DNA from: Candidatus Avispirillum sp.
GTDB lineage: Bacteria; Bacillota; Clostridia; Oscillospirales; CAG-272
Direction: 5' to 3'
DNA length: 64,000 nucleotides
Assembly: GCA_045631345.1 (NCBI GenBank)
Contig: JAZQUP010000021.1
Span: forward strand, 39,207 to 103,206
The position numbers and the translations under genes were made by a program. Position 1 is the first letter of the stretch; each line of letters begins with the position of its first letter. The notes under the pieces are model-generated. The model had not been told where the DNA came from and searched no databases. It saw nothing but the letters and a program-made list of their open reading frames with translations. This document shows, in pieces, positions 1 through 64,000 of this stretch.

Positions 1-620
1 AGGAAGATGAGCGCCGTCTCTTTATGCTTCCCACAGCAGAAACAGCTCTTGTTTCTCTCCATCGTGATGAAATTCTTACAGAGGCAGACCTGCCCCGTAA
101 GTATATTTCTTACACACCTTGCTTCCGTCGTGAAGCAGGATCCTACCGTGCTGACGAAAGAGGTATGGTAAGAGGACACCAGTTCAATAAGGTTGAAATG
201 GTTCAGTATACAAAGCCTGAAGATTCCGATGCAGCATTTGAAGAGCTGGTTGGTAAGGCAGAAGCTCTCGTTAAGGGGCTTGGCTTCCACTTCAGAACAG
301 TTAAGCTTGCAGCTGCAGACTGCTCTGCATCTATGGCAAGAACATACGACGTTGAGATTCATATTCCTTCAATGGATGGCTATAAGGAAGTTTCTTCCGT
401 TTCCAACGCTCGTGATTATCAGGCGCGTCGTGGTTCCATCCGTTTCAAGAGAGATGGTTCCAATAAGACAGAGTTCGTTCATACACTTAATGGTTCCGGC
501 CTTGCAACAAGCCGTATTCTTCCTGCAATCGTTGAACAGAACCAGAACGCTGACGGCAGCGTAAACGTTCCTGATGTTCTCCGCAAGTATCTCGGAGTAG
601 ACGTTCTTCGTCGTGACTGA
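1..620 (+). CDS. serS: Serine--tRNA ligase, 3' part (5' end outside window)
   Basis: Class II motifs LPTAE, FRREAGS, HQFNKVE, YKEVSSVSN, HTLNGSGLA. Confidence 0.95.
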   Translation, partial: EDERRLFMLPTAETALVSLHRDEILTEADLPRKYISYTPCFRREAGSYRADERGMVRGHQFNKVEMVQYTKPEDSDAAFEELVGKAEALVKGLGFHFRTVKLAAADCSASMARTYDVEIHIPSMDGYKEVSSVSNARDYQARRGSIRFKRDGSNKTEFVHTLNGSGLATSRILPAIVEQNQNADGSVNVPDVLRKYLGVDVLRRD

Positions 621-625
621 GAGCG

Positions 626-1204
626 ATGAGTGTAACTCTTGCAGCATTCTACGAGAATTTTACCTTTGACAATCCTGTAACAACCCTGCCTATAATTATC
701 TGGGGTATTTTTGCAGGCTTTGTTATAGCAGGTATTCTTTCGTATTATAATAAAACATATCTTGGCGCAGTTGTTCGCTCCCTTGTTAAAAAGGGGGCAA
801 ACTGCCCTGAAAAGGCTCTGAAGCTCAGCGAAACAGGAATTCGCGCAGATGCTGTGCGTTTCAATGCTGTTTGCTGCGACAGAGCTCTCACAAAATATGT
901 GAAAATAGCAAATCCTGAGGAATGTGAGATAAAGGCAGAAAAGGAATCTGCTTTTGTTTGCGGGCTTCGTCGTTTTTTCAACATTGAGAGAAAAAAGAAA
1001 TACGATGCCAAAACAGCAAGATTCTATATTCTTGAAGAAAAGCGCATTCAGGCGGAGCTAAGATATACAGAAAAGGGAACATCCCTTATATCTGTTGCTA
1101 TAGGAATAGTTGCCGCATTTGTGGTTGCTGTTGTGGCTATCAGATGCATTCCTTATATTCTTGAGCTTGTGGATTCTGTTATCACAATGTATAAAAATCT
1201 GTAA
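626..1204 (+). CDS. Hypothetical membrane protein
   Basis: 192-aa ORF with N- and C-terminal hydrophobic helices, closely spaced after serS. Confidence 0.7.
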   Translation: MSVTLAAFYENFTFDNPVTTLPIIIWGIFAGFVIAGILSYYNKTYLGAVVRSLVKKGANCPEKALKLSETGIRADAVRFNAVCCDRALTKYVKIANPEECEIKAEKESAFVCGLRRFFNIERKKKYDAKTARFYILEEKRIQAELRYTEKGTSLISVAIGIVAAFVVAVVAIRCIPYILELVDSVITMYKNL

Positions 1205-1231
1205 AAACCAAAAGAAAGGAACGTCATAGAA

Positions 1232-2101
1232 GTGAGCGAAAAGAAAGTGACCAAAAAAAGAAAGCTTAAAAGCGGCTTCAGCGGCAGAACTAATGTTATT
1301 GTAACTTTGGTTTGTATGGTGGCGGCAATTGCGCTTGTGGTGGGCGTTCTGTATTTTATAGGCTTCAGATATACAAAATATAATTTTAAGGACGGATATT
1401 CCGTAACATTTGTTGGTATGGTTGATGTCCAGGGCCAGCCCAAAAGCGGAAGAATGACCTTCAGCGGCAAGGGCAACATAAAGGATGGGCTTTCTGCTTC
1501 TGTCAACACAGAAACAGGAATTATAGAATATTCCAACGGAGATAAATACGAGGGTGAAACAAAGGACCTTGTTCGCCACGGAAAAGGAAAGCTCACATTT
1601 TCCGATGGCAGAGTTTATGAGGGCGAGTTTGTTGCCGACGAAGCAACAGGCGAGGGCAAGCTCACATTCCCCAATGGAGATATTTATGAAGGTTCATTCA
1701 GCAAAGGACTTAAAAACGGCTTCGGCAAATATACTATGAGTGATGGCTCTTATTATGAAGGCTATTATGTTGCTGACAGAAAAGGGGGCGAGGGCAAGAT
1801 GCAGTGGGCAGACGGTTCTTCCTTCACAGGAACATATGTCGCTGATAAGAAGCACGGCGAAGGCGTTTATATTTATGCCAACGGCGACAAATATGAAGGT
1901 GGCTTTGAAAATGACGTAAGATGCGGAAAAGGCACTTATATCTGGGCAAGCGGCGAAAATTATACAGGCGAATTCAAAAATAACACAATGTGGGGCATTG
2001 GCACATATCAGTGGACCGATGGACGCATTTATAAAGATGGCTATTTTGAAGATGGCGTTATGGTGCGCACAGACGAAGAGGTGGCCACACCAAACCAGTG
2101 A
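1232..2101 (+). CDS. Membrane-anchored MORN-repeat protein
   Basis: N-terminal TM helix followed by repeated YEGxFxxxxxxGxGxxxxxxG units. Confidence 0.9.
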   Translation: MSEKKVTKKRKLKSGFSGRTNVIVTLVCMVAAIALVVGVLYFIGFRYTKYNFKDGYSVTFVGMVDVQGQPKSGRMTFSGKGNIKDGLSASVNTETGIIEYSNGDKYEGETKDLVRHGKGKLTFSDGRVYEGEFVADEATGEGKLTFPNGDIYEGSFSKGLKNGFGKYTMSDGSYYEGYYVADRKGGEGKMQWADGSSFTGTYVADKKHGEGVYIYANGDKYEGGFENDVRCGKGTYIWASGENYTGEFKNNTMWGIGTYQWTDGRIYKDGYFEDGVMVRTDEEVATPNQ

Positions 2102-2220
2102 TTTGTTTGGTTTAAAAAGATAAGAAAAGCGAAAATTATGAAGCTGAGCTTTGATTTTGGCTCTTATCTTTATAAAAATCTAACCTTAACCTTCAGTTTA
2201 TTCGAAGGGAAGGAGGCAAA

Positions 2221-2946
2221 ATGAAATTAAAAATCGAATTAAATCGTGCAGAGGCTGAAAAAGCGCTTGTCAAGGTTGCCCGCAAGCTTCCCGAAGGCGT
2301 TGTAACCTTTGCAGATGAAATAAAAAAGGATATTGATGCTATCTGCCAGAGAGACCCTGCTGTTAAAAGCAGAGCAGAGGCGGCATTGCTTTATTCCGGC
2401 CTTCATGCAATTCTGGCATATAGAGTTTCAAATAAATTCTATAAGAGAAAAATGTACACAACAGCCCGCTTTATCTCTCAGTCTGCAAGATTTCTGACAG
2501 GTATTGAGATCCATCCCGGTGCAACTATCGGAGAGGGTCTGTTTATTGACCATGGAAGCGGAGTTGTTATCGGTGAAACAACTATTATCGGTGATAATTG
2601 CACTCTTTATCAGGGAGTAACTCTTGGCGGTACAGGTAAGGACACAGGCAAGCGTCACCCCACTCTCGGTAATAACGTTATGGTTGGCGCAGGAGCTAAG
2701 GTGCTTGGTAACTTCACAGTTGGCGATGGCGCAAAGATTGCGGCAGGCGCAGTTGTTCTTGGGCCTGTTCCTGAAAATGCAACAGCTGTTGGTATTCCTG
2801 CTCACGTTGTAAGAGTTGCAGGCAAGAAAACAGAGGTTGACCTTGACCAGGTTCATATTCCCGACCCTGTTTCTCAGGATATTTGCGCAATTCAGCGCAA
2901 AATGCGAGAGCTTGAAGCTAAAATTAAAGAGCTTGAGGCTAAATAG
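2221..2946 (+). CDS. cysE: Serine O-acetyltransferase
   Basis: RDPA, TGIEIHPGA, FIDHG, GVTLGGTG, KRHPT hexapeptide-repeat signature; RBS AGGAGG. Confidence 0.95.
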   Translation: MKLKIELNRAEAEKALVKVARKLPEGVVTFADEIKKDIDAICQRDPAVKSRAEAALLYSGLHAILAYRVSNKFYKRKMYTTARFISQSARFLTGIEIHPGATIGEGLFIDHGSGVVIGETTIIGDNCTLYQGVTLGGTGKDTGKRHPTLGNNVMVGAGAKVLGNFTVGDGAKIAAGAVVLGPVPENATAVGIPAHVVRVAGKKTEVDLDQVHIPDPVSQDICAIQRKMRELEAKIKELEAK

Positions 2947-2957
2947 AGGAGAAAAGT

Positions 2958-3908
2958 ATGTACTGCAGATATTGCGGAAATCCTTTGCCCTTTGAAAACC
3001 AGCAGTTTTGCGCCGTATGCGGAGCAAAAGTAGGATATGTTAAAAAGCAGCCCTCAAGAGTAGGCTCATTTGTGCTTACAATGCTTAAGTGCGCAGGCTT
3101 TTATGCTATGTTTTACGGACTTATAATGATTATGCAGTCAGCTTATTCTGCTGTGATAGCAAGTGCTCTTGCAGGCAAAGGAAATATTGTGGACCCTGCA
3201 GGCTATATGGGCCTCAGCGATTTTTATTGGGATTCCTTTTCTCAGAGCTATAGCTATGTGATGTTTTTTGGATATATTGCTCTTGTAGCTTTATATTGGC
3301 TTATATATGCTGTGCGAAAAAAGAAATTTTCAGATGAAACAGGTCTGAAAAAAACGCATTTTGCATCACTTCCCGCATCCTTTGTGTTTGGCATTGCGCT
3401 TCAGATAGCTGTGGTTTTTGTTGTCAGTATTGTAAGTGCGGCAATTCCCTCAATTGCAGAAAAGGCAGTTGAAAGTGAAAAGGTTTATAATTATATGTTT
3501 GGCAATGCATCAACATTTTCTGTGTTTCTTGCAACTGCTGTAGCAACTCCCGTTGTTGAAGAGCTGCTTTTCAGAGGACTTATCTATACAAGAATGAAAA
3601 AAGCAATGCCTCAGGTGGCGGCAATGCTGCTTTCAGCGCTCTGGTTTGGCCTTGCCCATAGCGGTGGAGCTCATCAGGTGGTGTATGCGGCGGTGCTTGG
3701 AATCATTATGGTGTTGCTTTATGAAAAATGTCAAAGCCTCTGGCCGTGTATATTCCTGCACGCAGGCTTTAATTCCACCAGCTTCCTTTATGAATATATG
3801 GATATGAATCTTCCTGTTGTCAATTGGATGCTGATGGCCCTTTCAATCGGCTTTGTGCTTGTTTTTACAGCTTATTTCTTTATGTCAAAGCCGGTATATG
3901 AGGATTGA
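2958..3908 (+). CDS. CPBP (CAAX/Abi) intramembrane metalloprotease with N-terminal zinc ribbon
   Basis: CxxC..CxxC at N-terminus; EELLFRG, FGLAH, LHAGFN motifs. Confidence 0.88.
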   Translation: MYCRYCGNPLPFENQQFCAVCGAKVGYVKKQPSRVGSFVLTMLKCAGFYAMFYGLIMIMQSAYSAVIASALAGKGNIVDPAGYMGLSDFYWDSFSQSYSYVMFFGYIALVALYWLIYAVRKKKFSDETGLKKTHFASLPASFVFGIALQIAVVFVVSIVSAAIPSIAEKAVESEKVYNYMFGNASTFSVFLATAVATPVVEELLFRGLIYTRMKKAMPQVAAMLLSALWFGLAHSGGAHQVVYAAVLGIIMVLLYEKCQSLWPCIFLHAGFNSTSFLYEYMDMNLPVVNWMLMALSIGFVLVFTAYFFMSKPVYED

Positions 3909-4021
3909 TCTATAATTTTTTAATTTATACAGACCATTGCAAATATGAGGAAATACAGTTTTTTTATTAATTGCAAGTGGTCCACCTTCTCTTTCTGGAG
4001 AAGGCAAAAGGAGAAAAACAA

Positions 4022-5437
4022 ATGAAATTGTATAATTCACTCAGTCACGAAAAAGAGGAGTTTGTCCCCCATGAGCCCGGCAAGGTGTCTATGTACACCT
4101 GCGGCCCCACAGTTTATCACTTTGCTCACATAGGCAATCTCCGTTCCTATATTATGGAGGATGTGCTTGAAAAATATCTGCGCTATGTTGGATATGATGT
4201 TAAGCGCGTTATGAATATCACCGACGTTGGACATCTTACAAGTGATGCTGACGAGGGCGAGGATAAAATGCTCAAGGGCGCAAAGAGAGAGAACAAAACT
4301 GTTCTTGAAATTGCAAAGTTCTATACAGATGCTTTCTTTGAGGATTGCCGCAAACTTAATATCAAGCGCCCCGATGTAGTTGAGCCCGCAACAAAGTGCA
4401 TTGGCGAATTCATCAAGGTTATCAAAGGCCTTCTTGAAAAGGGATATGCTTATGAGGCAGGCGGAAATATCTATTTCGACACATCTAAGCTTGATAATTA
4501 TTATGCCTTCCATAATTTTGAAGAGGAAGATCTTCAGGATGGCGTTCGTGAGGGCGTTGAGAAGGACGAAAACAAAAAGAATAAGGCAGACTTCGTTCTT
4601 TGGTTCACAAAGAGTAAGTTTGATGATCAGGAGCTTAAGTGGAACAGCCCCTGGGGCGTTGGCTATCCCGGCTGGCATATTGAGTGCTCCTGCATTTCCA
4701 TGAAGCATCTCGGTGAATATCTTGATATTCACTGTGGTGGTATTGATAATGCATTCCCTCACCACACAAACGAAATCGCTCAGAGCGAGGCGTTTGTTGG
4801 TCATAAGTGGTGTAACTATTGGTTCCATGTGCTCCATCTTAACACAAACAGTGGTAAGATGAGTAAGTCCAAGGGTGAGTTCCTCACAGTTTCTCTCCTT
4901 GAGTCTAAGGGCTATGATCCTATTGTTTATCGTTTCTTCTGCCTCCAGTCTCACTACAGAAAGAGCCTTGTGTTCACATATGAAAATCTTGATAATGCAA
5001 AGATCGCTTATGATAAGCTGATTGCAAGAATTGCGCAGCTCAATCCCGGAGAAGCAAACGAAGCGAATGTTGCTGAGCTTTGCCGTGGTTTTGGTGAGGC
5101 TATGGATAATGATATGAACACATCCCTTGCGGTAACTGCGATTTACGATATTCTTAAAACAGATGCGGCTGATGCTGATAAGCTTGCAGCGCTTGATAAG
5201 ATCGACTATGTTATGGGTCTTAATCTTCTTTCTGCAGCTGCTAAGGTAAGAGAAGCAAACGCTATGTCAAATATTGATCCCGAGCTTCTTGCAAAGATCG
5301 AAGCGCTTATTGCAGAGCGTCTTGAGGCTAAAAAGGCTAAGGACTATGCTAGAGCAGACGAGATCAGAGGTGAGCTTACAGCTATGGGCGTTGCTATTAA
5401 GGATACTAAGGACGGCACGGAGTTTAAGCTGATATAA
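4022..5437 (+). CDS. cysS: Cysteine--tRNA ligase
   Basis: CGPTVY, HIGN, PGWHIEC, KMSKS; ATG 4022 preceded by AAGGAG. Confidence 0.97.
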   Translation: MKLYNSLSHEKEEFVPHEPGKVSMYTCGPTVYHFAHIGNLRSYIMEDVLEKYLRYVGYDVKRVMNITDVGHLTSDADEGEDKMLKGAKRENKTVLEIAKFYTDAFFEDCRKLNIKRPDVVEPATKCIGEFIKVIKGLLEKGYAYEAGGNIYFDTSKLDNYYAFHNFEEEDLQDGVREGVEKDENKKNKADFVLWFTKSKFDDQELKWNSPWGVGYPGWHIECSCISMKHLGEYLDIHCGGIDNAFPHHTNEIAQSEAFVGHKWCNYWFHVLHLNTNSGKMSKSKGEFLTVSLLESKGYDPIVYRFFCLQSHYRKSLVFTYENLDNAKIAYDKLIARIAQLNPGEANEANVAELCRGFGEAMDNDMNTSLAVTAIYDILKTDAADADKLAALDKIDYVMGLNLLSAAAKVREANAMSNIDPELLAKIEALIAERLEAKKAKDYARADEIRGELTAMGVAIKDTKDGTEFKLI

Positions 5438-5766
5438 TGGATCAGAAAAGATTTACCAAGAATGATAGCGGCTTTGTCTGTGGACATTGCGGCAAAGAGG
5501 TTGAACCTCTTGGGTATACATCAAGAAATCATTGCCCATTTTGCTTGTGGTCTCGCCATTTGGACGAAAACCCCGGTGATCGTGCCAGCGAATGTATGGC
5601 TCTGATGGAGCCTGTTTCTGCAGTGCCCGATGCCAAAAAAGGATATATAATCATCCATAAATGCACAAAATGCGGAGCTATCCGCCGAAACAAAGCGGCG
5701 CACGAGGCAAAGGTTCAGCCTGATAATATGGCAAAAATCATTAAGCTCACAGCTAAAACATTGTGA
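5437..5766 (+). CDS. RNHCP domain protein
   Basis: CGHCG..SRNHCPFC..PGDRASEC motif; overlaps cysS stop. Confidence 0.85.
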   Translation: MDQKRFTKNDSGFVCGHCGKEVEPLGYTSRNHCPFCLWSRHLDENPGDRASECMALMEPVSAVPDAKKGYIIIHKCTKCGAIRRNKAAHEAKVQPDNMAKIIKLTAKTL

Positions 5767-5793
5767 AAAAGAGGGGGGATACCTCCTCTTTTT
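5766..5793 (+). terminator. Intrinsic terminator
   Basis: AAAAAGAGGGGG-GATA-CCTCCTCTTTTT after RNHCP gene. Confidence 0.7.
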
Positions 5794-5856
5794 ACATACT
5801 GCCTTTTATAAGGAGGATAATAACCTCCCATACGATTTATAATGGAGATACATAAT

Positions 5857-6075
5857 ATGGAAATTAAAAAAGGAATATATCGTCATTTCAAGGGTGGCAT
5901 ATATGAGGTTGTGGATATAGCGCTTCATAGCGAAACCCTTGAGGAAATGGTTGTATATAAAAATGTTGAAAACGGGAAATGCTGGGTACGCCCTGCTTCT
6001 ATGTGGAATGAAACTGTTGAATTTGAGGGAAAAATTGTCAATAGATTTGCTTTTGTTGAAAAAAAGGATAAATGA
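5857..6075 (+). CDS. DUF1653 family protein
   Basis: GIYRHFKG..Y..HSETLEEMVVY..WVRP..M motif. Confidence 0.85.
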   Translation: MEIKKGIYRHFKGGIYEVVDIALHSETLEEMVVYKNVENGKCWVRPASMWNETVEFEGKIVNRFAFVEKKDK

Positions 6076-6290
6076 ATCTGTAAAATATTGCTTTATTGAT
6101 AAAACTTTGTATAATGATGATAATAATTTCAAAAATGGTTGAAATTTGCAAATAAATTTAGTAAAATAAAGTATAGTAATGTATTTTGCGTTATTTCTAA
6201 TCCCGTGCGGCAACTTGTGCATATTTTATGCATATCTTATGCTTCTTGCAGGGTATTATATACTGACTTTTTCTAAAAAGGAGTTTGTTT

Positions 6291-7037
6291 ATGATAGATA
6301 AGTTTGAAGTAACCTTGCCGCATCTCACAGGGGATGAGCCCCGCTTTGCTTATGTTTATTGTCCCGATAAAAAAGGCAAATATCCTGTTCTTTATATGTT
6401 TGATGGACATAATGTGTTCTTTGATGAGGACGCAACCTATGGAAAAAGCTGGGGGTTGCTTAAGTATCTTGAGGAAAATGATGTTCCGCTTATTGTTGCC
6501 GCAGTTGAGTGTAACCATTCGCCCAATAACGGCAGACTTTCGGAATATTCTCCCTATACTTTTTCAAGACCGTCAGTCGGTCGTGTTGAAGGCAAGGGTG
6601 AATTGACAATGAGATGGTTTGTCAGGGTTTTCAAGCCCTTCGTTGATGCAAATTATCCTACAATAAAAAACAGAAATAACACATTCATTGCAGGCAGCTC
6701 AATGGGCGGCCTGATGAGCCTTTATGCAGTTCTTAAATATAACAGAGTCTTCTCCCGCGCGGCATGCCTTTCACCTTCAGTTTGGGTTTCGCCCAGGGAG
6801 CTTGATCGCCTTATCACAGAAGCTGACATCAAGCCCGGCACTGTTATTTATATGGACTATGGCTCAAAAGAAATGTCTAATCATAAAAATATGGCAGTGA
6901 GGCTCCGTAAGGTTGCAGCGATGCTTTTTGAAAAGGGAGCTTTCCTCACCTTCCGTGTTGTTCCAAACGGAGAACATTGTGAGGCGAGCTGGGAAAAGCA
7001 GCTTCCTTTTGTTATAAACACACTTTTGTATAAGTAA
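6291..7037 (+). CDS. Alpha/beta hydrolase (putative esterase family)
   Basis: YPVLYMFDGHN, GSSMGG nucleophile elbow, HCEASW; RBS AAGGAG. Confidence 0.88.
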   Translation: MIDKFEVTLPHLTGDEPRFAYVYCPDKKGKYPVLYMFDGHNVFFDEDATYGKSWGLLKYLEENDVPLIVAAVECNHSPNNGRLSEYSPYTFSRPSVGRVEGKGELTMRWFVRVFKPFVDANYPTIKNRNNTFIAGSSMGGLMSLYAVLKYNRVFSRAACLSPSVWVSPRELDRLITEADIKPGTVIYMDYGSKEMSNHKNMAVRLRKVAAMLFEKGAFLTFRVVPNGEHCEASWEKQLPFVINTLLYK

Positions 7038-7052
7038 ATTCAGGAGAATACA

Positions 7053-7787
7053 ATGGAAACACAATATATTAAAACATATTCTAACGCTCTTCAGCGTGAT
7101 ATGGAATGCAAATTCTATGGTCACGGCGGCAAGCCTGTTCTTTTCATTCCTTGTCAGGATGGTCGCTTCTTTGACTTTGAAAATTTTAAGATGACAGAAT
7201 ATTGGGGCCCTTATATTGAGGCAGGACTTGTAACAATCCTTGCAATTGATACAATTGATAAGGAAACTTATTCCGATAACTACACTCCCGCTTATGACCG
7301 CATCCGCCGTCACGAAGCGTGGGTTAGCTATATTATAAATGAAGCAATTCCTATGCTCAGAGAGCGCACAGGAAGAGGAGATGTTGTAACATTCGGTTGC
7401 AGTCTTGGCGCAACACATGCTCTCAATCTTTTCCTCCGCTTCCCCGACACAGTTCGTGGAACACTGGCTCTCAGCGGTATCTTTGATTCCAACTATGGCT
7501 TTGGCAGTTATATGGACGAGCTTGTTTATGCAAACTCTCCCGTTCATTATATGGATAATATGGTTGCAGACCATCCTTATATTGAAAAATATAACAGCGG
7601 CAAGGGTATCGTTTGCGTTGGTACAGGTGCATGGGAAATCCCCGATTCAACACTTCGCCTGCGTGACATCTTCAATTCCAAGGGAATCAATATCTGGGTT
7701 GATGTTTGGGGCAACGATGTTGCTCACGACTGGGATTGGTGGTATAAGCAGGTTGAATACTTCATTCCTAAACTTCTGGAGGACTAA
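7053..7787 (+). CDS. Alpha/beta hydrolase (esterase family)
   Basis: YGHGGKP, GCSLGA, HDWDWW. Confidence 0.85.
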   Translation: METQYIKTYSNALQRDMECKFYGHGGKPVLFIPCQDGRFFDFENFKMTEYWGPYIEAGLVTILAIDTIDKETYSDNYTPAYDRIRRHEAWVSYIINEAIPMLRERTGRGDVVTFGCSLGATHALNLFLRFPDTVRGTLALSGIFDSNYGFGSYMDELVYANSPVHYMDNMVADHPYIEKYNSGKGIVCVGTGAWEIPDSTLRLRDIFNSKGINIWVDVWGNDVAHDWDWWYKQVEYFIPKLLED

Positions 7788-7790
7788 ATA

Positions 7791-8984
7791 ATGAAAAACA
7801 TTATCTTTATTTCACCTAACTTCCCCACAAACTATTGGCAGTTCTGCAAGGAGCTGAAGAACAATGGTATGAACGTTCTCGGTATCGGTGAGGCTCCCTA
7901 TGATGAGCTTAAGCCCGAGCTGAAGGACAGCCTTAACGAATACTATAAGGTTGGCAGCCTCGAAAACTATGATGAGGTTTATCGTGCAGTTGCTTTCTTT
8001 GCGTTCAAGTACGGCAAGATCGACTGGCTTGAATCCAATAACGAATATTGGCTTGAGAAGGACGCTCAGCTTCGTACAGATTTCAATATCACAAGCGGCT
8101 TCCAGGTTTCCGATATGGAGCGCATCAAGCATAAATCCAAGATGAAGGCATACTATGAGGCAGCAGGCATTCCCGTTGCTCGTTATTATATCGTTGAGTC
8201 CCTTGAGGGCTGCAGAGAGTTCCTTGACAAGGTTGGCTATCCTGTTGTTGTTAAGCCCGATAACGGCGTTGGCGCAGCTGCTACATATAAGCTTTCCTGC
8301 GATGAGGATCTCGTAAGCTTCTACGAAAGCTATCCCAAGGAAGTTCCCTATATCATGGAAGAGTTTGTTCACGCTGCAGTTAACTCCTATGATGCTATTA
8401 TTGATGGCGAGGGTAATCCTATTTTCGAAACAGGTAACGTAACTCCCGACTCCATTATGGATATCGTTAATAATCAGGATAACAGCTGCTATTATATCCT
8501 TAAGGATCTTCCTGAGGATACAAGAAAAGCAGGTCGCGCAACAGTTAAGAGCTTTGGCGTTAAGAGCCGCTTTGTTCACTTTGAGTTCTTCCGTCTCACA
8601 CAGGATCAGGAAGGTCTCGGTAAGAAGGGCGACGTTATTGCCCTTGAGGTTAATATGCGTCCCTGCGGTGGCTTCACACCTGATATGATCAACTTTGCAA
8701 ACTCCACAAACGTTTATAAGATCTGGGCTGATATGATCGCATATGGCTCCACAATGATGCCTCAGGGTGAGCATTTCTACTGCGCATATGCAGGCCGTAG
8801 AGATGGAAAGAACTTTGTTCTTGATCATAATGCTCTTATGGCTAAGTATGGCGCAAATATGAAGATGGTTGAGCGTATTCCCGATGCTCTTGCAGGCGCA
8901 ATGGGCAACCAGATGTACGTTGCAAACTTCTCCACAAAGGAAGAAATGGACCAGTTCTATAAGGACGCAGTTGATTGCTATTGA
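7791..8984 (+). CDS. ATP-grasp domain protein
   Basis: GYPVVVKPDNGVGA, MEEFV, HFEFF, EVNMRP. Confidence 0.88.
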   Translation: MKNIIFISPNFPTNYWQFCKELKNNGMNVLGIGEAPYDELKPELKDSLNEYYKVGSLENYDEVYRAVAFFAFKYGKIDWLESNNEYWLEKDAQLRTDFNITSGFQVSDMERIKHKSKMKAYYEAAGIPVARYYIVESLEGCREFLDKVGYPVVVKPDNGVGAAATYKLSCDEDLVSFYESYPKEVPYIMEEFVHAAVNSYDAIIDGEGNPIFETGNVTPDSIMDIVNNQDNSCYYILKDLPEDTRKAGRATVKSFGVKSRFVHFEFFRLTQDQEGLGKKGDVIALEVNMRPCGGFTPDMINFANSTNVYKIWADMIAYGSTMMPQGEHFYCAYAGRRDGKNFVLDHNALMAKYGANMKMVERIPDALAGAMGNQMYVANFSTKEEMDQFYKDAVDCY

Positions 8985-8993
8985 TTTAATAAA

Positions 8994-9020
8994 AAAAGCC
9001 GATGCGATGCATCGGCTTTT
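8994..9020 (+). terminator. Intrinsic terminator (GATGC-loop-GCATC variant)
   Basis: AAAAGCCGATGC-GAT-GCATCGGCTTTT. Confidence 0.75.
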
Positions 9021-9089
9021 CGTTTGGGCGGATATATCCTCACCTACAATTGTAACACATACATTCATTAAAATATTTTTTAAAAACTA

Positions 9090-9118
9090 TTGATTTTTTA
9101 TTTAATGCGTGATATACT
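9090..9118 (+). promoter_or_regulatory. Sigma-A promoter of rimP-nusA-infB operon
   Basis: TTGATT-17 bp-TATACT with TG extended -10. Confidence 0.65.
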
Positions 9119-9143
9119 GCATTATAGAAAGAATATTAAGATT

Positions 9144-9180
9144 AAAGGAGTGGGTTTCAGAAGAACCCACTCTTTGTTTT
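9144..9180 (+). ncRNA. rimP leader hairpin/attenuator
   Basis: AAGGAGTGGGTT-loop-AACCCACTCTTT plus T-tract directly upstream of rimP, matching the known GGG..CCC rimP-leader type. Confidence 0.7.
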
Positions 9181-9210
9181 AAAATTGTTTTATTAAAAGA
9201 AGAGGTAACG

Positions 9211-9678
9211 ATGGAAAAACAGAAGAAAAACATTGCAGGCACAGTCCGTGATCTTCTTGAGCCTATAGCTGACGAGCTTGGCTATATGCTTTGGGATGTT
9301 GAATATGTGAAGGAAGGCGCTGAAATGGTGCTCCGTATCACAATCGACAAGGAAGAGGGAATCGATATTGAAGACTGTGAAAAAATGCACAGAACTATCG
9401 ACCCCGTTCTCGATGAGGCTGATCCCATTGAGGTAGCTTACAGACTCGAGGTTTCATCCCCCGGAGTTGAAAGAACCATCAGCCGCCCTGAGCATTATGA
9501 ATATTGCATGGGTGAAAAGGTTGAGGCAAAGCTTTATGCTCCCATCAATGGGCAGAAAAAGCTTACAGGTATTCTTGCTGCGGCAGACGATAAAACATTC
9601 ACTCTTGATGTTGAAGGCGAAGAGGTAACTCTTGAAAAATCTGCTTGCGCAAAGCTTGCAACAGTTTTCGATTGGTAA
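9211..9678 (+). CDS. rimP: Ribosome maturation factor RimP
   Basis: DIEDC, YRLEVSSPGVER; first gene of nusA operon. Confidence 0.95.
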   Translation: MEKQKKNIAGTVRDLLEPIADELGYMLWDVEYVKEGAEMVLRITIDKEEGIDIEDCEKMHRTIDPVLDEADPIEVAYRLEVSSPGVERTISRPEHYEYCMGEKVEAKLYAPINGQKKLTGILAAADDKTFTLDVEGEEVTLEKSACAKLATVFDW

Positions 9679-9716
9679 TTTTATAATATAATCTTCTCAG
9701 AAAGGTAACAGAAAAA

Positions 9717-10742
9717 ATGAATCAGGAATTTTTCAATGCCCTTGATCTCCTTGAAAAAACCAAGGGTATCCCGAAGGCTTATATGATAGAAAAAGTAGAA
9801 GCAGCTCTTATCAGCGCTTTCAAGAAGGAATACGGCACAGCAAACGTTCGTGTTGTTATCAATCCCGAAAAGAAGGACGTTAAGGTTTACGAGTGCAAGG
9901 AAGTTGTTGAGGTTGTAGAAGATCCTGCAACTCAGCTCTCTCTTGAAGAAGCAAAGGCAATCAGCCGCCGCCACGTTATCGGTTCCGTAGTTGAAAAGGA
10001 AGTTAAAACTAAGCTGTTCGGCCGTCTCAGCGCACAGACAGCTAAGCAGGTTATTATTCAGGGTATCCGTGAAGCAGAGCGCTCCAGCATGATCCGTGAA
10101 TATGAAAAGAAGCGTGAAGAGGTTATCACAGCTGTTGTAACAAAAACAGCAGACTCTGAGGGCTCAATTGTTATTGACACAGGCACAAGCGAGGCTGTTC
10201 TTCCTGAATCCGAACAGATTCCCGGCGAAACATTCATGGTTGGCGATAGAATCAAGGTATTCGTAACAGAAGTTAAGAGAGAGAGCATGGCAGGTCCCAT
10301 CGTAACTCTTTCCAGAACTCATCCCAATCTTGTAAAGCGTCTCTTCGAAATGGAGATCCCCGAAATTCAGGATGGCACAGTTATCATCCACAATATTTCC
10401 CGTGAGGCAGGCAGCCGTTCCAAGCTGGCAGTTTACTCCAGAGATGAAAATGTTGAGGCTGTTGGAGCCTGTATCGGTGAAAGAGGTCGCCGTATTGCTG
10501 AGATCGTAGACGAGCTCAGAGGTGAGAAAATCGACATTATTGAATATTCCGAAGATCCCGCAGAATTCATTGCAGCAGCGCTTTCTCCTGCTGAGGTAAC
10601 AAGCGTTGAGCTTGTTGGCGAAAGAAGCGCATCTGTTGTTGTTCCTGCAGATCAGCTTTCTCTTGCAATCGGTAAGGAAGGACAGAATGCCCGCCTTGCT
10701 GCAAGACTTACAGGCTATAAGATAGATATTAAGGGTAACTGA
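9717..10742 (+). CDS. nusA: Transcription termination factor NusA
   Basis: FGRLSAQTAKQ, S1 and KH domains, LSLAIGKEGQNARLA. Confidence 0.97.
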   Translation: MNQEFFNALDLLEKTKGIPKAYMIEKVEAALISAFKKEYGTANVRVVINPEKKDVKVYECKEVVEVVEDPATQLSLEEAKAISRRHVIGSVVEKEVKTKLFGRLSAQTAKQVIIQGIREAERSSMIREYEKKREEVITAVVTKTADSEGSIVIDTGTSEAVLPESEQIPGETFMVGDRIKVFVTEVKRESMAGPIVTLSRTHPNLVKRLFEMEIPEIQDGTVIIHNISREAGSRSKLAVYSRDENVEAVGACIGERGRRIAEIVDELRGEKIDIIEYSEDPAEFIAAALSPAEVTSVELVGERSASVVVPADQLSLAIGKEGQNARLAARLTGYKIDIKGN

Positions 10743-10744
10743 CA

Positions 10745-11044
10745 GTGAGCGCAAATAAAGCCCCTAAGGTTAAAAAGATCCCCGAAAGAAAATGCACAGG
10801 ATGCGGACAGTCATTTCCCAAAAAGGACCTTATCAGAGTTGTGAGAAGTCCTGAAGGAGATGTTTCACTTGATTTCACAGGAAAGAAAAGCGGACGCGGC
10901 GCATATGTGTGCAAAAGCTCTCAGTGCTTCAAAAAGGCGAGAAAGGCAAACAGATTCAAAACAAATCTTGAATGCGAGATTCCCGAAGAATTGCTTTCTG
11001 CTCTTGAAGAAGAGATCACATTATGGGAGGCTGAGAATAAATGA
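10745..11044 (+). CDS. ylxR: YlxR (DUF448) RNA-binding protein
   Basis: PERKCTGC, GRGAYVC; position after nusA. Confidence 0.9.
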   Translation: MSANKAPKVKKIPERKCTGCGQSFPKKDLIRVVRSPEGDVSLDFTGKKSGRGAYVCKSSQCFKKARKANRFKTNLECEIPEELLSALEEEITLWEAENK

Positions 11045-11358
11045 AGGCTCAGCTTTGTAAATATTTAGGACTTTGCGCAGCATCACGATCTGCCGTTTGC
11101 GGCAGTGAGCTTGCCCTTAGCGCAATCAGAAAAAATTCCGCAAAGGTCAACCTGATGCTTCTTGCAAGCGATGCCTCTGTAAGAACACAAAAGCAGGTAA
11201 CCGATAAATGCGATTTCTATAAAGTTAAGCTTATAAAGCTTGATCTCACAATGACAGAGCTTTCCGATGCTCTTGGAAAAAGCTCTCTTTGTGCCGCCTG
11301 CGCTATAACAAACAAGGGGTTGGCGGAAAAAATTGAAGAATTAACACTTCAGCTATAA
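11041..11358 (+). CDS. ylxQ: L7Ae/YlxQ family RNA-binding protein
   Basis: LGL..G..LASDAS..LSDALGK pattern; between ylxR and infB. Confidence 0.8.
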   Translation: MKAQLCKYLGLCAASRSAVCGSELALSAIRKNSAKVNLMLLASDASVRTQKQVTDKCDFYKVKLIKLDLTMTELSDALGKSSLCAACAITNKGLAEKIEELTLQL

Positions 11359-11405
11359 GCAACGAAAGGATCCCCAAATAGTAGTGGGGAACAGGTGATA
11401 ACAAT

Positions 11406-14267
11406 ATGGCACAAGCCCCGATGTCCCGTATTAATCAGCTTGCAAAAGACCTTGATATGAAGAGCAAGGATCTCATTGCAGTTCTTGAAGAGAATAATCT
11501 CGGTGGCAAAAAGACAACAACAGTTCTTGCAGCTGACGAATTCAATCTCTTTTTAGATAAATTGACAAAGGATAACCAGATCTCCGATATTGACGGATAT
11601 GTTCATGGTAAAACAAATATTCCTTCTGTAAAGAAGGTCAATGCAGAAGCAGAGGCAGAAGCTAAGAAGGCTGCTGATGAAAAGGCAAAGGCAGAAGCTG
11701 CTGCAAAGGCAAAGGCAGAGGCTGAGGCAAAGGCTAAGGCTGAAGCAGAAGCTAAAGCAAAGGCTGAGGCAGAAGCAAAGGCTAAAGCTGAAGCAGAAGC
11801 TAAGGCTAAGATCGGCACAGCTAACCTTGATGCTGAAAAGGATGCTGCTCTTATGAAGATGGCAGCTGCAGCTAAGGCAAGAGCAGAGGCTGAGGCTAAG
11901 GCTAAAGAAGAAAAGGCTAAGGCAAAGGCTGAAGGCAGAGATCAGAAGGATCAGCGCCCTGCTAAGCCCCAGCAGAATAATAACAGACAGGATGCAAGAC
12001 CTGATAACCGTCAGGACAGACCTCAGAAGAACGATCGCTTTGCTGATCGTAAGAATGATGGACGCCCTCAGGATAACCGTCAGAATAATCAGCGTTTTGA
12101 CAATAGAGACAATAGAGATAACAGAGACAACAGAGATAACAGAGACAGAAGAAACAATAACAATCTTAAGCCTCAGGGCGCTCCTCAGCAGAACCGCCCC
12201 GCAGAGTCTCAGAACCAGAACCGCAGCTATATTCCCGATGCTTCCACAATGGGTAAGCAGAAGCAGAAGGCTGCAGCTCCTGCAAATGAGCGTAAGCGTA
12301 CAGGCACAACAAGAGTTGTAGACACAAGAGCTAACTCTGTTGACCTTTCCAAATACGACGAGCGCCTTGAAACATTCGCTCCCGATTTCCATCGCGACAA
12401 TTCTTCCAATAAGCAGAAGCTTAAGAAGCAGAACACACGTGATATGCGTTCTTCTAAGAATCGCAATAAGGAAAACAGCGCTATGGAGCGTCTCCGTAAG
12501 GAGCAGCAGGCTAAGAAGCAGGTTCTCAAGATCACAGTTCCTGATGAAATCTCCGTTTCCGAGCTTGCATCTCGCCTTAAGGTAACAGCTGCAGAGGTTG
12601 TTAAGCGCCTTATGCTTATGGGCACTCTTGCAACAGTTAACCAGATCATTGATTTTGACACAGCTTATCTTATCGCTGACGAGCTTGGCGCTGAGGTAAC
12701 TCGTGAGGTTGTTGTAACAATCGAAGAAAAGCTCTTCAATGAGGAAGAGGATACAGATGAAAACCAGGTAGAAAGAGCACCTGTTGTTTGCGTAATGGGA
12801 CACGTTGACCATGGTAAAACATCCCTTCTTGACGCTATCCGCCATACAAACGTAACAAGCGGAGAAGCAGGTGGTATCACACAGCATATCGGTGCTTACA
12901 GAGTTAATATCGGTGGCAAGGATATCACATTCCTTGACACTCCCGGTCACGAAGCGTTCACAGCAATGCGTGCACGTGGTGCTCAGGCAACAGATATTGC
13001 AATCCTCGTTGTTGCTGCAGACGACGGTATCATGCCCCAGACAGTTGAAGCTATCAACCATGCTAAGGCTGCAGGCGTTGAAATCATCGTTGCTATCAAT
13101 AAGATGGATAAGCCCACAGCTAACCCCGATGCAGTTAAAACAGAGCTCACAAACTATAACCTCGTTCCTGAAGAATGGGGCGGTGATGTTATGTGCATTC
13201 CCGTTTCTGCTGTAACAAGAATGGGTATTGAAGACCTTCTTGAAAGCGTTCTTCTTATTGCAGAGGTTAAGGAATACAAGGCTAACCCCGAAAGACGCGC
13301 AAAGGGTATCGTTATCGAGGCTAAGCTTGATAAGGGTAGAGGCCCTGTTGCAACAGTTCTTGTTCAGAATGGTACTCTCAGAGGCGGTGATATCGTTATC
13401 GCAGGCACATCTGTTGGCCGTGTAAGAGCAATGACAGACCACACAGGTAAGGCTCTCAAGGAGGCAGGTCCTTCTGTTCCTGTTGAGATCATCGGTCTTT
13501 CTGAGGTTCCTCAGTCCGGTGACGAATTCAACGCAGTTGAAGACGAAAGAATGGCAAGAACTCTTGCTGATCAGCGTAAGGCAAAGGCAAAGGAAGAAGT
13601 GTTCAAGGCAAACGCTAAGGTTAACCTTGAAGATCTCTTTGCTCAGATCAAGGAAGGCGTTCAGGATCTTAACATTATCGTTAAGGCAGACGTTGGCGGT
13701 AGCGCTGAGGCTGTTAAGCAGTCCCTTGAAAAGATCTCCAACGATGAGGTTCGTGTTCGTGTTATCCATTCTGCAGCAGGTGGTATCACAGAAAGCGACG
13801 TTATGCTTGCTGATGCATCCAATGCGATCATCGTAGGCTTTAACGTTCGTCCCGACCGTGGTGCTATTGATTCTGCTGAAAACAAGGGTGTTGATATCAG
13901 AACATATCGTATTATCTACGATTGTATCGAAGAGATCACAGCTGCTATGAAGGGTATGCTTGCTCCTGAGTTTGTTGAAAAGCTTCTCGGTCAGGCAGAA
14001 GTTCGTCAGACAATCAGAGTTCCTAACGTTGGCGTTATCGCAGGTTCTTATGTTCAGAACGGCTATATCACAAGAAGCGCAAATATTCGCGTTGTTCGTG
14101 ATGGCGTTGTTATCTTTGAGGATAAGATCTCCTCTCTTAAGAGATTTAAGGACGACGTTAAGGAAGTTCAGACAGGCTACGAATGTGGTATTGGTCTTGA
14201 TAAGTTTAACGACCTTAAGGAAGGCGATATTCTTGAAGCCTTCATTATGGAAGAGGTTGCAAGATAA
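11406..14267 (+). CDS. infB: Translation initiation factor IF-2
   Basis: [30 protein letters not shown]. Confidence 0.98.
11641..11810 (+). repeat. Coding repeat (AEAEAKAK)n in IF-2 N-terminus
   Basis: 24-bp-period degenerate repeat; a (DNR)n 9-bp repeat follows at about 12099-12148. Confidence 0.8.
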
Positions 14268-14279
14268 ATTTGCATATAG

Positions 14280-14309
14280 AAAAGGAGATGCGAAAGCATC
14301 TCCTTTTTT
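14280..14309 (+). terminator. infB terminator; AAGGAGATGC palindrome family member
   Basis: AAAAGGAGATGC-GAAA-GCATCTCCTTTTTT. Confidence 0.85.
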
Positions 14310-14429
14310 GCGTGTTATTATTGTTAAAGTAATTTAAATCCTACTAAATCACCTGTGTTGAATTTGTTGGTAAAGCTGCAGTTTTATTGTTGTAAATATA
14401 CAAAAAGAAAACCTGCAATATATGTAACA

Positions 14430-14458
14430 TTGACATTTATATCTGCTTGTGATAAAAT
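14430..14458 (+). promoter_or_regulatory. Sigma-A promoter of giant surface protein gene
   Basis: TTGACA-17 bp-TAAAAT with TG extended -10. Confidence 0.7.
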
Positions 14459-14515
14459 TTTAATACTAAAAAATGTAAAAAATATAAACGTGAATTATAA
14501 AAAAGGAGATCTGAA

Positions 14516-17500
14516 ATGACTCATTCAACAAAGAAACGATTTATATCGTTGTTTATCTGTCTGACTGTGGTGCTGTCTATGTTTGCGCCCATAGTATCAT
14601 ACGCAGATATAGTAACGTGGGAGCCAGAACCATTTGGTTATGAAGTTTATGGTGACACATGTACTATCACAAACTACAATGGAAATGATTCTGTTGTAAA
14701 TATTCCTTCGGAAATTGATGGATATATCGTTACAGAAATAGGATATGGGGCTTTTGCTTCAATCGGTAACATTAATGAAGTCTATCTTCCTGAAACAGTT
14801 ACCGTAATTGGCGAAGCTGCTTTTTTGAATTGCCGTGACCTGGTGTATATCAATATTCCCGACTCAGTTCATACAATTGGCGAACGTGCATTTTCAAATT
14901 GCGAATCTCTTTTGTCAATTGATCTTCCTTCAATGTTATCATCAATTGAACGTCAGGCATTTTATAATTGCCGTTTGATCACAAGCATTGAAATTCCTGA
15001 AAATGTTATGAGAATCGGCGATGAAGCTTTTGCATATTGTGAAAGTCTTGAATATGTAACCTTTCCTGAAATGCTTTGCGAGATCGGTAGTGCCGCATTT
15101 GAATGTTGCACACTTCTGAGAGAGGCTGTTATTCCCGATAATGTTTATTCTATTGGCGACAGAGCTTTCAATTGCTGTAACAGTCTTAGCTATGTAAAGC
15201 TTCCCTGGAATATTACAAGTGTGCTCTGTGATACATTTGGCTATTGCTTCTCATTGTTCAGCATCGAGATTCCCGAAAATGTTAGCTATATTGAAAACGG
15301 AGCATTTTGCTCAGACCTTCGTGAAATAACTATCTATAGTTCGCATCCAAGCATAGATTATGATGCTATAAATCGTGATACAACTATCTTAGCTTATGCA
15401 AACTCTACTGCTCATGTATATGCTATAGATAACGGAAACTATTTTGTTTCCCTGGGAGAAAGAGTTCATGTAAACGATATTGAAGTTATCGTTCCTCAAA
15501 CTACATATGTTGTAGGTGAGGAGTTTAACAAATCCGGACTCTCTATGAATCTCTGCTTTGACGATGGTATTACAATTTATGTTCCCGAAGAGTATATAGA
15601 GGTTCTGTATTTTGATTCAACAACGCCCGGCGTTCAGTCAGTAACTCTCAAATATCTTGATTATTATAAGGATATAACTGTTGAGGTTATTGATGGCTCA
15701 GGTGCTCCCAATCCTATTGAGCATACAATTGGGGTAGGTGAAAATACAGAGTTCTATATTGGCCCCGATGTTGATGTAACTGTTCGCTTTATGGCTCCAG
15801 AGAACGGAGAATATGCTTTTGTTTCAACATCCGATATGGATACAAAATGCTATCTCTACGATGCCTTCGGAACTCAGCTTGAATATAATGACGATGGTGG
15901 AGAAGGATATAATTTCCGTTTGGTTTATTCAATGACAGAGGGCGAAGAGTATTATTTCAAGCCTTCATTTTATGACGAGAGCCATGCAGGTTATATTCCT
16001 GTTTATCTTGTTCAGATCTCATCAGGTAATTCTAGTTCTTGTAACCACGAAAATGACGAAAACTTCGATATTTTAGAAGTAGAGAGAGAGCCCACTTGCA
16101 GCCAGGAGGGCTGGTATTATTGGACATGCTCTAAGTGTGATGCTTATTATAGCCAGATCATTCCCACAAATGAAAATCATGCTAACCTCTGGGATGAATG
16201 GTTGAAAGCGCCCTCTGACTATGAGGATGGTATTATCCGTTGGACCTGCTATGATTGCGGATATTTTTATGATGAAATAGTGCCCGCCCTGATAGGTGAG
16301 TCTCCTTATGAATATTATATCGATGGCGGAAACTGTATTATCACAGGATATACAGGTCACGAAAGCATGGTAAGCGTTCCTTATGAAATCAAAGGATATC
16401 CTGTAACAGAAATCGGCGAGTACGCATTTGCGTACAATTCTGATGTTATCCAGATTTATCTTCCCGAAACAGTGGTGAAAATCGGAGAAGGCGCTTTCCG
16501 TGAATGTTATATGCTTGAATACGTGTACATGCCCGATTCTGTTTATCACATAGGAAATATAGCATTCTTCACATGTCCTAATCTGAAAAGTGTTGAAATA
16601 CCTGAGTTTGTAACAAGTATAGGTCAGCAAACCTTTTTAGAATGTACATCTCTTGAAACAGTTAATATGGGTTGTGGTGTTGAGCGTATAGAGAGTGAAG
16701 CATTTAGCGGCTGCTCAAGCCTTCGCAATGTAACCTTCTCTGAAAACCTTATGTATATTGACGATGCTGCTTTCATGTACTGTTCAAGTCTTGAGGAAGT
16801 TGATATTCCCGATAGTGTTTCATATATAGGCTATGGCGCTTTTGAGTACTGCACTGAGCTGAGATATGTTGAGCTGCCCTGGAATCTTGAGAGTATTGGT
16901 ACGGGCACATTCATGGGATGTCTTAGTCTCAGCTATATAGATATTCCCGAAAGTGTTGCTTTTATTGAGTATGAAGCCTTTGACTCCAGCCTGACAACTA
17001 TGGTTGTTCGTGGCATGAACACCATGATTTATCAATATATTGACCCTATAACAACTATAAGCGCATATATCGGCTCTGAAGCTCATCATTATGCGTTTAG
17101 TAATGGTAATCACTTTATTTCCTTAGGTGAATTTTATCCTGTAACCAACATTGAGGTTATGTCACCTTATAAAACAGAATATATGGTTGGCGAAGAATTT
17201 GATAAAGAAGGTCTTGAAATGACCCTCTATTTCGATAACTTTGTTCCTTTCCATGTTCCTGTTGAGCATATCGAGGTGCTGTATTTCGATTCATCATCTC
17301 CCGGCTATAAGACTGTAACAATCAGATATCTTGATTATTCAAAGGATATCACAGTTAATGTTATCGGCAATAGCAATCCTGAATATTCAATAGGTGTTGG
17401 AGAAAGCCTGTCATTCTATATCAGAGATACAGATGATATAAGAATCAGCTTTGTTGCTCCCTGGAGTGGCGAATTTATCTTTGCGGCAACTTCAGACCTT

Positions 17501-20500
17501 GACACTCAGTGCACACTCTATGATGCATATGGAAATGAGCTGGCATATGATGATGACGGAAATGGAAATCGGGATTTCCGTCTGCCGTACATAATGGTTG
17601 AAGGCGAGGTATATTATTTCAGACCCCATCTTTATGGTGATGCAGCCCCCGGAGAAATAACTGTACATTTGATTGAAGGTGCATGTGTACACGATTATTA
17701 TGAAGAATATATCGTTGAGCCCACATGTACAGAGAACGGAATTATCCGCTGGACATGCTATAAATGTGGTGACTCTTATGAAGATGTGACAGCACCTGTT
17801 GATCATCAGTTTTATGAGGAGTTTGTCTCCGCACCCTCTTGCACAGAGGACAGAATAGCTCGTTATGCTTGCTATAATTGCGATTATTACTATGATGTAA
17901 TAGTAGAGTACGGAGATGGCCACGCATACGATGAGAGATATGTTGTTATAGAGCCTACATGTACAGAGGATGGTATAATTCGCTATACATGCCATCGTTG
18001 CGGCGACTATTATGAGGAAATAAAGCCTTCTCGTGGACATAATTATTATGCAGAAGCTGTAGCGCCTACCTGCGAAATGTCCGGATTTACAAGATACAAT
18101 TGTGAATATTGCGGACATTACTACGAGGATAATTTTGTTGAACCCATGGGTCATAATTATGTGGTTATGGATTCAATGCATCCCGGATGTGAAACAAACG
18201 GATATATAAATTATGTTTGTGAGTATTGTGGAATCAGCTATGGTGAACAGATTCCTCCCACAGGACATAATATGGTATCTGAGTTTTTCCCTGCCAGCCC
18301 TGAGTGTCCTCAGGATAGCTATTTGCATCGCTGCACAGTATGTGATTATTTCTATATAGAATATGTTGGAATCCCCGAGCATCCTCACAATTATGTTGAA
18401 ACAGAAATAATTGAGCCCACATGTACAATCGAAGGCAGCAGAACATATACTTGTGATTTCTGCGGCGATTCCTATACAGAAGTGATCTATCCTCTCGGAC
18501 ATGTTGAGGGACCTGTAGTTGGTGAAAACTCAATGGGTGCCACATGTGAATCTGAGGGTCACTTTGACGAGGTTATCTACTGTACTGTATGTGGAGAAGA
18601 ACTCTGGAGACATACACAAATTATTCCTCCTCTCAGTCACTACTATATCACCGAAATATTTGAGCCTACCTGTTATGATAGTGGGTATATTGCATATACA
18701 TGTATGTATTGCGGAGATTATTATGAAGAGTTTATCCCCACTTACGATCACTTATATGTAATGACCGATAGCTATGATCCCACATGTACAAAAGACGGCT
18801 ATATGTATCATGTATGTGAGCGCTGCGGCGATACTTATATAGAAACCTTTGATGCATACGGCCACGATTATTGGGATGAGTATGTAGAAGAGCCCACTTG
18901 TGAGGAAGACGGAATAATCCGTTGGACTTGCGACTATTGCGGTGACTTCTACGATGAAATAGAGCAAGCATATGGTCACGACTATTTGGACGAATATGTT
19001 TCCGAGCCTACTTGTACAGAGGATGGCATAATTCGCTGGACATGTGACTATTGCGGCGACTTCTATGATGAAATAGAGGAAGCTTACGGTCATGACTACG
19101 ATAGCGAATATATCATAGAACCTTCTTGCGAAAGAGATGGTTTGATTCGATATACTTGCTGTGAGTGCGGCCACTATTACGAAGAAACAGAAGCAGCTTA
19201 TGGCCATGACTATTGGGACGAATATGTTTCAGAGCCTACATGTACAGAGGATGGTATAATTCGCTGGACATGTGATTACTGTGGCGATTTTTATGAAGAA
19301 ACAGAAGAGGCATTGGGCCATGACTATTGGGACGAATATGTTTCCGAGCCTACTTGTACAGAGGATGGTATAATTCGCTGGACATGTGACTATTGCGGTG
19401 ACTTCTATGAAGAAACAGAAGCAGCCTATGGCCACGATTATTGGGACGAGTGTATACAGGTGCCAAACTGCCAGCAGGATGGTATTATGCGCTATACTTG
19501 TACAAATTGTGGTGATTGGTATGATGAGCCAATTTATTCATATGGGCACAGATATATTCCGTATGAGACAATACCTCCCACATGTACAGTCTCCGGCTTT
19601 GAAAGCTTGATTTGTGTCGATTGTGGAGATATGTATTCGTATAACGTGCCTGAACTCGGACACATCTATAACAGTGTAACTGTTGCTCCGACTTGCGATA
19701 GTCAGGGTTATACAAGATATTTATGTGAGATGTGTGGTGATTCCTATGAAGAAAACTTTGTTGATCCCATAGGTCATAACTTTGAAGCAAGAAAGTACGT
19801 TGCTCCCGGCTGTGAAATGGATGGATATGGATGGTATATCTGTCTGAATTGTGATTACTACTATGATGAAACAATTCCTGCTATAGGTCATAACTATGAG
19901 CTTACAGATATTGTGGAATCCACATGTGAAATAGTTGGTTATTTTCAGTATGAATGTCAGAACTGTGGTGATTCATATAAAGAAGATCGCCCCTTCTATG
20001 GACATAACTATACAAACACATTCTATGCCCCCACATGTACAGAGGATGGCTATTGGCAGAATGATTGCCGCTATTGCGGATATTCTTATATTGAATCAAT
20101 CGTTCCCGCAACAGGACATATCCCCGGAGATGTTGTTACAGAAAACAGAATTGAGCCCTCTTGCAAATATGATGGTTCATGTGAAGAGGTTGTATACTGT
20201 AATGCATGTAATAATGAGGTTTCCAGAACATGGTTTAATATTCCTGCATACGGACATACCCCCGGAGATGTTGTTACAGAAAACAGAATAAATCCCTCTT
20301 GCGAATATGATGGTTCATATGAAGAGGTTGTATACTGTAATGCATGTAATAATGAGGTTTCCAGAACATGGTTTAGTATTCCTGCATACGGACATACACC
20401 CGGAGAAGCTGTTACAGAAAACAGAATAAATCCCTCTTGCGAACATGATGGTTCATATGAAGAGGTTATATACTGTACTGTATGTAATTGTGAAATTTCA

Positions 20501-22537
20501 AGAACAGTACATTCAATCCCTGCAACAGGTCATAATTATAGAAAGTTCATAACACAGCCTACTTGTACCAGTCAGGGTTATACCACGTATACATGTTTCG
20601 AGTGTGGTGACACATGGAATGATAACTACAAGGATCCCGTTGATCACTCTTATAATATTTCAATAGCGCTGCCTACATGTACAGAGCGCGGATACTCCAT
20701 ATTTACTTGCAGAGTCTGCGGATATGAAGAAATTGGTGATTATACAGAGCCTACCGGCCATAATTATCAGTCTGAGGTGGTTCCCGGAACAGACATTACA
20801 TGCTATATATGTACAAAGTGTGGTGACACATACGAAGAGGACTGCTATCACAATTATCACGGAGTAGTAACACGTCCCAATTGTTATGATGGTGGATATA
20901 CCACATATACATGTGAATGGTGCGGACACTCTTATATTGATGATTATACAGATAAGCTTTCCCACGATTACAACGAGTATATAATTCCTGCTACTTGTGA
21001 AGCTCGCGGATATACATTGTATATCTGTAAGTATTGTGATTACAAATATCAGGACAATTATGTGTCCAGTGGAGCTCACGAGTACACCGAAGTTGTAGTA
21101 GCTTCCACTTGTACACAGAAGGGATATACAATTTACAGCTGTATGAATTGTGACTACAGCTATCAGGGAAACTATACTAACATTGCCTCCCACGAGTACA
21201 ACGAATATGTTGTAGCTTCCACCTGTACAGCAAAGGGATATACAATTTACAGCTGTAGGAATTGTGACTACAGTTATCAGAGCAACTATACAAACCTTGC
21301 ATCCCATGATTATAACGAAGTTGTAGTAGCTCCCACTTGTACAGCAGATGGATATACAATTTATAGCTGCAAGAATTGCAATAACTCATATGTCGGTAGT
21401 TATTCACGTCCCACAGGACATAATGACATAGGAGTTGATTATGAAAATGTAATAGAACCTACCTGCACAACATCAGGTCAGCGTGACGAGGTTAGCTACT
21501 GTACTCTTTGTTCCGAAGAGATTTCAAGAAATATCGTTATTCTTCCTGCAACAGGACATGGTGGCATAAGAGTTGCTTATGAAAATGTAATAGATCCCAC
21601 CTGCACAACATCAGGTCAGTATGACGAGGTTAGCTACTGTACTATCTGTGACGGTGAGATTTCAAGAGCTTTGATATTAACATCTATGGGTAATCACAGC
21701 TATGAAACAGAGACTAAAGCTCCCACTTGTGTTGAGGATGGATATAATCTTTACACCTGTATGTATTGTGGAGATCAGTATGCTGATACATTGTTTGCAA
21801 AAGGACACAGCTATGTGGTCACTGAGATAACAGGCAGCGGTTTTGAGTGCGGAAGTGTTGGATCAAAAACATATGAGTGTCAGATTTGCGGCGATACCTA
21901 TATTGAATATGGTGATCCTGTAGAGCATAGTTATAAAGTGTTTATGACTAAAGCTCCCACTTGCACAGAGGAAGGATATACAGTCTACAGATGCAAAGGC
22001 TGCAATGAATATATCACAAGTGACTATGTTCAGCCTTTGGGACATACAGAAGGTGATTGGGTAATCGTTGCAAATCCCACAGTTGATGTTCCCGGTCTCA
22101 GAGAGAAGCATTGTCTTGTTTGTGATGAGCTTCTTGACACAGAGCATATTTTCATAGAAGCAGAGGATCCTTATGGATATGATCCCTATGGTGAAAACCG
22201 TGTTCTCGTTATTCCCGAAATAATAACTCCCGATGAAATTGCAGAGCATTACAGAAGCCTTGGCGTAGATTTCTCTTTTGAGAGCTCTATGCCCCAGTAT
22301 ATCGGAACAGGCTTGAGCGTTTATCTCAACGGAGAAAAATATGTGATCTCTGTTAAGTGCGATGTTGACGGAAACGGCAAGATCAATGCGCTTGATATGA
22401 TTAGCTTCAAAACTATTCTGAAGCTGAACAGCGATATTGATGAAGCAGTTAAAAATGCTATTGATATGAATGGTGATGGCAAGATCAATGCAATTGATTT
22501 AGGCTTGTTTAAGCGTAAAATGCTTTTTGGTGAATAA
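14516..22537 (+). CDS. Giant secreted protein: 2x[BspA-type LRR + Ig-like + PPC-like domain], about 40 CxxC/His repeats, C-terminal dockerin
   Basis: Signal peptide; IPxxVxxIGxxAFxxCxxL repeats; YxVGEEF..GL..FDS..G Ig-like units; PTC..G..C..C..GH repeats; DVDGNGKINALD / DMNGDGKINAID dockerin loops. Confidence 0.88.
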   Translation: MTHSTKKRFISLFICLTVVLSMFAPIVSYADIVTWEPEPFGYEVYGDTCTITNYNGNDSVVNIPSEIDGYIVTEIGYGAFASIGNINEVYLPETVTVIGEAAFLNCRDLVYINIPDSVHTIGERAFSNCESLLSIDLPSMLSSIERQAFYNCRLITSIEIPENVMRIGDEAFAYCESLEYVTFPEMLCEIGSAAFECCTLLREAVIPDNVYSIGDRAFNCCNSLSYVKLPWNITSVLCDTFGYCFSLFSIEIPENVSYIENGAFCSDLREITIYSSHPSIDYDAINRDTTILAYANSTAHVYAIDNGNYFVSLGERVHVNDIEVIVPQTTYVVGEEFNKSGLSMNLCFDDGITIYVPEEYIEVLYFDSTTPGVQSVTLKYLDYYKDITVEVIDGSGAPNPIEHTIGVGENTEFYIGPDVDVTVRFMAPENGEYAFVSTSDMDTKCYLYDAFGTQLEYNDDGGEGYNFRLVYSMTEGEEYYFKPSFYDESHAGYIPVYLVQISSGNSSSCNHENDENFDILEVEREPTCSQEGWYYWTCSKCDAYYSQIIPTNENHANLWDEWLKAPSDYEDGIIRWTCYDCGYFYDEIVPALIGESPYEYYIDGGNCIITGYTGHESMVSVPYEIKGYPVTEIGEYAFAYNSDVIQIYLPETVVKIGEGAFRECYMLEYVYMPDSVYHIGNIAFFTCPNLKSVEIPEFVTSIGQQTFLECTSLETVNMGCGVERIESEAFSGCSSLRNVTFSENLMYIDDAAFMYCSSLEEVDIPDSVSYIGYGAFEYCTELRYVELPWNLESIGTGTFMGCLSLSYIDIPESVAFIEYEAFDSSLTTMVVRGMNTMIYQYIDPITTISAYIGSEAHHYAFSNGNHFISLGEFYPVTNIEVMSPYKTEYMVGEEFDKEGLEMTLYFDNFVPFHVPVEHIEVLYFDSSSPGYKTVTIRYLDYSKDITVNVIGNSNPEYSIGVGESLSFYIRDTDDIRISFVAPWSGEFIFAATSDLDTQCTLYDAYGNELAYDDDGNGNRDFRLPYIMVEGEVYYFRPHLYGDAAPGEITVHLIEGACVHDYYEEYIVEPTCTENGIIRWTCYKCGDSYEDVTAPVDHQFYEEFVSAPSCTEDRIARYACYNCDYYYDVIVEYGDGHAYDERYVVIEPTCTEDGIIRYTCHRCGDYYEEIKPSRGHNYYAEAVAPTCEMSGFTRYNCEYCGHYYEDNFVEPMGHNYVVMDSMHPGCETNGYINYVCEYCGISYGEQIPPTGHNMVSEFFPASPECPQDSYLHRCTVCDYFYIEYVGIPEHPHNYVETEIIEPTCTIEGSRTYTCDFCGDSYTEVIYPLGHVEGPVVGENSMGATCESEGHFDEVIYCTVCGEELWRHTQIIPPLSHYYITEIFEPTCYDSGYIAYTCMYCGDYYEEFIPTYDHLYVMTDSYDPTCTKDGYMYHVCERCGDTYIETFDAYGHDYWDEYVEEPTCEEDGIIRWTCDYCGDFYDEIEQAYGHDYLDEYVSEPTCTEDGIIRWTCDYCGDFYDEIEEAYGHDYDSEYIIEPSCERDGLIRYTCCECGHYYEETEAAYGHDYWDEYVSEPTCTEDGIIRWTCDYCGDFYEETEEALGHDYWDEYVSEPTCTEDGIIRWTCDYCGDFYEETEAAYGHDYWDECIQVPNCQQDGIMRYTCTNCGDWYDEPIYSYGHRYIPYETIPPTCTVSGFESLICVDCGDMYSYNVPELGHIYNSVTVAPTCDSQGYTRYLCEMCGDSYEENFVDPIGHNFEARKYVAPGCEMDGYGWYICLNCDYYYDETIPAIGHNYELTDIVESTCEIVGYFQYECQNCGDSYKEDRPFYGHNYTNTFYAPTCTEDGYWQNDCRYCGYSYIESIVPATGHIPGDVVTENRIEPSCKYDGSCEEVVYCNACNNEVSRTWFNIPAYGHTPGDVVTENRINPSCEYDGSYEEVVYCNACNNEVSRTWFSIPAYGHTPGEAVTENRINPSCEHDGSYEEVIYCTVCNCEISRTVHSIPATGHNYRKFITQPTCTSQGYTTYTCFECGDTWNDNYKDPVDHSYNISIALPTCTERGYSIFTCRVCGYEEIGDYTEPTGHNYQSEVVPGTDITCYICTKCGDTYEEDCYHNYHGVVTRPNCYDGGYTTYTCEWCGHSYIDDYTDKLSHDYNEYIIPATCEARGYTLYICKYCDYKYQDNYVSSGAHEYTEVVVASTCTQKGYTIYSCMNCDYSYQGNYTNIASHEYNEYVVASTCTAKGYTIYSCRNCDYSYQSNYTNLASHDYNEVVVAPTCTADGYTIYSCKNCNNSYVGSYSRPTGHNDIGVDYENVIEPTCTTSGQRDEVSYCTLCSEEISRNIVILPATGHGGIRVAYENVIDPTCTTSGQYDEVSYCTICDGEISRALILTSMGNHSYETETKAPTCVEDGYNLYTCMYCGDQYADTLFAKGHSYVVTEITGSGFECGSVGSKTYECQICGDTYIEYGDPVEHSYKVFMTKAPTCTEEGYTVYRCKGCNEYITSDYVQPLGHTEGDWVIVANPTVDVPGLREKHCLVCDELLDTEHIFIEAEDPYGYDPYGENRVLVIPEIITPDEIAEHYRSLGVDFSFESSMPQYIGTGLSVYLNGEKYVISVKCDVDGNGKINALDMISFKTILKLNSDIDEAVKNAIDMNGDGKINAIDLGLFKRKMLFGE
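18860..19510 (+). repeat. Near-identical 114-bp coding tandem repeats
   Basis: GACGAATATGTTTC..GAGCC units recur at about 18989, 19217, 19331 (114-bp period). Confidence 0.85.
20110..20530 (+). repeat. Three 138-bp coding tandem repeats
   Basis: CCCGGAGAxGxTGTTACAGAAAACAGAAT at about 20123, 20261, 20399. Confidence 0.85.
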
Positions 22538-22548
22538 AATCTAAGCAA

Positions 22549-22596
22549 AAGAGAAGCTTGCGGCTCATTTTAAATGAGAAGCCGCAAGCTTTTCTT
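22549..22596 (+). terminator. Hairpin after giant gene
   Basis: AAGCTTGCGGCT..AGCCGCAAGCTT inverted repeat. Confidence 0.65.
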
Positions 22597-22622
22597 GTAA
22601 ATAAAGGATTGTTTTACGAAAT

Positions 22623-22652
22623 AAAAAAGAGATGCGAGGCATCTCTTTTTTT
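22623..22652. terminator. Bidirectional terminator; palindrome family member
   Basis: AAAAAAGAGATGC-GAG-GCATCTCTTTTTT between convergent genes. Confidence 0.8.
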
Positions 22653-22657
22653 GGTTA

Positions 22658-23560
22658 TCAAATCTTTTCTGTTTTAAGCACGTTCCAGGCGGCATCAAAA
22701 ATGGAGTCACGGTCAAGGTCTGTAACCATGATCATTTCAGGTCTGCTGTCGTCAAAGGCATAGCCTCTTTCTTCTGTGAGAATAGGACGGGGCATAAATT
22801 CATATGTTACCGCTTCGGGAGTTTCAAAAATCGCAGGAGCGCCCAGGTCCCAGATAGTTCTTGCCCATGTGGGAGGACAACCTGCTATCTTATATGCGTT
22901 ATATGAAATATCATAGAGATAGTCGCAAACAGGGTTTGCGCCCTTGAGCTGAGCTACGCAGTCAATAGGAGAGCGAAGCTTCTGAGTAACATTTACATCG
23001 GGCACTATAATAAGTGGAACTCCACTTTCAAAGAGCAGCTGCGCCGCCTTATAGTCCTGCTCAACATTGTATTCAACAGGGCAACCGATGAAAAGAGGAC
23101 GGCAGCCAACAAACACAACGCATATTTTATCCTTAATATCGGGAGCTTTAAGAATTGCAGATGTAACATTTGTTAAGGCACCGATTGCGGCAACGTAAAC
23201 TATCTCGTCGCTCTCTCTTGCAATACGGATAATGGCATCTGCAGCTTCGCTGTCAACAGCGCCTCCTATTTCGTCAATGGTGTTTACGCTGCCTCTGTAT
23301 GTTTCTGTTTTATAATGAGGGTTAGCCAGAGAAAGCACCTTTACTATTTCGTCATAGCTGCGCTTCATTCCAAGCTCTTTGGAATTGCATCTGTCGTGCA
23401 TATAATGCTCAGCGCAAACAGCTATGAGATCAACTTTTTTTGAATAGTAAAAGCAGGCTATGGTAAACTGGTCGTCTATTTCGTTATAAGCGTCTGTGTC
23501 AAGAATAAGCTTCTTCTTTCTGTCACTTTTAATATCATCAAAAATTTCATGCATTGTCAT
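22658..23560 (-). CDS. Nucleoside hydrolase family protein
   Basis: DTDAYNEIDDQF, IGALTN, EYNV, IWD; RBS GAGGTG before ATG 23560. Confidence 0.85.
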   Translation of the reverse strand: MTMHEIFDDIKSDRKKKLILDTDAYNEIDDQFTIACFYYSKKVDLIAVCAEHYMHDRCNSKELGMKRSYDEIVKVLSLANPHYKTETYRGSVNTIDEIGGAVDSEAADAIIRIARESDEIVYVAAIGALTNVTSAILKAPDIKDKICVVFVGCRPLFIGCPVEYNVEQDYKAAQLLFESGVPLIIVPDVNVTQKLRSPIDCVAQLKGANPVCDYLYDISYNAYKIAGCPPTWARTIWDLGAPAIFETPEAVTYEFMPRPILTEERGYAFDDSRPEMIMVTDLDRDSIFDAAWNVLKTEKI

Positions 23561-23649
23561 ATGATAACACCTCACATAGCATTTTTATAATTATAACTTA
23601 TGGGAAATGGGTTGTCAAATCTAAAGAGCTTTTATATAAAAAACATGGT

Positions 23650-25461
23650 TCATTTCACCATTGTCCAAATGATCATATCAGAGTCCTCTCTGTTTGCAAA
23701 GGCAAAATAGGGGATAAGCTTTGCTGTAAAGCTTTCTCTTTCATTATTTTTTGGCTGATAAAGTTTAGCGCTCTTTTTGCGGCGGCAAGCATCCATATAA
23801 ATGACAGGAGCAGGGAAATCCTTTTCTGTTTCAACTCGGATATTTCCATTTTCAATAAGAGCAATATCTCTGAGATTTTCTCCGTTGTCAATTTCCTCAA
23901 GGCAATAAACCAAAGGTCCATAGCACAGGGCATATCGGCCTGAATTATCCTGAGCATATGGGTTAGCCTCAATGAAATGAGGCTTCATAGGTAATGTGAC
24001 AGTAACGCTTTCGCCGTCATTTAATTCAAACTTAGCAAAGCCGTTTTCTGTTTCACCTTCATATTCAATGCACCAATCAGGTATTCTCACATAAAGGATA
24101 GCGCTCTCGCCACGATAGTCAAAGCGTATGGTGCCGTCAGAAGGGTAATCGGTAGTTTGAATAATCAGCGCTTTCTTGCCTCTGATTTCAAGCCTTGCAT
24201 CGCAGCTCATAAACTGATTGCAGTAAATTTTGTTTTCGTCAACAGTGTATGTATAGCGGGCGGAGGAAGCCAACATTCTCACAATATTGGGAGGACAGCA
24301 GGAGCAGAAAAAGGATTTTTGGCGGCGATTATATGTTTGATATGTGCTGTGAGCGTATTTCTTTCTGTCAATTTCAAGGGGATTGGAATAGAAAAACTCC
24401 TCTCCGTTAAGAGAAACTCCTGAAATAAATCCATTATATAAAATGCGCTCTATAATATCGCCATAGCGGGAATCAGCCTCTGTTTCCTGCATCGCTCCTG
24501 CAAACATTGCAAGTGCAATTGCGGCGCAGGTTTCGTTATAAGTGTCACGATTGGGAAGGTTGTATCTGTAAGAAAAGCTTTCTTCAACGTGCTCTGCGCC
24601 AACTCCGCCCGTGATGCTCATTTTATAGTTTACAATATCATCAAAAACACGATGGCAAGCGGAAATAAGCTCTTTATCGTCTGTGATTTTTGCAAGCATT
24701 GCCATAGCGGTGTATAAATATCCAGCTCTGACGCTGTGTCCCACAGCCTCGGTAAATTCTCTCACGGGTATGTGATTCTGATAATATTTATCATCATACC
24801 AAACAGGGCTCTGCCTTGTGTTGTCCCTATCTTTTTCGTTGTTTCCGCGCTGATCAATGAAAAATTCAGCAAGCTTCAGATGCTTTTCGTTGCCAAGATG
24901 ATCATATAGCTTCAGCAATGCAAGTTCAATTTCCTGATGTCCCGGGGTTACAAACGGAGCGGAACCTTCTTCTGCGAATATACGGTATATAAGGTCGGCA
25001 TATTTCAGCATACAGGAAAGAAGAGTGTCTTTGCCTGTTGCTTTGTGATATGCGATAGCCGCCTCTATAAAATGACCTGCGCAGTATAGCTCGTGGTCAG
25101 TTCTGTTTTTGAATATGCTGTCAGGATCAACTGAAAGAAAATATGAATTGAAATAGCCATCCTCTCTTTGATTTTCGGCAATGCAATCAATAATGCAGTC
25201 AATAATATCTTCAAGGTGCTTATCAGGCTGTTTTTCTATAAGATAAGCCGCTCCCTCAAGCCATTTTGCTACATCTGAATCCCAAAAGATATGAGGCTTG
25301 TTTTCGTTTCCCTCTTGCCAATCACAGCGAAGAGCATCAAAACGACCTGTTTCTCTGAACCGCTCGTAAACGTTCCAAACAACAGCGTTTCTGTCCAGTT
25401 CTTCATAGGATTTCCAGAATCCGTTTTTAAGATCTATATTCTCAATTGCAAGGTTTTTCAT
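23650..25461 (-). CDS. GH127 beta-L-arabinofuranosidase-like glycoside hydrolase
   Basis: DSDVAKWLE, HELYCAGH, GHSVRA, YNETCA, CSCCPPN. Confidence 0.92.
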   Translation of the reverse strand: MKNLAIENIDLKNGFWKSYEELDRNAVVWNVYERFRETGRFDALRCDWQEGNENKPHIFWDSDVAKWLEGAAYLIEKQPDKHLEDIIDCIIDCIAENQREDGYFNSYFLSVDPDSIFKNRTDHELYCAGHFIEAAIAYHKATGKDTLLSCMLKYADLIYRIFAEEGSAPFVTPGHQEIELALLKLYDHLGNEKHLKLAEFFIDQRGNNEKDRDNTRQSPVWYDDKYYQNHIPVREFTEAVGHSVRAGYLYTAMAMLAKITDDKELISACHRVFDDIVNYKMSITGGVGAEHVEESFSYRYNLPNRDTYNETCAAIALAMFAGAMQETEADSRYGDIIERILYNGFISGVSLNGEEFFYSNPLEIDRKKYAHSTYQTYNRRQKSFFCSCCPPNIVRMLASSARYTYTVDENKIYCNQFMSCDARLEIRGKKALIIQTTDYPSDGTIRFDYRGESAILYVRIPDWCIEYEGETENGFAKFELNDGESVTVTLPMKPHFIEANPYAQDNSGRYALCYGPLVYCLEEIDNGENLRDIALIENGNIRVETEKDFPAPVIYMDACRRKKSAKLYQPKNNERESFTAKLIPYFAFANREDSDMIIWTMVK

Positions 25462-25615
25462 TTTTTGTCCTCCCCGCTTTAATTCTGGTTAAATCATATC
25501 ATAAAACAGCTATGAAAACAACTGATATAAGGTCTTCTCAGGCTGAAAAGCAAAGGGATTGTAGACTTGGAGAAATTTTTATGTTAAAATAAAGAAAATG
25601 AAAGGGAGGGTTGAT

Positions 25616-27373
25616 ATGCTGAGAATTATTCCTACGCCGTCCAAGCTTGAGCTGAGAGAGGGAGGCTTTTCTCTTTCGGGTGTGTCAATCGTTGCAGAAG
25701 GAAATATTGACCAAAGAGTTTTATCGGCATTGTCAGGTTTAAATATTCCCTTCGGCGAATTTGAAAATGAGTTGCGTATTTCTCACGGTAACTGCGGAGA
25801 GGCATATCAGCTCACAATAGAAAAAAATGCTGTTATCATTGAAGCAGATGGCGCAGCAGGGGCTTTTTATGCGATCCAGTCACTTCGTCAGTTGATCAAA
25901 GAAAACGAGAAAGAGATTCCTTGTTGTTATATTGAGGATGCCCCCGATCTGACTTACAGAGGATTTTATCACGATATATCCCGAGGCAGAGTTCCAACGC
26001 TTAAAAAGCTTAAATCTATTGTAGAAACTCTTGCTTTTTATAAGATCAATTCTCTTCAGCTTTATGTTGAGGATGCGTTTATGTTCAGGGAGCTTCAGGG
26101 CATCGTCACAGCAGAGAATGCTCTCACACCTGATGAGATAACAGAGCTTGACGCGTATTGCATGGAAAGATTTATAGATCTTGTTCCTTCAATGTCAACC
26201 TTTGGACATTTATACACATTGCTTCAGAGTGAAAGATATAATCATATATGCGAGCTGAAGGACTATGAGCCAACAAGAAATTATTGGCTTGAGCGCCAAT
26301 GGCATCACACGGTTGATGCGTATAATCCTGAAACCATTGATGTTATCGGTTCAATGCTTCGTCAGTTTATTCCCTTGTTTTCGTCCAAATATTTCAATAT
26401 CTGCTGTGATGAAACTATGGACCTTTGCAACGGAACCAATCTGGGACGAGACAAGGGCGAGGCGTATTTTTATCATGTGGAAAAGCTGATCGAAATAGTT
26501 AAGTCGTATGGGAAAACGCCTATGATGTGGGGCGACGAATGTATGGCTCGTCCCGATATGGCAAAGGAGCGTCTGCCTGAGGATATTATCGTTCTCAATT
26601 GGTGCTACAGACCTGTTGTTGCCGAGTGGATCCCAAAAATGTTTTGGGAAAGAGGATTTTCGCAGATCTGCTGCACAGGCACAAGCTGCTGGGATAATTT
26701 TATTGAGAATATTTATATTTCAACAGGAAATATTTCAAGCTTTGCCGCTCATGCAAAGAAGTATGGCACAAATGGTGTTCTTAACACGAATTGGGGCGAT
26801 TTTGGTCACGTTTGCCCATTTAACTGTAATTTGTACGGGCTTCTTTTCGGCGCCGAAAAATGCTGGAATGTGAGCTCTGCGACAGATAGTGAATTTGAGG
26901 TGGCGGCAAGCCTGCTGCTCTATGGCATCAGAGAATTTAATATGGCTGAAAGCCTCAGAAATCTTGCCAAAGCAGGAAGCAGCTGCAGCTGGTCGGATTT
27001 TATTATCTGGCATTCTGCAACTCATCTTGAGGAAAAGGAAATGCCTCTTGCCTTTGGCAGAGGCCCTGCGGGAGAATATACTGCAGATGATGTTATATCT
27101 CATATAGAAATTTGCAGGGCTGAGAGAGAAAAGCTTGCGACACTTGGCAGGAATGACAGCATTGTATGTGATCTGATGCTTTCCTGCAAAGCGCTCGAAC
27201 TTATGAACCGACTTGTGCTGTGCATCAATAATGTAGAGGGATATACCGATAAATCTGCTTTGCAGGCAGAATTTGATCTGTGGCTGGAAGATTACAGCGC
27301 CGCATGGCTTCGTGATGATAAGCCTTCAGATCTTTGGAGAATAAAAGAGTTTATTTCTAAAATAACGGAATAG
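25616..27373 (+). CDS. GH20-type beta-N-acetylhexosaminidase-like protein
   Basis: IEDAP..RGFYHDISRGRVP, FGHL, CCDE catalytic pair, TNWGDFGH. Confidence 0.85.
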   Translation: MLRIIPTPSKLELREGGFSLSGVSIVAEGNIDQRVLSALSGLNIPFGEFENELRISHGNCGEAYQLTIEKNAVIIEADGAAGAFYAIQSLRQLIKENEKEIPCCYIEDAPDLTYRGFYHDISRGRVPTLKKLKSIVETLAFYKINSLQLYVEDAFMFRELQGIVTAENALTPDEITELDAYCMERFIDLVPSMSTFGHLYTLLQSERYNHICELKDYEPTRNYWLERQWHHTVDAYNPETIDVIGSMLRQFIPLFSSKYFNICCDETMDLCNGTNLGRDKGEAYFYHVEKLIEIVKSYGKTPMMWGDECMARPDMAKERLPEDIIVLNWCYRPVVAEWIPKMFWERGFSQICCTGTSCWDNFIENIYISTGNISSFAAHAKKYGTNGVLNTNWGDFGHVCPFNCNLYGLLFGAEKCWNVSSATDSEFEVAASLLLYGIREFNMAESLRNLAKAGSSCSWSDFIIWHSATHLEEKEMPLAFGRGPAGEYTADDVISHIEICRAEREKLATLGRNDSIVCDLMLSCKALELMNRLVLCINNVEGYTDKSALQAEFDLWLEDYSAAWLRDDKPSDLWRIKEFISKITE

Positions 27374-27462
27374 AGAATAATAGTCTTCACTTGATTTGTG
27401 AAGATGTGTTTCCGCAGGCAAACAAGTTTTATAGAACCGACTATATTAAGGGGATTAATAAA

Positions 27463-28593
27463 ATGAGTAATTTAGTATCAACAAAGCCGAAGAGAAATAT
27501 GGGCGCAGACATTATCAGGTGTTTTGCATTTTTCGCTGTTGTTGCTGTGCATTTCTTTTGGCATTCAGGATTTTATAGTACTGTTGTTGAAGGTAAGGAA
27601 ATGCTGCTGATGACAATTATGCGCAGCTTTTTTATAATATGTGTGCCGCTGTTTATGATTTTGTCCGGATATTTATCCGGTAAACAAAGCCCTAATTTTG
27701 CTTACTTTAAAAAGATTGGTAAAACCTATATCACTTATATATTTTGTAGCCTATGCTGTGTTGCTTATCGTATATTTTTTTTGGAACAGCAAACTGAAAT
27801 AAAAACTGTTATTTTCAGCATTCTGAATTTTACAGCAGCGCCATATTCGTGGTATGTTGAAATGTATTTGGGACTGTTTTTTCTGATTCCTTTTTTAAAT
27901 ATTTTATATGCTAACATAAATACAAAAAAAGAGAAAAGAACGCTCATTTTTGTTTTGATATTATTAACATGTCTTCCTGCTGTAGTGAATATTTACAGCT
28001 TGTATTCATTTGAGTGGATAAAGCAACCCTCCTTGCTGAGCAGTTATAATGAATTGATTCCTAATTGGTGGGAAGGCTGCTATCCGCTTACATATTATTT
28101 CATTGGTTGTTATATTAAAGAGTACGGACTAAAAATCCCAAAGATATTAAATATAATTTTAATATTCTTGACATTAGGGGTATCTGGCTTATTTGTATAT
28201 TGGCGTTCTTACAAAGCCTATTTTATCTTGGGATCTTGGGCTGAATATAATTCTATTTTTAACGTTATACTGACAACCTTGGTATTCTCATTCTTTATAA
28301 ATATTAATTACGAAAAAACACCTAAATTTGTTACAAAGCTTTTCAAAAACATTTCAGGTCTTTGCTTTGGGGCATATTTGGTTTCATGGATTTTTGATAG
28401 TTATTTTTATGAGATCTTCAATGAAAGAATTCCGGAATTCACAAACAGGCTGGAGTATAGTTGGTTAATTGTTGCAGTAGTATTTATAAGCTCATTGGTT
28501 CTTTCATTTGTGGTAAGCAGAATACAGTATTTACTTGAGTGGATAGTAGGAAAGATTGTCAAGCTTTTTGGTAAAAAGGAAACTGTTCAATAA
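27463..28593 (+). CDS. Acyltransferase family 3 (OafA-like) membrane protein
   Basis: DIIR..A..VVAVH, VPLFMILSGY, WYV.MY; multi-TM; visibly AT-rich. Confidence 0.88.
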   Translation: MSNLVSTKPKRNMGADIIRCFAFFAVVAVHFFWHSGFYSTVVEGKEMLLMTIMRSFFIICVPLFMILSGYLSGKQSPNFAYFKKIGKTYITYIFCSLCCVAYRIFFLEQQTEIKTVIFSILNFTAAPYSWYVEMYLGLFFLIPFLNILYANINTKKEKRTLIFVLILLTCLPAVVNIYSLYSFEWIKQPSLLSSYNELIPNWWEGCYPLTYYFIGCYIKEYGLKIPKILNIILIFLTLGVSGLFVYWRSYKAYFILGSWAEYNSIFNVILTTLVFSFFININYEKTPKFVTKLFKNISGLCFGAYLVSWIFDSYFYEIFNERIPEFTNRLEYSWLIVAVVFISSLVLSFVVSRIQYLLEWIVGKIVKLFGKKETVQ

Positions 28594-28688
28594 GTTGGCG
28601 CTTTACAAAAAATGCAATCGCCAACAATCCTGATTTGATCTGCTTGGCGGTAGATAAAGTGTTATTTATAACATATGGTCATACTTTT

Positions 28689-28721
28689 AAAAAAAGGAGA
28701 TGCTTTGCATCTCCTTTTTTT
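28689..28721. terminator. Bidirectional terminator; palindrome family member
   Basis: AAAAAAAGGAGATGC-TTT-GCATCTCCTTTTTTT. Confidence 0.85.
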
Positions 28722-28757
28722 ATATTAGTGTAAAGTCTGATTAGTAATAATACATAT

Positions 28758-29510
28758 TTATATCAGCTCTTCAAGCCAGACAGACTTTCTGCCTTTTTCT
28801 GTGAGATATTTTATTGTAGATTCAACTATTTTGTCAAAATCGGGAATATAAGCAACAAAATCGGGGTAGTAATACTGCTCGTGGATCATAACCTCGTTGA
28901 ATTTTTTGTGGTCGTCTCTTGCAAGAAGCTCATCCACCATTGAAAGAGGATACAGATTGAGGATTATATCGTTGCAGAAGAGATACATTCCAAGCTCCTC
29001 ATCGTATTCCATGATCATTTTTGAACCATCGAAGTTTCTTCCATAGCACTGAGCTTCCTTGAAAAGGCCAACCATACCCTTAATGCCGCAATCACGGAGG
29101 GCTCGTATTGCCTCATCTGACGCCTGACAATAGTGAACAGTTATAAAATAGCTGAGGCATTCTTCACCTGCAAAGCGGCGGATCTCATTGTGCACCATGG
29201 TGCAATCCCTGTAAACCTCATCATATTCTGAATCCTTATAGGGAAAGGGTGGAGCGTCAGAATAGGAGTGGAAGGAAAAACGAAGCCAATGGGCGTTTTC
29301 CTGCCATTCCTTTTTATATCTGTCGGTCATCATTGAAAGGTCAAATCCATTCATTGCATAAAACAGATTCAGCTGTATTTTTGTTCCGTATTTTTCGTGC
29401 AGGTCCTTATACATTTTTAGATAGGGATGCTCAAAAACAGAGGAATAGTCTCCCTTTGTCAGCTCTTCAAGAAATCTGATATTGTCGTCAACCGAAAATC
29501 TGTAAAACAT
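28758..29510 (-). CDS. Hypothetical protein, possible polysaccharide-deacetylase-like fold
   Basis: FSVDD, FSFHS, MIHEQY pattern reminiscent of NodB-like metal sites. Confidence 0.55.
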   Translation of the reverse strand: MFYRFSVDDNIRFLEELTKGDYSSVFEHPYLKMYKDLHEKYGTKIQLNLFYAMNGFDLSMMTDRYKKEWQENAHWLRFSFHSYSDAPPFPYKDSEYDEVYRDCTMVHNEIRRFAGEECLSYFITVHYCQASDEAIRALRDCGIKGMVGLFKEAQCYGRNFDGSKMIMEYDEELGMYLFCNDIILNLYPLSMVDELLARDDHKKFNEVMIHEQYYYPDFVAYIPDFDKIVESTIKYLTEKGRKSVWLEELI

Positions 29511-29550
29511 TTTAAGCTCCTTGATTTATTGCTGTATAACGGTTTATAAC

Positions 29551-30096
29551 TCACATAAGTTTTTCGTTATAATGCGCTCTTTCTCCGCCGATAAATTTTG
29601 CTCTTGTGCGCGCCGCATTAAGTGTAGCCTCACCGATCTTATTATTTACAAGGCGTAGGGGCACAGCAACCTTCTTAAGATGCATGCCGATAAGCGTCAT
29701 ACCAATGTCAATTCCTGCATCAGCCTTGATCTCTTCAAGCGCAACAGGATCGTCCATAAATTTATAAGCAGCTGTTGCAAATGAGCCTCCTGCCTTGGGG
29801 AAGGGAACAACGTTCACTTCTTCTGCTCCCTTTGAGGCCTTGCGCTCTATTATAATAGCTCGGTTAAGATGCTCGCAGCACTGAGCCGCCATATGAATGC
29901 CTGCATCGTTGAAAATTTCAGCAAGGCCAAGATATATAGCTTCTGCCGCTTCGGGAACAGATGCGCTTCCTATCTGAGAACCGCAAACCTCGCTTGTGGA
30001 GCAACCGATAACAACGGTCATTCCTGCTTTAAGGCTTGCTGCTTCTATCAGTTCAGCCGCTACGGCTTTAGCTTGTTCTTTTATTTTTGAATACAT
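29551..30096 (-). CDS. ywlG: TIGR01440/YwlG family protein
   Basis: GCSTSEV, QCCEHLNRA, AGGS, GIDIG.TLIGMHLK, TR.K.IGGERA. Confidence 0.9.
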   Translation of the reverse strand: MYSKIKEQAKAVAAELIEAASLKAGMTVVIGCSTSEVCGSQIGSASVPEAAEAIYLGLAEIFNDAGIHMAAQCCEHLNRAIIIERKASKGAEEVNVVPFPKAGGSFATAAYKFMDDPVALEEIKADAGIDIGMTLIGMHLKKVAVPLRLVNNKIGEATLNAARTRAKFIGGERAHYNEKLM

Positions 30097-30138
30097 AATT
30101 TTCACTTCCTTTTGAGTTATTCTATCATCAAAAGCATT

Positions 30139-33100
30139 TTATGTCAATTCCACAGTATCTCCAAGGGCAAGAGAATATATCAGCGTCTGATCAATTTCCC
30201 TGCCCAGAATTTCAGCGCAAAGCTTTTTATATGTGAGCAGCTGATTGCTGTGGCGCTCGGTCAGCTTTTTCTCTGCCAGAGCTCTGTTTGCAAGCTCATC
30301 CTTTGTCAGTCGGTCTGTTTTATAGTCCACAAGAACAGCTTTACCCTCTGCGTCAATGAAAAGGCAGTCCACAACGCCCTGAACACATATTTTCACGTCA
30401 TCATCTGAAAGGAAACGACGTTTTTCCTCATCTTCTGTGAAAAGCGAAGCGGGAACAAGAGAGTTGAAGCGCACCTCACGATATATCTCCTTTGCTTCCG
30501 TGATTCTCTTATAGAGAGGGGATGAAGCAAAGTTTTTGATCTCGTCAAGGCGAACAAGGTCTTTTGTTTCTTTTGCAATATATTGCAGGCGGCACAGTCT
30601 TTCTGCTTCTGCCTCTGCATCGTTAGAAAGAGCCTTGAAATCGCAGAATTGCAAAAACAAATGGGTTGCTGTTCCCATTTCTGCGGCGCCCGCCTTTTTC
30701 TCTCCTGCAAGGAAAGCAGGAAGAGGAGGAGCCTCTCTTGTATCTGTATAGCCGTTGTCAAGAACATTGGAGCTCAGCTTTGAAACAGGAAGCTTTGAGG
30801 GGATTTGGGAAAGATATGCTTTTTTATATAAAAATGCAAATCGTTTCTTTAATTTTTCGGCAAGCTCCTCTGCTTTTTCTGCATCAAGCGGCTCAGCTTC
30901 ATTATCCCATTCCTTTTCCTCATATTCAGGGGATGTGCTTATGAGCTTAAAGGAGGGATCAAGACAGTTGCTTGTTGCCGCATCAAGAACCCATGCGCCC
31001 CAGCAGTTAGAGCCGCATATGCCGTAGGCTGTTGCGCCGATAGCTGTTCGCTCCGCTGATTTTTCAAGGGTTTTTTGAGCATCATCGCTTTTCATTGTGA
31101 TGATGATTTTTTCTTTTGCTCTTGTAAGTGCTACGTAAAGCACTCGCATTTCCTCTTCAATATCCTTCTGTCTTGAGCGAAGGGCGGCTGCACGTCTGAA
31201 GGGGTTATCGCATTTCACTATACCTTCAGGGTCGGGAAGCTTTGAAAAGAGACCGAAATCAGAATCAATAATAGCTGATCTTTTTCTGTCGCTCATATTA
31301 AATTCTCTTGCTCCGTCGGAAAGAAAGCAAACGGGAAATTCAAGTCCCTTTGAGCGGTGAACTGTCAGAATGGTAACAGCATTTGCATTAGCTGCTGGCT
31401 CCTTTGCTTCTGTTTGCGACATAAGTCCCTTCAGATAAAGAATGAAATCATGGAGTCCGCCTCCGTTGGCGGCGCATGCAAGAGAATGAGAATACATTCT
31501 TCGAACAGAGCGTCGGAGCCGTCCGTTTCCGCTGTCATCACGCAGGGCATTGAAGCCTGAATCGGTTATTATCATATGCAAAAGCTTATGGCAAAGCATA
31601 TTTCTTGAAGCTTCTCTGTAGTAGTCTAGCTTTTTAATAAAGGCAGAAAGACGGCTAGCAAGGGAATCGCTGTTTTCACTTGCGTATTTTTTAACAGAAT
31701 ACCATAGTGGTGCCTTATCTTTGCCACGCAAAAGCACAAGCTCCTCCATAGTGAAGGCAAAGAGGGGGCTTTTCATAGTTGCCGCAAGATAAATATCTCT
31801 TGTAGGATTGTCTATTGCGGAAAGCAAGCTCAGCAAAAGGAGAACCTCGCTGTAATTGAAAAAGCTTTCCGTTGCACTGTTTTTAACGGGAATTCCGTAT
31901 TTTTCTAAGGCTTTTTTGTAAGTGGACGCATTTTTGCCTGTTCTGAGAAGAATGGCTATATGCTTAGGCTGCAGCATTTCTCCGTTTCTCAGGCTTTGGC
32001 CTTCAAGCATTTCCTTGATTCTTTGAGCAACATAATCTGCTTCAAAGCTTTCGGGGAAATCCTCCCTTTTTTCAACTATACAAATTTCTGCCGCATCCCC
32101 CTCAAGTCCGTTTTCCTTTGCGCAAACAAGTCGGTCTGCCTTTTCAAAGGGGGTTTCGCTATGGGGGAAAATATAGTCTGAAACAAGATTTGAAAAATCT
32201 ATAACTCCCGAATCAGAACGATGGTTTTCACTCATAAAAATTGCAGTTCCGTTTTCGGTTTCTTCGTATTCATTTCTGTATTTAACGAAAATTTCAGGGC
32301 AGGCTCCGCGGAAGCGATAAACCGACTGCTTCACATCTCCCACCATAAAGCGGCTACCGCAGGCTGAAATAGCGGTGTATATCATATCCTGCAATCTGTT
32401 TGTGTCCTGATATTCGTCAATAAAAATATGGTCGTATTTTTTAGCAACTGCCAGCGCTTCAGGAGTAGGCTCTCCGTCTTCGCGGCAGAAAAGCTTAGCT
32501 GCAAAGCGTTCAATATCGTTGAAATCAACCTTTCCTCGCTCACGCTTTGCCTCTGCAAATCTATGGTCAAATTCCTTCAGAATATGGCCGACAGCCTTTG
32601 AAAGCTGAGCGTTTTTCTCTCTTGCCTCTGCAAGCATTTGGGGTGAAACGGAAAAATAGTTTTCAAAAAGGTCGTCAAGCTCCTTTTTAAAGCGAGTTTT
32701 TGCTTCTTTGAAGCTTTCATATTCCTCTGTGGAATGTTCTTTTTTAACAGGAGCAGATTTTGGAAGGATCACATTTGAAAGCAGATCTCTTGAATGCTCG
32801 TAGCCCAAGCATGAAGCGTCATAAAGTCTTCTTGCAATGTCAGCGCATTCTTCTGCGCCCACGGCATTTTTAGCAGTTGGCTCATATTCAGCCAGGCTAT
32901 CTGCCAACATAGAGAAAAGCGCAGAATAATGATATGAAATATCCTGCATTTTCTTTGCAACAGATGTGCCAACCCCAAGTGCGAGAAAATCTCCAATGTT
33001 TTTTTCTTCTGTAAGAAACTCAGGCTCAAGCCCGAGGCGCATAAGGTCATCCCAAAGAGAAAGCAAAGTTCCGTCAAGGCCTTCATCGTCTCTTGCACCT

Positions 33101-33597
33101 GATAGAGCATCGCAAAGCAGGCTGAAATTCTCAATTTCAAGCTGACCTTCAAAGCAGTCGCTGACGGTGTCAAGCATAAGTTCTCTTTTCATTTCAGCCA
33201 CATAAGCTTCTTCGCAAACAGAAAAATCGGGCGGAAGTGAAAAGCGCACAAAATAAGGCTTCAGCTCAGAGAGCAGAAAGCTGTGGGTCGTGGAAATCGC
33301 AGCACCTTCAAGGTCTCTCAGCTGACGCACAAGGCGTTTATCCGAGGGATCCTTTGCTATAGCTGCAGTCAGAGCGGCGGCAATTCTTGTTTTAAGCTCT
33401 GCGGCGGCATCATTTGTGAATGTAACTATAAGCATTCTTGAGATTTCCGCATTTTCTTCGGGATCACAAAGAAGCTCTATTATTCTCTGAGTGAGAGTGG
33501 CGGTTTTTCCGCTTCCTGCTGCAGCAGAAAGAAGCAGATTTTTTCCTCTGAAATCAATAGCTTCTCTTTGCTCTTTATTCCAATTGAAATTTGCCAT
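30139..33597 (-). CDS. addA: ATP-dependent helicase/nuclease subunit A
   Basis: AAAGSGKT, DEYQD, VGDVKQS, SKGLEF, YVALTRA, C-terminal GVVD..VDYKT nuclease. Confidence 0.93.
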   Translation of the reverse strand: MANFNWNKEQREAIDFRGKNLLLSAAAGSGKTATLTQRIIELLCDPEENAEISRMLIVTFTNDAAAELKTRIAAALTAAIAKDPSDKRLVRQLRDLEGAAISTTHSFLLSELKPYFVRFSLPPDFSVCEEAYVAEMKRELMLDTVSDCFEGQLEIENFSLLCDALSGARDDEGLDGTLLSLWDDLMRLGLEPEFLTEEKNIGDFLALGVGTSVAKKMQDISYHYSALFSMLADSLAEYEPTAKNAVGAEECADIARRLYDASCLGYEHSRDLLSNVILPKSAPVKKEHSTEEYESFKEAKTRFKKELDDLFENYFSVSPQMLAEAREKNAQLSKAVGHILKEFDHRFAEAKRERGKVDFNDIERFAAKLFCREDGEPTPEALAVAKKYDHIFIDEYQDTNRLQDMIYTAISACGSRFMVGDVKQSVYRFRGACPEIFVKYRNEYEETENGTAIFMSENHRSDSGVIDFSNLVSDYIFPHSETPFEKADRLVCAKENGLEGDAAEICIVEKREDFPESFEADYVAQRIKEMLEGQSLRNGEMLQPKHIAILLRTGKNASTYKKALEKYGIPVKNSATESFFNYSEVLLLLSLLSAIDNPTRDIYLAATMKSPLFAFTMEELVLLRGKDKAPLWYSVKKYASENSDSLASRLSAFIKKLDYYREASRNMLCHKLLHMIITDSGFNALRDDSGNGRLRRSVRRMYSHSLACAANGGGLHDFILYLKGLMSQTEAKEPAANANAVTILTVHRSKGLEFPVCFLSDGAREFNMSDRKRSAIIDSDFGLFSKLPDPEGIVKCDNPFRRAAALRSRQKDIEEEMRVLYVALTRAKEKIIITMKSDDAQKTLEKSAERTAIGATAYGICGSNCWGAWVLDAATSNCLDPSFKLISTSPEYEEKEWDNEAEPLDAEKAEELAEKLKKRFAFLYKKAYLSQIPSKLPVSKLSSNVLDNGYTDTREAPPLPAFLAGEKKAGAAEMGTATHLFLQFCDFKALSNDAEAEAERLCRLQYIAKETKDLVRLDEIKNFASSPLYKRITEAKEIYREVRFNSLVPASLFTEDEEKRRFLSDDDVKICVQGVVDCLFIDAEGKAVLVDYKTDRLTKDELANRALAEKKLTERHSNQLLTYKKLCAEILGREIDQTLIYSLALGDTVELT

Positions 33598-33613
33598 AGC
33601 TTCTTTCCTTTCT

Positions 33614-36600
33614 TTAAGAATCTTTTCTGCAAACAGGACGCATTTTGCAATATTCGCAGGGGCTTCTGCCGTCGTGGTCCTCAGGGGATGCGGAGCAGTC
33701 TCCGCTTTTCATTTTCATTCCCGATTCTCCTATTGCAAGGCAAAGAGCATCTCTGATCTCGTCCATCTGCTCTCTTGAGGCAACGCTGCTTCGCTTGGAA
33801 AGCGTTCCGTCCGATTTAAATGATGCGGGAATATATTTGCCCTCTCCCAAGGGCTCCATTGCACGAATTATGTGTTCTTCATCAAGAACGATACCTGTTC
33901 TTGAAATTGCCTTTTCAACAATACCTCGCGCATCATCGCTGCTTACGGGAACAGAGGATGATGCTTCTCCGGGTCTGGCTGAGAAATAAACTGCGCCTGC
34001 AGGAACAAGCTCCTCACCGTTTGGCGCAATATTGCGACGAAAATCGCAATCGGGACATCCGCAGATAGAGAAAAGGTACAAAAGAAGCTGAACGTTTCTT
34101 CCTCCAACAACCTCTTCAAGCTTAAATTTCTTTGAGCCGGTCTTGTAGTCGGCAACTCTGATGTATACACTGTTTCCGTCCTTGTAGCTGTCAAGTCTGT
34201 CAACTATACCAACAAGCGACATAACGCTTCCGTCGCCAAGAGGAATCTCAAGAGGGGGGAGTGCGTCAGTGCCGACCTTCATTTCAAAATCGTATGGCTT
34301 GAAGCGGGATTGTGAAAACTCACGGTTGAGAGAGGCAATATAAAGCATCAGCGATCTTGTAACCCTCTCAAAGAGATAGCTGAGGCGTCCGCCTGCGTTT
34401 TCGGGAGAAACCGCCTTTATATAATTGTCAACAAGCTGTTTTGCTGTTTCAATGGTCCACGCCTCGTCTAAGGGATAGTCTATATTTTGCTTTTTAACCT
34501 CGCAAAGAAAATCCTCCAATATCTTATGAACGAAATTGCCCACATCAGAGGGGGATATTTTAATATCCTCGCCGTCATCAAGATTAAGCACGTATTTAAG
34601 GTAATAGCTCTGAGGGCAATCCTTAAAGCATTCAAGCCTGGATTGAGAAAGGATCATGCGTTCGCCGAAGATTTCGGCGGCTCTTTCGTGAGAAACAAAT
34701 TCAGATGAAATGTGCATGCTTTCGCCTTCCTTGATCTTTTCTCCCGTTGCCGATTCAATTGCCATCCCCTCAATTCTGTCCTTTAGGGCAGGGAGATAGT
34801 ATTTTGCGGCGGCTTCATTCTGAATGAGAAATTCATAATCAAGGTGGGCGTCCTTTATAATTTCGGCTCTTGGCAGCAGCTTCATAATTCGAAGAGCGCC
34901 TGAGGATGTGTGCTTTTGAGAGCCGTTATCGCTTTGCGGGATAATAATGCTGAGAGTTTCGCTTGGAGCAGTTGCTGCCGCATAGAAGCGGAAAAGCTCT
35001 TCGCTTCGTCGGCATTCCATTCCGGGAGAAAGCTCTATTCCAAGAGGGGCAAGTACCTCTTTATCCCTTTGAGTGAAAAATCCGTTATCTCCGGGGGTTG
35101 CGGGGAATTCTCCCTCGCAGGCGCCAAGAATGATCATATGGTGGATTCCATCAAGTCTTGCGCTTCCTGCTCCCATTAAAACAACCTGATCAAGCGAATC
35201 GGGGATTGTGCCTATTTCCATTGCGGAGGCTGTGCGCTCAAGCAGATGAGCAAAGCGGATAGCGTCAGTGTCGCAATTGCCTGCAGCTTCAACAAGAGTG
35301 TCCAGAACAGAGATAACTGCGCTCCAAACCTGCTCTTTTTCCTGCGCTTCTGCGCCTCTGCACTCATTGCGAAGGCAATTTGCCTCGTCTTTTATCTGAG
35401 AATATACAGAAAAATCGCAGAGCAGCTTATAAACTGCCTCTGCTGCTTCTCTAACAGTACCTCTCAGGTGATGGGAAAGCTCCTCTATGGGAGGAATAAG
35501 AATATCTCGAGCATCGTTTGCCAGAAGGAGAAGCTGAGCGCCCCAGGGGCTGAGTCGGTCTGTATATCCATCGGGGTTCATATTCCAGCCCTCACAGCAA
35601 AACGCCCTTTTGCCACGAAGGCGCCATTTGTCAGCATATTGCTCAAGGGCATCGCATTGCTCTGCGCTAAGTCCTGTCAAGGCCGTTTTGGCACAGGATA
35701 TAATGTCTTCTCTTTTCCAGCCGTAAGCGGCAACACGGCAGGCGGAAATAACAAGGCGCATTGCGCTTTGCGCCGCCAGATCGCTTTTGGCTGAAATATA
35801 AACGGGAATGCCCATAGCGCTGAGATGAGTGTCGGTGATGCCGCGCAGGGCTTCTATATCTGCAGCAACAACGGCTATTTCGCCGTATCTTGCTCCATCT
35901 CTCACAAGTGAGCAGATTCTTGCGGCGCAAACTGCCGCCTCATCGTGACGATCGCCGCAGGTGTATATTTTCACGTTGGGACAGTCATTTTCATAGGGCT
36001 GAGCTGTATATTCCCAAAGGTTTTTCTTTAAATATTCTATTTCGGGAGATGAGCCTTTTTCCTTCAGGCTAACTATTTTAATATCCTGTCCTGCCTTTCT
36101 TGCAGCTTTGGCAAGCAGGTTTTTATATGCTCGTATATGCTCTGTGTGAAGTGAGTCTTTGTCCTCGGCTGAAAGCGCAAGGGTCACAATGCTTTCGTCG
36201 GCATCACGGAAAATTCTTCCCGCAATGCTTCGTTCCTTAGGAGTGAGAGTGTAGAAGGAATCTATAAAAACCGTATATCCTGAAAAGCAATTGTGCTCAT
36301 CAAGCACAGCGCAAAGGGCATCGGAGATCTCCTCAGGATCGTCATAGTTTTCATGCAGAAGAGCGTCATATGCTGCCCAGATAAGAGAAAGATCGTTGAG
36401 CCTTGCTGCAATTCCATCCTCTCTGTTTTCGCTGATAAGGATACGTGATGCTTCCATAAGTGTTGCGGGAGATTGTGAATAGAGGCGAGCCTCGCTGACA
36501 GCCTTCAGAAGTACGGGAACATATCTGTCTTCTCGTCCACGTCCGAAAACCTTCAATTCATTTCTCACGGAGCTAATGGCTCTCCACATAATAAGAGCCT

Positions 36601-36862
36601 TTTTGGGTTCGGTTATGTAGTTTTTTGCGCATCCGCCAAATTTTCTGAAAACAGTATCGGCGAGTCGGGTGAAGCTGAGGGTTTCTACCTGAAATGCAGC
36701 AGAAGGAGGAAGCTCGGAAGCAACAAGAGAATCCCACATAAGAGCCTGCTGCTCGGGAGCAATAAGCAGGATCTTTTGGCCGTGAGAAAGGGCATCGTTC
36801 ATTTTTTTGAGTATATATTGTTGCTTTTGGTGCCTGCCAAGGCTATAAACAAATTCAACCAT
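33614..36862 (-). CDS. addB: Helicase/nuclease subunit B (PD-(D/E)XK)
   Basis: PEQ, SFTRLA, SQSRLE..CP, GIVDRLD, DYKTG, QLLLY, CEYC..RPVC; adjacent to addA. Confidence 0.88.
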   Translation of the reverse strand: MVEFVYSLGRHQKQQYILKKMNDALSHGQKILLIAPEQQALMWDSLVASELPPSAAFQVETLSFTRLADTVFRKFGGCAKNYITEPKKALIMWRAISSVRNELKVFGRGREDRYVPVLLKAVSEARLYSQSPATLMEASRILISENREDGIAARLNDLSLIWAAYDALLHENYDDPEEISDALCAVLDEHNCFSGYTVFIDSFYTLTPKERSIAGRIFRDADESIVTLALSAEDKDSLHTEHIRAYKNLLAKAARKAGQDIKIVSLKEKGSSPEIEYLKKNLWEYTAQPYENDCPNVKIYTCGDRHDEAAVCAARICSLVRDGARYGEIAVVAADIEALRGITDTHLSAMGIPVYISAKSDLAAQSAMRLVISACRVAAYGWKREDIISCAKTALTGLSAEQCDALEQYADKWRLRGKRAFCCEGWNMNPDGYTDRLSPWGAQLLLLANDARDILIPPIEELSHHLRGTVREAAEAVYKLLCDFSVYSQIKDEANCLRNECRGAEAQEKEQVWSAVISVLDTLVEAAGNCDTDAIRFAHLLERTASAMEIGTIPDSLDQVVLMGAGSARLDGIHHMIILGACEGEFPATPGDNGFFTQRDKEVLAPLGIELSPGMECRRSEELFRFYAAATAPSETLSIIIPQSDNGSQKHTSSGALRIMKLLPRAEIIKDAHLDYEFLIQNEAAAKYYLPALKDRIEGMAIESATGEKIKEGESMHISSEFVSHERAAEIFGERMILSQSRLECFKDCPQSYYLKYVLNLDDGEDIKISPSDVGNFVHKILEDFLCEVKKQNIDYPLDEAWTIETAKQLVDNYIKAVSPENAGGRLSYLFERVTRSLMLYIASLNREFSQSRFKPYDFEMKVGTDALPPLEIPLGDGSVMSLVGIVDRLDSYKDGNSVYIRVADYKTGSKKFKLEEVVGGRNVQLLLYLFSICGCPDCDFRRNIAPNGEELVPAGAVYFSARPGEASSSVPVSSDDARGIVEKAISRTGIVLDEEHIIRAMEPLGEGKYIPASFKSDGTLSKRSSVASREQMDEIRDALCLAIGESGMKMKSGDCSASPEDHDGRSPCEYCKMRPVCRKDS

Positions 36863-36875
36863 ACGCTTTCTCCTT

Positions 36876-37700
36876 TCAGCCTTTGATAATATCTATATTT
36901 CTTTGCATAACATTTCTTTTTCTGTAGGAAAATGTATAACGGGCATATTCCTCGTCGGTCAACGCCTCCAAGTTTTTTTCGTCGCCTGTCAGCACATTTG
37001 TTGTGAAAAAGGAGATATTTGAATAAAGTGTGCCTGCTTTTTTTGCCTTTTCTGTGTGAGGACAAGCAAGCTGGCAAACATCACAGCCCCATATGCTTCC
37101 GCTTTTGCGCAGGGCTATGGTTTCTTCCTCTGTAAGCTGTCCTTTTTTCTGATTAATTGCGGAAATACATTTGGATTTATCTCCGTCGGCGCATTTGCCA
37201 GGGCAGGCAGTGATGCATTTTCCGCAGTTTTCGCAATATCTGATGTCGCAGTTACGAATTTCAATGCCTTCTGCCTCAAGCTCTGCGGCAGAAAGTGAGC
37301 AGATAAACTCTCCTATGCAAATAAAGGATGAGTGCTTTTCTGATATAAGAAGTCCGTGGCGGCCTATAACGCCCAGTCCGCATTTAGCGGCGCCGTCCCT
37401 CTCGTCAAGAGGGGAATGGTCTGCAAAGCCACGAGCAAAAACATTTTCGTATTTTTCCTTTATATATTCTTCAAGAAAGATGAAAAGCTCTCTTGAAAAC
37501 TGATGATAATCGGGAACTGATGCAAAAGCGGCAAGGCGGCTGTTTTTGTTTTCGCAGTAATAGGGAAAAAGCATAAAAACAGCATAGCAATCCTTGGGAA
37601 GCGCATCAAATAAGCGCATATTGCAGGGAGTGCAGTTTTCCACATTGATTGCGGCAAAGCTTTCTATTCCCTTTGATCTTAAAATTTCAGCTAAATTCAT
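36876..37700 (-). CDS. Epoxyqueuosine reductase QueG-like Fe-S protein
   Basis: DYH, GLGVIG, CENCGKCITACP, WGCDVCQLACP. Confidence 0.75.
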   Translation of the reverse strand: MNLAEILRSKGIESFAAINVENCTPCNMRLFDALPKDCYAVFMLFPYYCENKNSRLAAFASVPDYHQFSRELFIFLEEYIKEKYENVFARGFADHSPLDERDGAAKCGLGVIGRHGLLISEKHSSFICIGEFICSLSAAELEAEGIEIRNCDIRYCENCGKCITACPGKCADGDKSKCISAINQKKGQLTEEETIALRKSGSIWGCDVCQLACPHTEKAKKAGTLYSNISFFTTNVLTGDEKNLEALTDEEYARYTFSYRKRNVMQRNIDIIKG

Positions 37701-37842
37701 TTTTGCAAGGCCCCTTTTGCATTTGATCATTACATTTATTATATCAAATTTCACAGTTCAAATCAACAAAATAAAAATACTTGTTTTGGTAGCCTAAAGG
37801 TGATATAATTATATATTAGTGAAAACCATAAGGAGATTTATT

Positions 37843-39021
37843 ATGACTAAGATAGATATTTTTTCCGGCTTTCTTGGCGCAGGAAAAACAACACTTATAA
37901 AAAAGCTTATTTCTGAAGCATATTGCGGCGAAAAGCTTGTTCTTATTGAAAACGAATTCGGTGAGATAGGCGTTGATGCAGGCTTTCTCACAGATGCGGG
38001 CATCAACATCACAGAGATGAATTCAGGATGTATCTGCTGTTCTCTCGTGGGTGATTTCAGCCAGGCTCTGCAGAAGGTTATTGCTGAATATTCACCTGAT
38101 AGAATTCTTATTGAGCCTTCAGGCGTTGGCAAACTTTCCGATGTTATGGCGGCTGTTAAAAACAGCGCTGAGGGAGCTGAGGTTTCAGCGGCAGTTGCAG
38201 TTGTTGATGCAAAGAAATGCAGAATGTATATGAAGAATTTCGGCGAGTTTTTCAACAATCAGATAGAAAACGCTTCAACTATCGTTCTCAGCCACACAAA
38301 AGGTCTTTCAAGCGAAAAGATCAATCGTACAATTGAAATGATCAGAGAGCATAATCCTGCTGCTAGACTGGTAACTGCTGATTGGAACGAAATCGGTGGA
38401 AAAGATATTCTTGCAGTTATTGACGGAAGCGATAGTCTCAAGGCGGCTCTTCACAAAATGGAAGAAGAAGCGGCTTGTCATCACCACCACGAACATCACC
38501 ATCACCACGATGAAGAATGCTGCTGCGGTGAACACCATCACGAGCATCACCAGCATCACGATGAAGAATGCTGCTGCGGAGAGCACCACCACGAACATCA
38601 CCATCACCACGATGAAGAATGCTGCTGCGGTGAACATCACCACGAACATCACCATCACCACGATGAAGAATGCTGTTGCGGTGAACACCATCACGAGCAT
38701 CACCACCACGATGAAGAATGCTCCTGCGGATGTGGCGGACATCACCACGCAGATGAGGTTTTCTCCAGCTGGGGAATTGACGGCACGCGCAGCTATACAA
38801 AGGAAGAACTTGAAGCGGCGCTCAGCGAAATTGAAAACGAAGAAAAATACGGAATGGTGCTTCGCGCCAAGGGAATCGTTCCCACAGAAGAAGGCTGGCT
38901 CCATTTTGACTATACTCCCGGTGAGGCAGATGTACGCCTTGGGTCTGCGGCTGCTGCTGGCAGGCTTTGCGTTATCGGTTCAAAGATAAATGAAGAAGCT
39001 CTTGCAGAGCTTTTCAGATGA
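37843..39021 (+). CDS. COG0523/CobW-family G3E GTPase with long His/Cys-rich insert
   Basis: GFLGAGKTT, ENEFGE, GCICC, EPSGVG, RAKG. Confidence 0.93.
   Translation: MTKIDIFSGFLGAGKTTLIKKLISEAYCGEKLVLIENEFGEIGVDAGFLTDAGINITEMNSGCICCSLVGDFSQALQKVIAEYSPDRILIEPSGVGKLSDVMAAVKNSAEGAEVSAAVAVVDAKKCRMYMKNFGEFFNNQIENASTIVLSHTKGLSSEKINRTIEMIREHNPAARLVTADWNEIGGKDILAVIDGSDSLKAALHKMEEEAACHHHHEHHHHHDEECCCGEHHHEHHQHHDEECCCGEHHHEHHHHHDEECCCGEHHHEHHHHHDEECCCGEHHHEHHHHDEECSCGCGGHHHADEVFSSWGIDGTRSYTKEELEAALSEIENEEKYGMVLRAKGIVPTEEGWLHFDYTPGEADVRLGSAAAAGRLCVIGSKINEEALAELFR
38476..38750 (+). repeat. 51-bp coding tandem repeat (HHHEHHHHHDEECCCGE) x about 5
   Basis: GATGAAGAATGCTGxxGCGG recurs with 51-bp period. 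Confidence 0.9.
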
Positions 39022-39031
39022 GGTGAAAACA

Positions 39032-39952
39032 ATGCTTGATACCCCTGTTTATCTGGTCACAGGCTTTCTTGAAGCCGGAAAGACTCAGTTTATAAACGAC
39101 ACAATGAAGGATCCCAAATTCACAGATGCAGATAAGGTTCTTGTTATCTCCTGTGAGGAGGGTGAGGAAGAATACGGAGATTTCGCAGTTGAATATATAG
39201 ATTCTCTTGATGAGATTTCTCCTGAAAATATGATAAGACTCCAGAAGCGTCACGAAGCAACAAAGATCGTTCTGGAGTATAACGGAATGTGGCAGCTTTC
39301 AGAGCTTTATAATCGAGCTCCCGAGCATTGGATAATCGGGCAGAATATTCTGTTTTTTGATGGCGAAACATTTGCTTCCTACAATAAAAATATGAGAAGT
39401 CTTGTTGTTGATAAGATTCAGAATGCGGATCTTGTTATATTCAACCGAGTTGACGATGTGGATTGCATGGAGCTGCATCGTATTGTCAGAGGAATTTCAA
39501 GAGGCTGTGATATTGTCTACGAAAAGCGTACAGGCGAAACAGCGTTTGACGATATTGAAGATCCGCTGCCATTTGATAAGGATGCTGATGTTATTGTTAT
39601 AGAAGATCGTGACTATGCGCTGTTCTATCGTGATCTCAGCGAGGATATGCCAAGCTATGATGGCAAAACTGTTCGTTTCAAGGCTGTTGTTGCAAGAGAC
39701 AAGGCTATGGGAACAGGAACAATGTTTGTCGGTCGTCATATTATGGTTTGCTGTGAGGATGATATTCAGTATAGCCCCCTTGTTTGCAAATGGGGCAAAA
39801 GCGATGAATATCAGAACTATGACTGGGTTATGGTTGAAGCAAAGATCAAGATCACAAATCATAAACTCTATCAGGCGGCAGGCCCCGTGCTCACAGCAAC
39901 AAGCGTTCAGAGAGCATACCAGCCCACCGACCCTGTTGCAACGTTTTATTAA
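39032..39952 (+). CDS. CobW-like GTPase partner with C-terminal CCxDD (TIGR03943-like) domain
   Basis: GFLEAGKT, EEGEEEY, EYNGMW, GR..M.CCEDD. Confidence 0.8.
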   Translation: MLDTPVYLVTGFLEAGKTQFINDTMKDPKFTDADKVLVISCEEGEEEYGDFAVEYIDSLDEISPENMIRLQKRHEATKIVLEYNGMWQLSELYNRAPEHWIIGQNILFFDGETFASYNKNMRSLVVDKIQNADLVIFNRVDDVDCMELHRIVRGISRGCDIVYEKRTGETAFDDIEDPLPFDKDADVIVIEDRDYALFYRDLSEDMPSYDGKTVRFKAVVARDKAMGTGTMFVGRHIMVCCEDDIQYSPLVCKWGKSDEYQNYDWVMVEAKIKITNHKLYQAAGPVLTATSVQRAYQPTDPVATFY

Positions 39953-39953
39953 G

Positions 39954-39989
39954 AAGAAAGATCCTGCAGAAATGCAGGATCTTTCTTTT
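39954..39989 (+). terminator. Intrinsic terminator
   Basis: AAGAAAGATCCTGCA-GAAA-TGCAGGATCTTTCTT. Confidence 0.8.
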
Positions 39990-40129
39990 GAAGCATTGAA
40001 ATATTGCATTAGCCTGATCATATACATGGAAAACAATTTCTCCTAATTTGTAAATTTACACTTTGCTATGGAAAAAGCAACGGATATGTGATATAATATA
40101 CTCTAATGTTAAGAAAAAGGTGGATTTTG

Positions 40130-40636
40130 ATGAACAAGATTCATGAAAGAATAAAAAAGTCAAGAGAAGCTAAGGGCATTAGCATTGAAAAGCTTGCCAA
40201 AAGGATGAAAATAGAAGAAAAGCTTCTTGAGGATTGGGAAAGCGGAGCACTTGAGCCGGATAACAAAAGCGCCAATAAGCTTGCGGACATTCTTAATGTT
40301 TCAAGCGATTATTTGCTTTTCGGCGTTGATAATGCCAGCGGTATTCACACAATGTTTCCCACCAAGGGAAAGCCTCAGCCTGCGGGCGCAGAGTCTATTT
40401 TAACTCTTGTTTCAGCTCTGCTTTTGTTTATTGGTCTTGGTGGACTTATAATGCTCATTGTTATGACAGGCTCTCGTCTTGTAATGTCTGATGCAGGCTT
40501 CTGGGAGTTTTTCATTCTCAGCGGCTCAATTTATTCTGCCCTTGCATTTATTGCTATTGCAGTTTTGGGCGCAGCTGCAGGAATTGCGGCTGTTGTGATC
40601 ATATCTAAGAAAAAAGGAAAAGGAAAAAGAAGATGA
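40130..40636 (+). CDS. XRE-family HTH protein with two C-terminal TM helices
   Basis: RIK..R..G.S..LA..WE.G..P..LA..VS.DYLL, then hydrophobic segments. Confidence 0.85.
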   Translation: MNKIHERIKKSREAKGISIEKLAKRMKIEEKLLEDWESGALEPDNKSANKLADILNVSSDYLLFGVDNASGIHTMFPTKGKPQPAGAESILTLVSALLLFIGLGGLIMLIVMTGSRLVMSDAGFWEFFILSGSIYSALAFIAIAVLGAAAGIAAVVIISKKKGKGKRR

Positions 40637-41931
40637 AAAAGCTTTTGAAAATATTCTCTTTTGTTCTTGTTATTGCAATTATGGTAAGCTCCTTTGCTGC
40701 CTGCAAAAAGGATGGAGATGAGAACGAAGAAGAAGAGGCAAAAACATTCACAACTGCGGAAGAAAATCCCGAGGGCGCAAAAGTTGTTGATAAGGACCTG
40801 CAGTTTGGCGATTTTTATTATGCCACCTATGATGATAACACAGTTACCATAACTAACTATGCAGGTGATGACGAAAACGTTAAGATACCGATTGAGATTG
40901 ACGGAAAAACAGTAACAACTATCGGAGAGGGCTCTTTCTATCAGAAAACAACTGTTACATCCCTTGAGATTCCCGATAGCGTTAAGTACTATGAAAAGTA
41001 TGCTTTCTATGGAATGTCAGCGCTCACAGAGGCTTTTGTTCCTGAGGAAAACACAATTATTCGTGAGGGTACATTTGTTGATTGCACAGCTCTTGAAAAG
41101 GTAACTATTCCCGAAACAGTTACAGCGATCGAGGATGGTGCCTTCTATAATTGCGTAGCGCTGAAGGAAATTAATATTCCTGCTTCTGTAACATATATCG
41201 GCAGTTATAGCTTTGCGGCTTGTAAGGATGTAAAAAGCATCGTTGTTCCTGAGGGCGTAACAACTGCGGCGGCGTATGCTTTCCGTGAGTGCACAGCCCT
41301 TGAAAGCATAAATCTTCCCGAATCTCTCACAACTATTTCCGATGGACTCCTTTACGGATGCACAGCACTTACAGAGCTTAAGTTCAGCGGTACAACAAAA
41401 AAGATTGGTGCGGCAGCATTCTATGAATGCAGCGCAATCAAGAGCCTCACTCTTCCCGAGTCTCTCACAAGCATAGGCGAATATGCCTTTGCTTATTGCG
41501 AAGCTCTTGAGGAACTTCATATTCCCGATGGCGTCAGCGTTCTTGGCGGATATACAGTTGCATACAGCGATAATATCAAAAAGGTTAATATTCCTGCAAG
41601 CATTGAGGTTGTTCCCGCTTCTATGATGACTCTTTGCAAGAATATAGAAGAAATCATTATTCACGAAAATGTAACTGATATTGACGAATATGCCTTTGCA
41701 GGCTGCGAAAAGGTGAAGAGCATCACTCTGCCCAGTTCTCTCACATATATAGGCGCATATGCCTTTGCTGAAATGGCAGGTCTTGAAGAAATCTATGTGC
41801 CCGATTCCGTAACAGGAGTTGGCGAGGGTATTTTTGCTGAGACTGCAAATGTAACTGTAAAGTGCCATAAGGATAATATCGTACACGAATATGTCGAGGC
41901 AAATTCAATTAAATTTGAGTTGGTAGACTGA
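40633..41931 (+). CDS. BspA-type leucine-rich-repeat lipoprotein
   Basis: Lipobox FAAC; repeated LPESLTxIGxxAFxxCxxL. Confidence 0.9.
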   Translation: MKKLLKIFSFVLVIAIMVSSFAACKKDGDENEEEEAKTFTTAEENPEGAKVVDKDLQFGDFYYATYDDNTVTITNYAGDDENVKIPIEIDGKTVTTIGEGSFYQKTTVTSLEIPDSVKYYEKYAFYGMSALTEAFVPEENTIIREGTFVDCTALEKVTIPETVTAIEDGAFYNCVALKEINIPASVTYIGSYSFAACKDVKSIVVPEGVTTAAAYAFRECTALESINLPESLTTISDGLLYGCTALTELKFSGTTKKIGAAAFYECSAIKSLTLPESLTSIGEYAFAYCEALEELHIPDGVSVLGGYTVAYSDNIKKVNIPASIEVVPASMMTLCKNIEEIIIHENVTDIDEYAFAGCEKVKSITLPSSLTYIGAYAFAEMAGLEEIYVPDSVTGVGEGIFAETANVTVKCHKDNIVHEYVEANSIKFELVD

Positions 41932-41932
41932 T

Positions 41933-42436
41933 ATGGCAAAGGTTAAAAGAAAGAAGAATATAGAGCTTGGCGGCTGGGTAGTTGCGGTGGGATGCTTTTT
42001 AAGAAGCATTCAGCTGATAGGCGCATTTTTCGGCGCAGGCTTTGTTTCAAACAGATGGCTCTATGTGGCAATGCTTTGCTGTATGTGCGGCGGATTTTCA
42101 GTTCTTGCATATGAGAAAAAAGGTAAGGCTTCCCTTGCGGCAGTTGTTTGCGCAGCAGTATGCCTGCTTGCAACAGTTATGGGAAATATGTCCGATGGCG
42201 GAGATGCGCTGAGAATTTTTTCAGCATTGTTTCTTGTTTTAACATTTGCTGTTGCGGGAGTGTATTGCGTTATAACATCCGGTGGAAAAAATCTTAAAGC
42301 GGTTGGCGGTGTTGCTCTGGTTGCGCTTAGTATTGCTTGCGGAGTGTTTGCATTTGGAGCTTCCGTTGCGCCAGTTGTAACTCTCCTTGTGCTGATTTTG
42401 GCATATGCTCTTATGGGAGTGCTTGTTGTTATTTAA
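41933..42436 (+). CDS. Hypothetical membrane protein
   Basis: 167 aa, about 6 hydrophobic segments, coupled to upstream gene. Confidence 0.7.
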   Translation: MAKVKRKKNIELGGWVVAVGCFLRSIQLIGAFFGAGFVSNRWLYVAMLCCMCGGFSVLAYEKKGKASLAAVVCAAVCLLATVMGNMSDGGDALRIFSALFLVLTFAVAGVYCVITSGGKNLKAVGGVALVALSIACGVFAFGASVAPVVTLLVLILAYALMGVLVVI

Positions 42437-42445
42437 TTGAAATAA

Positions 42446-42474
42446 AAAAAGGAGATGCGATGCAGCTCCTTTTT
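42446..42474 (+). terminator. Terminator; palindrome family member (one mismatch)
   Basis: AAAAAGGAGATGC-GAT-GCAGCTCCTTTTT. Confidence 0.75.
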
Positions 42475-42525
42475 GTTATATTTAAGGCTTTTGGTGAAGC
42501 TGATAAGCCGTAAAAACGCAATAGA

Positions 42526-42549
42526 AAAGCCACTCAAAAGAGTGGCTTT
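42526..42549 (-). terminator. Intrinsic terminator
   Basis: AAAGCCACTC-AAAA-GAGTGGCTTT. Confidence 0.7.
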
Positions 42550-42569
42550 AATGATTTCTTATGTAGAAA

Positions 42570-43151
42570 TTAATAGCGGAGAGTGTCAACCGCAATTGTG
42601 TTCTCCTTGTTGTAGGAGCGGAAAATCTTGAGAGCCTTGTTTGTGCACTGGAAGAGAATCATAGCCTTCTGGTCCTTTTCTGTGAAAACAGCAAAGTAGA
42701 TGTCTTCTGTGTGCTTGGAGGACTTACGGAAATCGTACTTCTTAGTAACGTTTGCGTAGTCGTTGTACTTCTCAGAGGAATAAGGAGCGATGATTTCGCA
42801 ATCCTTGATCTTGATCTTGAGATTTTCCTTCTTGATTCTGCCGCCTGCGATGATTGTTGTGAATGTGAGCTCACCTGATTCGGTTACATACTCATATTCC
42901 TGGTTTGTAAGGGGCCATGTGAAGTAAACAAGAATGATAACGCCGAGGAAGAAGAGAACGCCGAGATACATCCAAACGCCGCCGCTGCTCATAGAAATAA
43001 ATGCAAAAACAACAACTGCAAGATAGATGAGAGCGAAAACAAGTCTCTGAACTGCGAGAGAGCCTTCAACCTTTCTCTTAACTGCGAATTCTGTGTAGTT
43101 AGTTGAATGAGTGGAACGGTCTATTTCCTGACCGTCGTGAAAACGTGCCAT
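42570..43151 (-). CDS. Conserved membrane protein (two TM, EYEY motif)
   Basis: RBS AGGAG; two TM helices then EYEY..GEL..I. Confidence 0.7.
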   Translation of the reverse strand: MARFHDGQEIDRSTHSTNYTEFAVKRKVEGSLAVQRLVFALIYLAVVVFAFISMSSGGVWMYLGVLFFLGVIILVYFTWPLTNQEYEYVTESGELTFTTIIAGGRIKKENLKIKIKDCEIIAPYSSEKYNDYANVTKKYDFRKSSKHTEDIYFAVFTEKDQKAMILFQCTNKALKIFRSYNKENTIAVDTLRY

Positions 43152-43280
43152 AGTTATAATATCTCCTTTGTAAATTTTTTCATCAATAGTGAGTATATCA
43201 TAATAATTTCATTTTTTCAAGTCAATATTAAAATTTTACGTTTATATGTGAAATATTTACCTTAGCTCCTTGCTAATTGG

Positions 43281-43309
43281 TTGACAAAAACTGGTCTTGG
43301 GTTTATACT
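43281..43309 (+). promoter_or_regulatory. Sigma-A promoter of nfnAB
   Basis: TTGACA-17 bp-TATACT. Confidence 0.75.
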
Positions 43310-43346
43310 AGTGTATATTATTATGGCATTTAAGGCGGAGAACATT

Positions 43347-44183
43347 ATGTACCGTATTGTTAGAAAAAAGATTCTCAATCCCTCTGTTGTTATGATGGAT
43401 ATTGAAGCGCCCTATGTTGCAAAAAAGGCGCAGGCAGGTCAGTTTGTAATTCTCAGAGCTGACAGCGAGGGTGAGCGTATTCCCCTCACAGTTGCAGGAT
43501 TTAACAGAGAAGAGGGAACAGTTAAAATAATATTTCAGACAGTTGGCGCTTCAACCATTAAGCTTGGTGCGCTGAATGAGGGCGATTCTATCCCCGATTT
43601 TGCAGGTCCTCTCGGCCGTGCAACTGAAACTGAAGGTCTTCATAAGGTTGCAGTTGTGGGTGGCGGTGTTGGCTGCGCAATTGCTCTTCCCGTTGCTGAA
43701 AAGCTTCATAGTGAGGGCTGCGAAGTTCATTCAATAATCGGCTTCAGAAATCGTGATCTTCTTATTCTTGAGGACGAATTCAAGGCTTGCTCAGATAAGC
43801 TTATTATCGTAACAGATGATGGAAGCTATGGTGAAAAGGGCGTTGTCACAGCTCCTCTCAAGGCGCTTATTGAAAGCGGAGAAAAGTATGACCGTATTAT
43901 TGCGATCGGTCCCCTTGTAATGATGAAATTTGTTGTTGAAACAGCTCGCCCCTATAATATACCAACAATTGTTTCAATGAATCCCATTATGATCGACGGA
44001 ACAGGAATGTGCGGCGGATGCCGACTGACAGTTGGAGGCAAAACAATGTTTGCCTGCGTTGATGGCCCCGAATTTGATGGCTATCTTGTTGATTTTGATG
44101 AGGCTATGCAGAGAGGCTCTATGTATCATGAGCACGAAGCAAAGGAAAGAGAAAAGGCTTGCAATCTGTTTAAGCAGAGCTAA
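43347..44183 (+). CDS. nfnA: NfnA/SudB-type FAD/NAD-binding 2Fe-2S subunit
   Basis: GERIPLT, GGGVG, GP..MM, DGTGMCGGCR, CVDGPEF. Confidence 0.85.
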   Translation: MYRIVRKKILNPSVVMMDIEAPYVAKKAQAGQFVILRADSEGERIPLTVAGFNREEGTVKIIFQTVGASTIKLGALNEGDSIPDFAGPLGRATETEGLHKVAVVGGGVGCAIALPVAEKLHSEGCEVHSIIGFRNRDLLILEDEFKACSDKLIIVTDDGSYGEKGVVTAPLKALIESGEKYDRIIAIGPLVMMKFVVETARPYNIPTIVSMNPIMIDGTGMCGGCRLTVGGKTMFACVDGPEFDGYLVDFDEAMQRGSMYHEHEAKEREKACNLFKQS

Positions 44184-44194
44184 GGTGATTTAAA

Positions 44195-45607
44195 ATGGCA
44201 AATATGAGTAATGTAAAAAATCCTATGCCAACTCTTGATGCGGCCATCCGTGCCCGCTGCTTTGAAGAGGTTGCAACAGGATATAGTGAAGAAACAGCAA
44301 TAGACGAGGCGGCAAGATGCCTTAATTGCAAAAAGCCCTTTTGCGTTGAGGGCTGCCCCGTTAAAATACATATCCCTGAGTTTATTGCAAAGGTGAGAGA
44401 GGGCGATTTTGAGGGAGCTTATCAGATAATCAGTAAGTCTTCATCACTTCCCGCAGTTTGCGGAAGAGTTTGCCCTCAGGAATCTCAGTGCGAGTCCAAA
44501 TGCGTCAGAGGAATCAAGGGTGATCCTGTTGGCATCGGCCGCCTTGAGCGATTTGTTGCCGATTGGCATAACACATTCTGCACAGAGCCCCCCGTGCGTC
44601 CTGAGCCTAACGGCCATAAGGTTGCCGTTGTAGGCAGCGGTCCCTCCGGCCTCACATGCGCAGGCGACCTTGCTAAGCTTGGATATAGCGTAACAGTTTT
44701 TGAAGCGCTTCACACAGCAGGCGGAGTGCTAGTATATGGAATTCCCGAATTTCGTCTCCCTAAGGCAATAGTTGCCCGTGAGGTTGAAACCCTCAAGGCC
44801 CTTGGCGTTGAGATCAAAACTAATATGATCATCGGTAAAACTCTCACTATAGACGAGCTCTTTGAAGAGGGCTATGAGGCTGTGTTTGTTGGAAGCGGCG
44901 CAGGTCTGCCTCGCTTTATGGGCATCCCCGGCGAAAGCCTGAAGGGCGTTTATTCTGCAAACGAATTCCTCACAAGAAGCAATCTTATGAAGGCATATCG
45001 TGATGATAGCGCAACACCTATTATGAAGGCAAAGAACGTTGCGGTTGTTGGCGGCGGAAACGTTGCTATGGACGCTGCACGAACAGCTCTTCGTCTCGGA
45101 GCAGAAAACGTTTATATCGTTTATCGTCGTTCTCTTGAGGAGCTTCCTGCAAGACATGAAGAGGTTGAGCATGCAATGGAAGAGGGTATACAGTTCAAGC
45201 TGCTCACCAATCCCACAAAGATTATCGGCTTCAACGATGAAAATGATAAGAGAAATCCCAGAAACGGATTTGTTTCAGGAATGGAATGTGTTGAAATGGA
45301 GCTTGGCGAGCCTGATGCAAGCGGCAGAAGAAGCCCTGTTGTTAAAGAAGGCAGCGAGTTTGTTCTTCCTGTTGATTGCGTTATTATGTCTATCGGAACA
45401 AGCCCCAATCCTCTTATAAAGGACACAACTGACGGACTTGACGTAAACCGCCGTGGCGGAATTATTGTTGAGGAAGAAACAGGCCTCACATCCCGCGAGG
45501 GAGTTTATGCAGGCGGCGACGTTGTAACAGGAGCAGCAACGGTTATTCTTGCCATGGGTGCAGGAAAAACAGCTGCAAAGGCAATTGATGAAAAGTTAAG
45601 TAAATAA
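44195..45607 (+). CDS. nfnB: NfnB/SudA (GltD-like) subunit of electron-bifurcating transhydrogenase
   Basis: RCLNC..CVEGCP, CGRVCPQE.QCE, GSGPSGL, GGGNVAMD, AGGD..G; paired with nfnA. Confidence 0.85.
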   Translation: MANMSNVKNPMPTLDAAIRARCFEEVATGYSEETAIDEAARCLNCKKPFCVEGCPVKIHIPEFIAKVREGDFEGAYQIISKSSSLPAVCGRVCPQESQCESKCVRGIKGDPVGIGRLERFVADWHNTFCTEPPVRPEPNGHKVAVVGSGPSGLTCAGDLAKLGYSVTVFEALHTAGGVLVYGIPEFRLPKAIVAREVETLKALGVEIKTNMIIGKTLTIDELFEEGYEAVFVGSGAGLPRFMGIPGESLKGVYSANEFLTRSNLMKAYRDDSATPIMKAKNVAVVGGGNVAMDAARTALRLGAENVYIVYRRSLEELPARHEEVEHAMEEGIQFKLLTNPTKIIGFNDENDKRNPRNGFVSGMECVEMELGEPDASGRRSPVVKEGSEFVLPVDCVIMSIGTSPNPLIKDTTDGLDVNRRGGIIVEEETGLTSREGVYAGGDVVTGAATVILAMGAGKTAAKAIDEKLSK

Positions 45608-45612
45608 AAAGA

Positions 45613-45642
45613 AGCGCATATTGACGAAAGTCAATATGCGCT
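45613..45642. terminator. Bidirectional terminator
   Basis: AGCGCATATTGAC-GAAA-GTCAATATGCGCT between convergent genes. Confidence 0.8.
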
Positions 45643-45646
45643 GTTT

Positions 45647-46942
45647 TTATGCTTGTAGGTTCTTTTTGAGCAAAAGAAGGTCTTTTGCGTTAACTATGCC
45701 GTTATTGTCCATATCTACTGCGGATATGTTAATTTCACCAATAGTCAATATCTGAGCCAGATATTTTTTAACAAGAAGAAGATCAAGTGAGTTCACTTCT
45801 TCATCACCGTCAGCATCACCGGGGATGATAACAGGAGTTGTGTTAAGCTGAGGGTATGCATAGTCGGAATCTGAGTCAATTTTCCAAACATTTTCAAAAT
45901 CAAAGCCAACAAATGTGGATTGCTGAGCTAATTCTTCGGCAGTGCATTTAATTGCTGTGTCGTTGCCTTCTGAAATACCCTTGGAGACATTATCAATATA
46001 ATAGCAGTTTAACATTTGAATTCTATAGCCGTAACCAGCTGCGATTCCACATTTGTAACCCCATTGGTTGGATACTATATTGCCTGTATTATAACAGTTT
46101 TTAATATCAAGATTGTCTGCTCCTCCGACAATGCCTCCGATACGTGTCATAGTAGGAGTGTTAGAATAAAGATTTCCTGCAGTATAGCAGTCTGATATGG
46201 TTGCAGAATAGCAAAATCCTGCAATACCACCCAATCCGGAGGAGTCACCGGCAGGGGCTTTTATATTAACAAAGCTATAGCATTTTTCTATAAGAGATTT
46301 TGAAGTGGGGTCTTCACCTTGGGCAGGTTCACCGCCGTCAAAATTTCCAACTATTCCACCTGCGCAAACTCCACCATAGCCTTCGGCTGATCCCAGGATC
46401 CTGCCGGTACTGTAGCAGTTTGTTATAGTGCTTTTTAATGCTCCGCCTGTAATACCGCCTATGTAAACACTTTTGGATGACGAAGCAGCGCCGAGAAAGT
46501 CAATATCAATCATTCCCAGATTTTTGATTGTTCCGCTTATATAACCGAAAAGACCTACATACAAATTGTTGCTTGATGAAGAAGCATTGATGTAAAGATT
46601 TTTTATGGTGTGGTAGTTTCCGTCAAAGGAGCCTGTGAATGGATCGGATTTTTTTCCTATAGGTTCAAATCCTGCGCCTTCGTTGTAGAAATCTCCACCC
46701 TCAGCGAAATCGGTGTAGTTAAATTCAATGTCAAACAAAAGTTTGAAATGAGAGCTGAGATAGTTTCGCACATTGTTGAGCTGTTCCTTGTTTACGATGA
46801 GATAAGGGTCATCCTCTGTGCCGCTGCCGCCTGCGAATCCCTGAGAGTTCTTTGTTGTTGCATAAGCTGTTATTGGCTGAGTGATTGTGAATATCATGGC
46901 TAGAGCAACCAATAATGCCAGCATCTTTTTTGCTTTTTTCAT
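45647..46942 (-). CDS. Secreted GLUG-motif protein with C-terminal dockerin
   Basis: Signal peptide; GGSGTEDDPYLI, FTGSFDGN, VGLFG, GGIxG repeats; GDADGDEEVNSLD / DMDNNGIVNAKD. Confidence 0.85.
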   Translation of the reverse strand: MKKAKKMLALLVALAMIFTITQPITAYATTKNSQGFAGGSGTEDDPYLIVNKEQLNNVRNYLSSHFKLLFDIEFNYTDFAEGGDFYNEGAGFEPIGKKSDPFTGSFDGNYHTIKNLYINASSSSNNLYVGLFGYISGTIKNLGMIDIDFLGAASSSKSVYIGGITGGALKSTITNCYSTGRILGSAEGYGGVCAGGIVGNFDGGEPAQGEDPTSKSLIEKCYSFVNIKAPAGDSSGLGGIAGFCYSATISDCYTAGNLYSNTPTMTRIGGIVGGADNLDIKNCYNTGNIVSNQWGYKCGIAAGYGYRIQMLNCYYIDNVSKGISEGNDTAIKCTAEELAQQSTFVGFDFENVWKIDSDSDYAYPQLNTTPVIIPGDADGDEEVNSLDLLLVKKYLAQILTIGEINISAVDMDNNGIVNAKDLLLLKKNLQA

Positions 46943-47142
46943 TTTAAAGCTCCTTTGATGGATTCAAACAAGAATTATAAACATTTATTTACAGCAACTT
47001 CAAAATGCATGTTTTCTTGCTCTAACACATTGAGTATAGCATAAATTTTTATAGTGAACAAGATAATATAGAGAAAATTAAAGTGTTATGAGTTAGCTGT
47101 AATAATTAGTTTTACTCTGTTCAGAAACCAGCTTTGATATTT

Positions 47143-47307
47143 GTGTACAAAAGACGCAAAACAGAACAAAAAAGGCTCCCGAACCAAGGTTCAGGAGTCT
47201 CAAAAGCGTTCCAAAATACACGATTTAGGGGGATTACTTAGAAGCCTCGATCATAGCAACTGCAACAGCAACTGTCATACTTAGCCTGTGGGGTGTTACC
47301 AGCGCCG
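47143..47307 (-). repeat. GGGtGRT 3'-end copy R1 with type-A terminator
   Basis: TTACTTAGAAGCCTCGATCATAGCAACTGCAACAGCAACTGTCATAC..GTTACCAGCGCCG at 47234-47307; left part homologous to 48801-48895. Confidence 0.9.
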
Positions 47308-47550
47308 CCCACGCGTGAAACGCGCGGTTATTTCGAAGAAAAGCCCTCTCTAAACCTCTATTTTATCAAGTTTTAATGTGTTTTACTCGTGCCTTTGTGG
47401 ACACAATGTGGACGAATTTTCGTCCACATTTATTATACATATTTTTATGCCCATCTGCAACAAATACGGTAATCATTTTGTACATAGGTGGGGAGAATTT
47501 TGAAATTCATAATGTTATCATAAACGCATCAAACCAAAGGAGGATGTTTT

Positions 47551-48081
47551 ATGATAACACAGCCGGATAAGAAAATTTCCGGAGACAGTAAAAAGTGGAA
47601 AAACGTTGTGTCAGTTTTTCTGCCAAATACTTGCAAACCTTGTGAGGAAAAGCACGGTACGATTTTTCCTTACGATGCAATATTTAAAGGATGACATCAC
47701 AGGTGCCAATGCTATCTTGCAAGAATGAGAACAAAGAAAGTAGGAACCGCCACACAGGACGGACTCAGCGGTGTTGATGCTTTTGTTATGTACACAGGCC
47801 AATTGCCTGCCAACTATGTGACAAAAGATGAAGCAAAAATGCTCGGGTGGAAATCCAAAAAAGGAAATCTTGACAAGGTTTTACCACAAAAATGCATCGG
47901 CGGCGATATTTTTTACAACGGACAAGGAAAATTACCGCAAAAAGATGATAGAATATGGTATGAAGCGGATATTGACTATATTTCAGGCTACAGAAACGAT
48001 TCAAGAATACTTTATTCTAACGACGGTCTTATCTTCGTCACTTACGATCACTATAAAACATTTTATGAAATAACAAATTGA
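47551..48081 (+). pseudogene. MuF-like (TCxxC..HG..HxxCxC) plus barnase-type RNase fusion interrupted by in-frame TGA
   Basis: AGGAGG RBS and ATG 47551, TGA 47692-47694, same frame continues into GGDIF..WYEADIDY..RILYSNDG..DHY RNase (ORF 47725-48081). Confidence 0.75.
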
Positions 48082-48089
48082 GGAGAATT

Positions 48090-48407
48090 ATGGATACATA
48101 CAATTACAAAGTACATTTTCCAAAAGTAAATACATTTTCTGATCTGCACGGAATATTAAAGGAAAGCCTTGATCTTCCATTTTATTACGGAGCAAATCTT
48201 GATGCGCTTTATGATTGCCTATGTGAGCTTGCCCGCGATAAAGTAACTATTGAGATTACGGGATACGAGAATGTCAGAGCCTTTTATCCCGAATACAGCG
48301 AGAAACTATTAACAGTTTTTTATCACTTCAAGCACTATGTTGAGGAATGCGCTCACCTTGTTACAATCAGCGTTGAAGAAAATGGAGAGATCACATTTAT
48401 TGAGTAA
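48090..48407 (+). CDS. Barstar-family RNase inhibitor 1
   Basis: LH..LK..L.LP.YYGANLDALYDCL; RBS GAGGAG. Confidence 0.9.
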   Translation: MDTYNYKVHFPKVNTFSDLHGILKESLDLPFYYGANLDALYDCLCELARDKVTIEITGYENVRAFYPEYSEKLLTVFYHFKHYVEECAHLVTISVEENGEITFIE

Positions 48408-48432
48408 GCCTATAATTTAAGGCGAGGACATA

Positions 48433-48750
48433 ATGGAAACATACAATTACAAAGTACATTTTACAAAAATAAACTCTTTTTCAGAACTGCACGGAATACT
48501 GAAAGAAAGCCTTAATCTTCCCTATTACTATGGAGAAAACCTTGATGCACTATACGATTGTCTCTGTGAAATTGGATGTAGTAAGGTTACTATTGATATA
48601 ACAGGATTTGAAAATGTGCGTTCGTTTTATCCCGAATACAGTGAAAAGCTGCTTTCTGTTTTTTGCGATTTTAAGCATTATGCAGAAGAATATTTACACC
48701 TTAAAACCATTAGTGTAGAAGAAAACGGAAAGATTACTTATATTGAATAA
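48433..48750 (+). CDS. Barstar-family RNase inhibitor 2
   Basis: Paralogue of previous gene (YYGENLDALYDCL). Confidence 0.9.
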   Translation: METYNYKVHFTKINSFSELHGILKESLNLPYYYGENLDALYDCLCEIGCSKVTIDITGFENVRSFYPEYSEKLLSVFCDFKHYAEEYLHLKTISVEENGKITYIE

Positions 48751-48790
48751 AATGAAAAAGGAGATGCTGTGGTATCTCCTTTTTCATTTT
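48749..48790 (+). terminator. Terminator; palindrome family member
   Basis: AAAATGAAAAAGGAGATGC-TGTG-GTATCTCCTTTTTCATTTT. Confidence 0.8.
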
Positions 48791-48800
48791 TATTATCCAA

Positions 48801-48942
48801 GTGGACAAAAGCAAAAACAAAACAAAAAAGACTCCCGATGTGAGATTCGGGAGTCTTAAAAATCGTTCCAAAATGCCCGATTTCAGGGCATCTTAATTAC
48901 TTAGAAGCCTTGACCCAAGCATACGCAACAGCAACTGTCATA
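48801..48942 (-). repeat. GGGtGRT 3'-end copy R2 with type-A terminator
   Basis: TTACTTAGAAGCCTTGACCCAAGCATACGCAACAGCAACTGTCATA at 48897; hairpin AAGACTCCCGA..TCGGGAGTCTT. Confidence 0.88.
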
Positions 48943-48986
48943 TGGAATGACCTGCGTCACACTTGCCTTTGAAGTTAAGCTAAAAC

Positions 48987-49028
48987 TTACTTGGAAGCTT
49001 CCTCAATAGCTACAGCAACCGCTAACAT
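48987..49028 (-). repeat. Recoded GGGtGRT 3'-end copy R2b (MLAVAVAIEEASK*)
   Basis: Reverse complement ATG TTA GCG GTT GCT GTA GCT ATT GAG GAA GCT TCC AAG TAA, preceded by AGGGAG. Confidence 0.8.
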
Positions 49029-49225
49029 AATTTTCTCCCTGTTTAAAATATTCTTTATTATGACAAAACGTCACCTGTGACCATAGCTTAACATATCTCG
49101 CCTGCGGTATCAACTAAAGCGCGTTTTTTGCCACCGAAAGTTTTTATGTTGATTCGTCATTTTCAAATCAACAATACTGTGCTATAATCAGTATATAAAG
49201 TTAATTTCTTGTGCGAGGTAATGAT

Positions 49226-51313
49226 ATGACAAGAGCAGAAGCCGCAAAAAAAGCCCGCGAGCTTGTTTCAAAAATGACAGTAGAGGAAAAGGCCGACCAG
49301 CTTCTTTACTGCAGCGATCCCATCGAGAGGCTTGGAATTAACGGCTACAACTGGTGGAACGAAGCCCTGCACGGTGTAGCAAGAGCAGGCGTTGCAACGG
49401 TATTTCCCCAGGCAATAGGCCTTGCCGCATCCTTTGACCCCGAGTTCGTGGGGGAGGTTGCCGACGTTATCTCCACCGAGGCGCGCGCCAAGTACAACTG
49501 CCACGTTGAGGAAAAGGATTTCGGCATATACAAGGGCCTTACCATGTGGTCGCCCAACATCAATATTTTCCGCGATCCCCGTTGGGGCCGCGGTCAGGAG
49601 ACCTACGGAGAGGACCCCTACCTTACGTCTAGCGTTGGATGCGAGTTTGTTCGCGGCCTTCAGGGCGACGGAGAATTTTTAAAGTGCTCTGCCTGCGCAA
49701 AGCACTTGGCCGTTCACAGCGGCCCCGAAAAGCTCAGACACACCTTTAACGCTATCTCCTCACAAAAGGATCTTTTCGAGACCTATCTTCCCGCATTTGA
49801 AAGGCTTGTCAAGGATGCAAAGGTAGAGGGCGTAATGGGCGCCTACAACCGCACAAACGACGAGGCGTGCTGCGCCCACAGCCAGCTTATGGACGACGTG
49901 CTTTTTAAGCAGTGGGGCTTTGAGGGATATTTCGTTTCCGACTGCGGCGCAATATGCAATTTCCATAAGACACATATGATCACCCACGACGGCCCTCACT
50001 CTGCCGCCCTCGCCCTCAGCCACAGATGCAACGTAAACTGCGGCGGCGCATATACCAATATTCTGAAGGCACTTGAGGACGGGCTTGTAACGGAGGAGCT
50101 TATTGACGAAAACCTTGTAAAGGCGCTCACCACAAGAGTTCTTCTCGGCGAATTTGAAGAGGTTCGCCCCTATACGGATATCGAATACGATATCGTTGAC
50201 TGCGAGGAGCACCGCCTTAAAAATCTTGAGGCGGCCCGCCGCTCTCTCGTTCTTCTCAAAAACGACGGTACCCTGCCCCTCAGTCGCAAGGAGCTGAAAA
50301 GGGTTGCCGTCATCGGCCCCAACGCCATGTCCCACTCTGCCCTCTCCGGCAACTACTGCGGACTTGCATCCGAGTACGTCACCGTCACCGACGGTATCAG
50401 AAGAGCCCTGCCCGATGCGCGCATCTACTACGCTATGGGCACACGCCTTTTCGATGATGATACGGAGCACGCAGGCGGCATCAGCACAGCGGCAGAGGCG
50501 GCAAAGCGCGCAGACGTAGCTGTAGTTTGCCTCGGCCTTGACCCCAACCACGAGGGGGAGGAGCTGACCGTCTCAAACGACTACTGCGACGGCGGCGACA
50601 GAACTACAGTTGCCCTTCCCGCAATACAGAAAAAGCTTCTTTCTGCGGTATGCGATGCCTGCGATAAGGTAATTGCCGTAGTTATGCAGGGAAGCTGCTG
50701 TGATATCGGAGAGGAGCTTCTTGGAAGAGTAAGCGCCCTCGTCCACGCCTGGTACCCCGGCGCACAGGGAGGAAATGCCATAGCCGAGCTTATCCTCGGA
50801 GACTTCTCCCCCAGCGGCCGCCTGCCCGTCACCTTCTATCGCGAGGACGACGAGATCAAGGATATCTGCGACTACGATATGGAGGGCCGCACCTACCGAT
50901 TTATCAATACCGAGCCCCTCTTCCCCTTCGGCTACGGACTCGGCTATTCCGAGTTTAAATATACGGATGCTACTCTTCTCTCAAGGGACAGCGAGGGTAT
51001 TACCCTCTCGGTCAAGGTAACGAATACGGGTAAAATGGATGCAAGAGAGATAACGCAGGTGTACGCCTCCTTTACCGATAGCAGGACCCGTACTCCCAAC
51101 TTCCAGCTTTGCGCCATTTCATCAAATATGATCAGATCAGGAGAGAGTGCAACACTTACTCTCAAGGTCTCCGACTATTGGATCAAGGCGGTTAACGAAA
51201 AGGGCGAGCGTATCACCCCAAACGGTAGCCTCTCCCTCTTTATCGGCGGCCACCAGCCCGACAAAAAAAGCACCCACCTTTGCGGCGAGTGCCTTGAGAT
51301 TAAAATGAATTGA
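49226..51313 (+). CDS. GH3 beta-xylosidase/beta-glucosidase
   Basis: WWNEALHG, RDPRWGRGQETYGEDP, CAKH, SDCGA, WYPG, FPFGYGL, C-terminal Fn3-like domain; GC-rich. Confidence 0.95.
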   Translation: MTRAEAAKKARELVSKMTVEEKADQLLYCSDPIERLGINGYNWWNEALHGVARAGVATVFPQAIGLAASFDPEFVGEVADVISTEARAKYNCHVEEKDFGIYKGLTMWSPNINIFRDPRWGRGQETYGEDPYLTSSVGCEFVRGLQGDGEFLKCSACAKHLAVHSGPEKLRHTFNAISSQKDLFETYLPAFERLVKDAKVEGVMGAYNRTNDEACCAHSQLMDDVLFKQWGFEGYFVSDCGAICNFHKTHMITHDGPHSAALALSHRCNVNCGGAYTNILKALEDGLVTEELIDENLVKALTTRVLLGEFEEVRPYTDIEYDIVDCEEHRLKNLEAARRSLVLLKNDGTLPLSRKELKRVAVIGPNAMSHSALSGNYCGLASEYVTVTDGIRRALPDARIYYAMGTRLFDDDTEHAGGISTAAEAAKRADVAVVCLGLDPNHEGEELTVSNDYCDGGDRTTVALPAIQKKLLSAVCDACDKVIAVVMQGSCCDIGEELLGRVSALVHAWYPGAQGGNAIAELILGDFSPSGRLPVTFYREDDEIKDICDYDMEGRTYRFINTEPLFPFGYGLGYSEFKYTDATLLSRDSEGITLSVKVTNTGKMDAREITQVYASFTDSRTRTPNFQLCAISSNMIRSGESATLTLKVSDYWIKAVNEKGERITPNGSLSLFIGGHQPDKKSTHLCGECLEIKMN

Positions 51314-51321
51314 TTAAAGTA

Positions 51322-51347
51322 AAAGGAGATGCCATGGCATCTCCTTT
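51322..51347 (+). terminator. Perfect palindrome; family member
   Basis: AAAGGAGATGCCATGGCATCTCCTTT. Confidence 0.8.
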
Positions 51348-51364
51348 CCTTTTTCTAAAAAAAC

Positions 51365-51619
51365 AAAAAACTCCTTGATTTCTCAAGGATTTTTTATTTT
51401 GTAATGTTAAATTACTTAGAAGCCTTGACCATAGCAACTGCAACAGCAACTGTCATACGTAGCCTGTGGGTTGTTACCGGCAACCATGAGACACATCATT
51501 TCTTTATCAAAACCGATGGTAAAAACCTAAAAAGTGCCAGAAGCAAATGCTATCAAGGGTATTTTTAATATGAAATTGTGTTAAACACATCTTTTATATG
51601 TGTTCCCAAGCCAATTATA
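51365..51619 (-). repeat. GGGtGRT 3'-end copy R3 (about 255 bp, type-B terminator)
   Basis: Direct repeat of 53633-53889 at offset about 2270. Confidence 0.95.
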
Positions 51620-51627
51620 ATTTCTTT

Positions 51628-53538
51628 TTATTCTACAATAACACGCTCTCCTGTAGCTTTTCCTTCTTTTATCAACTGTCCGTTTTTAAATACCTGCCAG
51701 GTGCTTCCCTTAATGCGAATATCAAAGGATGCGTTACAAACGTTGATTTTTGAAAGAGAAATATCGCCAAATTCTGTAATATTGGGATTAAATGAAAAAG
51801 AATTGAGGCTTTCGGGTTCAATTCCAAAAATCCCCTCAGAAACAATTCTTGCAAAAAGGGCGCTTTCTCCTGAAAGATGACGTTTTCCACCTTCGGGATA
51901 TGCTTCAACGGCGTAAGGTACTCGGTCACAGAGAAGTCGTTTGTTGCAATAGCGAAGAAGCGGCTCTTTCATTACGTCAGCCTTGCCCATTATAAATGCA
52001 CATTTCATTCCGTAAAGAGTGGAACGGTCCCATATAGTATGGCTGGTATTTTCTTCAGATATTTCGCAAGTGAGCATTCCTTCCTCTGTCCAGAGGTGTT
52101 CGGAAAGCATTGCGTTTAATGTATCTTCGGCTCTGTTTTTTATGCCCATGCAAAGAGGTAAGCAGATCCAGGCGCGAAGAGTATCGTATCCCTTTGAATA
52201 CCGATAGGTATCAAAATTGTGAAGTGTAGCGCCGAAATATTTGTCTATTGCTTTACAAAGAGCGTCAGCACGTTGTGTATATATTGCTGCGCTTTTGTTG
52301 TCTCCGAGAGAAAGTGCAAGCTTTGTGGCAAGTCGGAGACCGCCGTAGCAAAGACTGGAGGTTGAAAGATTTGCTTTATTGTCTGTGGGGAATCTTCCTT
52401 CAAGCTCATCGTTTTCGGATAAAATAACTCCGTCCTCAGACTTTTGTTTTTCGCAGTATTCAGCACACCACTGTATTGCCGGATAAAGCTCTTCGGCTAT
52501 GTTTCTGTCGCCAAGAAGCAAGCAGAAAAGTGAAGCTCCGTAAAGATACATTGCGCTGTCACCGCGATCTCCTGCGCCTTCCCATATATCAAGACCTTCA
52601 GCGATGATAGATGAGGGTAGACGATAATAATTATCGGACATAAAGGGTATGTATGCGCGATATGCATTAAGAGATGCCTCTATTGCAGTTTTGTCTCCTG
52701 TCATTGCAAAGTGAGGACCTGCATATTCGATCTGGTCATTACACCATATGGCCGCATAGTATGCATATCCGCCGGGGCTGTGAAATTTACCGGATAAGGT
52801 TTCAAAAATGCTTTCAGCAGCTCTCAACTTTGAAAGTCTGAGCATAACGTCAAGCTCTGGGTGTGAGCTTTTAAGAATAAGTGCCCCATCGCAAAGTGCT
52901 GATATTCTCTCTCTTCTCTTTTCAAGTTCTTTAATATGATCTGGAATATCGCTGATATTTCTTCCAATATCGCAGTAATAATAGATTGCAAACTCTACGC
53001 TCTCTCCCTTTTTGAGGGAAACTTCTTCTTTAAGCGTGTGGTGGATCTTTGCAACGTAAACGCCCTTTGTGCCTCTGCCGTAGGAATATACGGTATCACA
53101 AGGCTTGGAAGCTGATATCGTAACGTCTTCTGTTGCAGTTACAGTAATAGTTTCGAGGCAGAACGCAAGGTCGACAGAGGGGAAAAAACAGCGTTTTGTT
53201 GCAAAGCCGCAGTCGGTGTCGCATTCAATGCTCAAAACCCCGTCAAAGGTGAACTTTCGGGGCTGTTCGGAAACTGCTTTGCGGTTTGCGATAAGATGGG
53301 GGATTTCGCTATCGTCAAAAAGCACGTTATACGTTGCGTGAGTATTATTGGGAATAGTTCTTAGAGTGGGGAAAAAGCAGTGGCGAGAAAGAGCTAGCTC
53401 GCCGTCCTCATTTACTCCGTACGTAACTATGAAATCAGTATAGAGACCGCTCATTTCAATATTGTCAAAATGGCACTGTCCTTCTTTAACGTTCCATGCT
53501 ATATGCTGATCTTCAATATTCCAGATTTTTTCTGTCAT
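51628..53538 (-). CDS. Six-hairpin glycosidase-like protein
   Basis: HSPGG..YYAAIWCNDQ.EY, GAGDRGD, DELEGRFP, EAYPEG..RHLSGES; RBS GGAGG. Confidence 0.7.
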   Translation of the reverse strand: MTEKIWNIEDQHIAWNVKEGQCHFDNIEMSGLYTDFIVTYGVNEDGELALSRHCFFPTLRTIPNNTHATYNVLFDDSEIPHLIANRKAVSEQPRKFTFDGVLSIECDTDCGFATKRCFFPSVDLAFCLETITVTATEDVTISASKPCDTVYSYGRGTKGVYVAKIHHTLKEEVSLKKGESVEFAIYYYCDIGRNISDIPDHIKELEKRRERISALCDGALILKSSHPELDVMLRLSKLRAAESIFETLSGKFHSPGGYAYYAAIWCNDQIEYAGPHFAMTGDKTAIEASLNAYRAYIPFMSDNYYRLPSSIIAEGLDIWEGAGDRGDSAMYLYGASLFCLLLGDRNIAEELYPAIQWCAEYCEKQKSEDGVILSENDELEGRFPTDNKANLSTSSLCYGGLRLATKLALSLGDNKSAAIYTQRADALCKAIDKYFGATLHNFDTYRYSKGYDTLRAWICLPLCMGIKNRAEDTLNAMLSEHLWTEEGMLTCEISEENTSHTIWDRSTLYGMKCAFIMGKADVMKEPLLRYCNKRLLCDRVPYAVEAYPEGGKRHLSGESALFARIVSEGIFGIEPESLNSFSFNPNITEFGDISLSKINVCNASFDIRIKGSTWQVFKNGQLIKEGKATGERVIVE

Positions 53539-53632
53539 TTTAAGTCCTCCGTTTGCTTGCAATTGTAGCTATTAGATACTACCTAAGAAAATTATACCAC
53601 AATATTAGTACTCCCACAATAAAAATACAAGC

Positions 53633-53889
53633 AAAAAACTCCTTGATTGCTCAAGGAGTTTTTGTTGTTTGTAATATTAAATTACTTAGAAGCCTCGACC
53701 ATAGCAACAGCTACTGCAACAGTCATACGTAGCCTGTGGGTTGTTACCAGCAACCATGAGACCCATCAGCTCTTTATCAAAACTGATGGTGAAAACCTAA
53801 AAAGTGCCAGAAGCCAATGCTATCAAGGATATTTTTAATATGAAATTGTGTTAAACACATCTTTTATATGTGTTCCCCGACCCATTATA
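53633..53889 (-). repeat. GGGtGRT 3'-end copy R4 (about 255 bp, type-B terminator)
   Basis: AAAAAACTCCTTGA-TTGC-TCAAGGAGTTTTT, then TTACTTAGAAGCC.. matching 54521-54658. Confidence 0.95.
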
Positions 53890-53985
53890 GATCAACTTTT
53901 ATCAAGAAGTCAACATCTTTTTAACATCTTTTGAGGATGTTTGAGGCATCTTTTAATATCTTTATAATCAAATATGTTTGTAAGT

Positions 53986-54333
53986 TTAAAAGCATTCTTG
54001 ATAGCTTTCCAAAGTTAACTTTCCAAAATAGCTCTCAATATCTCTTTTATCAGTGATATTCTTGTCAAAGTAAAGGCTTTCGATTACAGCAACTTCTATA
54101 AGATTCTTAACTTTTTCGTCGCCATTCTTTAACATATCTTCAACAAATTCAAATATTTCAATTAGAGTTTTCTTGCTGTTAATTTTAGTTGTTTCAACAA
54201 TAAATTTTATAAACTTTGATTCATAAAAAATGTATGGTAAATCTTTATAGTAGTCCTTGTCTAATTCGTAGATTTGCTTTAGCTCAGGAAAACGATTAAC
54301 AAGGATTGTTATTGCCTCATCATAGTTATACAT
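53986..54333 (-). CDS. Small AT-rich helical protein, immunity-protein-like
   Basis: RBS GAGGAG; L..RFPEL..LPY..IFEFVE.ML..GDE.V.N.IEV..IESL pattern. Confidence 0.65.
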   Translation of the reverse strand: MYNYDEAITILVNRFPELKQIYELDKDYYKDLPYIFYESKFIKFIVETTKINSKKTLIEIFEFVEDMLKNGDEKVKNLIEVAVIESLYFDKNITDKRDIESYFGKLTLESYQECF

Positions 54334-54359
54334 AAAACGCTCCTCTAATATTCTTTTTG

Positions 54360-54491
54360 TCACTCATACAACCTACGCATTTTATCAAGGTACTCTTTAA
54401 ACTCTTCCACTTGCGGAGAGGGCGAGAGTATTTTTACTTTATTGCCTAGGCCGCAGAGCCAGCCGTAAAACTGATTGCTGACCTTGATACA
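54360..54491 (-). pseudogene. C-terminal remnant of a WYL-domain regulator
   Basis: Frame IKVSNQFYGWLCGLGNKVKILSPSPQVEEFKEYLDKMRRLYE* with no start codon. Confidence 0.65.
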
Positions 54492-54519
54492 TTATACCAC
54501 AATAAAAATATACGTTCAA
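54491..54519 (-). promoter_or_regulatory. Sigma-A promoter reading into the array
   Basis: Minus strand TTGAAC-17 bp-TATAAT with TG extension. Confidence 0.7.
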
Positions 54520-54520
54520 C

Positions 54521-54552
54521 AAAAAAACTCCTTGATTTATCAAGGAGTTTTT
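54521..54552 (-). terminator. GGGtGRT gene terminator (type B)
   Basis: AAAAAAACTCCTTGA-TTTA-TCAAGGAGTTTTT. Confidence 0.85.
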
Positions 54553-54568
54553 ATTTTGTAATATTAAA

Positions 54569-55567
54569 TTACTTAGAAGCCTCTTCGATAGCAACAGCAA
54601 CAGCAACTGTCATACCAACCATGGGGTTGTTACCAGCGCCGATGAGACCCATCATCTCTACGTGAGCGGGTACGGAGGAAGAACCTGCGAACTGTGCGTC
54701 GCCGTGCATTCTACCCATTGTATCTGTCATACCGTAGGAAGCGGGACCTGCTGCCATGTTATCGGGATGGAGTGTACGACCTGTACCACCACCGGATGCA
54801 ACGGAGAAGTACTTAACGCCGTTTTCGATAGCCCACTTCTTATATGTACCTGCAACGGGGTGCTGGAATCTTGTGGGGTTAGTAGAGTTACCTGTGATGG
54901 AAACGCCTACGTTTTCAAGTCTCATAATAGCAACGCCTTCGGGTACGCTATCAGAACCATAGCACTTAACGTCTGCACGAGGACCATTGGAGTAAGCTGT
55001 TTCCTTAACAACTGTAACTTCCTCTGTTGCGGGGTCAAACTGTGTCTGAACGTATGTAAAGCCGTTGATACGGGAGATGATCATTGCTGCGTCCTTACCG
55101 AGACCGTTGAGGATAACACGGAGGGGCTTTGTTCTAACCTTATTAGCGTTGAGGGCGATCTTGATTGCGCCTTCAGCTGCTGCGAAGGATTCGTGACCTG
55201 CGAGGAAGCAGAAGCATTCTGTTTCTTCGGAAAGAAGCATGGAGCCGAGGTTACCATGGCCGAGACCAACCTTACGGTTTTCAGCAACAGAACCGGGGAT
55301 ACAGAAGGACTGGAGGCCGATACCGATAGCGGCAGCAGCGTCAGCAGCCTTTGTGCAGCCCTTCTTGATTGCGATAGCTGCGCCTACTGTATATGCCCAC
55401 TTTGCATTTTCAAATGCGATAGGCTGTGTTTCTTCTACGATCTTATAGGGGTCGATACCCTTTGCATCACAGATTTCCTTACACTCGTCGATAGAGGAAA
55501 TACCGTATTCAGCGAGAGCGGCAAGAATTTTCGCCTCGCGTCTTTCATAACCTTCAAATTTAGCCAT
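54569..55567 (-). CDS. GGGtGRT protein
   Basis: SGGGTGRTLHPDN, FLAGHESFAAAEGA, GNSTNPTRFQHP. Confidence 0.95.
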   Translation of the reverse strand: MAKFEGYERREAKILAALAEYGISSIDECKEICDAKGIDPYKIVEETQPIAFENAKWAYTVGAAIAIKKGCTKAADAAAAIGIGLQSFCIPGSVAENRKVGLGHGNLGSMLLSEETECFCFLAGHESFAAAEGAIKIALNANKVRTKPLRVILNGLGKDAAMIISRINGFTYVQTQFDPATEEVTVVKETAYSNGPRADVKCYGSDSVPEGVAIMRLENVGVSITGNSTNPTRFQHPVAGTYKKWAIENGVKYFSVASGGGTGRTLHPDNMAAGPASYGMTDTMGRMHGDAQFAGSSSVPAHVEMMGLIGAGNNPMVGMTVAVAVAIEEASK

Positions 55568-55587
55568 TTTGTAGTTCCTCCTTCTAA

Positions 55588-56286
55588 TTATTCTTTACGG
55601 GGGTCGATGTACTTAACAGCGTCAGCAAATCTGCCGTATGTACCCTTGGACTTTTCGTATGCTGTTGTGGGGTCGTCGCCCTTCTTGATGAAGTCTGTCA
55701 TCTTGCCGAGAGAAACGAACTCATAACCGATAACCTGATCGTCAGCATCGAGAGCCATTCTTGTGCAGTAGCCTTCTGTCATTTCAAGGTATCTAACGCC
55801 CTTTGCCTTTGTACCGTACATTGTACCAACCATGGAGCGCTCGCCCTTACCGTGGTCTTCCATGCCTGCGCCGATTACGAGACCGCCTTCGGAGAAAGCA
55901 GACTGGCTACGGCCGTATACGATCTGGAGGAACAGTTCGCGCATTGCTGTGTTGATAGCATCGCAAACAAGGTCTGTATTAAGTGCTTCGAGAAGTGTCT
56001 TTCCGGGGAGGATCTCAGCTGCCATAGCTGCAGAGTGAGTCATACCGGAGCAACCGATTGTTTCAACGAGAGCCTCTTCGATGATGCCTTCCTTAACGTT
56101 AAGGGAAAGCTTACAAGCGCCCTGCTGAGGTGCACACCAGCCCACACCGTGTGTGTAAGCGGAGATGTCAGAAATCTGCTTTGCCTGAATCCACTTGCCC
56201 TCTTCGGGAATGGGAGCGGGACCGTGGTTGGGGCCCTTAGCAACGCAGCACATGTTTTCAACTTCTTTTGAATAAACTAAGCTCAT
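55588..56286 (-). CDS. NifU/IscU-like scaffold-domain protein (GGGtGRT partner)
   Basis: HGPAPIPEEG, GWCAPQQGACKL, GCSGMTHS, DLVCDAIN. Confidence 0.85.
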   Translation of the reverse strand: MSLVYSKEVENMCCVAKGPNHGPAPIPEEGKWIQAKQISDISAYTHGVGWCAPQQGACKLSLNVKEGIIEEALVETIGCSGMTHSAAMAAEILPGKTLLEALNTDLVCDAINTAMRELFLQIVYGRSQSAFSEGGLVIGAGMEDHGKGERSMVGTMYGTKAKGVRYLEMTEGYCTRMALDADDQVIGYEFVSLGKMTDFIKKGDDPTTAYEKSKGTYGRFADAVKYIDPRKE

Positions 56287-56552
56287 TGTTGGAAGTCTCC
56301 TTTATGTAATTGAATTGTTTTCACACATATCATTATACATTGTCTTTCTCTCTTTTTCAATAACTATTGTCAAAAAAAATGCAATTATTGCGCCGCCAAG
56401 CCAAAAATCCTGTTGTTTTCCTTCTTTGGCTTTGCTTGCGGGTGTTTTTCTGAGATATTTATGGGGATAGTATGTATGTTGGAGAGCATCCTTCCGCATT
56501 TAAAACAGATAAATTTTTCAGCGATTTTTGTGCGGAAGGATGCTTAAAATAT

Positions 56553-57008
56553 TTATTTCTGCTCGACAAATTTGCCGATAGAATGGGCATAGGTTGATTC
56601 CAGCGTCACTACCTCTGTGCATAGCTTTGCCAGAGCCTCATCCTTTGGCGGATTTACCTCCAGCATTTTTCTGAGAGACACAACTCCCATTTCCAGTCCT
56701 TTCACCATCATTTCAGCTATGTGCGAATCAGATGAATCAAACATTGTGTTCGCCATGATTCCCATATCAACTGATATGGCTTTCATTTTTGATATGCTTT
56801 TGGCTTCAATCCCTCTCTCTCTCATAAGCTCCTCGGTTTTCTCCAGCAGTTCACTGCTTTTCATCACAACTGCGCTTAATTGCTCAAGCAGTTTTTTGTT
56901 ATCAGCCTTTTTCATTACTGATGTGGTGGACTCTGCGCTCATTTCTAGGTTTCTGTGAATCTCGCAGAAAAGCTCTTCGTCGCTTTTGCTTATTTGTATT
57001 TTATCCAT
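56553..57008 (-). CDS. Hypothetical helical (ferritin-like?) protein
   Basis: RBS GAGGGG; D.SDSHIAEMM.KG.EMG pattern. Confidence 0.6.
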   Translation of the reverse strand: MDKIQISKSDEELFCEIHRNLEMSAESTTSVMKKADNKKLLEQLSAVVMKSSELLEKTEELMRERGIEAKSISKMKAISVDMGIMANTMFDSSDSHIAEMMVKGLEMGVVSLRKMLEVNPPKDEALAKLCTEVVTLESTYAHSIGKFVEQK

Positions 57009-57184
57009 ATTATCACCCCTCCCTATGGTTTTTTCTGCTTTTATTATGCCCTCCTCCCTCTATTTTTACTCTCTAACTGTTGCAACCGCCCCTTAAAAGT
57101 TATATAATAATAGGAGTATTATGCACGGAATATTCCGCACATAACACACACTTCATTGTTATACAACTCTTCGGAGGGATGGAT

Positions 57185-58558
57185 ATGAGTTTTTTTGAAC
57201 AATTCAAGGGAAAGAAAGTGACATTGCTTGGAGCAGGTGTTTCAAACAAGCCACTTGTAGCGAAGCTGAGTGAGGGCGGAGCGATAATAGAGATAAGAGA
57301 TAAGAAGACCTTGGCTGAGATGGGCGAAGCAGCAGCAGAATTTGTTGCGGCGGGAGCGAAATTTGTCAGCGGCGAGGGATATCTTGATAATATAGACGGC
57401 GACTATGTTTTCCGTTCACCCGGATTCAGACCTGACATTGAGCCCTTGCGTGCGGCGCAGGAGCGAGGCGTTAAGCTGACATCTGAAATGGAGATGTTTC
57501 TTCAAAACAGTCCCTGTCCCGTAATTGCTCTTACAGGCAGTGACGGAAAGAGCACCACAACAACTCTTGTTGCAAACATTCTCAGAGAATCGGGAATGAA
57601 CTGTTTTCTTGGCGGAAACATCGGCGAGCCTCTGCTCAACCGAATTGACGCTATGAAGGAAGACGATATAATCGCAGTTGAGCTTTCAAGCTTCCAGCTG
57701 ATGACAATAAACTCTCCCCTTACGGTTGCGGCAATCAAAAACATCACTCCCAATCATCTTAACTGGCACACAGGAATGGATGAATACATAGCGGCAAAGG
57801 CTAAAATCCTTGACGGATGCTCTGTTGCAGTTCTCAACTATGACGACGAAAATTGCAGAGCCCTTGCAGACCGCGCCGAAAACGAGGTTCTGTGGTTTTC
57901 AAGAAGTCGCCTTCCCGAAGATTTGGACGGCGCATATCTTGACGGCGACAGCCTTATGATGCGCTATAAGGGTGAGGAAACATTCATCATCAAAAAAGAA
58001 GATATACTCCTCCCCGGAGAACACAATGCCGAAAACTATGCAACAGCAGTTGCGGCAACATGGGGTAGAGCAACACTTGATGCGATCAGAAAGGTTGCAT
58101 CTGAATTTGGCGGAGTTAAGCATCGCCTCCAGCTTATTCGTCGTGAGGGTGGAATCAGCTATTATAACAGCTCTATTGACTCCTCTCCCACAAGAACAGC
58201 TGCGGCAATTTCAGCCCTTTCCTGTCCCATAAATATAATTTGCGGCGGATATGACAAAAACATTCCCTTTGAGCCTCTTGCTGATGCGCTTGTAGCTCAT
58301 GGAAATATCAAAACTGTTGTTTTGACAGGCGCAACAATGGAAAAGATAAAAGAAGCGCTTGTTAGCCACAGCGGATTTGAAGCCAGCGGAATTAAAATGA
58401 TCTGCCAGCCCGATTTCAAGGCGGCAACTATTGCGGCATCAGAAGCAGCTGAAGCAGGAGACGCAGTTCTTCTTTCTCCCGCATGCGCAAGCTTTGATGC
58501 TTTTGAAAACTTTGAAAAACGTGGCGAATATTTTGCAGAAATAGTCAGAGGTTTGTAA
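57185..58558 (+). CDS. murD: UDP-N-acetylmuramoyl-L-alanine--D-glutamate ligase
   Basis: SPG, TGSDGKSTT, GGNIG, VELSSFQL, HRLQ, LSPACASFD. Confidence 0.95.
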   Translation: MSFFEQFKGKKVTLLGAGVSNKPLVAKLSEGGAIIEIRDKKTLAEMGEAAAEFVAAGAKFVSGEGYLDNIDGDYVFRSPGFRPDIEPLRAAQERGVKLTSEMEMFLQNSPCPVIALTGSDGKSTTTTLVANILRESGMNCFLGGNIGEPLLNRIDAMKEDDIIAVELSSFQLMTINSPLTVAAIKNITPNHLNWHTGMDEYIAAKAKILDGCSVAVLNYDDENCRALADRAENEVLWFSRSRLPEDLDGAYLDGDSLMMRYKGEETFIIKKEDILLPGEHNAENYATAVAATWGRATLDAIRKVASEFGGVKHRLQLIRREGGISYYNSSIDSSPTRTAAAISALSCPINIICGGYDKNIPFEPLADALVAHGNIKTVVLTGATMEKIKEALVSHSGFEASGIKMICQPDFKAATIAASEAAEAGDAVLLSPACASFDAFENFEKRGEYFAEIVRGL

Positions 58559-59595
58559 TGTTTGATGTAAAAGAGCTAATAGAAAAGCTTTGTAATATAA
58601 TGAGCGTAACAGGCTATGAATATAAGGCGGCAGAGGAGCTTACAGCTCTTGTTTCTCCTTATTTTGACAGCTTTTACGAGGCCGTTGGCGGCTCCTATGT
58701 GGGAGTTAAGAAATGCGGCCGTGAGAATGCTCCCCGCCTTATGATAGATGCTCATTTTGATGAGATTGGAATGATCGTAACAGATATTCACGAGGGCGGA
58801 TATTTGTCATTCTCCCATATGGGTGGACTTGACAGAAGAATAATGGCGGCATCTGAGGTTTATGTTTACGGAAAAGAAAAGATATACGGAGTTATCTGCT
58901 CAAAGCCCCCTCATTTGCAGAAGCCGGGCGAATTCAAAAAGCTGCAGAAGCTGGATGAAATGCTTATTGACACAGGCTATTCAAAGGAAGAGCTTGAAAA
59001 AATAGTTTCAATCGGCGATGGAATAGGCTTTTATGAAAGAACGGAAACCCTGCTCGGCAAACGCATTTGCGGACGCAGTATGGACGACAAGGCTTGCTGT
59101 GCAGCGGCAATAATGGCGGCGGCAACTATTGAAAGAGAAAAGATGGAATGCGATCTTTATGTCACTCTCTCCTTCCGTGAGGAAGAAAGTGTGGCAGGCG
59201 GCTGCGTTGCGGCGGCATATGACATCAAGCCTGCGGCGGCTATTGTAACTGATGTTACTTTTGCTCGTTTCCCCGGAGTTGATGATTATGAAAGCGCAAA
59301 AATGGGTGAGGGCCCTGCGGTTTCTCTTTCTGCTGTAACTGACAGATATATAACAAATCGCCTTATCAAGCTGGCAGAGGGCGCAGAAATGAAGCTGCAG
59401 AGAACAGTTGACGCAACAAACACAGGAACAAACGCATCTGCCCTTACAGTTTGCGGAGATGGAATTCCCACAGCAGTTGTCAGCGTGCCCCTTTCCTGTA
59501 TGCACACATATAATGAGATCATTGATCTTGGCGATATAGAAGCAGCGGCAGAGCTTTTCAAGCTTGCGGCTTGCGATAAAGAGTTCTTTATATAG
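58558..59595 (+). CDS. M42 family aminopeptidase subunit 1
   Basis: AHFDE, MDDK, REEE, DVT, MHT. Confidence 0.9.
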   Translation: MFDVKELIEKLCNIMSVTGYEYKAAEELTALVSPYFDSFYEAVGGSYVGVKKCGRENAPRLMIDAHFDEIGMIVTDIHEGGYLSFSHMGGLDRRIMAASEVYVYGKEKIYGVICSKPPHLQKPGEFKKLQKLDEMLIDTGYSKEELEKIVSIGDGIGFYERTETLLGKRICGRSMDDKACCAAAIMAAATIEREKMECDLYVTLSFREEESVAGGCVAAAYDIKPAAAIVTDVTFARFPGVDDYESAKMGEGPAVSLSAVTDRYITNRLIKLAEGAEMKLQRTVDATNTGTNASALTVCGDGIPTAVVSVPLSCMHTYNEIIDLGDIEAAAELFKLAACDKEFFI

Positions 59596-59612
59596 GAGAG
59601 AGCGAAATAGCT

Positions 59613-60683
59613 ATGAGTAAAATTTTAGACGGAATGGAGCTTCTGCGTGCTCTCTGCCTTGAGTTTGGTCCTTCAGGCTGTGAGGGAAGAGTTGCAGAGC
59701 TTATAAAAGAAAATATTGAAGGCTCCTATGATGAGCTTATTCCCGACAGAATGGGCGGAGTTGTTGCGCTTATTAAGGGAAACGGAGCTTCTGAGGAAAG
59801 AATGATCATTTCCTCTCATATGGACGAGGTTGGCTTGATGATCCGAGAGATCAGAGACGATGGGCTTCTTTGTTTTTCATCTATGATGGGCCCCGACACA
59901 AGAGTTGTGGCAGGCAGAAGAGTTTCTGTTGGAAATGAGGGGTCTCAGATCAGGGGCGTTGTTGCGCTTAAGCCCATTCACACAGTTGGTAGAGGCGACA
60001 GAGACAAGGCTGCTGATATGGATGAGCTTTATATTGACATTGGCGCCGCATCAAAGGAAGACGCTGAAAAATATGTCAAGATAGGCGATTTTGCAACATT
60101 TGAGTCAGACTTTGTTCAGTTTGGCGAGGGCGGCAGATTGCTGAAATCAAAGGCTCTTGACGACAGACTGGGATGCGCTATTATGATCAGACTTATGCGT
60201 GAAATCTACGCAAGAAGCGAAAGGTTGCCCTTTGATTTGTATTTCGCCTTTACAGGACGTGAGGAAGTTCTTATTTCAGGAGCAAAAACAGTTGCTCACA
60301 AGATACGCCCGCACAGATCTCTTGTTTTTGAGGCAACTGCGGTTGCAGATATTTATGGTGTTTCCGAAATTTCCAAGGTTGCAGTTCGTGGAGAGGGCGG
60401 AGCAGTGTCTCTGCTTGACAGAACAACCATTTATGATAAGGAATTTACAAATCTTATTCTGGAAACTGCGCGTGAAAAGGGAATCCCCTGCCAGATAAAG
60501 AAATATGTTTCCGGTGGTAACGATTCCAGCCATATCAACCGTTCACACGAAGGCGTTAAATGCGCCGCTATCTCCGCTCCCTGCGGATATATCCACACAG
60601 CCTGCGATGTTATTGCGGCAGAAGATTATGAATCTATGTACAAGCTGGCTCTGGCTACCATAGACAAATTGGGAGGCTTTTAA
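59613..60683 (+). CDS. M42 family aminopeptidase subunit 2
   Basis: SHMDE, ALDDR, REEV, GGND, YIHT. Confidence 0.9.
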   Translation: MSKILDGMELLRALCLEFGPSGCEGRVAELIKENIEGSYDELIPDRMGGVVALIKGNGASEERMIISSHMDEVGLMIREIRDDGLLCFSSMMGPDTRVVAGRRVSVGNEGSQIRGVVALKPIHTVGRGDRDKAADMDELYIDIGAASKEDAEKYVKIGDFATFESDFVQFGEGGRLLKSKALDDRLGCAIMIRLMREIYARSERLPFDLYFAFTGREEVLISGAKTVAHKIRPHRSLVFEATAVADIYGVSEISKVAVRGEGGAVSLLDRTTIYDKEFTNLILETAREKGIPCQIKKYVSGGNDSSHINRSHEGVKCAAISAPCGYIHTACDVIAAEDYESMYKLALATIDKLGGF

Positions 60684-60685
60684 TA

Positions 60686-61672
60686 ATGCTTAATTATCTC
60701 AGAGAACTTATAAAAATCCAGTCTGTTTCAGGCTCAGAAGAAAATCTCGCCCTATATATCAAGGGCGAAATGGAAAAGTATTTTGACGATTGTGAGATAG
60801 ATGCCCTTGGCAATCTTATCTGCCACAAAGCAGGAGATGGCAAGAAGCTTCTTTTCTGCGCTCATATGGACGAGATCGGCTTTATTGTTACAACTGTTGA
60901 CGATAAGGGATTTATCCACTTTGCTCCCATCGGAGGGATTGATTTCGTTGCGGCGGCATATTCCAAGGTTGTTTTTGCAAACGGACTTCGTGGAATTATG
61001 GTGCCCGAGCAGGATCTGAAGAGCGAAGATTTCAAGGCTGAAAGATTTATTGTTGATATAGGCGCAAAGGATAAAAAGCAGGCTGAAAGACTTGTTAAGG
61101 TTGGCGACACATTTGCGCTGGAGCCCTCCTATACACGCCTTCGCGGCAACCGCATCTGCGGCAGACCTGTTGATGATAAGATAGCTTGCGCTATTCTTAT
61201 GGCAGCTGCAAAGGATGCAGATAAGTTTGAAAACGACGTTACATTTGTATTCTCCGTTCAGGAAGAAGTTGGTCTTCGTGGCTCAAAGGTTGCGGCGTTC
61301 AGATGCAGACCTGATTATGGTATTGCAATTGACGTTACAGCAACAGGCGATGCCCACGGCGCAAAGCCCATGGCAGTTTCTCTCGGTGGAGGGGCGGCAG
61401 TTAAGATCAAGGATTCCAGCGTTATCTGCGACGGCGCACTTGTTAAGAAAATGAGCGAGATTGCTGACAGCGAGGGAATCAAGTGGCAGAAAGAAGTGCT
61501 CACAGCAGGCGGAACAGACACAGCGGCTATTCAGATGGCGGCTGCAGGCTGTAAGGTTGGCGCTATTTCCGTTCCCACAAGATATATCCACACAGCCAAT
61601 GAAATGATAGACACCAACGATGCAGAGGCTTGCCTTGCTCTTGTTTGTGCTATTGCCAAAACAAAGCTTTGA
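60686..61672 (+). CDS. M42 family aminopeptidase subunit 3
   Basis: AHMDE, DDK, QEEVG, DVT, GGTD, YIHT. Confidence 0.92.
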   Translation: MLNYLRELIKIQSVSGSEENLALYIKGEMEKYFDDCEIDALGNLICHKAGDGKKLLFCAHMDEIGFIVTTVDDKGFIHFAPIGGIDFVAAAYSKVVFANGLRGIMVPEQDLKSEDFKAERFIVDIGAKDKKQAERLVKVGDTFALEPSYTRLRGNRICGRPVDDKIACAILMAAAKDADKFENDVTFVFSVQEEVGLRGSKVAAFRCRPDYGIAIDVTATGDAHGAKPMAVSLGGGAAVKIKDSSVICDGALVKKMSEIADSEGIKWQKEVLTAGGTDTAAIQMAAAGCKVGAISVPTRYIHTANEMIDTNDAEACLALVCAIAKTKL

Positions 61673-61688
61673 TTGGAATAGATTGAAA

Positions 61689-61721
61689 TAGAAAAGCAGG
61701 AGAAATTCTCCTGCTTTTCTA
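61689..61721. terminator. Bidirectional terminator
   Basis: TAGAAAAGCAGGAGA-AAT-TCTCCTGCTTTTCTA. Confidence 0.8.
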
Positions 61722-61727
61722 ATATTA

Positions 61728-62231
61728 TTAGTTTTTCAGAGCCTTCATAATCTTTTCAACAGTTTTTTCAAGAGGTGCTCTTGAGCAGTTAACTGTTATG
61801 TCGGCATATTTTTCATAAAGAGGAGATCTTTCCTCAAAAACATTGGCAAGTGTCATTCCGGGTGCCATAACTATTCCTCGGGTTTTGATATTTCTGACTC
61901 TGCGCTCAATTTCATGAAGGGGAAGCTTCAGATAAACAATCTTGCCCTGATTTTTCAGGTTTTTCATTGCATCCTCGCCGAAAACAACGCTTCCGCCTGT
62001 TGCAACAACGCAGTTTTTGAATGTAACCTGAGAAACTATTTTGTTTTCTATCTGAGAAAAGGTGTCTCTACCCTTTTCGGCTATGATCTTATAAAGCTCC
62101 TTGCCCTCTTTTTCCTGAATGAGAAGGTCTGTGTCAACAAAGCCTTTCAGCAGGGTTTTTGCAAGCAGAACGCCGAGGGTGCTTTTGCCGCATCCGGGCA
62201 TTCCTATGAGAATGATATTGTCTTTGTTCAT
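61728..62231 (-). CDS. aroK: Shikimate kinase
   Basis: LIGMPGCGKST, DTD, ATGGS, ER..LY. Confidence 0.9.
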   Translation of the reverse strand: MNKDNIILIGMPGCGKSTLGVLLAKTLLKGFVDTDLLIQEKEGKELYKIIAEKGRDTFSQIENKIVSQVTFKNCVVATGGSVVFGEDAMKNLKNQGKIVYLKLPLHEIERRVRNIKTRGIVMAPGMTLANVFEERSPLYEKYADITVNCSRAPLEKTVEKIMKALKN

Positions 62232-63004
62232 TAAAAGGGTCTCCTTATGGTGGGCTTGTCTATAGGTATTATATCGCATTCTTTAAGCAGGTCAAGAGCA
62301 ATTTTCACTTCTTTTGAGCAATTGAATGCATTAGGGGAGTGCGCATCAAGCCCCAGCACAATGCTGCAGCCTGTTTTCTTAGCTGCTTCAAAGAAGCTTT
62401 TCTTGGGATACCATCTGTTCCCCATAATTCCAAGCAGGTTGCATTCAACGGGAACATTTGCCGCCCTTGCGATTTCGCACAGGCGCAGGTGGACCTTATG
62501 AAGGACCTCCTCGTTTCCGTGGAAGTTAGGGAGATCGGGGTGTGCAAGATATGTAAACATTCCTGTTTTTAAGGCAGTTTCTATCTGTTCTGCATATTGC
62601 CAGAGCGCTTCCTCGTGGCAGGAGCTGTCGCCAAGATATTCTCCGTCGAATTCATTATTGGAAAAATGCTGTCCAAGAATAAGATAGTCGGGGCAGAAGG
62701 GGGAAATGTGCTCGCAAAGGGCGTCAAAATACTTGGGATAATATTCAACTTCAAAGCCTGAGAGAATATTTATCTTTCCATCATATTTATTCTTCAAATC
62801 GTTTATGGAATCAAAGTATTCCTTTGTTTCGTGGGACTTCATTCTGAACCAGGAATTGAAGATTCCTTCAAAGCCCGGCTGAGGAACGTGATCGGAAAAG
62901 CCTATTTCAACAAATCCGTTTTCATATGCCGCCTGAACATATTCTTCGTCTGTTCCGCTTGCGTGATTGCAGCGGGATGTATGTGTATGGTAATTATATT
63001 TCAA
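62231..63004 (-). CDS. PHP-domain histidinol-phosphatase-like protein
   Basis: NYHTHT..C.HA, SDH, LGQH, AHPD, DAH. Confidence 0.88.
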   Translation of the reverse strand: MKYNYHTHTSRCNHASGTDEEYVQAAYENGFVEIGFSDHVPQPGFEGIFNSWFRMKSHETKEYFDSINDLKNKYDGKINILSGFEVEYYPKYFDALCEHISPFCPDYLILGQHFSNNEFDGEYLGDSSCHEEALWQYAEQIETALKTGMFTYLAHPDLPNFHGNEEVLHKVHLRLCEIARAANVPVECNLLGIMGNRWYPKKSFFEAAKKTGCSIVLGLDAHSPNAFNCSKEVKIALDLLKECDIIPIDKPTIRRPF

Positions 63005-63016
63005 AAAAGCACCTTC

Positions 63017-64000
63017 TTATTTTATGTAATACATACTTGCTGTAAAGTCTACAAGCTTTGCTTCTCCTGATGCTGCAACCATATGATAGTAGTTATCGCC
63101 GGAAAGGTTGGGGTCGAGGCAATAGTAAGAGGAGTTGCCTGCCTTCAGCATAATGCAGAGAGCTTGTCCGTCCTTTGCAATAGCATAGCCTCTTGCTTCG
63201 TCTCCTACAGGCTCGGCTTCTGTGTCGGTTATGGCGATAGGGTTTCCTTCTTTGTCGTAATCAAGCTGAGCAAGGGTTCCCATACTTTTTCCTGTAATAG
63301 TAAGCTGACTTACGTCGCAAGCGTATAGCTGAGCGCATATATCTGCCATTTCGCCTGCTTCATCAACATAGAAGCCTGCTTCGTAAGCTCCGTTGCTATC
63401 TTTTATTGTTTTATATACGCCGATACATCCATTGTCTATGTACCAAACTCCGTCAGAGGAGAATGCTATATAAGCAGCAGATGAGTCACCGCTTTGCGCA
63501 GCGTATGTAGTGCAGGAAATGCCTTGAATAGTTGCTGTTCCTTCGGTTAAGGCTACGGTTGCGCCACCAGAAAGGGCATTTGAAATATTCTGTGCGATGG
63601 CGTCAGCGTTGGCGATGGAAACAGACACGGGCTCAAGGGTCAGGGATTCCGTGAAATTATAAACAGAGGTAACAACTCCGAAAATTCCGCAATCAAGTGT
63701 GCCTGTAACAGTTGTTCCGTCCTCGGAAACAACGGGGTTGTTTATATTTCTGTAGCTGTTTATGGCTTTATATTTCTTTTCTGTTTTATTCCAAAGCCAC
63801 AGGTTGTATTTTGCTCCGATTTCGTTTTCGGAGAAAACAGTTGAGATGTCGTTTGCTCCGTCTCCGTTTATATCCTTAATGTTAAGGCTTTCTATAGCAC
63901 CTGACTCTGCAGAGTTATATTCAAGAACCTGCAAAGCTTCTCCGGTACCGCTGTTATCCCATAGAGTGATGGTGCCAGTGTCAAGAGCATATAGCAGTTT
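63017..64000 (-). CDS. Hypothetical protein, 5' end probably outside window
   Basis: ORF of at least 305 aa approaching the window edge; DINGDG Ca-loop-like motif. Confidence 0.55.
   Translation of the reverse strand, partial: KLLYALDTGTITLWDNSGTGEALQVLEYNSAESGAIESLNIKDINGDGANDISTVFSENEIGAKYNLWLWNKTEKKYKAINSYRNINNPVVSEDGTTVTGTLDCGIFGVVTSVYNFTESLTLEPVSVSIANADAIAQNISNALSGGATVALTEGTATIQGISCTTYAAQSGDSSAAYIAFSSDGVWYIDNGCIGVYKTIKDSNGAYEAGFYVDEAGEMADICAQLYACDVSQLTITGKSMGTLAQLDYDKEGNPIAITDTEAEPVGDEARGYAIAKDGQALCIMLKAGNSSYYCLDPNLSGDNYYHMVAASGEAKLVDFTASMYYIK

What the first reader, a model, noticed from the sequence alone, without database searches (positions are those of the whole stretch)
45647..54658. 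Integrase-free gene-cassette array built on repeated copies of the GGGtGRT gene 3' end
Seen: the end of the GGGtGRT gene (TTACTTAGAAGCC..GCAACTGTCAT, from 54569) recurs in the same orientation at 53682, 51412, 48987, 48897 and 47234. Four of these copies carry their own terminator (type B at 53633/51365 like the native 54521; type A near 48825/47168). Between them lie unrelated cargoes: WYL remnant + immunity-like gene; six-hairpin glycosidase; GC-rich GH3; MuF-RNase + 2 barstars. The GLUG-dockerin gene lies beyond the last copy. No recombinase is present in the window. Known analogues: tandem accretion of ICE/CIME elements at protein-gene 3' ends (e.g. fda in Streptococcus thermophilus) and integron arrays. 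Inference: the GGGtGRT 3' end is an att hotspot where 1-2.5 kb cassettes are serially captured and possibly excised by a recombinase acting in trans. I do not know of this site being described.
Basis: partly seen in the sequence, partly recalled or inferred. Interest (0 to 1): 0.9.

Follow-up and report, generated by a model that had tools for sequence, protein, structure and literature searches.

The report
Integration hotspot at GGGtGRT gene end
The end of a conserved gut-bacterial gene (GGGtGRT) is the docking site of a dedicated family of small integrating DNA elements, and this window holds a stack of four or five such insertions that have lost their integrase, a known kind of genomic island at a site not found described before.

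Summary
The last ~45-92 nt of the GGGtGRT gene (54569-55567, minus strand) recur in the same orientation at 53682, 51412, 48987 (weak), 48897 and 47234. Shuffles give none, and the copies occur nowhere else in this genome. Four copies carry terminators, and unrelated cargo lies between them.

The att-hotspot reading is supported. In a same-genus relative (G044), a 320-aa Xer-like tyrosine integrase sits directly behind the gene, in a 10.5-kb element bounded by a ~103-nt direct repeat. Of 71 loci with an integrase at least 50% identical, 61 have a GGGtGRT 3' end 79-315 nt upstream. None of 9 distant integrases does. Across 44-46 loci the last ~87 nt of the gene diverge with the integrase and not with the gene body. 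The switch lies about 85-115 nt before the stop, where displaced copies begin.

The window's units look like decayed or integrase-less (CIME-like) elements. One keeps the last 48 codons of the element's WYL gene. No integrase of this family is in this 85%-complete genome, and excision in trans is untested.

This is a known kind of structure (tandem accretion, as at Dehalococcoides ssrA or Streptococcus fda) at a site I did not find in print.

The parts
54569..55567 (-). GGGtGRT gene (332 aa), the target gene whose 3' end is the attachment site
   Evidence: Pfam PF14057, E 3.3e-191, full length. Present in 364 of 401 family genomes sampled.
55588..56286 (-). NifU-like partner gene, conserved upstream neighbour of GGGtGRT (context, not part of the array)
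   Evidence: Weak NifU_N match. Found next to GGGtGRT in the relatives examined.
54569..54661 (-). Current gene end (region H, last 90 nt plus stop). Inferred to be element-borne (attL side).
   Evidence: Displaced copies begin at model position 10-15 of a 105-nt model. In 44-46 integrase-adjacent loci the last ~87 nt track integrase divergence, not gene-body divergence.
54641..54656 (-). Candidate recombination core, a 5-nt inverted repeat around a 6-nt spacer (GATGA-TGGGTC-TCATC on the gene strand)
   Evidence: Read from the sequence. Homology of the displaced copies starts here, and the half-site RATGA is kept in the element-side flanks. The crossover position is an inference.
54523..54552 (.). 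Type B bidirectional terminator behind the current gene end
   Evidence: The same stop-plus-terminator module recurs at 53633-53688 and 51365-51418 and twice in G044, but in none of the 80 integrase loci.
54363..54506 (-). Remnant of a WYL-WCX regulator gene (last 48 codons)
   Evidence: tblastn with the G044 element's WYL protein, residues 327-374, 75% identity, E 1.5e-19. blastn gives 92% over 123 nt.
53986..54363 (-). Cargo of unit A: DUF7674 protein, 125 aa
   Evidence: Pfam PF24722, E 3.6e-21. No PADLOC hit.
53774..53971 (-). Tail of unit A (element-side arm, class 1)
   Evidence: 77% identical to the end of the G044 integrase element (L047 4300-4605). 91% identical to the unit B tail over the shared 230 nt (D3).
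53682..53773 (-). Displaced gene end 1 (92 nt), followed by the type B terminator at 53634-53663
51628..53562 (-). Cargo of unit B: 644-aa protein of unknown family
   Evidence: No Pfam, PADLOC or PDB sequence match. Weak NCBIfam glucoamylase-like hit, E 4e-4.
51504..51619 (-). Tail of unit B (class 1 arm)
   Evidence: D3 repeat, 91% identical to 53774-53889.
51412..51503 (-). Displaced gene end 2 (92 nt), followed by the type B terminator at 51372-51389
   Evidence: The head (terminator B plus GGAGATGC hairpin) is shared with the G044 copy at L047 3968.
49160..51347 (+). GC-rich GH3 segment (gene 49211-51313), a recent import that lacks att ends of its own
   Evidence: Pfam GH3 N, C and Fn3-like domains. 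98.1% identical over 2188 nt to G023 (L042 4146-6333), while the neighbours are 77-89% identical. GC is 54-57%.
48897..49026 (-). Two truncated gene ends in tandem (48987 about 40 nt, 48897 46 nt), followed by the terminator at 48828-48857
   Evidence: Homologous to the double copy at L047 748/658 of G044 (80% over 131 nt).
47725..48750 (+). Cargo of unit D: barnase-type RNase (118 aa) and two barstar genes
   Evidence: Pfam PF00545 and 2 x PF01337. The same unit is flanked by gene-end copies in G023.
47308..47439 (-). Tail of unit D (class 3 arm, ends in a GC-rich hairpin)
   Evidence: 87-89% identical to L042 8417-8547 and 7204-7293 and to L043. The junction lies at model position 33.
47234..47307 (-). 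Last displaced gene end (74 nt), followed by the type A terminator at 47176-47197
45647..46942 (-). GLUG-dockerin gene beyond the last copy. Not shown to belong to the array.
   Evidence: Pfam. nhmmer found no further copy in the window at E up to 1e-3.

Best explanation
The 3' end of the GGGtGRT gene is the chromosomal attachment site (attB) of a dedicated family of small integrative elements. These elements encode a compact Xer-like tyrosine integrase.

An element recombines with the gene about 90 nt before its stop codon. The likely site is a short inverted-repeat core, GATGA-TGGGTC-TCATC. The element brings its own copy of the last ~90 nt, so the gene stays whole, and it pushes the previous gene end downstream. 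Repeated integrations stack up, so each displaced gene end marks the border of one former element.

In this window four or five such units are stacked, and all have lost the integrase. They are decayed, CIME-like units. Each has a head (gene end plus terminator), one to three cargo genes and a conserved tail. Homologous exchange between the repeated ends, and at least one unrelated import (the GH3 gene), have reshaped the array since.

Shown: the repeats, the integrase-site link, the replacement of the gene end, and the remnant. Inferred: the exact core, the order of events, and any present-day mobility.
For: (1) Repeats. There are five co-oriented copies of the gene end, none expected by chance, and they occur only in this locus.

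(2) An integrase sits at the site in G044, a same-genus relative whose GGGtGRT is 98% identical. A 320-aa PF00589 protein starts 147 nt behind the stop codon. Its sequence shows R...HxxR...H...Y residues (motif recalled). The element of about 10.5 kb ends in a WYL-WCX gene, a tail and a direct repeat of about 103 nt with 1 mismatch.

(3) Specificity. 71 loci from many Clostridia MAGs hold an integrase at least 50% identical. 61 of them have a GGGtGRT end 79-315 nt upstream of the integrase start (56 whole genes, 5 displaced fragments). In 8 the gene end lies 0.87-2.1 kb upstream. 2 have none: in one the contig starts inside the integrase, and in the other the integrase is truncated. None of 9 integrases under 33% identity has the gene nearby.

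(4) Precise junction. In the 18 junction rows at model positions 10-15 of a 105-nt model (15 once the same G044 junctions held under both L046 and L047 are counted once), homology to the gene starts 91-96 nt before the end of the stop.

(5) Gene-end replacement. In 46 loci, divergence of the last 87 nt correlates with integrase divergence (r 0.42, partial r 0.42, permutation p 0.001). It does not correlate with the adjacent 300 nt of the gene (r 0.11, partial 0.08, p 0.18). In 60-nt sliding windows over 44 loci, the switch lies between -116 and -86 nt.

(6) Decay. Window 54363-54506 is the last 48 codons of the element's WYL gene. The unit A tail is 77% identical to the G044 element end. There is no integrase remnant in the window.

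(7) Variable content. Cargo downstream of the gene differs in G004, G023, G024 and G044. Displaced copies occur in 8 of 32 genus genomes, yet the integrase occurs in only 1 of 32.

(8) G000 and G044 share att scaffolds that hold different cargo.
Against: No recombinase of this family is in the window or in the own assembly, which is 84.6% complete. The best match is 25% identical, so nothing shows that the array can move now.

The stop-plus-terminator-B head of units A, B and C is not found behind any of the 80 loci. These units are therefore not simple one-step deletions of the integrase elements seen so far.

Two junction types do not fit the main core. One lies at model position 33 (47234, plus three copies in G023 and G010). 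The other lies at position 61 (48897 and G044 copy 658). They may be deletions or the work of other recombinases.

Three displaced copies (53682, 51412, 47234) share a +1 frame shift relative to the gene (read). As they stand, they cannot be untouched former gene ends.

The GH3 segment moved without att ends.

The Mantel-type tests ignore relatedness among loci, and the loci come from one collection.

No circular form, empty-site read or excision joint was obtained.
Confidence: 0.85

Rival explanations
1. The integrase-less units are a working class of gene cassettes. A visiting element's integrase excises and re-inserts them in trans or in cis at any att copy. This would be true CIME or integron-like behaviour rather than debris.
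For: Units A and B share both head and tail (91% over 230 nt) but carry different cargo. The non-coding class 3 tail plus copy is 87-89% identical between G000 and G023, while the RNase-barstar coding DNA is 77% identical. G000 and G044 share att scaffolds with different cargo between them. Integrase-less single-gene units sit between the gene and an integrase element in other genomes: a TIR protein in L068 and a 175-aa protein in L088. The terminator-B head is absent from integrase-bearing loci.
Against: No excision product was seen. No integrase of the family is in this genome. Unit A carries a gene remnant, which is typical of decay. Homologs of the 644-aa cargo in metagenome contigs (60-63% identical) have no att copy beside them, though those contigs are short. 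Shared heads and tails can also arise by unequal homologous exchange.
Confidence: 0.3
2. The array arose mainly by homologous recombination. The repeated 46-92-nt gene ends and terminators would serve as homology arms for unequal crossing-over, or for cassette exchange after DNA uptake, with no site-specific recombinase involved.
For: The copies within this genome resemble each other more than they resemble copies elsewhere, and three share the same +1 shift. The terminator-B module is lineage-specific. The GH3 segment moved without att ends.
Against: This does not explain why a specific integrase sits at this gene end in 61 of 71 loci. It does not explain the fixed junction in many genera. 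It does not explain why the gene's last ~87 nt track the integrase. Homologous exchange is better seen as a secondary process that reshapes the array.
Confidence: 0.08
3. Assembly artefact: the metagenome-assembled contig joins pieces of different strains at the repeated gene ends.
For: The genome is a MAG. Contigs of several relatives break inside or at the gene. The public contigs laid on the region cover it only in pieces.
Against: The copies differ by 7-32% from each other, too much for k-mer collapse. Independent assemblies (G004, G023, G024, G044 and many loci) show the same kind of array.
Confidence: 0.03
4. An integron or a Xer/dif-module system: cassettes bounded by folded attC-like or dif-like sites.
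For: The integrase's best NCBIfam profiles are XerA/XerC/XerD and integron-integrase, all far below cut-off. The units are small and mostly hold single genes.
Against: There is no integrase next to an attI-like site in the window. The repeats are copies of a gene end, not imperfect palindromes of attC type. The genes lie in both orientations and carry their own terminators. No 28-nt dif-like site was identified.
Confidence: 0.02

Closest known systems
Dehalococcoides ssrA genomic islands (McMurdie et al. 2011, PMC3146451; passages read)
   Same: Tandem islands lie downstream of one conserved single-copy gene, and each is bounded by a direct repeat of that gene's 3' end. The integration module lies next to attL. 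About half the islands have it: 16 with a module and 15 without. The authors interpret the latter as possible cis-mobilizable elements or fixed remnants.
   Different: The target there is the tmRNA gene, the repeat is only 20 bp, and the recombinase is a 540-aa serine integrase. Here the target is a protein-coding gene, the repeat is ~92-103 nt and restores the reading frame, and the recombinase is a 320-aa Xer-like tyrosine enzyme.
ICESt1/ICESt3-type elements and CIMEs at the 3' end of fda in Streptococcus thermophilus; the accretion model (review PMC5704250, passages read; the primary papers Pavlovic 2004 and Bellanger 2011 seen only as references)
   Same: A tyrosine integrase targets the 3' end of a protein gene. 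An element decays to an integrase-less unit that keeps attL and attR. A further element then integrates beside it, giving a tandem.
   Different: Those are conjugative elements of tens of kb. The elements here are 3.5-10.5 kb, and no conjugation or mobilisation gene was detected. Their mode of transfer is unknown.
Tycheposons of Prochlorococcus (bioRxiv 10.1101/2020.12.28.424599; search listing and abstract start only; details recalled)
   Same: Hotspot islands made of stacked small cargo-carrying integrative elements, with partial repeats of the target gene.
   Different: As recalled, they target tRNA genes and have different integrases and a replication module.
Integrons (recalled)
   Same: An array of small, mostly single-gene units at one chromosomal site.
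   Different: There is no IntI/attI platform and no attC sites. Here each unit carries its own terminator, and the genes point both ways.

Membership tests
Site-specific integrative element / genomic island with a tyrosine integrase | Direct repeats of the target sequence bound the element | tested here: met
   Five co-oriented gene-end copies in the window. A ~103-nt repeat with 1 mismatch bounds the G044 element.
Site-specific integrative element / genomic island with a tyrosine integrase | An integrase gene lies next to one att site | tested here: not met
   None in the window or on contig C21. Met in relative G044 and in 61 of 71 loci elsewhere.
Site-specific integrative element / genomic island with a tyrosine integrase | The same target site is used across hosts | tested here: met
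   61 of 71 loci have the gene end within 315 nt of the integrase, 8 more within 2.1 kb, and 0 of 9 distant integrases do. The junction lies at model position 10-15.
Site-specific integrative element / genomic island with a tyrosine integrase | Excision to a circular form and an empty site | not testable with these tools
   The public runs hold at most 27% of the sampled words. The contig joints between copies have sides of 30 nt or less at 90% likeness, which is unreliable by the tool's own note.
CIME (cis-mobilizable element), as defined in PMC5704250 | [quoted passage not shown] | tested here: met
   No recombinase in units A-D.
CIME (cis-mobilizable element), as defined in PMC5704250 | Retains attL and attR | tested here: inconclusive
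   Copies 53682 and 51412 keep the candidate core, with 1-2 changes. Copies 47234, 48897 and 48987 start downstream of it. Function was not tested.
CIME (cis-mobilizable element), as defined in PMC5704250 | Derived by decay of an ICE or IME | tested here: inconclusive
   Unit A holds a WYL gene remnant and the element tail. Units B-D show no remnant. The parent elements show no transfer genes, so they are not shown to be ICEs or IMEs.
CIME (cis-mobilizable element), as defined in PMC5704250 | Mobilised together with an element that integrates beside it | not testable with these tools
   Only static tandems of integrase-less units next to integrase elements were seen (L068, L088, G044).
Integron | IntI integrase with an adjacent attI and promoter | tested here: not met
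   No tyrosine recombinase on the contig. The related integrase scores far below the integron-integrase cut-offs (45 vs 265 bits).
Integron | Cassettes bounded by attC sites | tested here: not met
   The unit borders are copies of a coding 3' end plus terminators.
ICE / prophage | A conjugation module, or capsid and terminase genes | tested here: not met
   Pfam and PHROGs scans of the G044 element ORFs that were submitted gave an integrase, a weak replication-initiator or DnaD-like match, invertase fragments, NUDIX, BNR and WYL. No relaxase, T4SS or virion genes appeared. The integrase is at most 33% identical to any phage record.

The most novel reading that the evidence does not exclude
The integrase-less units may be a distinct class of trans-mobilised gene cassettes rather than debris. 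Each would have a ~60-150-nt head (gene end plus terminator B), a single cargo gene and a ~120-200-nt tail. They would be swapped in and out of a fixed scaffold of att copies by the Xer-like integrase of visiting mini-elements. That would make the end of a highly expressed housekeeping gene an integron-like gene-capture platform shared across gut Clostridia. More than one recombinase type may use sub-sites of the same 100 nt, since junctions occur at -92, -74 and -45 and small serine recombinases sit at element ends in G023, G010 and L119.
Probability: 0.2. Interest if true: 0.75.

Novelty: new member of a known kind. Interest (0 to 1): 0.45.

Why it matters
It names a concrete, widely used integration site and its matching compact integrase in uncultured gut and rumen Clostridia, where few genetic tools exist. 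The integrase occurs in 17 of 400 sampled family genomes across 10 of 76 genera, and in other families too. A 320-aa integrase with a ~100-nt site in a conserved gene is a candidate single-copy integration system.

It also explains a hotspot of gene-content variation that carries glycosidases, toxin-immunity pairs, TIR, WYL and NUDIX-type genes. And it explains why assemblies of these organisms often break at this gene.

The mechanism itself, tandem accretion at a conserved gene's 3' end with integrase-less remnants, is already known from other bacteria.

Tried and rejected
Reads. The look-up of sequencing runs listed 24 runs. 20 hold part of the stretch, and none holds more than 0.27 of the sampled words. 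Laying contigs of 4 runs from 4 studies showed cover mainly of the GH3 segment and the GGGtGRT/NifU-like genes. Joints between gene-end copies (for example 51463 to 54624, 47419 to 54577) appeared in one run only. Their sides were 30 nt or less at 90% likeness, often with other letters between, which the tool flags as unreliable. I draw no conclusion on excision or habitat from them.

Cargo as a marker. The 644-aa protein gave 6 metagenome loci. Three were 60-63% identical and one 44%. None has a gene-end copy (nhmmer, E up to 1) or an integrase, but the contigs are 2-14 kb. This was uninformative.

Class 3 tail. A DNA search of 400 order genomes found the 75-nt gene-end part in 17 other genomes. 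The tail itself turned up only as one 42-nt match in G031. Whether class 3 marks another recombinase therefore stays open.

The small serine recombinase (186 aa) beside the copies in G023 and G010 was considered as the class 3 integrase. A resolvase also sits beside a class 1-type junction in L119, so the link is not specific. The idea is kept only within the novel reading.

The GGAGATGC hairpin was considered as a second cassette border. There are only 5 in the own genome, 4 of them on C21. It looks like a shared bidirectional terminator and was not pursued.

PADLOC gave no defence-system match for the 644-aa or DUF7674 proteins. The PDB sequence search of the 644-aa protein gave nothing. No phage record holds an integrase more than 33% identical.

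The integron and dif-module readings were rejected, as set out under the rivals.

Literature. 'GGGtGRT' gave 13 papers, mostly proteomics by title. One passage read lists the gene among high-scoring hits. The 5 papers listed of the 8 that hold 'PF14057' are not about this protein family; three concern Plasmodium. Subscription journals and supplementary files were not searchable, so a prior description cannot be excluded.

My count of about 88 of 364 family genomes with two or more GGGtGRT matches was made by hand. It includes genes split over contigs, so it is an upper bound for arrays.

Full report
OBSERVATION. The gene at 54569-55567 (minus strand) is a full-length GGGtGRT protein (PF14057, E 3e-191). 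Its 3' end recurs on the same strand at 53682, 51412, 48897 and 47234. A 46-nt degenerate pattern gives 5 matches including the gene itself, against 0 in 100 shuffles. A further short copy lies at 48987. Copies 53682 and 51412 keep 92 nt, 47234 keeps 74 nt and 48897 keeps 46 nt. In the whole own assembly (G000, 1.76 Mb, 47 contigs, 84.6% complete) the copies occur only here. Between the copies lie five sets of cargo:
- a WYL-gene remnant plus a DUF7674 gene
- a 644-aa protein with no family
- a GC-rich GH3 gene
- a barnase-type RNase with two barstars
- beyond the last copy, a GLUG-dockerin gene
No tyrosine or serine recombinase lies on this contig.

RELATIVES. The genus holds 32 species genomes, and one record is titled Candidatus Avispirillum sp.. 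Extra gene-end copies are found in G004, G024 and G044. Gene-end pieces with no assembled gene beside them lie on contigs of G010, G014 and G023. The piece in G018 lies at a contig end and may be the gene's own cut end. The 12 genus genomes whose GGGtGRT is 85-88% identical to the window's show none. What lies downstream of the gene differs in every genome examined:
- G004 has a 6-kb set of GNAT, formyltransferase, aldo-keto reductase, MazG-like, kinase and NUDIX genes that ends at a displaced copy.
- G023 has the same RNase-barstar unit flanked by two copies. It also has the GH3 segment at 98% identity, but in another position.

THE INTEGRASE. In G044 the GGGtGRT gene (98% identical) is followed after 147 nt by a 320-aa tyrosine recombinase. 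It carries PF00589 with SAM-like N-terminal domains. Its best NCBIfam profiles are XerA/XerC/XerD, all below cut-off. The element of about 10.5 kb holds the following:
- small ORFs
- a weak replication-initiator or DnaD-like protein
- invertase fragments
- BNR and NUDIX proteins
- a 473-aa protein
- at the far end, a WYL-WCX regulator
It is bounded by a ~103-nt direct repeat of the gene end with one mismatch.

A scan of one genome per species with this integrase returned 80 loci. 71 of them have an integrase at least 50% identical. They come from MAGs labelled Eubacteriales, Acutalibacteraceae, Oscillospiraceae, Christensenellaceae, Ruminococcus and others. In 61 of the 71, a GGGtGRT end (56 whole genes, 5 displaced fragments) stops 79-315 nt before the integrase start. 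In 8 the gene end lies 0.87-2.1 kb upstream. 2 have none: one contig starts inside the integrase, and one integrase is truncated. None of the 9 loci with integrases under 33% identity has the gene nearby. In a sample of 400 family genomes at least 90% complete, 17 hold this integrase, in 10 of 76 genera. For the 12 integrase matches whose gene row was listed, the gene is on the same contig. It lies within about 170 nt in 10 cases and at 0.76-1.2 kb in 2. These genomes overlap the collection and are not independent of it. In the genus, only G044 of 32 genomes has the integrase. The own genome's best match is 25% identical.

WHERE RECOMBINATION HAPPENS. A 105-nt profile of the gene end finds displaced copies whose homology starts at profile positions 10-15. 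This holds for the 18 junction rows listed there (15 once the same G044 junctions held under both L046 and L047 are counted once), from several genera. The start falls on GAGATGATGGGTCTCATC, which holds a 5-nt inverted repeat around a 6-nt spacer (window 54641-54656). The element-side flanks keep the half-site RATGA but otherwise differ. Across 46 integrase-adjacent loci, divergence of the last 87 nt of the gene correlates with integrase divergence (r 0.42, partial r 0.42, permutation p 0.001). It does not correlate with the neighbouring 300 nt of the gene (r 0.11, partial 0.08, p 0.18). In 60-nt windows over 44 loci, correlation with the distant gene body stays at 0.76-0.87 up to the window -146..-86. 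It falls to 0.11-0.14 from the window -86..-26 on, while correlation with the integrase rises from 0.05 or less to 0.38-0.41. The window -116..-56 is intermediate. So the last ~90 nt of an occupied gene belong to the element. This is the classical scheme in which the element restores the gene end it displaces. These tests do not correct for relatedness among loci.

ELEMENT ARCHITECTURE. Integrase-bearing elements can be very small: 3.5 kb in L059, 4.0 kb in L121, 4.2 kb in L114 and 4.9 kb in L119. The far-end gene is a WYL-WCX regulator in G044, L059 and L114, or a small serine recombinase in L119. Cargo includes an AraC-type regulator, SDR and FAD-oxidoreductase genes. Integrase-less single-gene units bounded by gene-end copies also occur beside integrase elements elsewhere: a 201-aa TIR protein in L068 and a 175-aa protein in L088.

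WHAT THE WINDOW HOLDS. Reading from the gene outward:
- Unit A runs from 54661 to 53774. It comprises the gene end, terminator B, the last 48 codons of a WYL gene (75% to G044's), DUF7674, and a tail 77% identical to the G044 element's end.
- Unit B comprises copy 53682, terminator B, the 644-aa gene, and a tail 91% identical to that of unit A.
- Unit C comprises copy 51412, terminator B, a GGAGATGC hairpin, the GH3 segment, and the truncated double copy 48987/48897.
- Unit D comprises a terminator, two barstars, the RNase, a class 3 tail, copy 47234 and terminator A.
Unit A is plainly a deletion derivative of an integrase-bearing element.

G000 and G044 share parts of the scaffold. These are the terminator-B-plus-hairpin head of unit C and the double copy. 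Between these parts G044 has three unrelated genes, whereas G000 has GH3. So cargo has been exchanged within a conserved frame of att copies. The GH3 segment itself (49160-51347) is 98% identical to G023's while its neighbours are 77-89% identical. It is bounded by the hairpin and not by att copies, so it arrived by another route.

NOT EXPLAINED.
(a) The stop-plus-terminator-B head occurs three times here and twice in G044, but in none of the 80 loci. Units A-C are therefore not one-step deletions of the known integrase elements.
(b) Copies 53682, 51412 and 47234 share a one-base length difference between GGTAAC and ATGAC relative to the gene (read), so they are out of frame. Gene conversion or unequal exchange among copies would explain this.
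(c) Junctions at profile position 33 (47234, two in G023, one in G010) and at position 61 (48897, G044 658) lie beyond the candidate core.
(d) The transfer route of the elements is unknown.

COMPARISON WITH WHAT IS KNOWN. The closest described system is the set of tandem ssrA islands of Dehalococcoides. These have repeats of the target's 3' end, with 16 islands carrying and 15 lacking an integration module, and the authors discuss the latter as possible cis-mobilizable elements (PMC3146451, passages). The three-step model for streptococcal elements fits the window. It runs from integration, through decay to a CIME that keeps attL and attR, to integration of a further element (PMC5704250, passages). 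The differences here are the target (a protein gene of unknown function that gut metaproteome papers list, by titles), the long frame-restoring repeat, the compact Xer-like integrase and the very small element size. I found no description of this site: 'GGGtGRT' gave 13 papers, none on integration by title or abstract start, with one passage read. Subscription journals and supplements were not searchable.

VERDICT. The att-hotspot and accretion reading is supported, with an integrase family now tied to the site. The idea of integrase-free capture and trans-excision is neither shown nor excluded. It is a new member of a known kind, of moderate interest.

LIMITS. All genomes are metagenome assemblies.

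Noticed in passing
window 49160-51347; L042 4146-6333: The GH3 segment is 98.1% identical between two species-level genomes, while the flanking units are 77-89% identical. It is GC-rich (54-57%) and ends exactly at a GGAGATGC hairpin terminator, not at att copies. Contigs of four public gut runs cover this segment at about 98-99% likeness but barely cover its neighbours. It looks like a recent import by an unknown route.
   Followed up: partly
window 48760-48779, 51325-51344, 14284-14303, about 28696; L042 2890-2920, 4108-4138, 6300-6333, 6997-7024: A bidirectional terminator with the same stem (AAAGGAGATGC-N3-4-GCATCTCCTTT) recurs at unit borders. There are 5 in the own genome, 4 of them on this contig, and 4 within 11.7 kb of G023.
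   Followed up: partly
window 54522-56339 against L031, L045 and L047; window 44195-45607: The 1.8-kb NifU-like plus GGGtGRT module is about 90% identical in DNA (98-100% in GGGtGRT protein) to G004, G024 and G044. A core gltD-like gene is only 78-79% identical in protein to the same genomes, about as far as to genomes whose GGGtGRT is 87% identical. Neither flank of the module is syntenic within the genus. Either the gene is unusually conserved, or the module itself has been exchanged.
   Followed up: partly
L042 8569-9129; L043 1719-2276; L119 7732-8481; L047 9458-10045: Small serine recombinases (186-249 aa, PF00239) sit at the far end of elements, directly beside a displaced gene end, in G023, G010 and L119. 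Invertase fragments lie inside the G044 element. Their role is unknown.
   Followed up: partly
window 53682-53773, 51412-51503, 47234-47307: Three displaced gene ends share the same one-base length difference relative to the gene, which puts them out of frame. Displaced copies in other genomes are in frame.
   Followed up: no
G011:C222, G013:C52, G022:C49, G036:C2, G042:C253, G018:C1: Contigs of several relatives end inside or at the GGGtGRT gene. This fits strain-level variation at the site breaking the assemblies.
   Followed up: no
L074, L079, L081, L109 (about 1 kb between the gene end and the integrase): In these four loci a BspA-type leucine-rich-repeat gene fragment, similar to window ORF 40633-41931, lies on the opposite strand between the GGGtGRT end and the integrase. 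No gene-end copy was detected between them.
   Followed up: no
window 48087-48386 and 48430-48729: The two barstar genes are a tandem duplication (300 nt, 75% identical). G023 has the same pair at 80% identity.
   Followed up: no
window 14516-22537: A very long open reading frame (2673 aa) on the plus strand. Not examined.
   Followed up: no

What the first reader, a model, noticed from the sequence alone, without database searches (positions are those of the whole stretch)
47234..54613. All repeat copies preserve the C-terminal reading frame: a set of alternative C-termini
Seen (minus strand): native MTVAVAVAIEEASK*; 53682 MTVAVAVAMVEASK*; 51412 MTVAVAVAMVKASK*; 48897 MTVAVAYAWVKASK*; 47234 MTVAVAVAMIEASK*; 48987 MLAVAVAIEEASK*. 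Many differences are synonymous (ACA/ACT, GCT/GCA, GTT/GTA). Upstream of the Met codon, three copies share the same diverged 13-nt segment (AC[G/T]TAGCCTGTGG vs native 12-nt ACCAACCATGGG), a +1 shift, and homology then resumes (GNN..MGL). Inference: the crossover lies near the GTCATAC junction, the distal part was selected to restore the protein, and the shared segment is element-derived rather than random decay.
Basis: partly seen in the sequence, partly recalled or inferred. Interest (0 to 1): 0.7.

Follow-up and report, generated by a model that had tools for sequence, protein, structure and literature searches.

The report
Scarred island joints behind GGGtGRT gene
The repeats are copies of the end of a conserved gut-bacterial gene that mark the joints between stacked DNA islands, likely left by integrases that insert there; three carry a shared one-base frameshift found in many relatives, so they are likely dead joints rather than spare protein ends.

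Summary
All five copies are real, and each Met-to-stop tail is free of indels. They are not a set of alternative C-termini. A tyrosine integrase family lies just downstream of a GGGtGRT 3' end in 78 of 79 loci, and a second family does so in two genomes. The window keeps the arms of both element types but no such integrase: tandem accretion of decayed islands. Displaced copies mostly begin at codon V303, about 92 nt before the stop, not at the Met codon. Read from there, copies 53682, 51412 and 47234 are frameshifted. In four copies, 19 of 25 tail differences lie in non-synonymous codons. None of 130 gene ends carries these tails. Only copy 48987 looks like a recoded, selected C-terminus. What remains unexplained is the +1 patch: 28 distinct copies, seven genera, often on host-like flanks, never in the gene and never before an intact integrase. 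It may lock cargo in place, because excision would frameshift the gene (inferred). The scan noted GGGtGRT islands before on other DNA.

The parts
54569..55567 (-). GGGtGRT gene (332 aa), the target gene
   Evidence: PF14057, E 3e-191
54569..54661 (-). Native duplicated block, V303 to stop (about 92 nt); predicted helices 300-309 and 313-331
54523..54552 (-). Terminator-like hairpin T1, repeated after copies 53682 and 51412
54363..54506 (-). 3' remnant of the WYL gene that closes the intact type A element of G030
   Evidence: tblastn 75% over 48 aa; 92% nt
53986..54333 (-). Cargo: DUF7674 gene, replaced by 30 other bases in a contig of run X9
53776..53971 (-). Type A right arm, with promoter-like TTGACT-18-TATAAT (53913-53884)
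   Evidence: 77% to the arm of the integrase-bearing element of G030
53682..53772 (-). Copy 1 (type A joint); +1 patch at 53727-53739; tail MTVAVAVAMVEASK
51628..53538 (-). Cargo: 636-aa gene, weak glycoside-hydrolase-like hit
   Evidence: no Pfam hit; TIGR01577 E 4.5e-4, far below cut-off
51506..51619 (-). Truncated type A right arm
   Evidence: 91% to the copy-1 arm
51412..51502 (-). Copy 2 (type A joint); +1 patch at 51457-51469; tail MTVAVAVAMVKASK
49211..51313 (+). Cargo: GH3 beta-glucosidase-like gene, 98% identical to one in the array of G023, in another order
48987..49031 (-). Copy 3: synonymously recoded C-terminus, left part lost; first half of a 90-bp micro-unit
48897..48986 (-). 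Spacer ending GTCATTCC plus copy 4 (tail MTVAVAYAWVKASK); joint at the Met codon
48800..48896 (-). Type B left arm (hairpin plus TTTTGTCCAC)
   Evidence: aligns with the arm before the 421-aa integrase of G043
47725..48750 (+). Cargo: barnase-like RNase and two barstar genes
   Evidence: PF00545, PF01337 twice
47305..47440 (-). Type B right arm (TGTGGAC/GTCCACA repeats)
   Evidence: 87-89% to arms in G023 and G010
47234..47306 (-). Copy 5 (type B joint from G310); +1 patch at 47279-47291; tail MTVAVAVAMIEASK
47140..47233 (-). Second type B left arm

Best explanation
The five repeats are copies of the GGGtGRT gene end that mark the joints between stacked DNA islands, likely left by tyrosine integrases that insert at that gene end, and three of them carry a shared one-base frameshift, so they would not work as alternative protein ends. 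Shown: one integrase family (type A, 311 aa) lies just after this gene end in relatives; a second (type B, 421 aa) does so in two genomes; the window keeps arms of both types but no such integrase. Inferred: each integration gave the gene a replacement end and pushed the old end downstream (type A crossing at V303-E304, type B near G310); the elements then lost their integrases and left one- to three-gene cargo units. This is why most displaced ends in relatives are in frame and differ synonymously: each was once a working C-terminus. Copies 1, 2 and 5 belong to a decayed subclass with one recurrent +1 patch over P315-G318 and later missense changes. The patch likely arose once or a few times in a downstream copy and spread between arrays by recombination, its flanks converted towards the host gene. 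It can persist only downstream, because at the gene it would replace the last helix. Copies 3 and 4 are a separate gene-free micro-unit whose recoded tail does restore the protein.
For: Integrase linkage: 78 of 79 type A loci have a GGGtGRT end upstream within 2.2 kb (69 within 300 nt); the one miss is cut by its contig end. PF00589 hits. Type B: intact after the gene in G043 and truncated (92%) after a displaced end in G534; G043 has B then A in tandem. Window arms align with both types. No type A integrase in the own genome (best 26%); the five PF00589 genes lie on other contigs. Joint position: 35 of 53 unpatched distal copies start at V303, and homology ends within a few bases upstream in most gene-copy pairs shown. 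Selection history: unpatched copies versus their own gene, 32 of 35 tails same length, pN/pS 0.07; patched copies 10 of 16, pN/pS 0.32. Frame from NNP reaches a native-like stop in 46 of 50 scorable unpatched copies and 7 of 27 patched ones. Patch: 14 of 400 family genomes plus the own genome, reversed-pattern control 0; 0 of 130 gene ends; 0 of 78 ends before an intact type A integrase; 12 of 28 patched copies precede a type A left-arm hairpin. The replaced residues include invariant M316, V317, G318, V321, A324, V325, A326 in a confident predicted helix. Units are shuffled in other samples and genomes.
Against: The crossover points are inferred from where homology starts; no recombination was observed. 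A crossover at V303 predicts that the gene-side block follows the integrase, but for 26 pairs with integrases at least 90% identical the block's synonymous identity was only 0.70 (gene body 0.62), while gene-side and distal copies in one locus share 0.80; extra homogenisation must be assumed. The host terminator T1 occurs three times in the window, which simple accretion does not give. Most loci were selected by the type A integrase, which biases the V303 count. Type B rests on few loci (2 of 99 further family genomes matched). The origin of the patch is not shown. One of the 130 gene ends (G238) is itself frameshifted near V303, and 7 of 27 patched copies regain the native stop. No relaxase appeared among the 15 common element gene clusters scanned, so the route of transfer is unknown.
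Confidence: 0.8

Rival explanations
1. Excision lock: the patch is kept by selection because it makes excision costly. Recombination between the gene and a patched copy at the type A or B point would put a frameshifted tail on GGGtGRT, so the cargo between them is fixed in place. This adds a purpose to the best explanation rather than replacing it.
For: The patch lies downstream of both inferred crossovers and over invariant residues; it recurs in seven genera after at least six arm types with a conserved core CC[AG]CAG[AG]; two genomes hold three patched copies around integrase-free cargo (window, G701); GGGtGRT is reported as highly expressed in vivo (PMC11204068, passages).
Against: Neutral inheritance of one old lesion predicts the same distribution. 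The need for the last helix is untested. Seven of 27 patched copies regain the native stop. The patch is rare (14 of 400).
Confidence: 0.2
2. One reading: the patch is the element-side half of the attachment site of a third recombinase that crosses at the Met codon, so the tails are interchangeable C-termini.
For: A joint at the Met codon exists in the micro-unit (four examples; in L104 it supplies the end of an intact gene). The patch ends exactly at the same point and resembles the bases before copy 4. Patched tails in relatives keep pN/pS below 1 (0.32).
Against: 0 of 130 gene ends carry the window's tails; 6 of 16 patched tails have indels; one related copy has an in-frame stop (L054); no recombinase tied to the patch was found among 78 scanned neighbours of copies (78 of 160 clusters); homology continues upstream to the A or B joint, often host-like.
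Confidence: 0.12
3. The units move mainly by homologous recombination between the 70-90 bp repeats and shared terminators, with integrases only seeding the repeats.
For: Both copies are host-like and mosaic; T1 is repeated three times; contigs of other samples change neighbours inside T1.
Against: Sharp, recurrent 5' boundaries at V303 and G310 and intact arms point to site-specific events.
Confidence: 0.3
4. Integron-like array in which each copy is a folded single-strand (attC-like) site.
For: One- to three-gene units with no local integrase.
Against: No copy folds better than shuffles (z from -1.2 to +1.4 over 11 strands); the integrases score 45 and 50 bits against an integron cut-off of 265.
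Confidence: 0.03

Closest known systems
CIMEs, microCIMEs and tandem accretion at the 3' ends of rpsI, rpmG, fda and tRNA genes in streptococci (PMC5704250 and PMC7563491, passages)
   Same: Direct repeats holding the target gene's 3' end, integrase-less remnants with retained arms, unrelated tyrosine integrases sharing one target, a gene-free micro-unit.
   Different: Target is GGGtGRT, which I did not find reported as a target; repeats are about 92 bp (type A) against the usual 8-60 bp; the micro-unit is about 90 bp against 130-220 bp; no ICE or IME ancestry shown; a recurrent frameshift patch marks a subclass of joints.
Damaged displaced tRNA/tmRNA fragments at island ends (Islander, PMC4383910, passages: 148 of 3919 islands)
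   Same: A recurrent lesion at a fixed place in the displaced gene fragment.
   Different: There a small deletion in an RNA gene fragment; here a 10-nt replacement (+1) in a protein-coding block, upstream and downstream of which homology continues. The primary paper (Williams 2003) was not held.
Shufflons and other C-terminus-switching loci (recalled, not from a call)
   Same: Several variant C-terminal segments next to one gene.
   Different: All copies are direct repeats separated by cargo genes, no invertase is present, and no variant tail was seen on a gene.

Membership tests
CIME-type tandem accretion array at a tyrosine-integrase target | [quoted passage not shown] | tested here: met
CIME-type tandem accretion array at a tyrosine-integrase target | A cognate tyrosine integrase uses the same site in relatives | tested here: met
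   78 of 79 type A loci; type B in G043 and G534
CIME-type tandem accretion array at a tyrosine-integrase target | Units lack their own integrase but keep att arms | tested here: met
   the genome is 85% complete, but the array lies on one contig
CIME-type tandem accretion array at a tyrosine-integrase target | Derived from a conjugative or mobilisable element (relaxase) | tested here: inconclusive
   no relaxase among 15 of the 22 commonest gene clusters downstream of type A integrases; rarer genes not scanned
CIME-type tandem accretion array at a tyrosine-integrase target | Excision or cis-mobilisation by the integrase | not testable with these tools
   only assembled contigs were laid
Integron cassette array | Integron integrase IntI | tested here: not met
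   45.4 and 50.2 bits against cut-off 265 for TIGR02249
Integron cassette array | attC-like stable single-strand hairpin | tested here: not met
   z-scores -1.2 to +1.4
Shufflon-like alternative C-termini | Variant segments in inverted orientation with a dedicated invertase | tested here: not met
   all copies on one strand; no recombinase in the array
Shufflon-like alternative C-termini | Variant tails found on the expressed gene | tested here: not met
   0 of 130 gene ends

The most novel reading that the evidence does not exclude
The recurrent +1 patch is a booby-trapped attachment site: a displaced gene end that still recombines but would frameshift a conserved, highly expressed host gene if used for excision. 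It locks acquired cargo in place and lets patched units enter only at downstream joints, turning an integration hotspot into a one-way gene-capture array.
Probability: 0.2. Interest if true: 0.68.

Novelty: new member of a known kind. Interest (0 to 1): 0.38.

Why it matters
It names a protein-coding integration hotspot in gut Clostridia used by at least two integrase families, with cargo such as glycoside hydrolases, restriction-modification and abortive-infection-like genes. The type A integrase, with a conserved target across many genera, is a candidate tool for site-specific insertion in gut anaerobes. The open point of real interest is why the same frameshifting patch marks downstream copies in seven genera; if it locks cargo, it would be a DNA-only way of stabilising islands.

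Tried and rejected
Rfam: nothing at gathering score. tRNA scan: none. attC-like folding: none. Diversity-generating retroelement: changes are not confined to adenines; reverse transcriptase was not searched. Cys-rich +1 peptide as a selected product: stops fall at varied places and some copies stop early. A protein search with a 40-aa patched frame returned 1 candidate, a 118-aa ORF without the gene body, and missed native GGGtGRT proteins, so it is a weak negative. Patch pattern: 0 in viral contigs, 0 of 400 class-level genomes, 5 metagenome contigs, none with gene body upstream. Full-length element for the micro-unit: strict pattern found 0 of 300 other family genomes. Type A integrase in phages: 3 records at 29-33% only; type B in viral contigs: none. 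Promoter created by the AMV/AMI change in copies 2 and 5: 9-10 of 12 matches, but 22 sites against 15 +/- 4 in shuffles, and a terminator follows. GGGtGRT function: no convincing solved relative by sequence or fold. Laid contigs: no run held half the stretch; joints at 85-92% likeness may come from other organisms; the 51463-54624 joint has a 30-nt side and was not trusted. Literature: 'GGGtGRT' gave 13 papers, 11 listed, none on integration by title or abstract start; 'GGGtGRT' plus 'integrase' gave 2 unrelated listings; PMC12884075 has no GGGtGRT in its text or its one held supplement; two searches found nothing relevant. Subscription papers and unseen island databases could list this target. 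A base-by-base tally of the joint edge was planned but not run.
Full report
Observation. The native gene at 54569-55567 (minus strand) is GGGtGRT (PF14057), behind a NifU-like gene. Five downstream copies of its end lie at the stated places and translate as stated. They occur only in this array and far above background. The 13-versus-12-nt segment is as described. Two claims fail. In copies 53682, 51412, 48897 and 47234, 19 of 25 differing bases in the Met-to-stop tail lie in non-synonymous codons, with 25% of sites synonymous; only 48987 is mostly synonymous, 6 of 8. And the frame is kept only for the last 14 codons: read from the start of the duplicated block, three copies shift into a Cys-rich tail ending GF*.

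What makes the copies. GGGtGRT was found in 47 of 61 related genomes, several with extra C-terminal pieces downstream. In G030 a 311-aa tyrosine integrase (PF00589) follows the gene, and a near-identical copy of the block lies 10.6 kb on. Of 155 relatives of this integrase, the best 79 loci were kept; 78 have a GGGtGRT end upstream, 69 within 300 nt, and the one miss is cut by its contig end. Record titles show these hosts are Clostridia-class assemblies. A second, distant integrase (421 aa) follows the gene in G043, with a type A element behind it, and a 92% identical truncated one follows a displaced end in G534. The window's flanks match both: type A right arms before copies 1 and 2, a type B right arm before copy 5, type B left arms after copies 4 and 5, and a stub of the WYL gene that ends the G030 element. 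The own genome has no type A integrase and no PF00589 gene on this contig. This is the accretion pattern described for streptococcal CIMEs (PMC5704250, PMC7563491; passages).

Where the crossover is. Among 80 distinct downstream copies, 42 start at V303, including 35 of 53 without the patch; in most gene-copy pairs homology stops within a few bases upstream. Type B copies start near G310. An inverted repeat GACACATCAT...ATGATGTGTC precedes 67 of 75 type A integrases, and its half resembles ATGATGGGTC, the gene's M305-G307 codons beside the joint, as expected for a binding site (inference). So the main joints lie upstream of the shared segment. Against a simple picture: the gene-side block follows the integrase only weakly (synonymous identity 0.70 versus 0.62 in the gene body for 26 close-integrase pairs), while the two copies in a locus share 0.80. 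Both copies are host-like, which needs conversion or spread within species.

Are the tails alternative C-termini? Unpatched copies behave like former gene ends: 32 of 35 tails have the same length as their own gene's, pN/pS 0.07. Patched copies are decaying: 10 of 16, pN/pS 0.32 (kin and shared changes are not independent, and one copy was reclassed by hand as frameshifted). None of 130 distinct gene-end contexts (a few may be repeats or long duplicates) ends in AMVE, AMIE, AMVK, WVK or the patched tail; one, in G238, is frameshifted near V303. The residues that the patch would replace include seven invariant positions in 40 aligned proteins in a predicted helix with pLDDT 84-97. The exception is the 48987+48897 unit: a recoded tail, a short spacer and GTCATTCC before the displaced Met codon. 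It has three relatives, whose inverted repeats co-vary, and in L104 it supplies the end of an intact gene. Its recombinase was not found.

The patch. AACCC-RCAGGYTAAG-TATGAC replaces AACCC-CATGGTTGG-TATGAC. It was found in 14 of 400 family genomes besides the own one, in seven genera in all, with a reversed-pattern control of 0, in 5 metagenome contigs, in 0 of 400 class-level genomes and 0 viral contigs; 28 distinct contexts in all. It follows at least six unrelated arms. In several genomes both flanks are closer to the host's own gene than to over 90% of other gene ends, in others not. It never lies in a gene, never before an intact type A integrase (0 of 78), and 12 of 28 precede a type A left-arm hairpin. 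Seven of 27 regain the native stop through second changes. It does not create a hairpin. A recurrent lesion in displaced fragments has a precedent in tRNA-gene islands (148 of 3919; PMC4383910, passages). I judge one old lesion spread by recombination and confined to downstream joints as most likely. A selected role as an excision lock is possible and testable; GGGtGRT is reported as highly expressed in gut anaerobes (PMC11204068, passages), but its need is untested.

Mobility of the units. The GH3 unit is 98% identical to one in G023, where it follows rather than precedes the barnase-barstar unit. Contigs of other gut samples join 48750 to 53631 and 53963 to 54361, and put the GH3 unit behind a different, in-frame patch allele. 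These are contigs at 85-92% likeness and may come from related species.

Verdict. Real repeats, known mechanism, a target gene and integrase families that I did not find in the searched literature. Earlier scan notes reached the same island reading on other DNA, seen after I had found the integrase. The alternative-C-termini reading is not supported; the recurrent frameshift patch is the unexplained residue.

Noticed in passing
L081:2760-2935 and 66 other type A loci: Conserved inverted repeat GACACATCAT-N16-ATGATGTGTC 23-37 nt before the integrase start (67 of 75); its half matches the target codons M305-G307 and a similar repeat sits in the right arm (window 53850-53875). Possible operator or extra binding site.
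   Followed up: partly
L145-L149, L152 (gene end to integrase): Integrases 97-98% identical sit behind gene ends only 81-94% identical; element identity starts some 20-40 nt after the stop, so both repeats look host-derived.
   Followed up: partly
window 48897-49031; L031:4160-4330; L104:7359-7484; L177:1410-1590: About 90-bp gene-free unit with co-varying inverted repeats GGAATGAC.../...GTCATTCC that recodes the C-terminus; parent element unknown.
   Followed up: partly
window 47250-47278 and 51428-51456 (-): The AMI/AMV change makes ATGACA-17-TGnTATGRT, a promoter-like pair inside the copy; weak against background.
   Followed up: no
L191:6244-6340, 7477-7570; L194:12080-12174; L196:2881-2970: A second recurrent change, GCGTTTCGAA..., in one genus; in three copies it brings the shifted frame back to the native stop.
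   Followed up: no
L076:2533-2626 (G238): A full-length GGGtGRT gene next to a type A integrase is frameshifted by a short duplication at the V303 joint; real scar or assembly error.
   Followed up: no
L230:3-734 (G519); L086, L098, L130: A third, XerD-like recombinase gene often rides inside type A elements; a 51% relative lies on contig C37 of the own genome.
   Followed up: no
L132:16024-16719 and others: A serine resolvase is the commonest gene downstream of type A integrases (40 of 79 loci); WYL regulators occur in 20.
   Followed up: no
window 45647-46942 (-): GLUG-repeat, dockerin-bearing gene just beyond the last arm; may be further cargo with no right joint left.
   Followed up: no
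window 54569-55567 (-): GGGtGRT model (pTM 0.83) has no PDB match at E 0.001; the GGGtGRT loop, 260-301, is low-confidence.
   Followed up: partly
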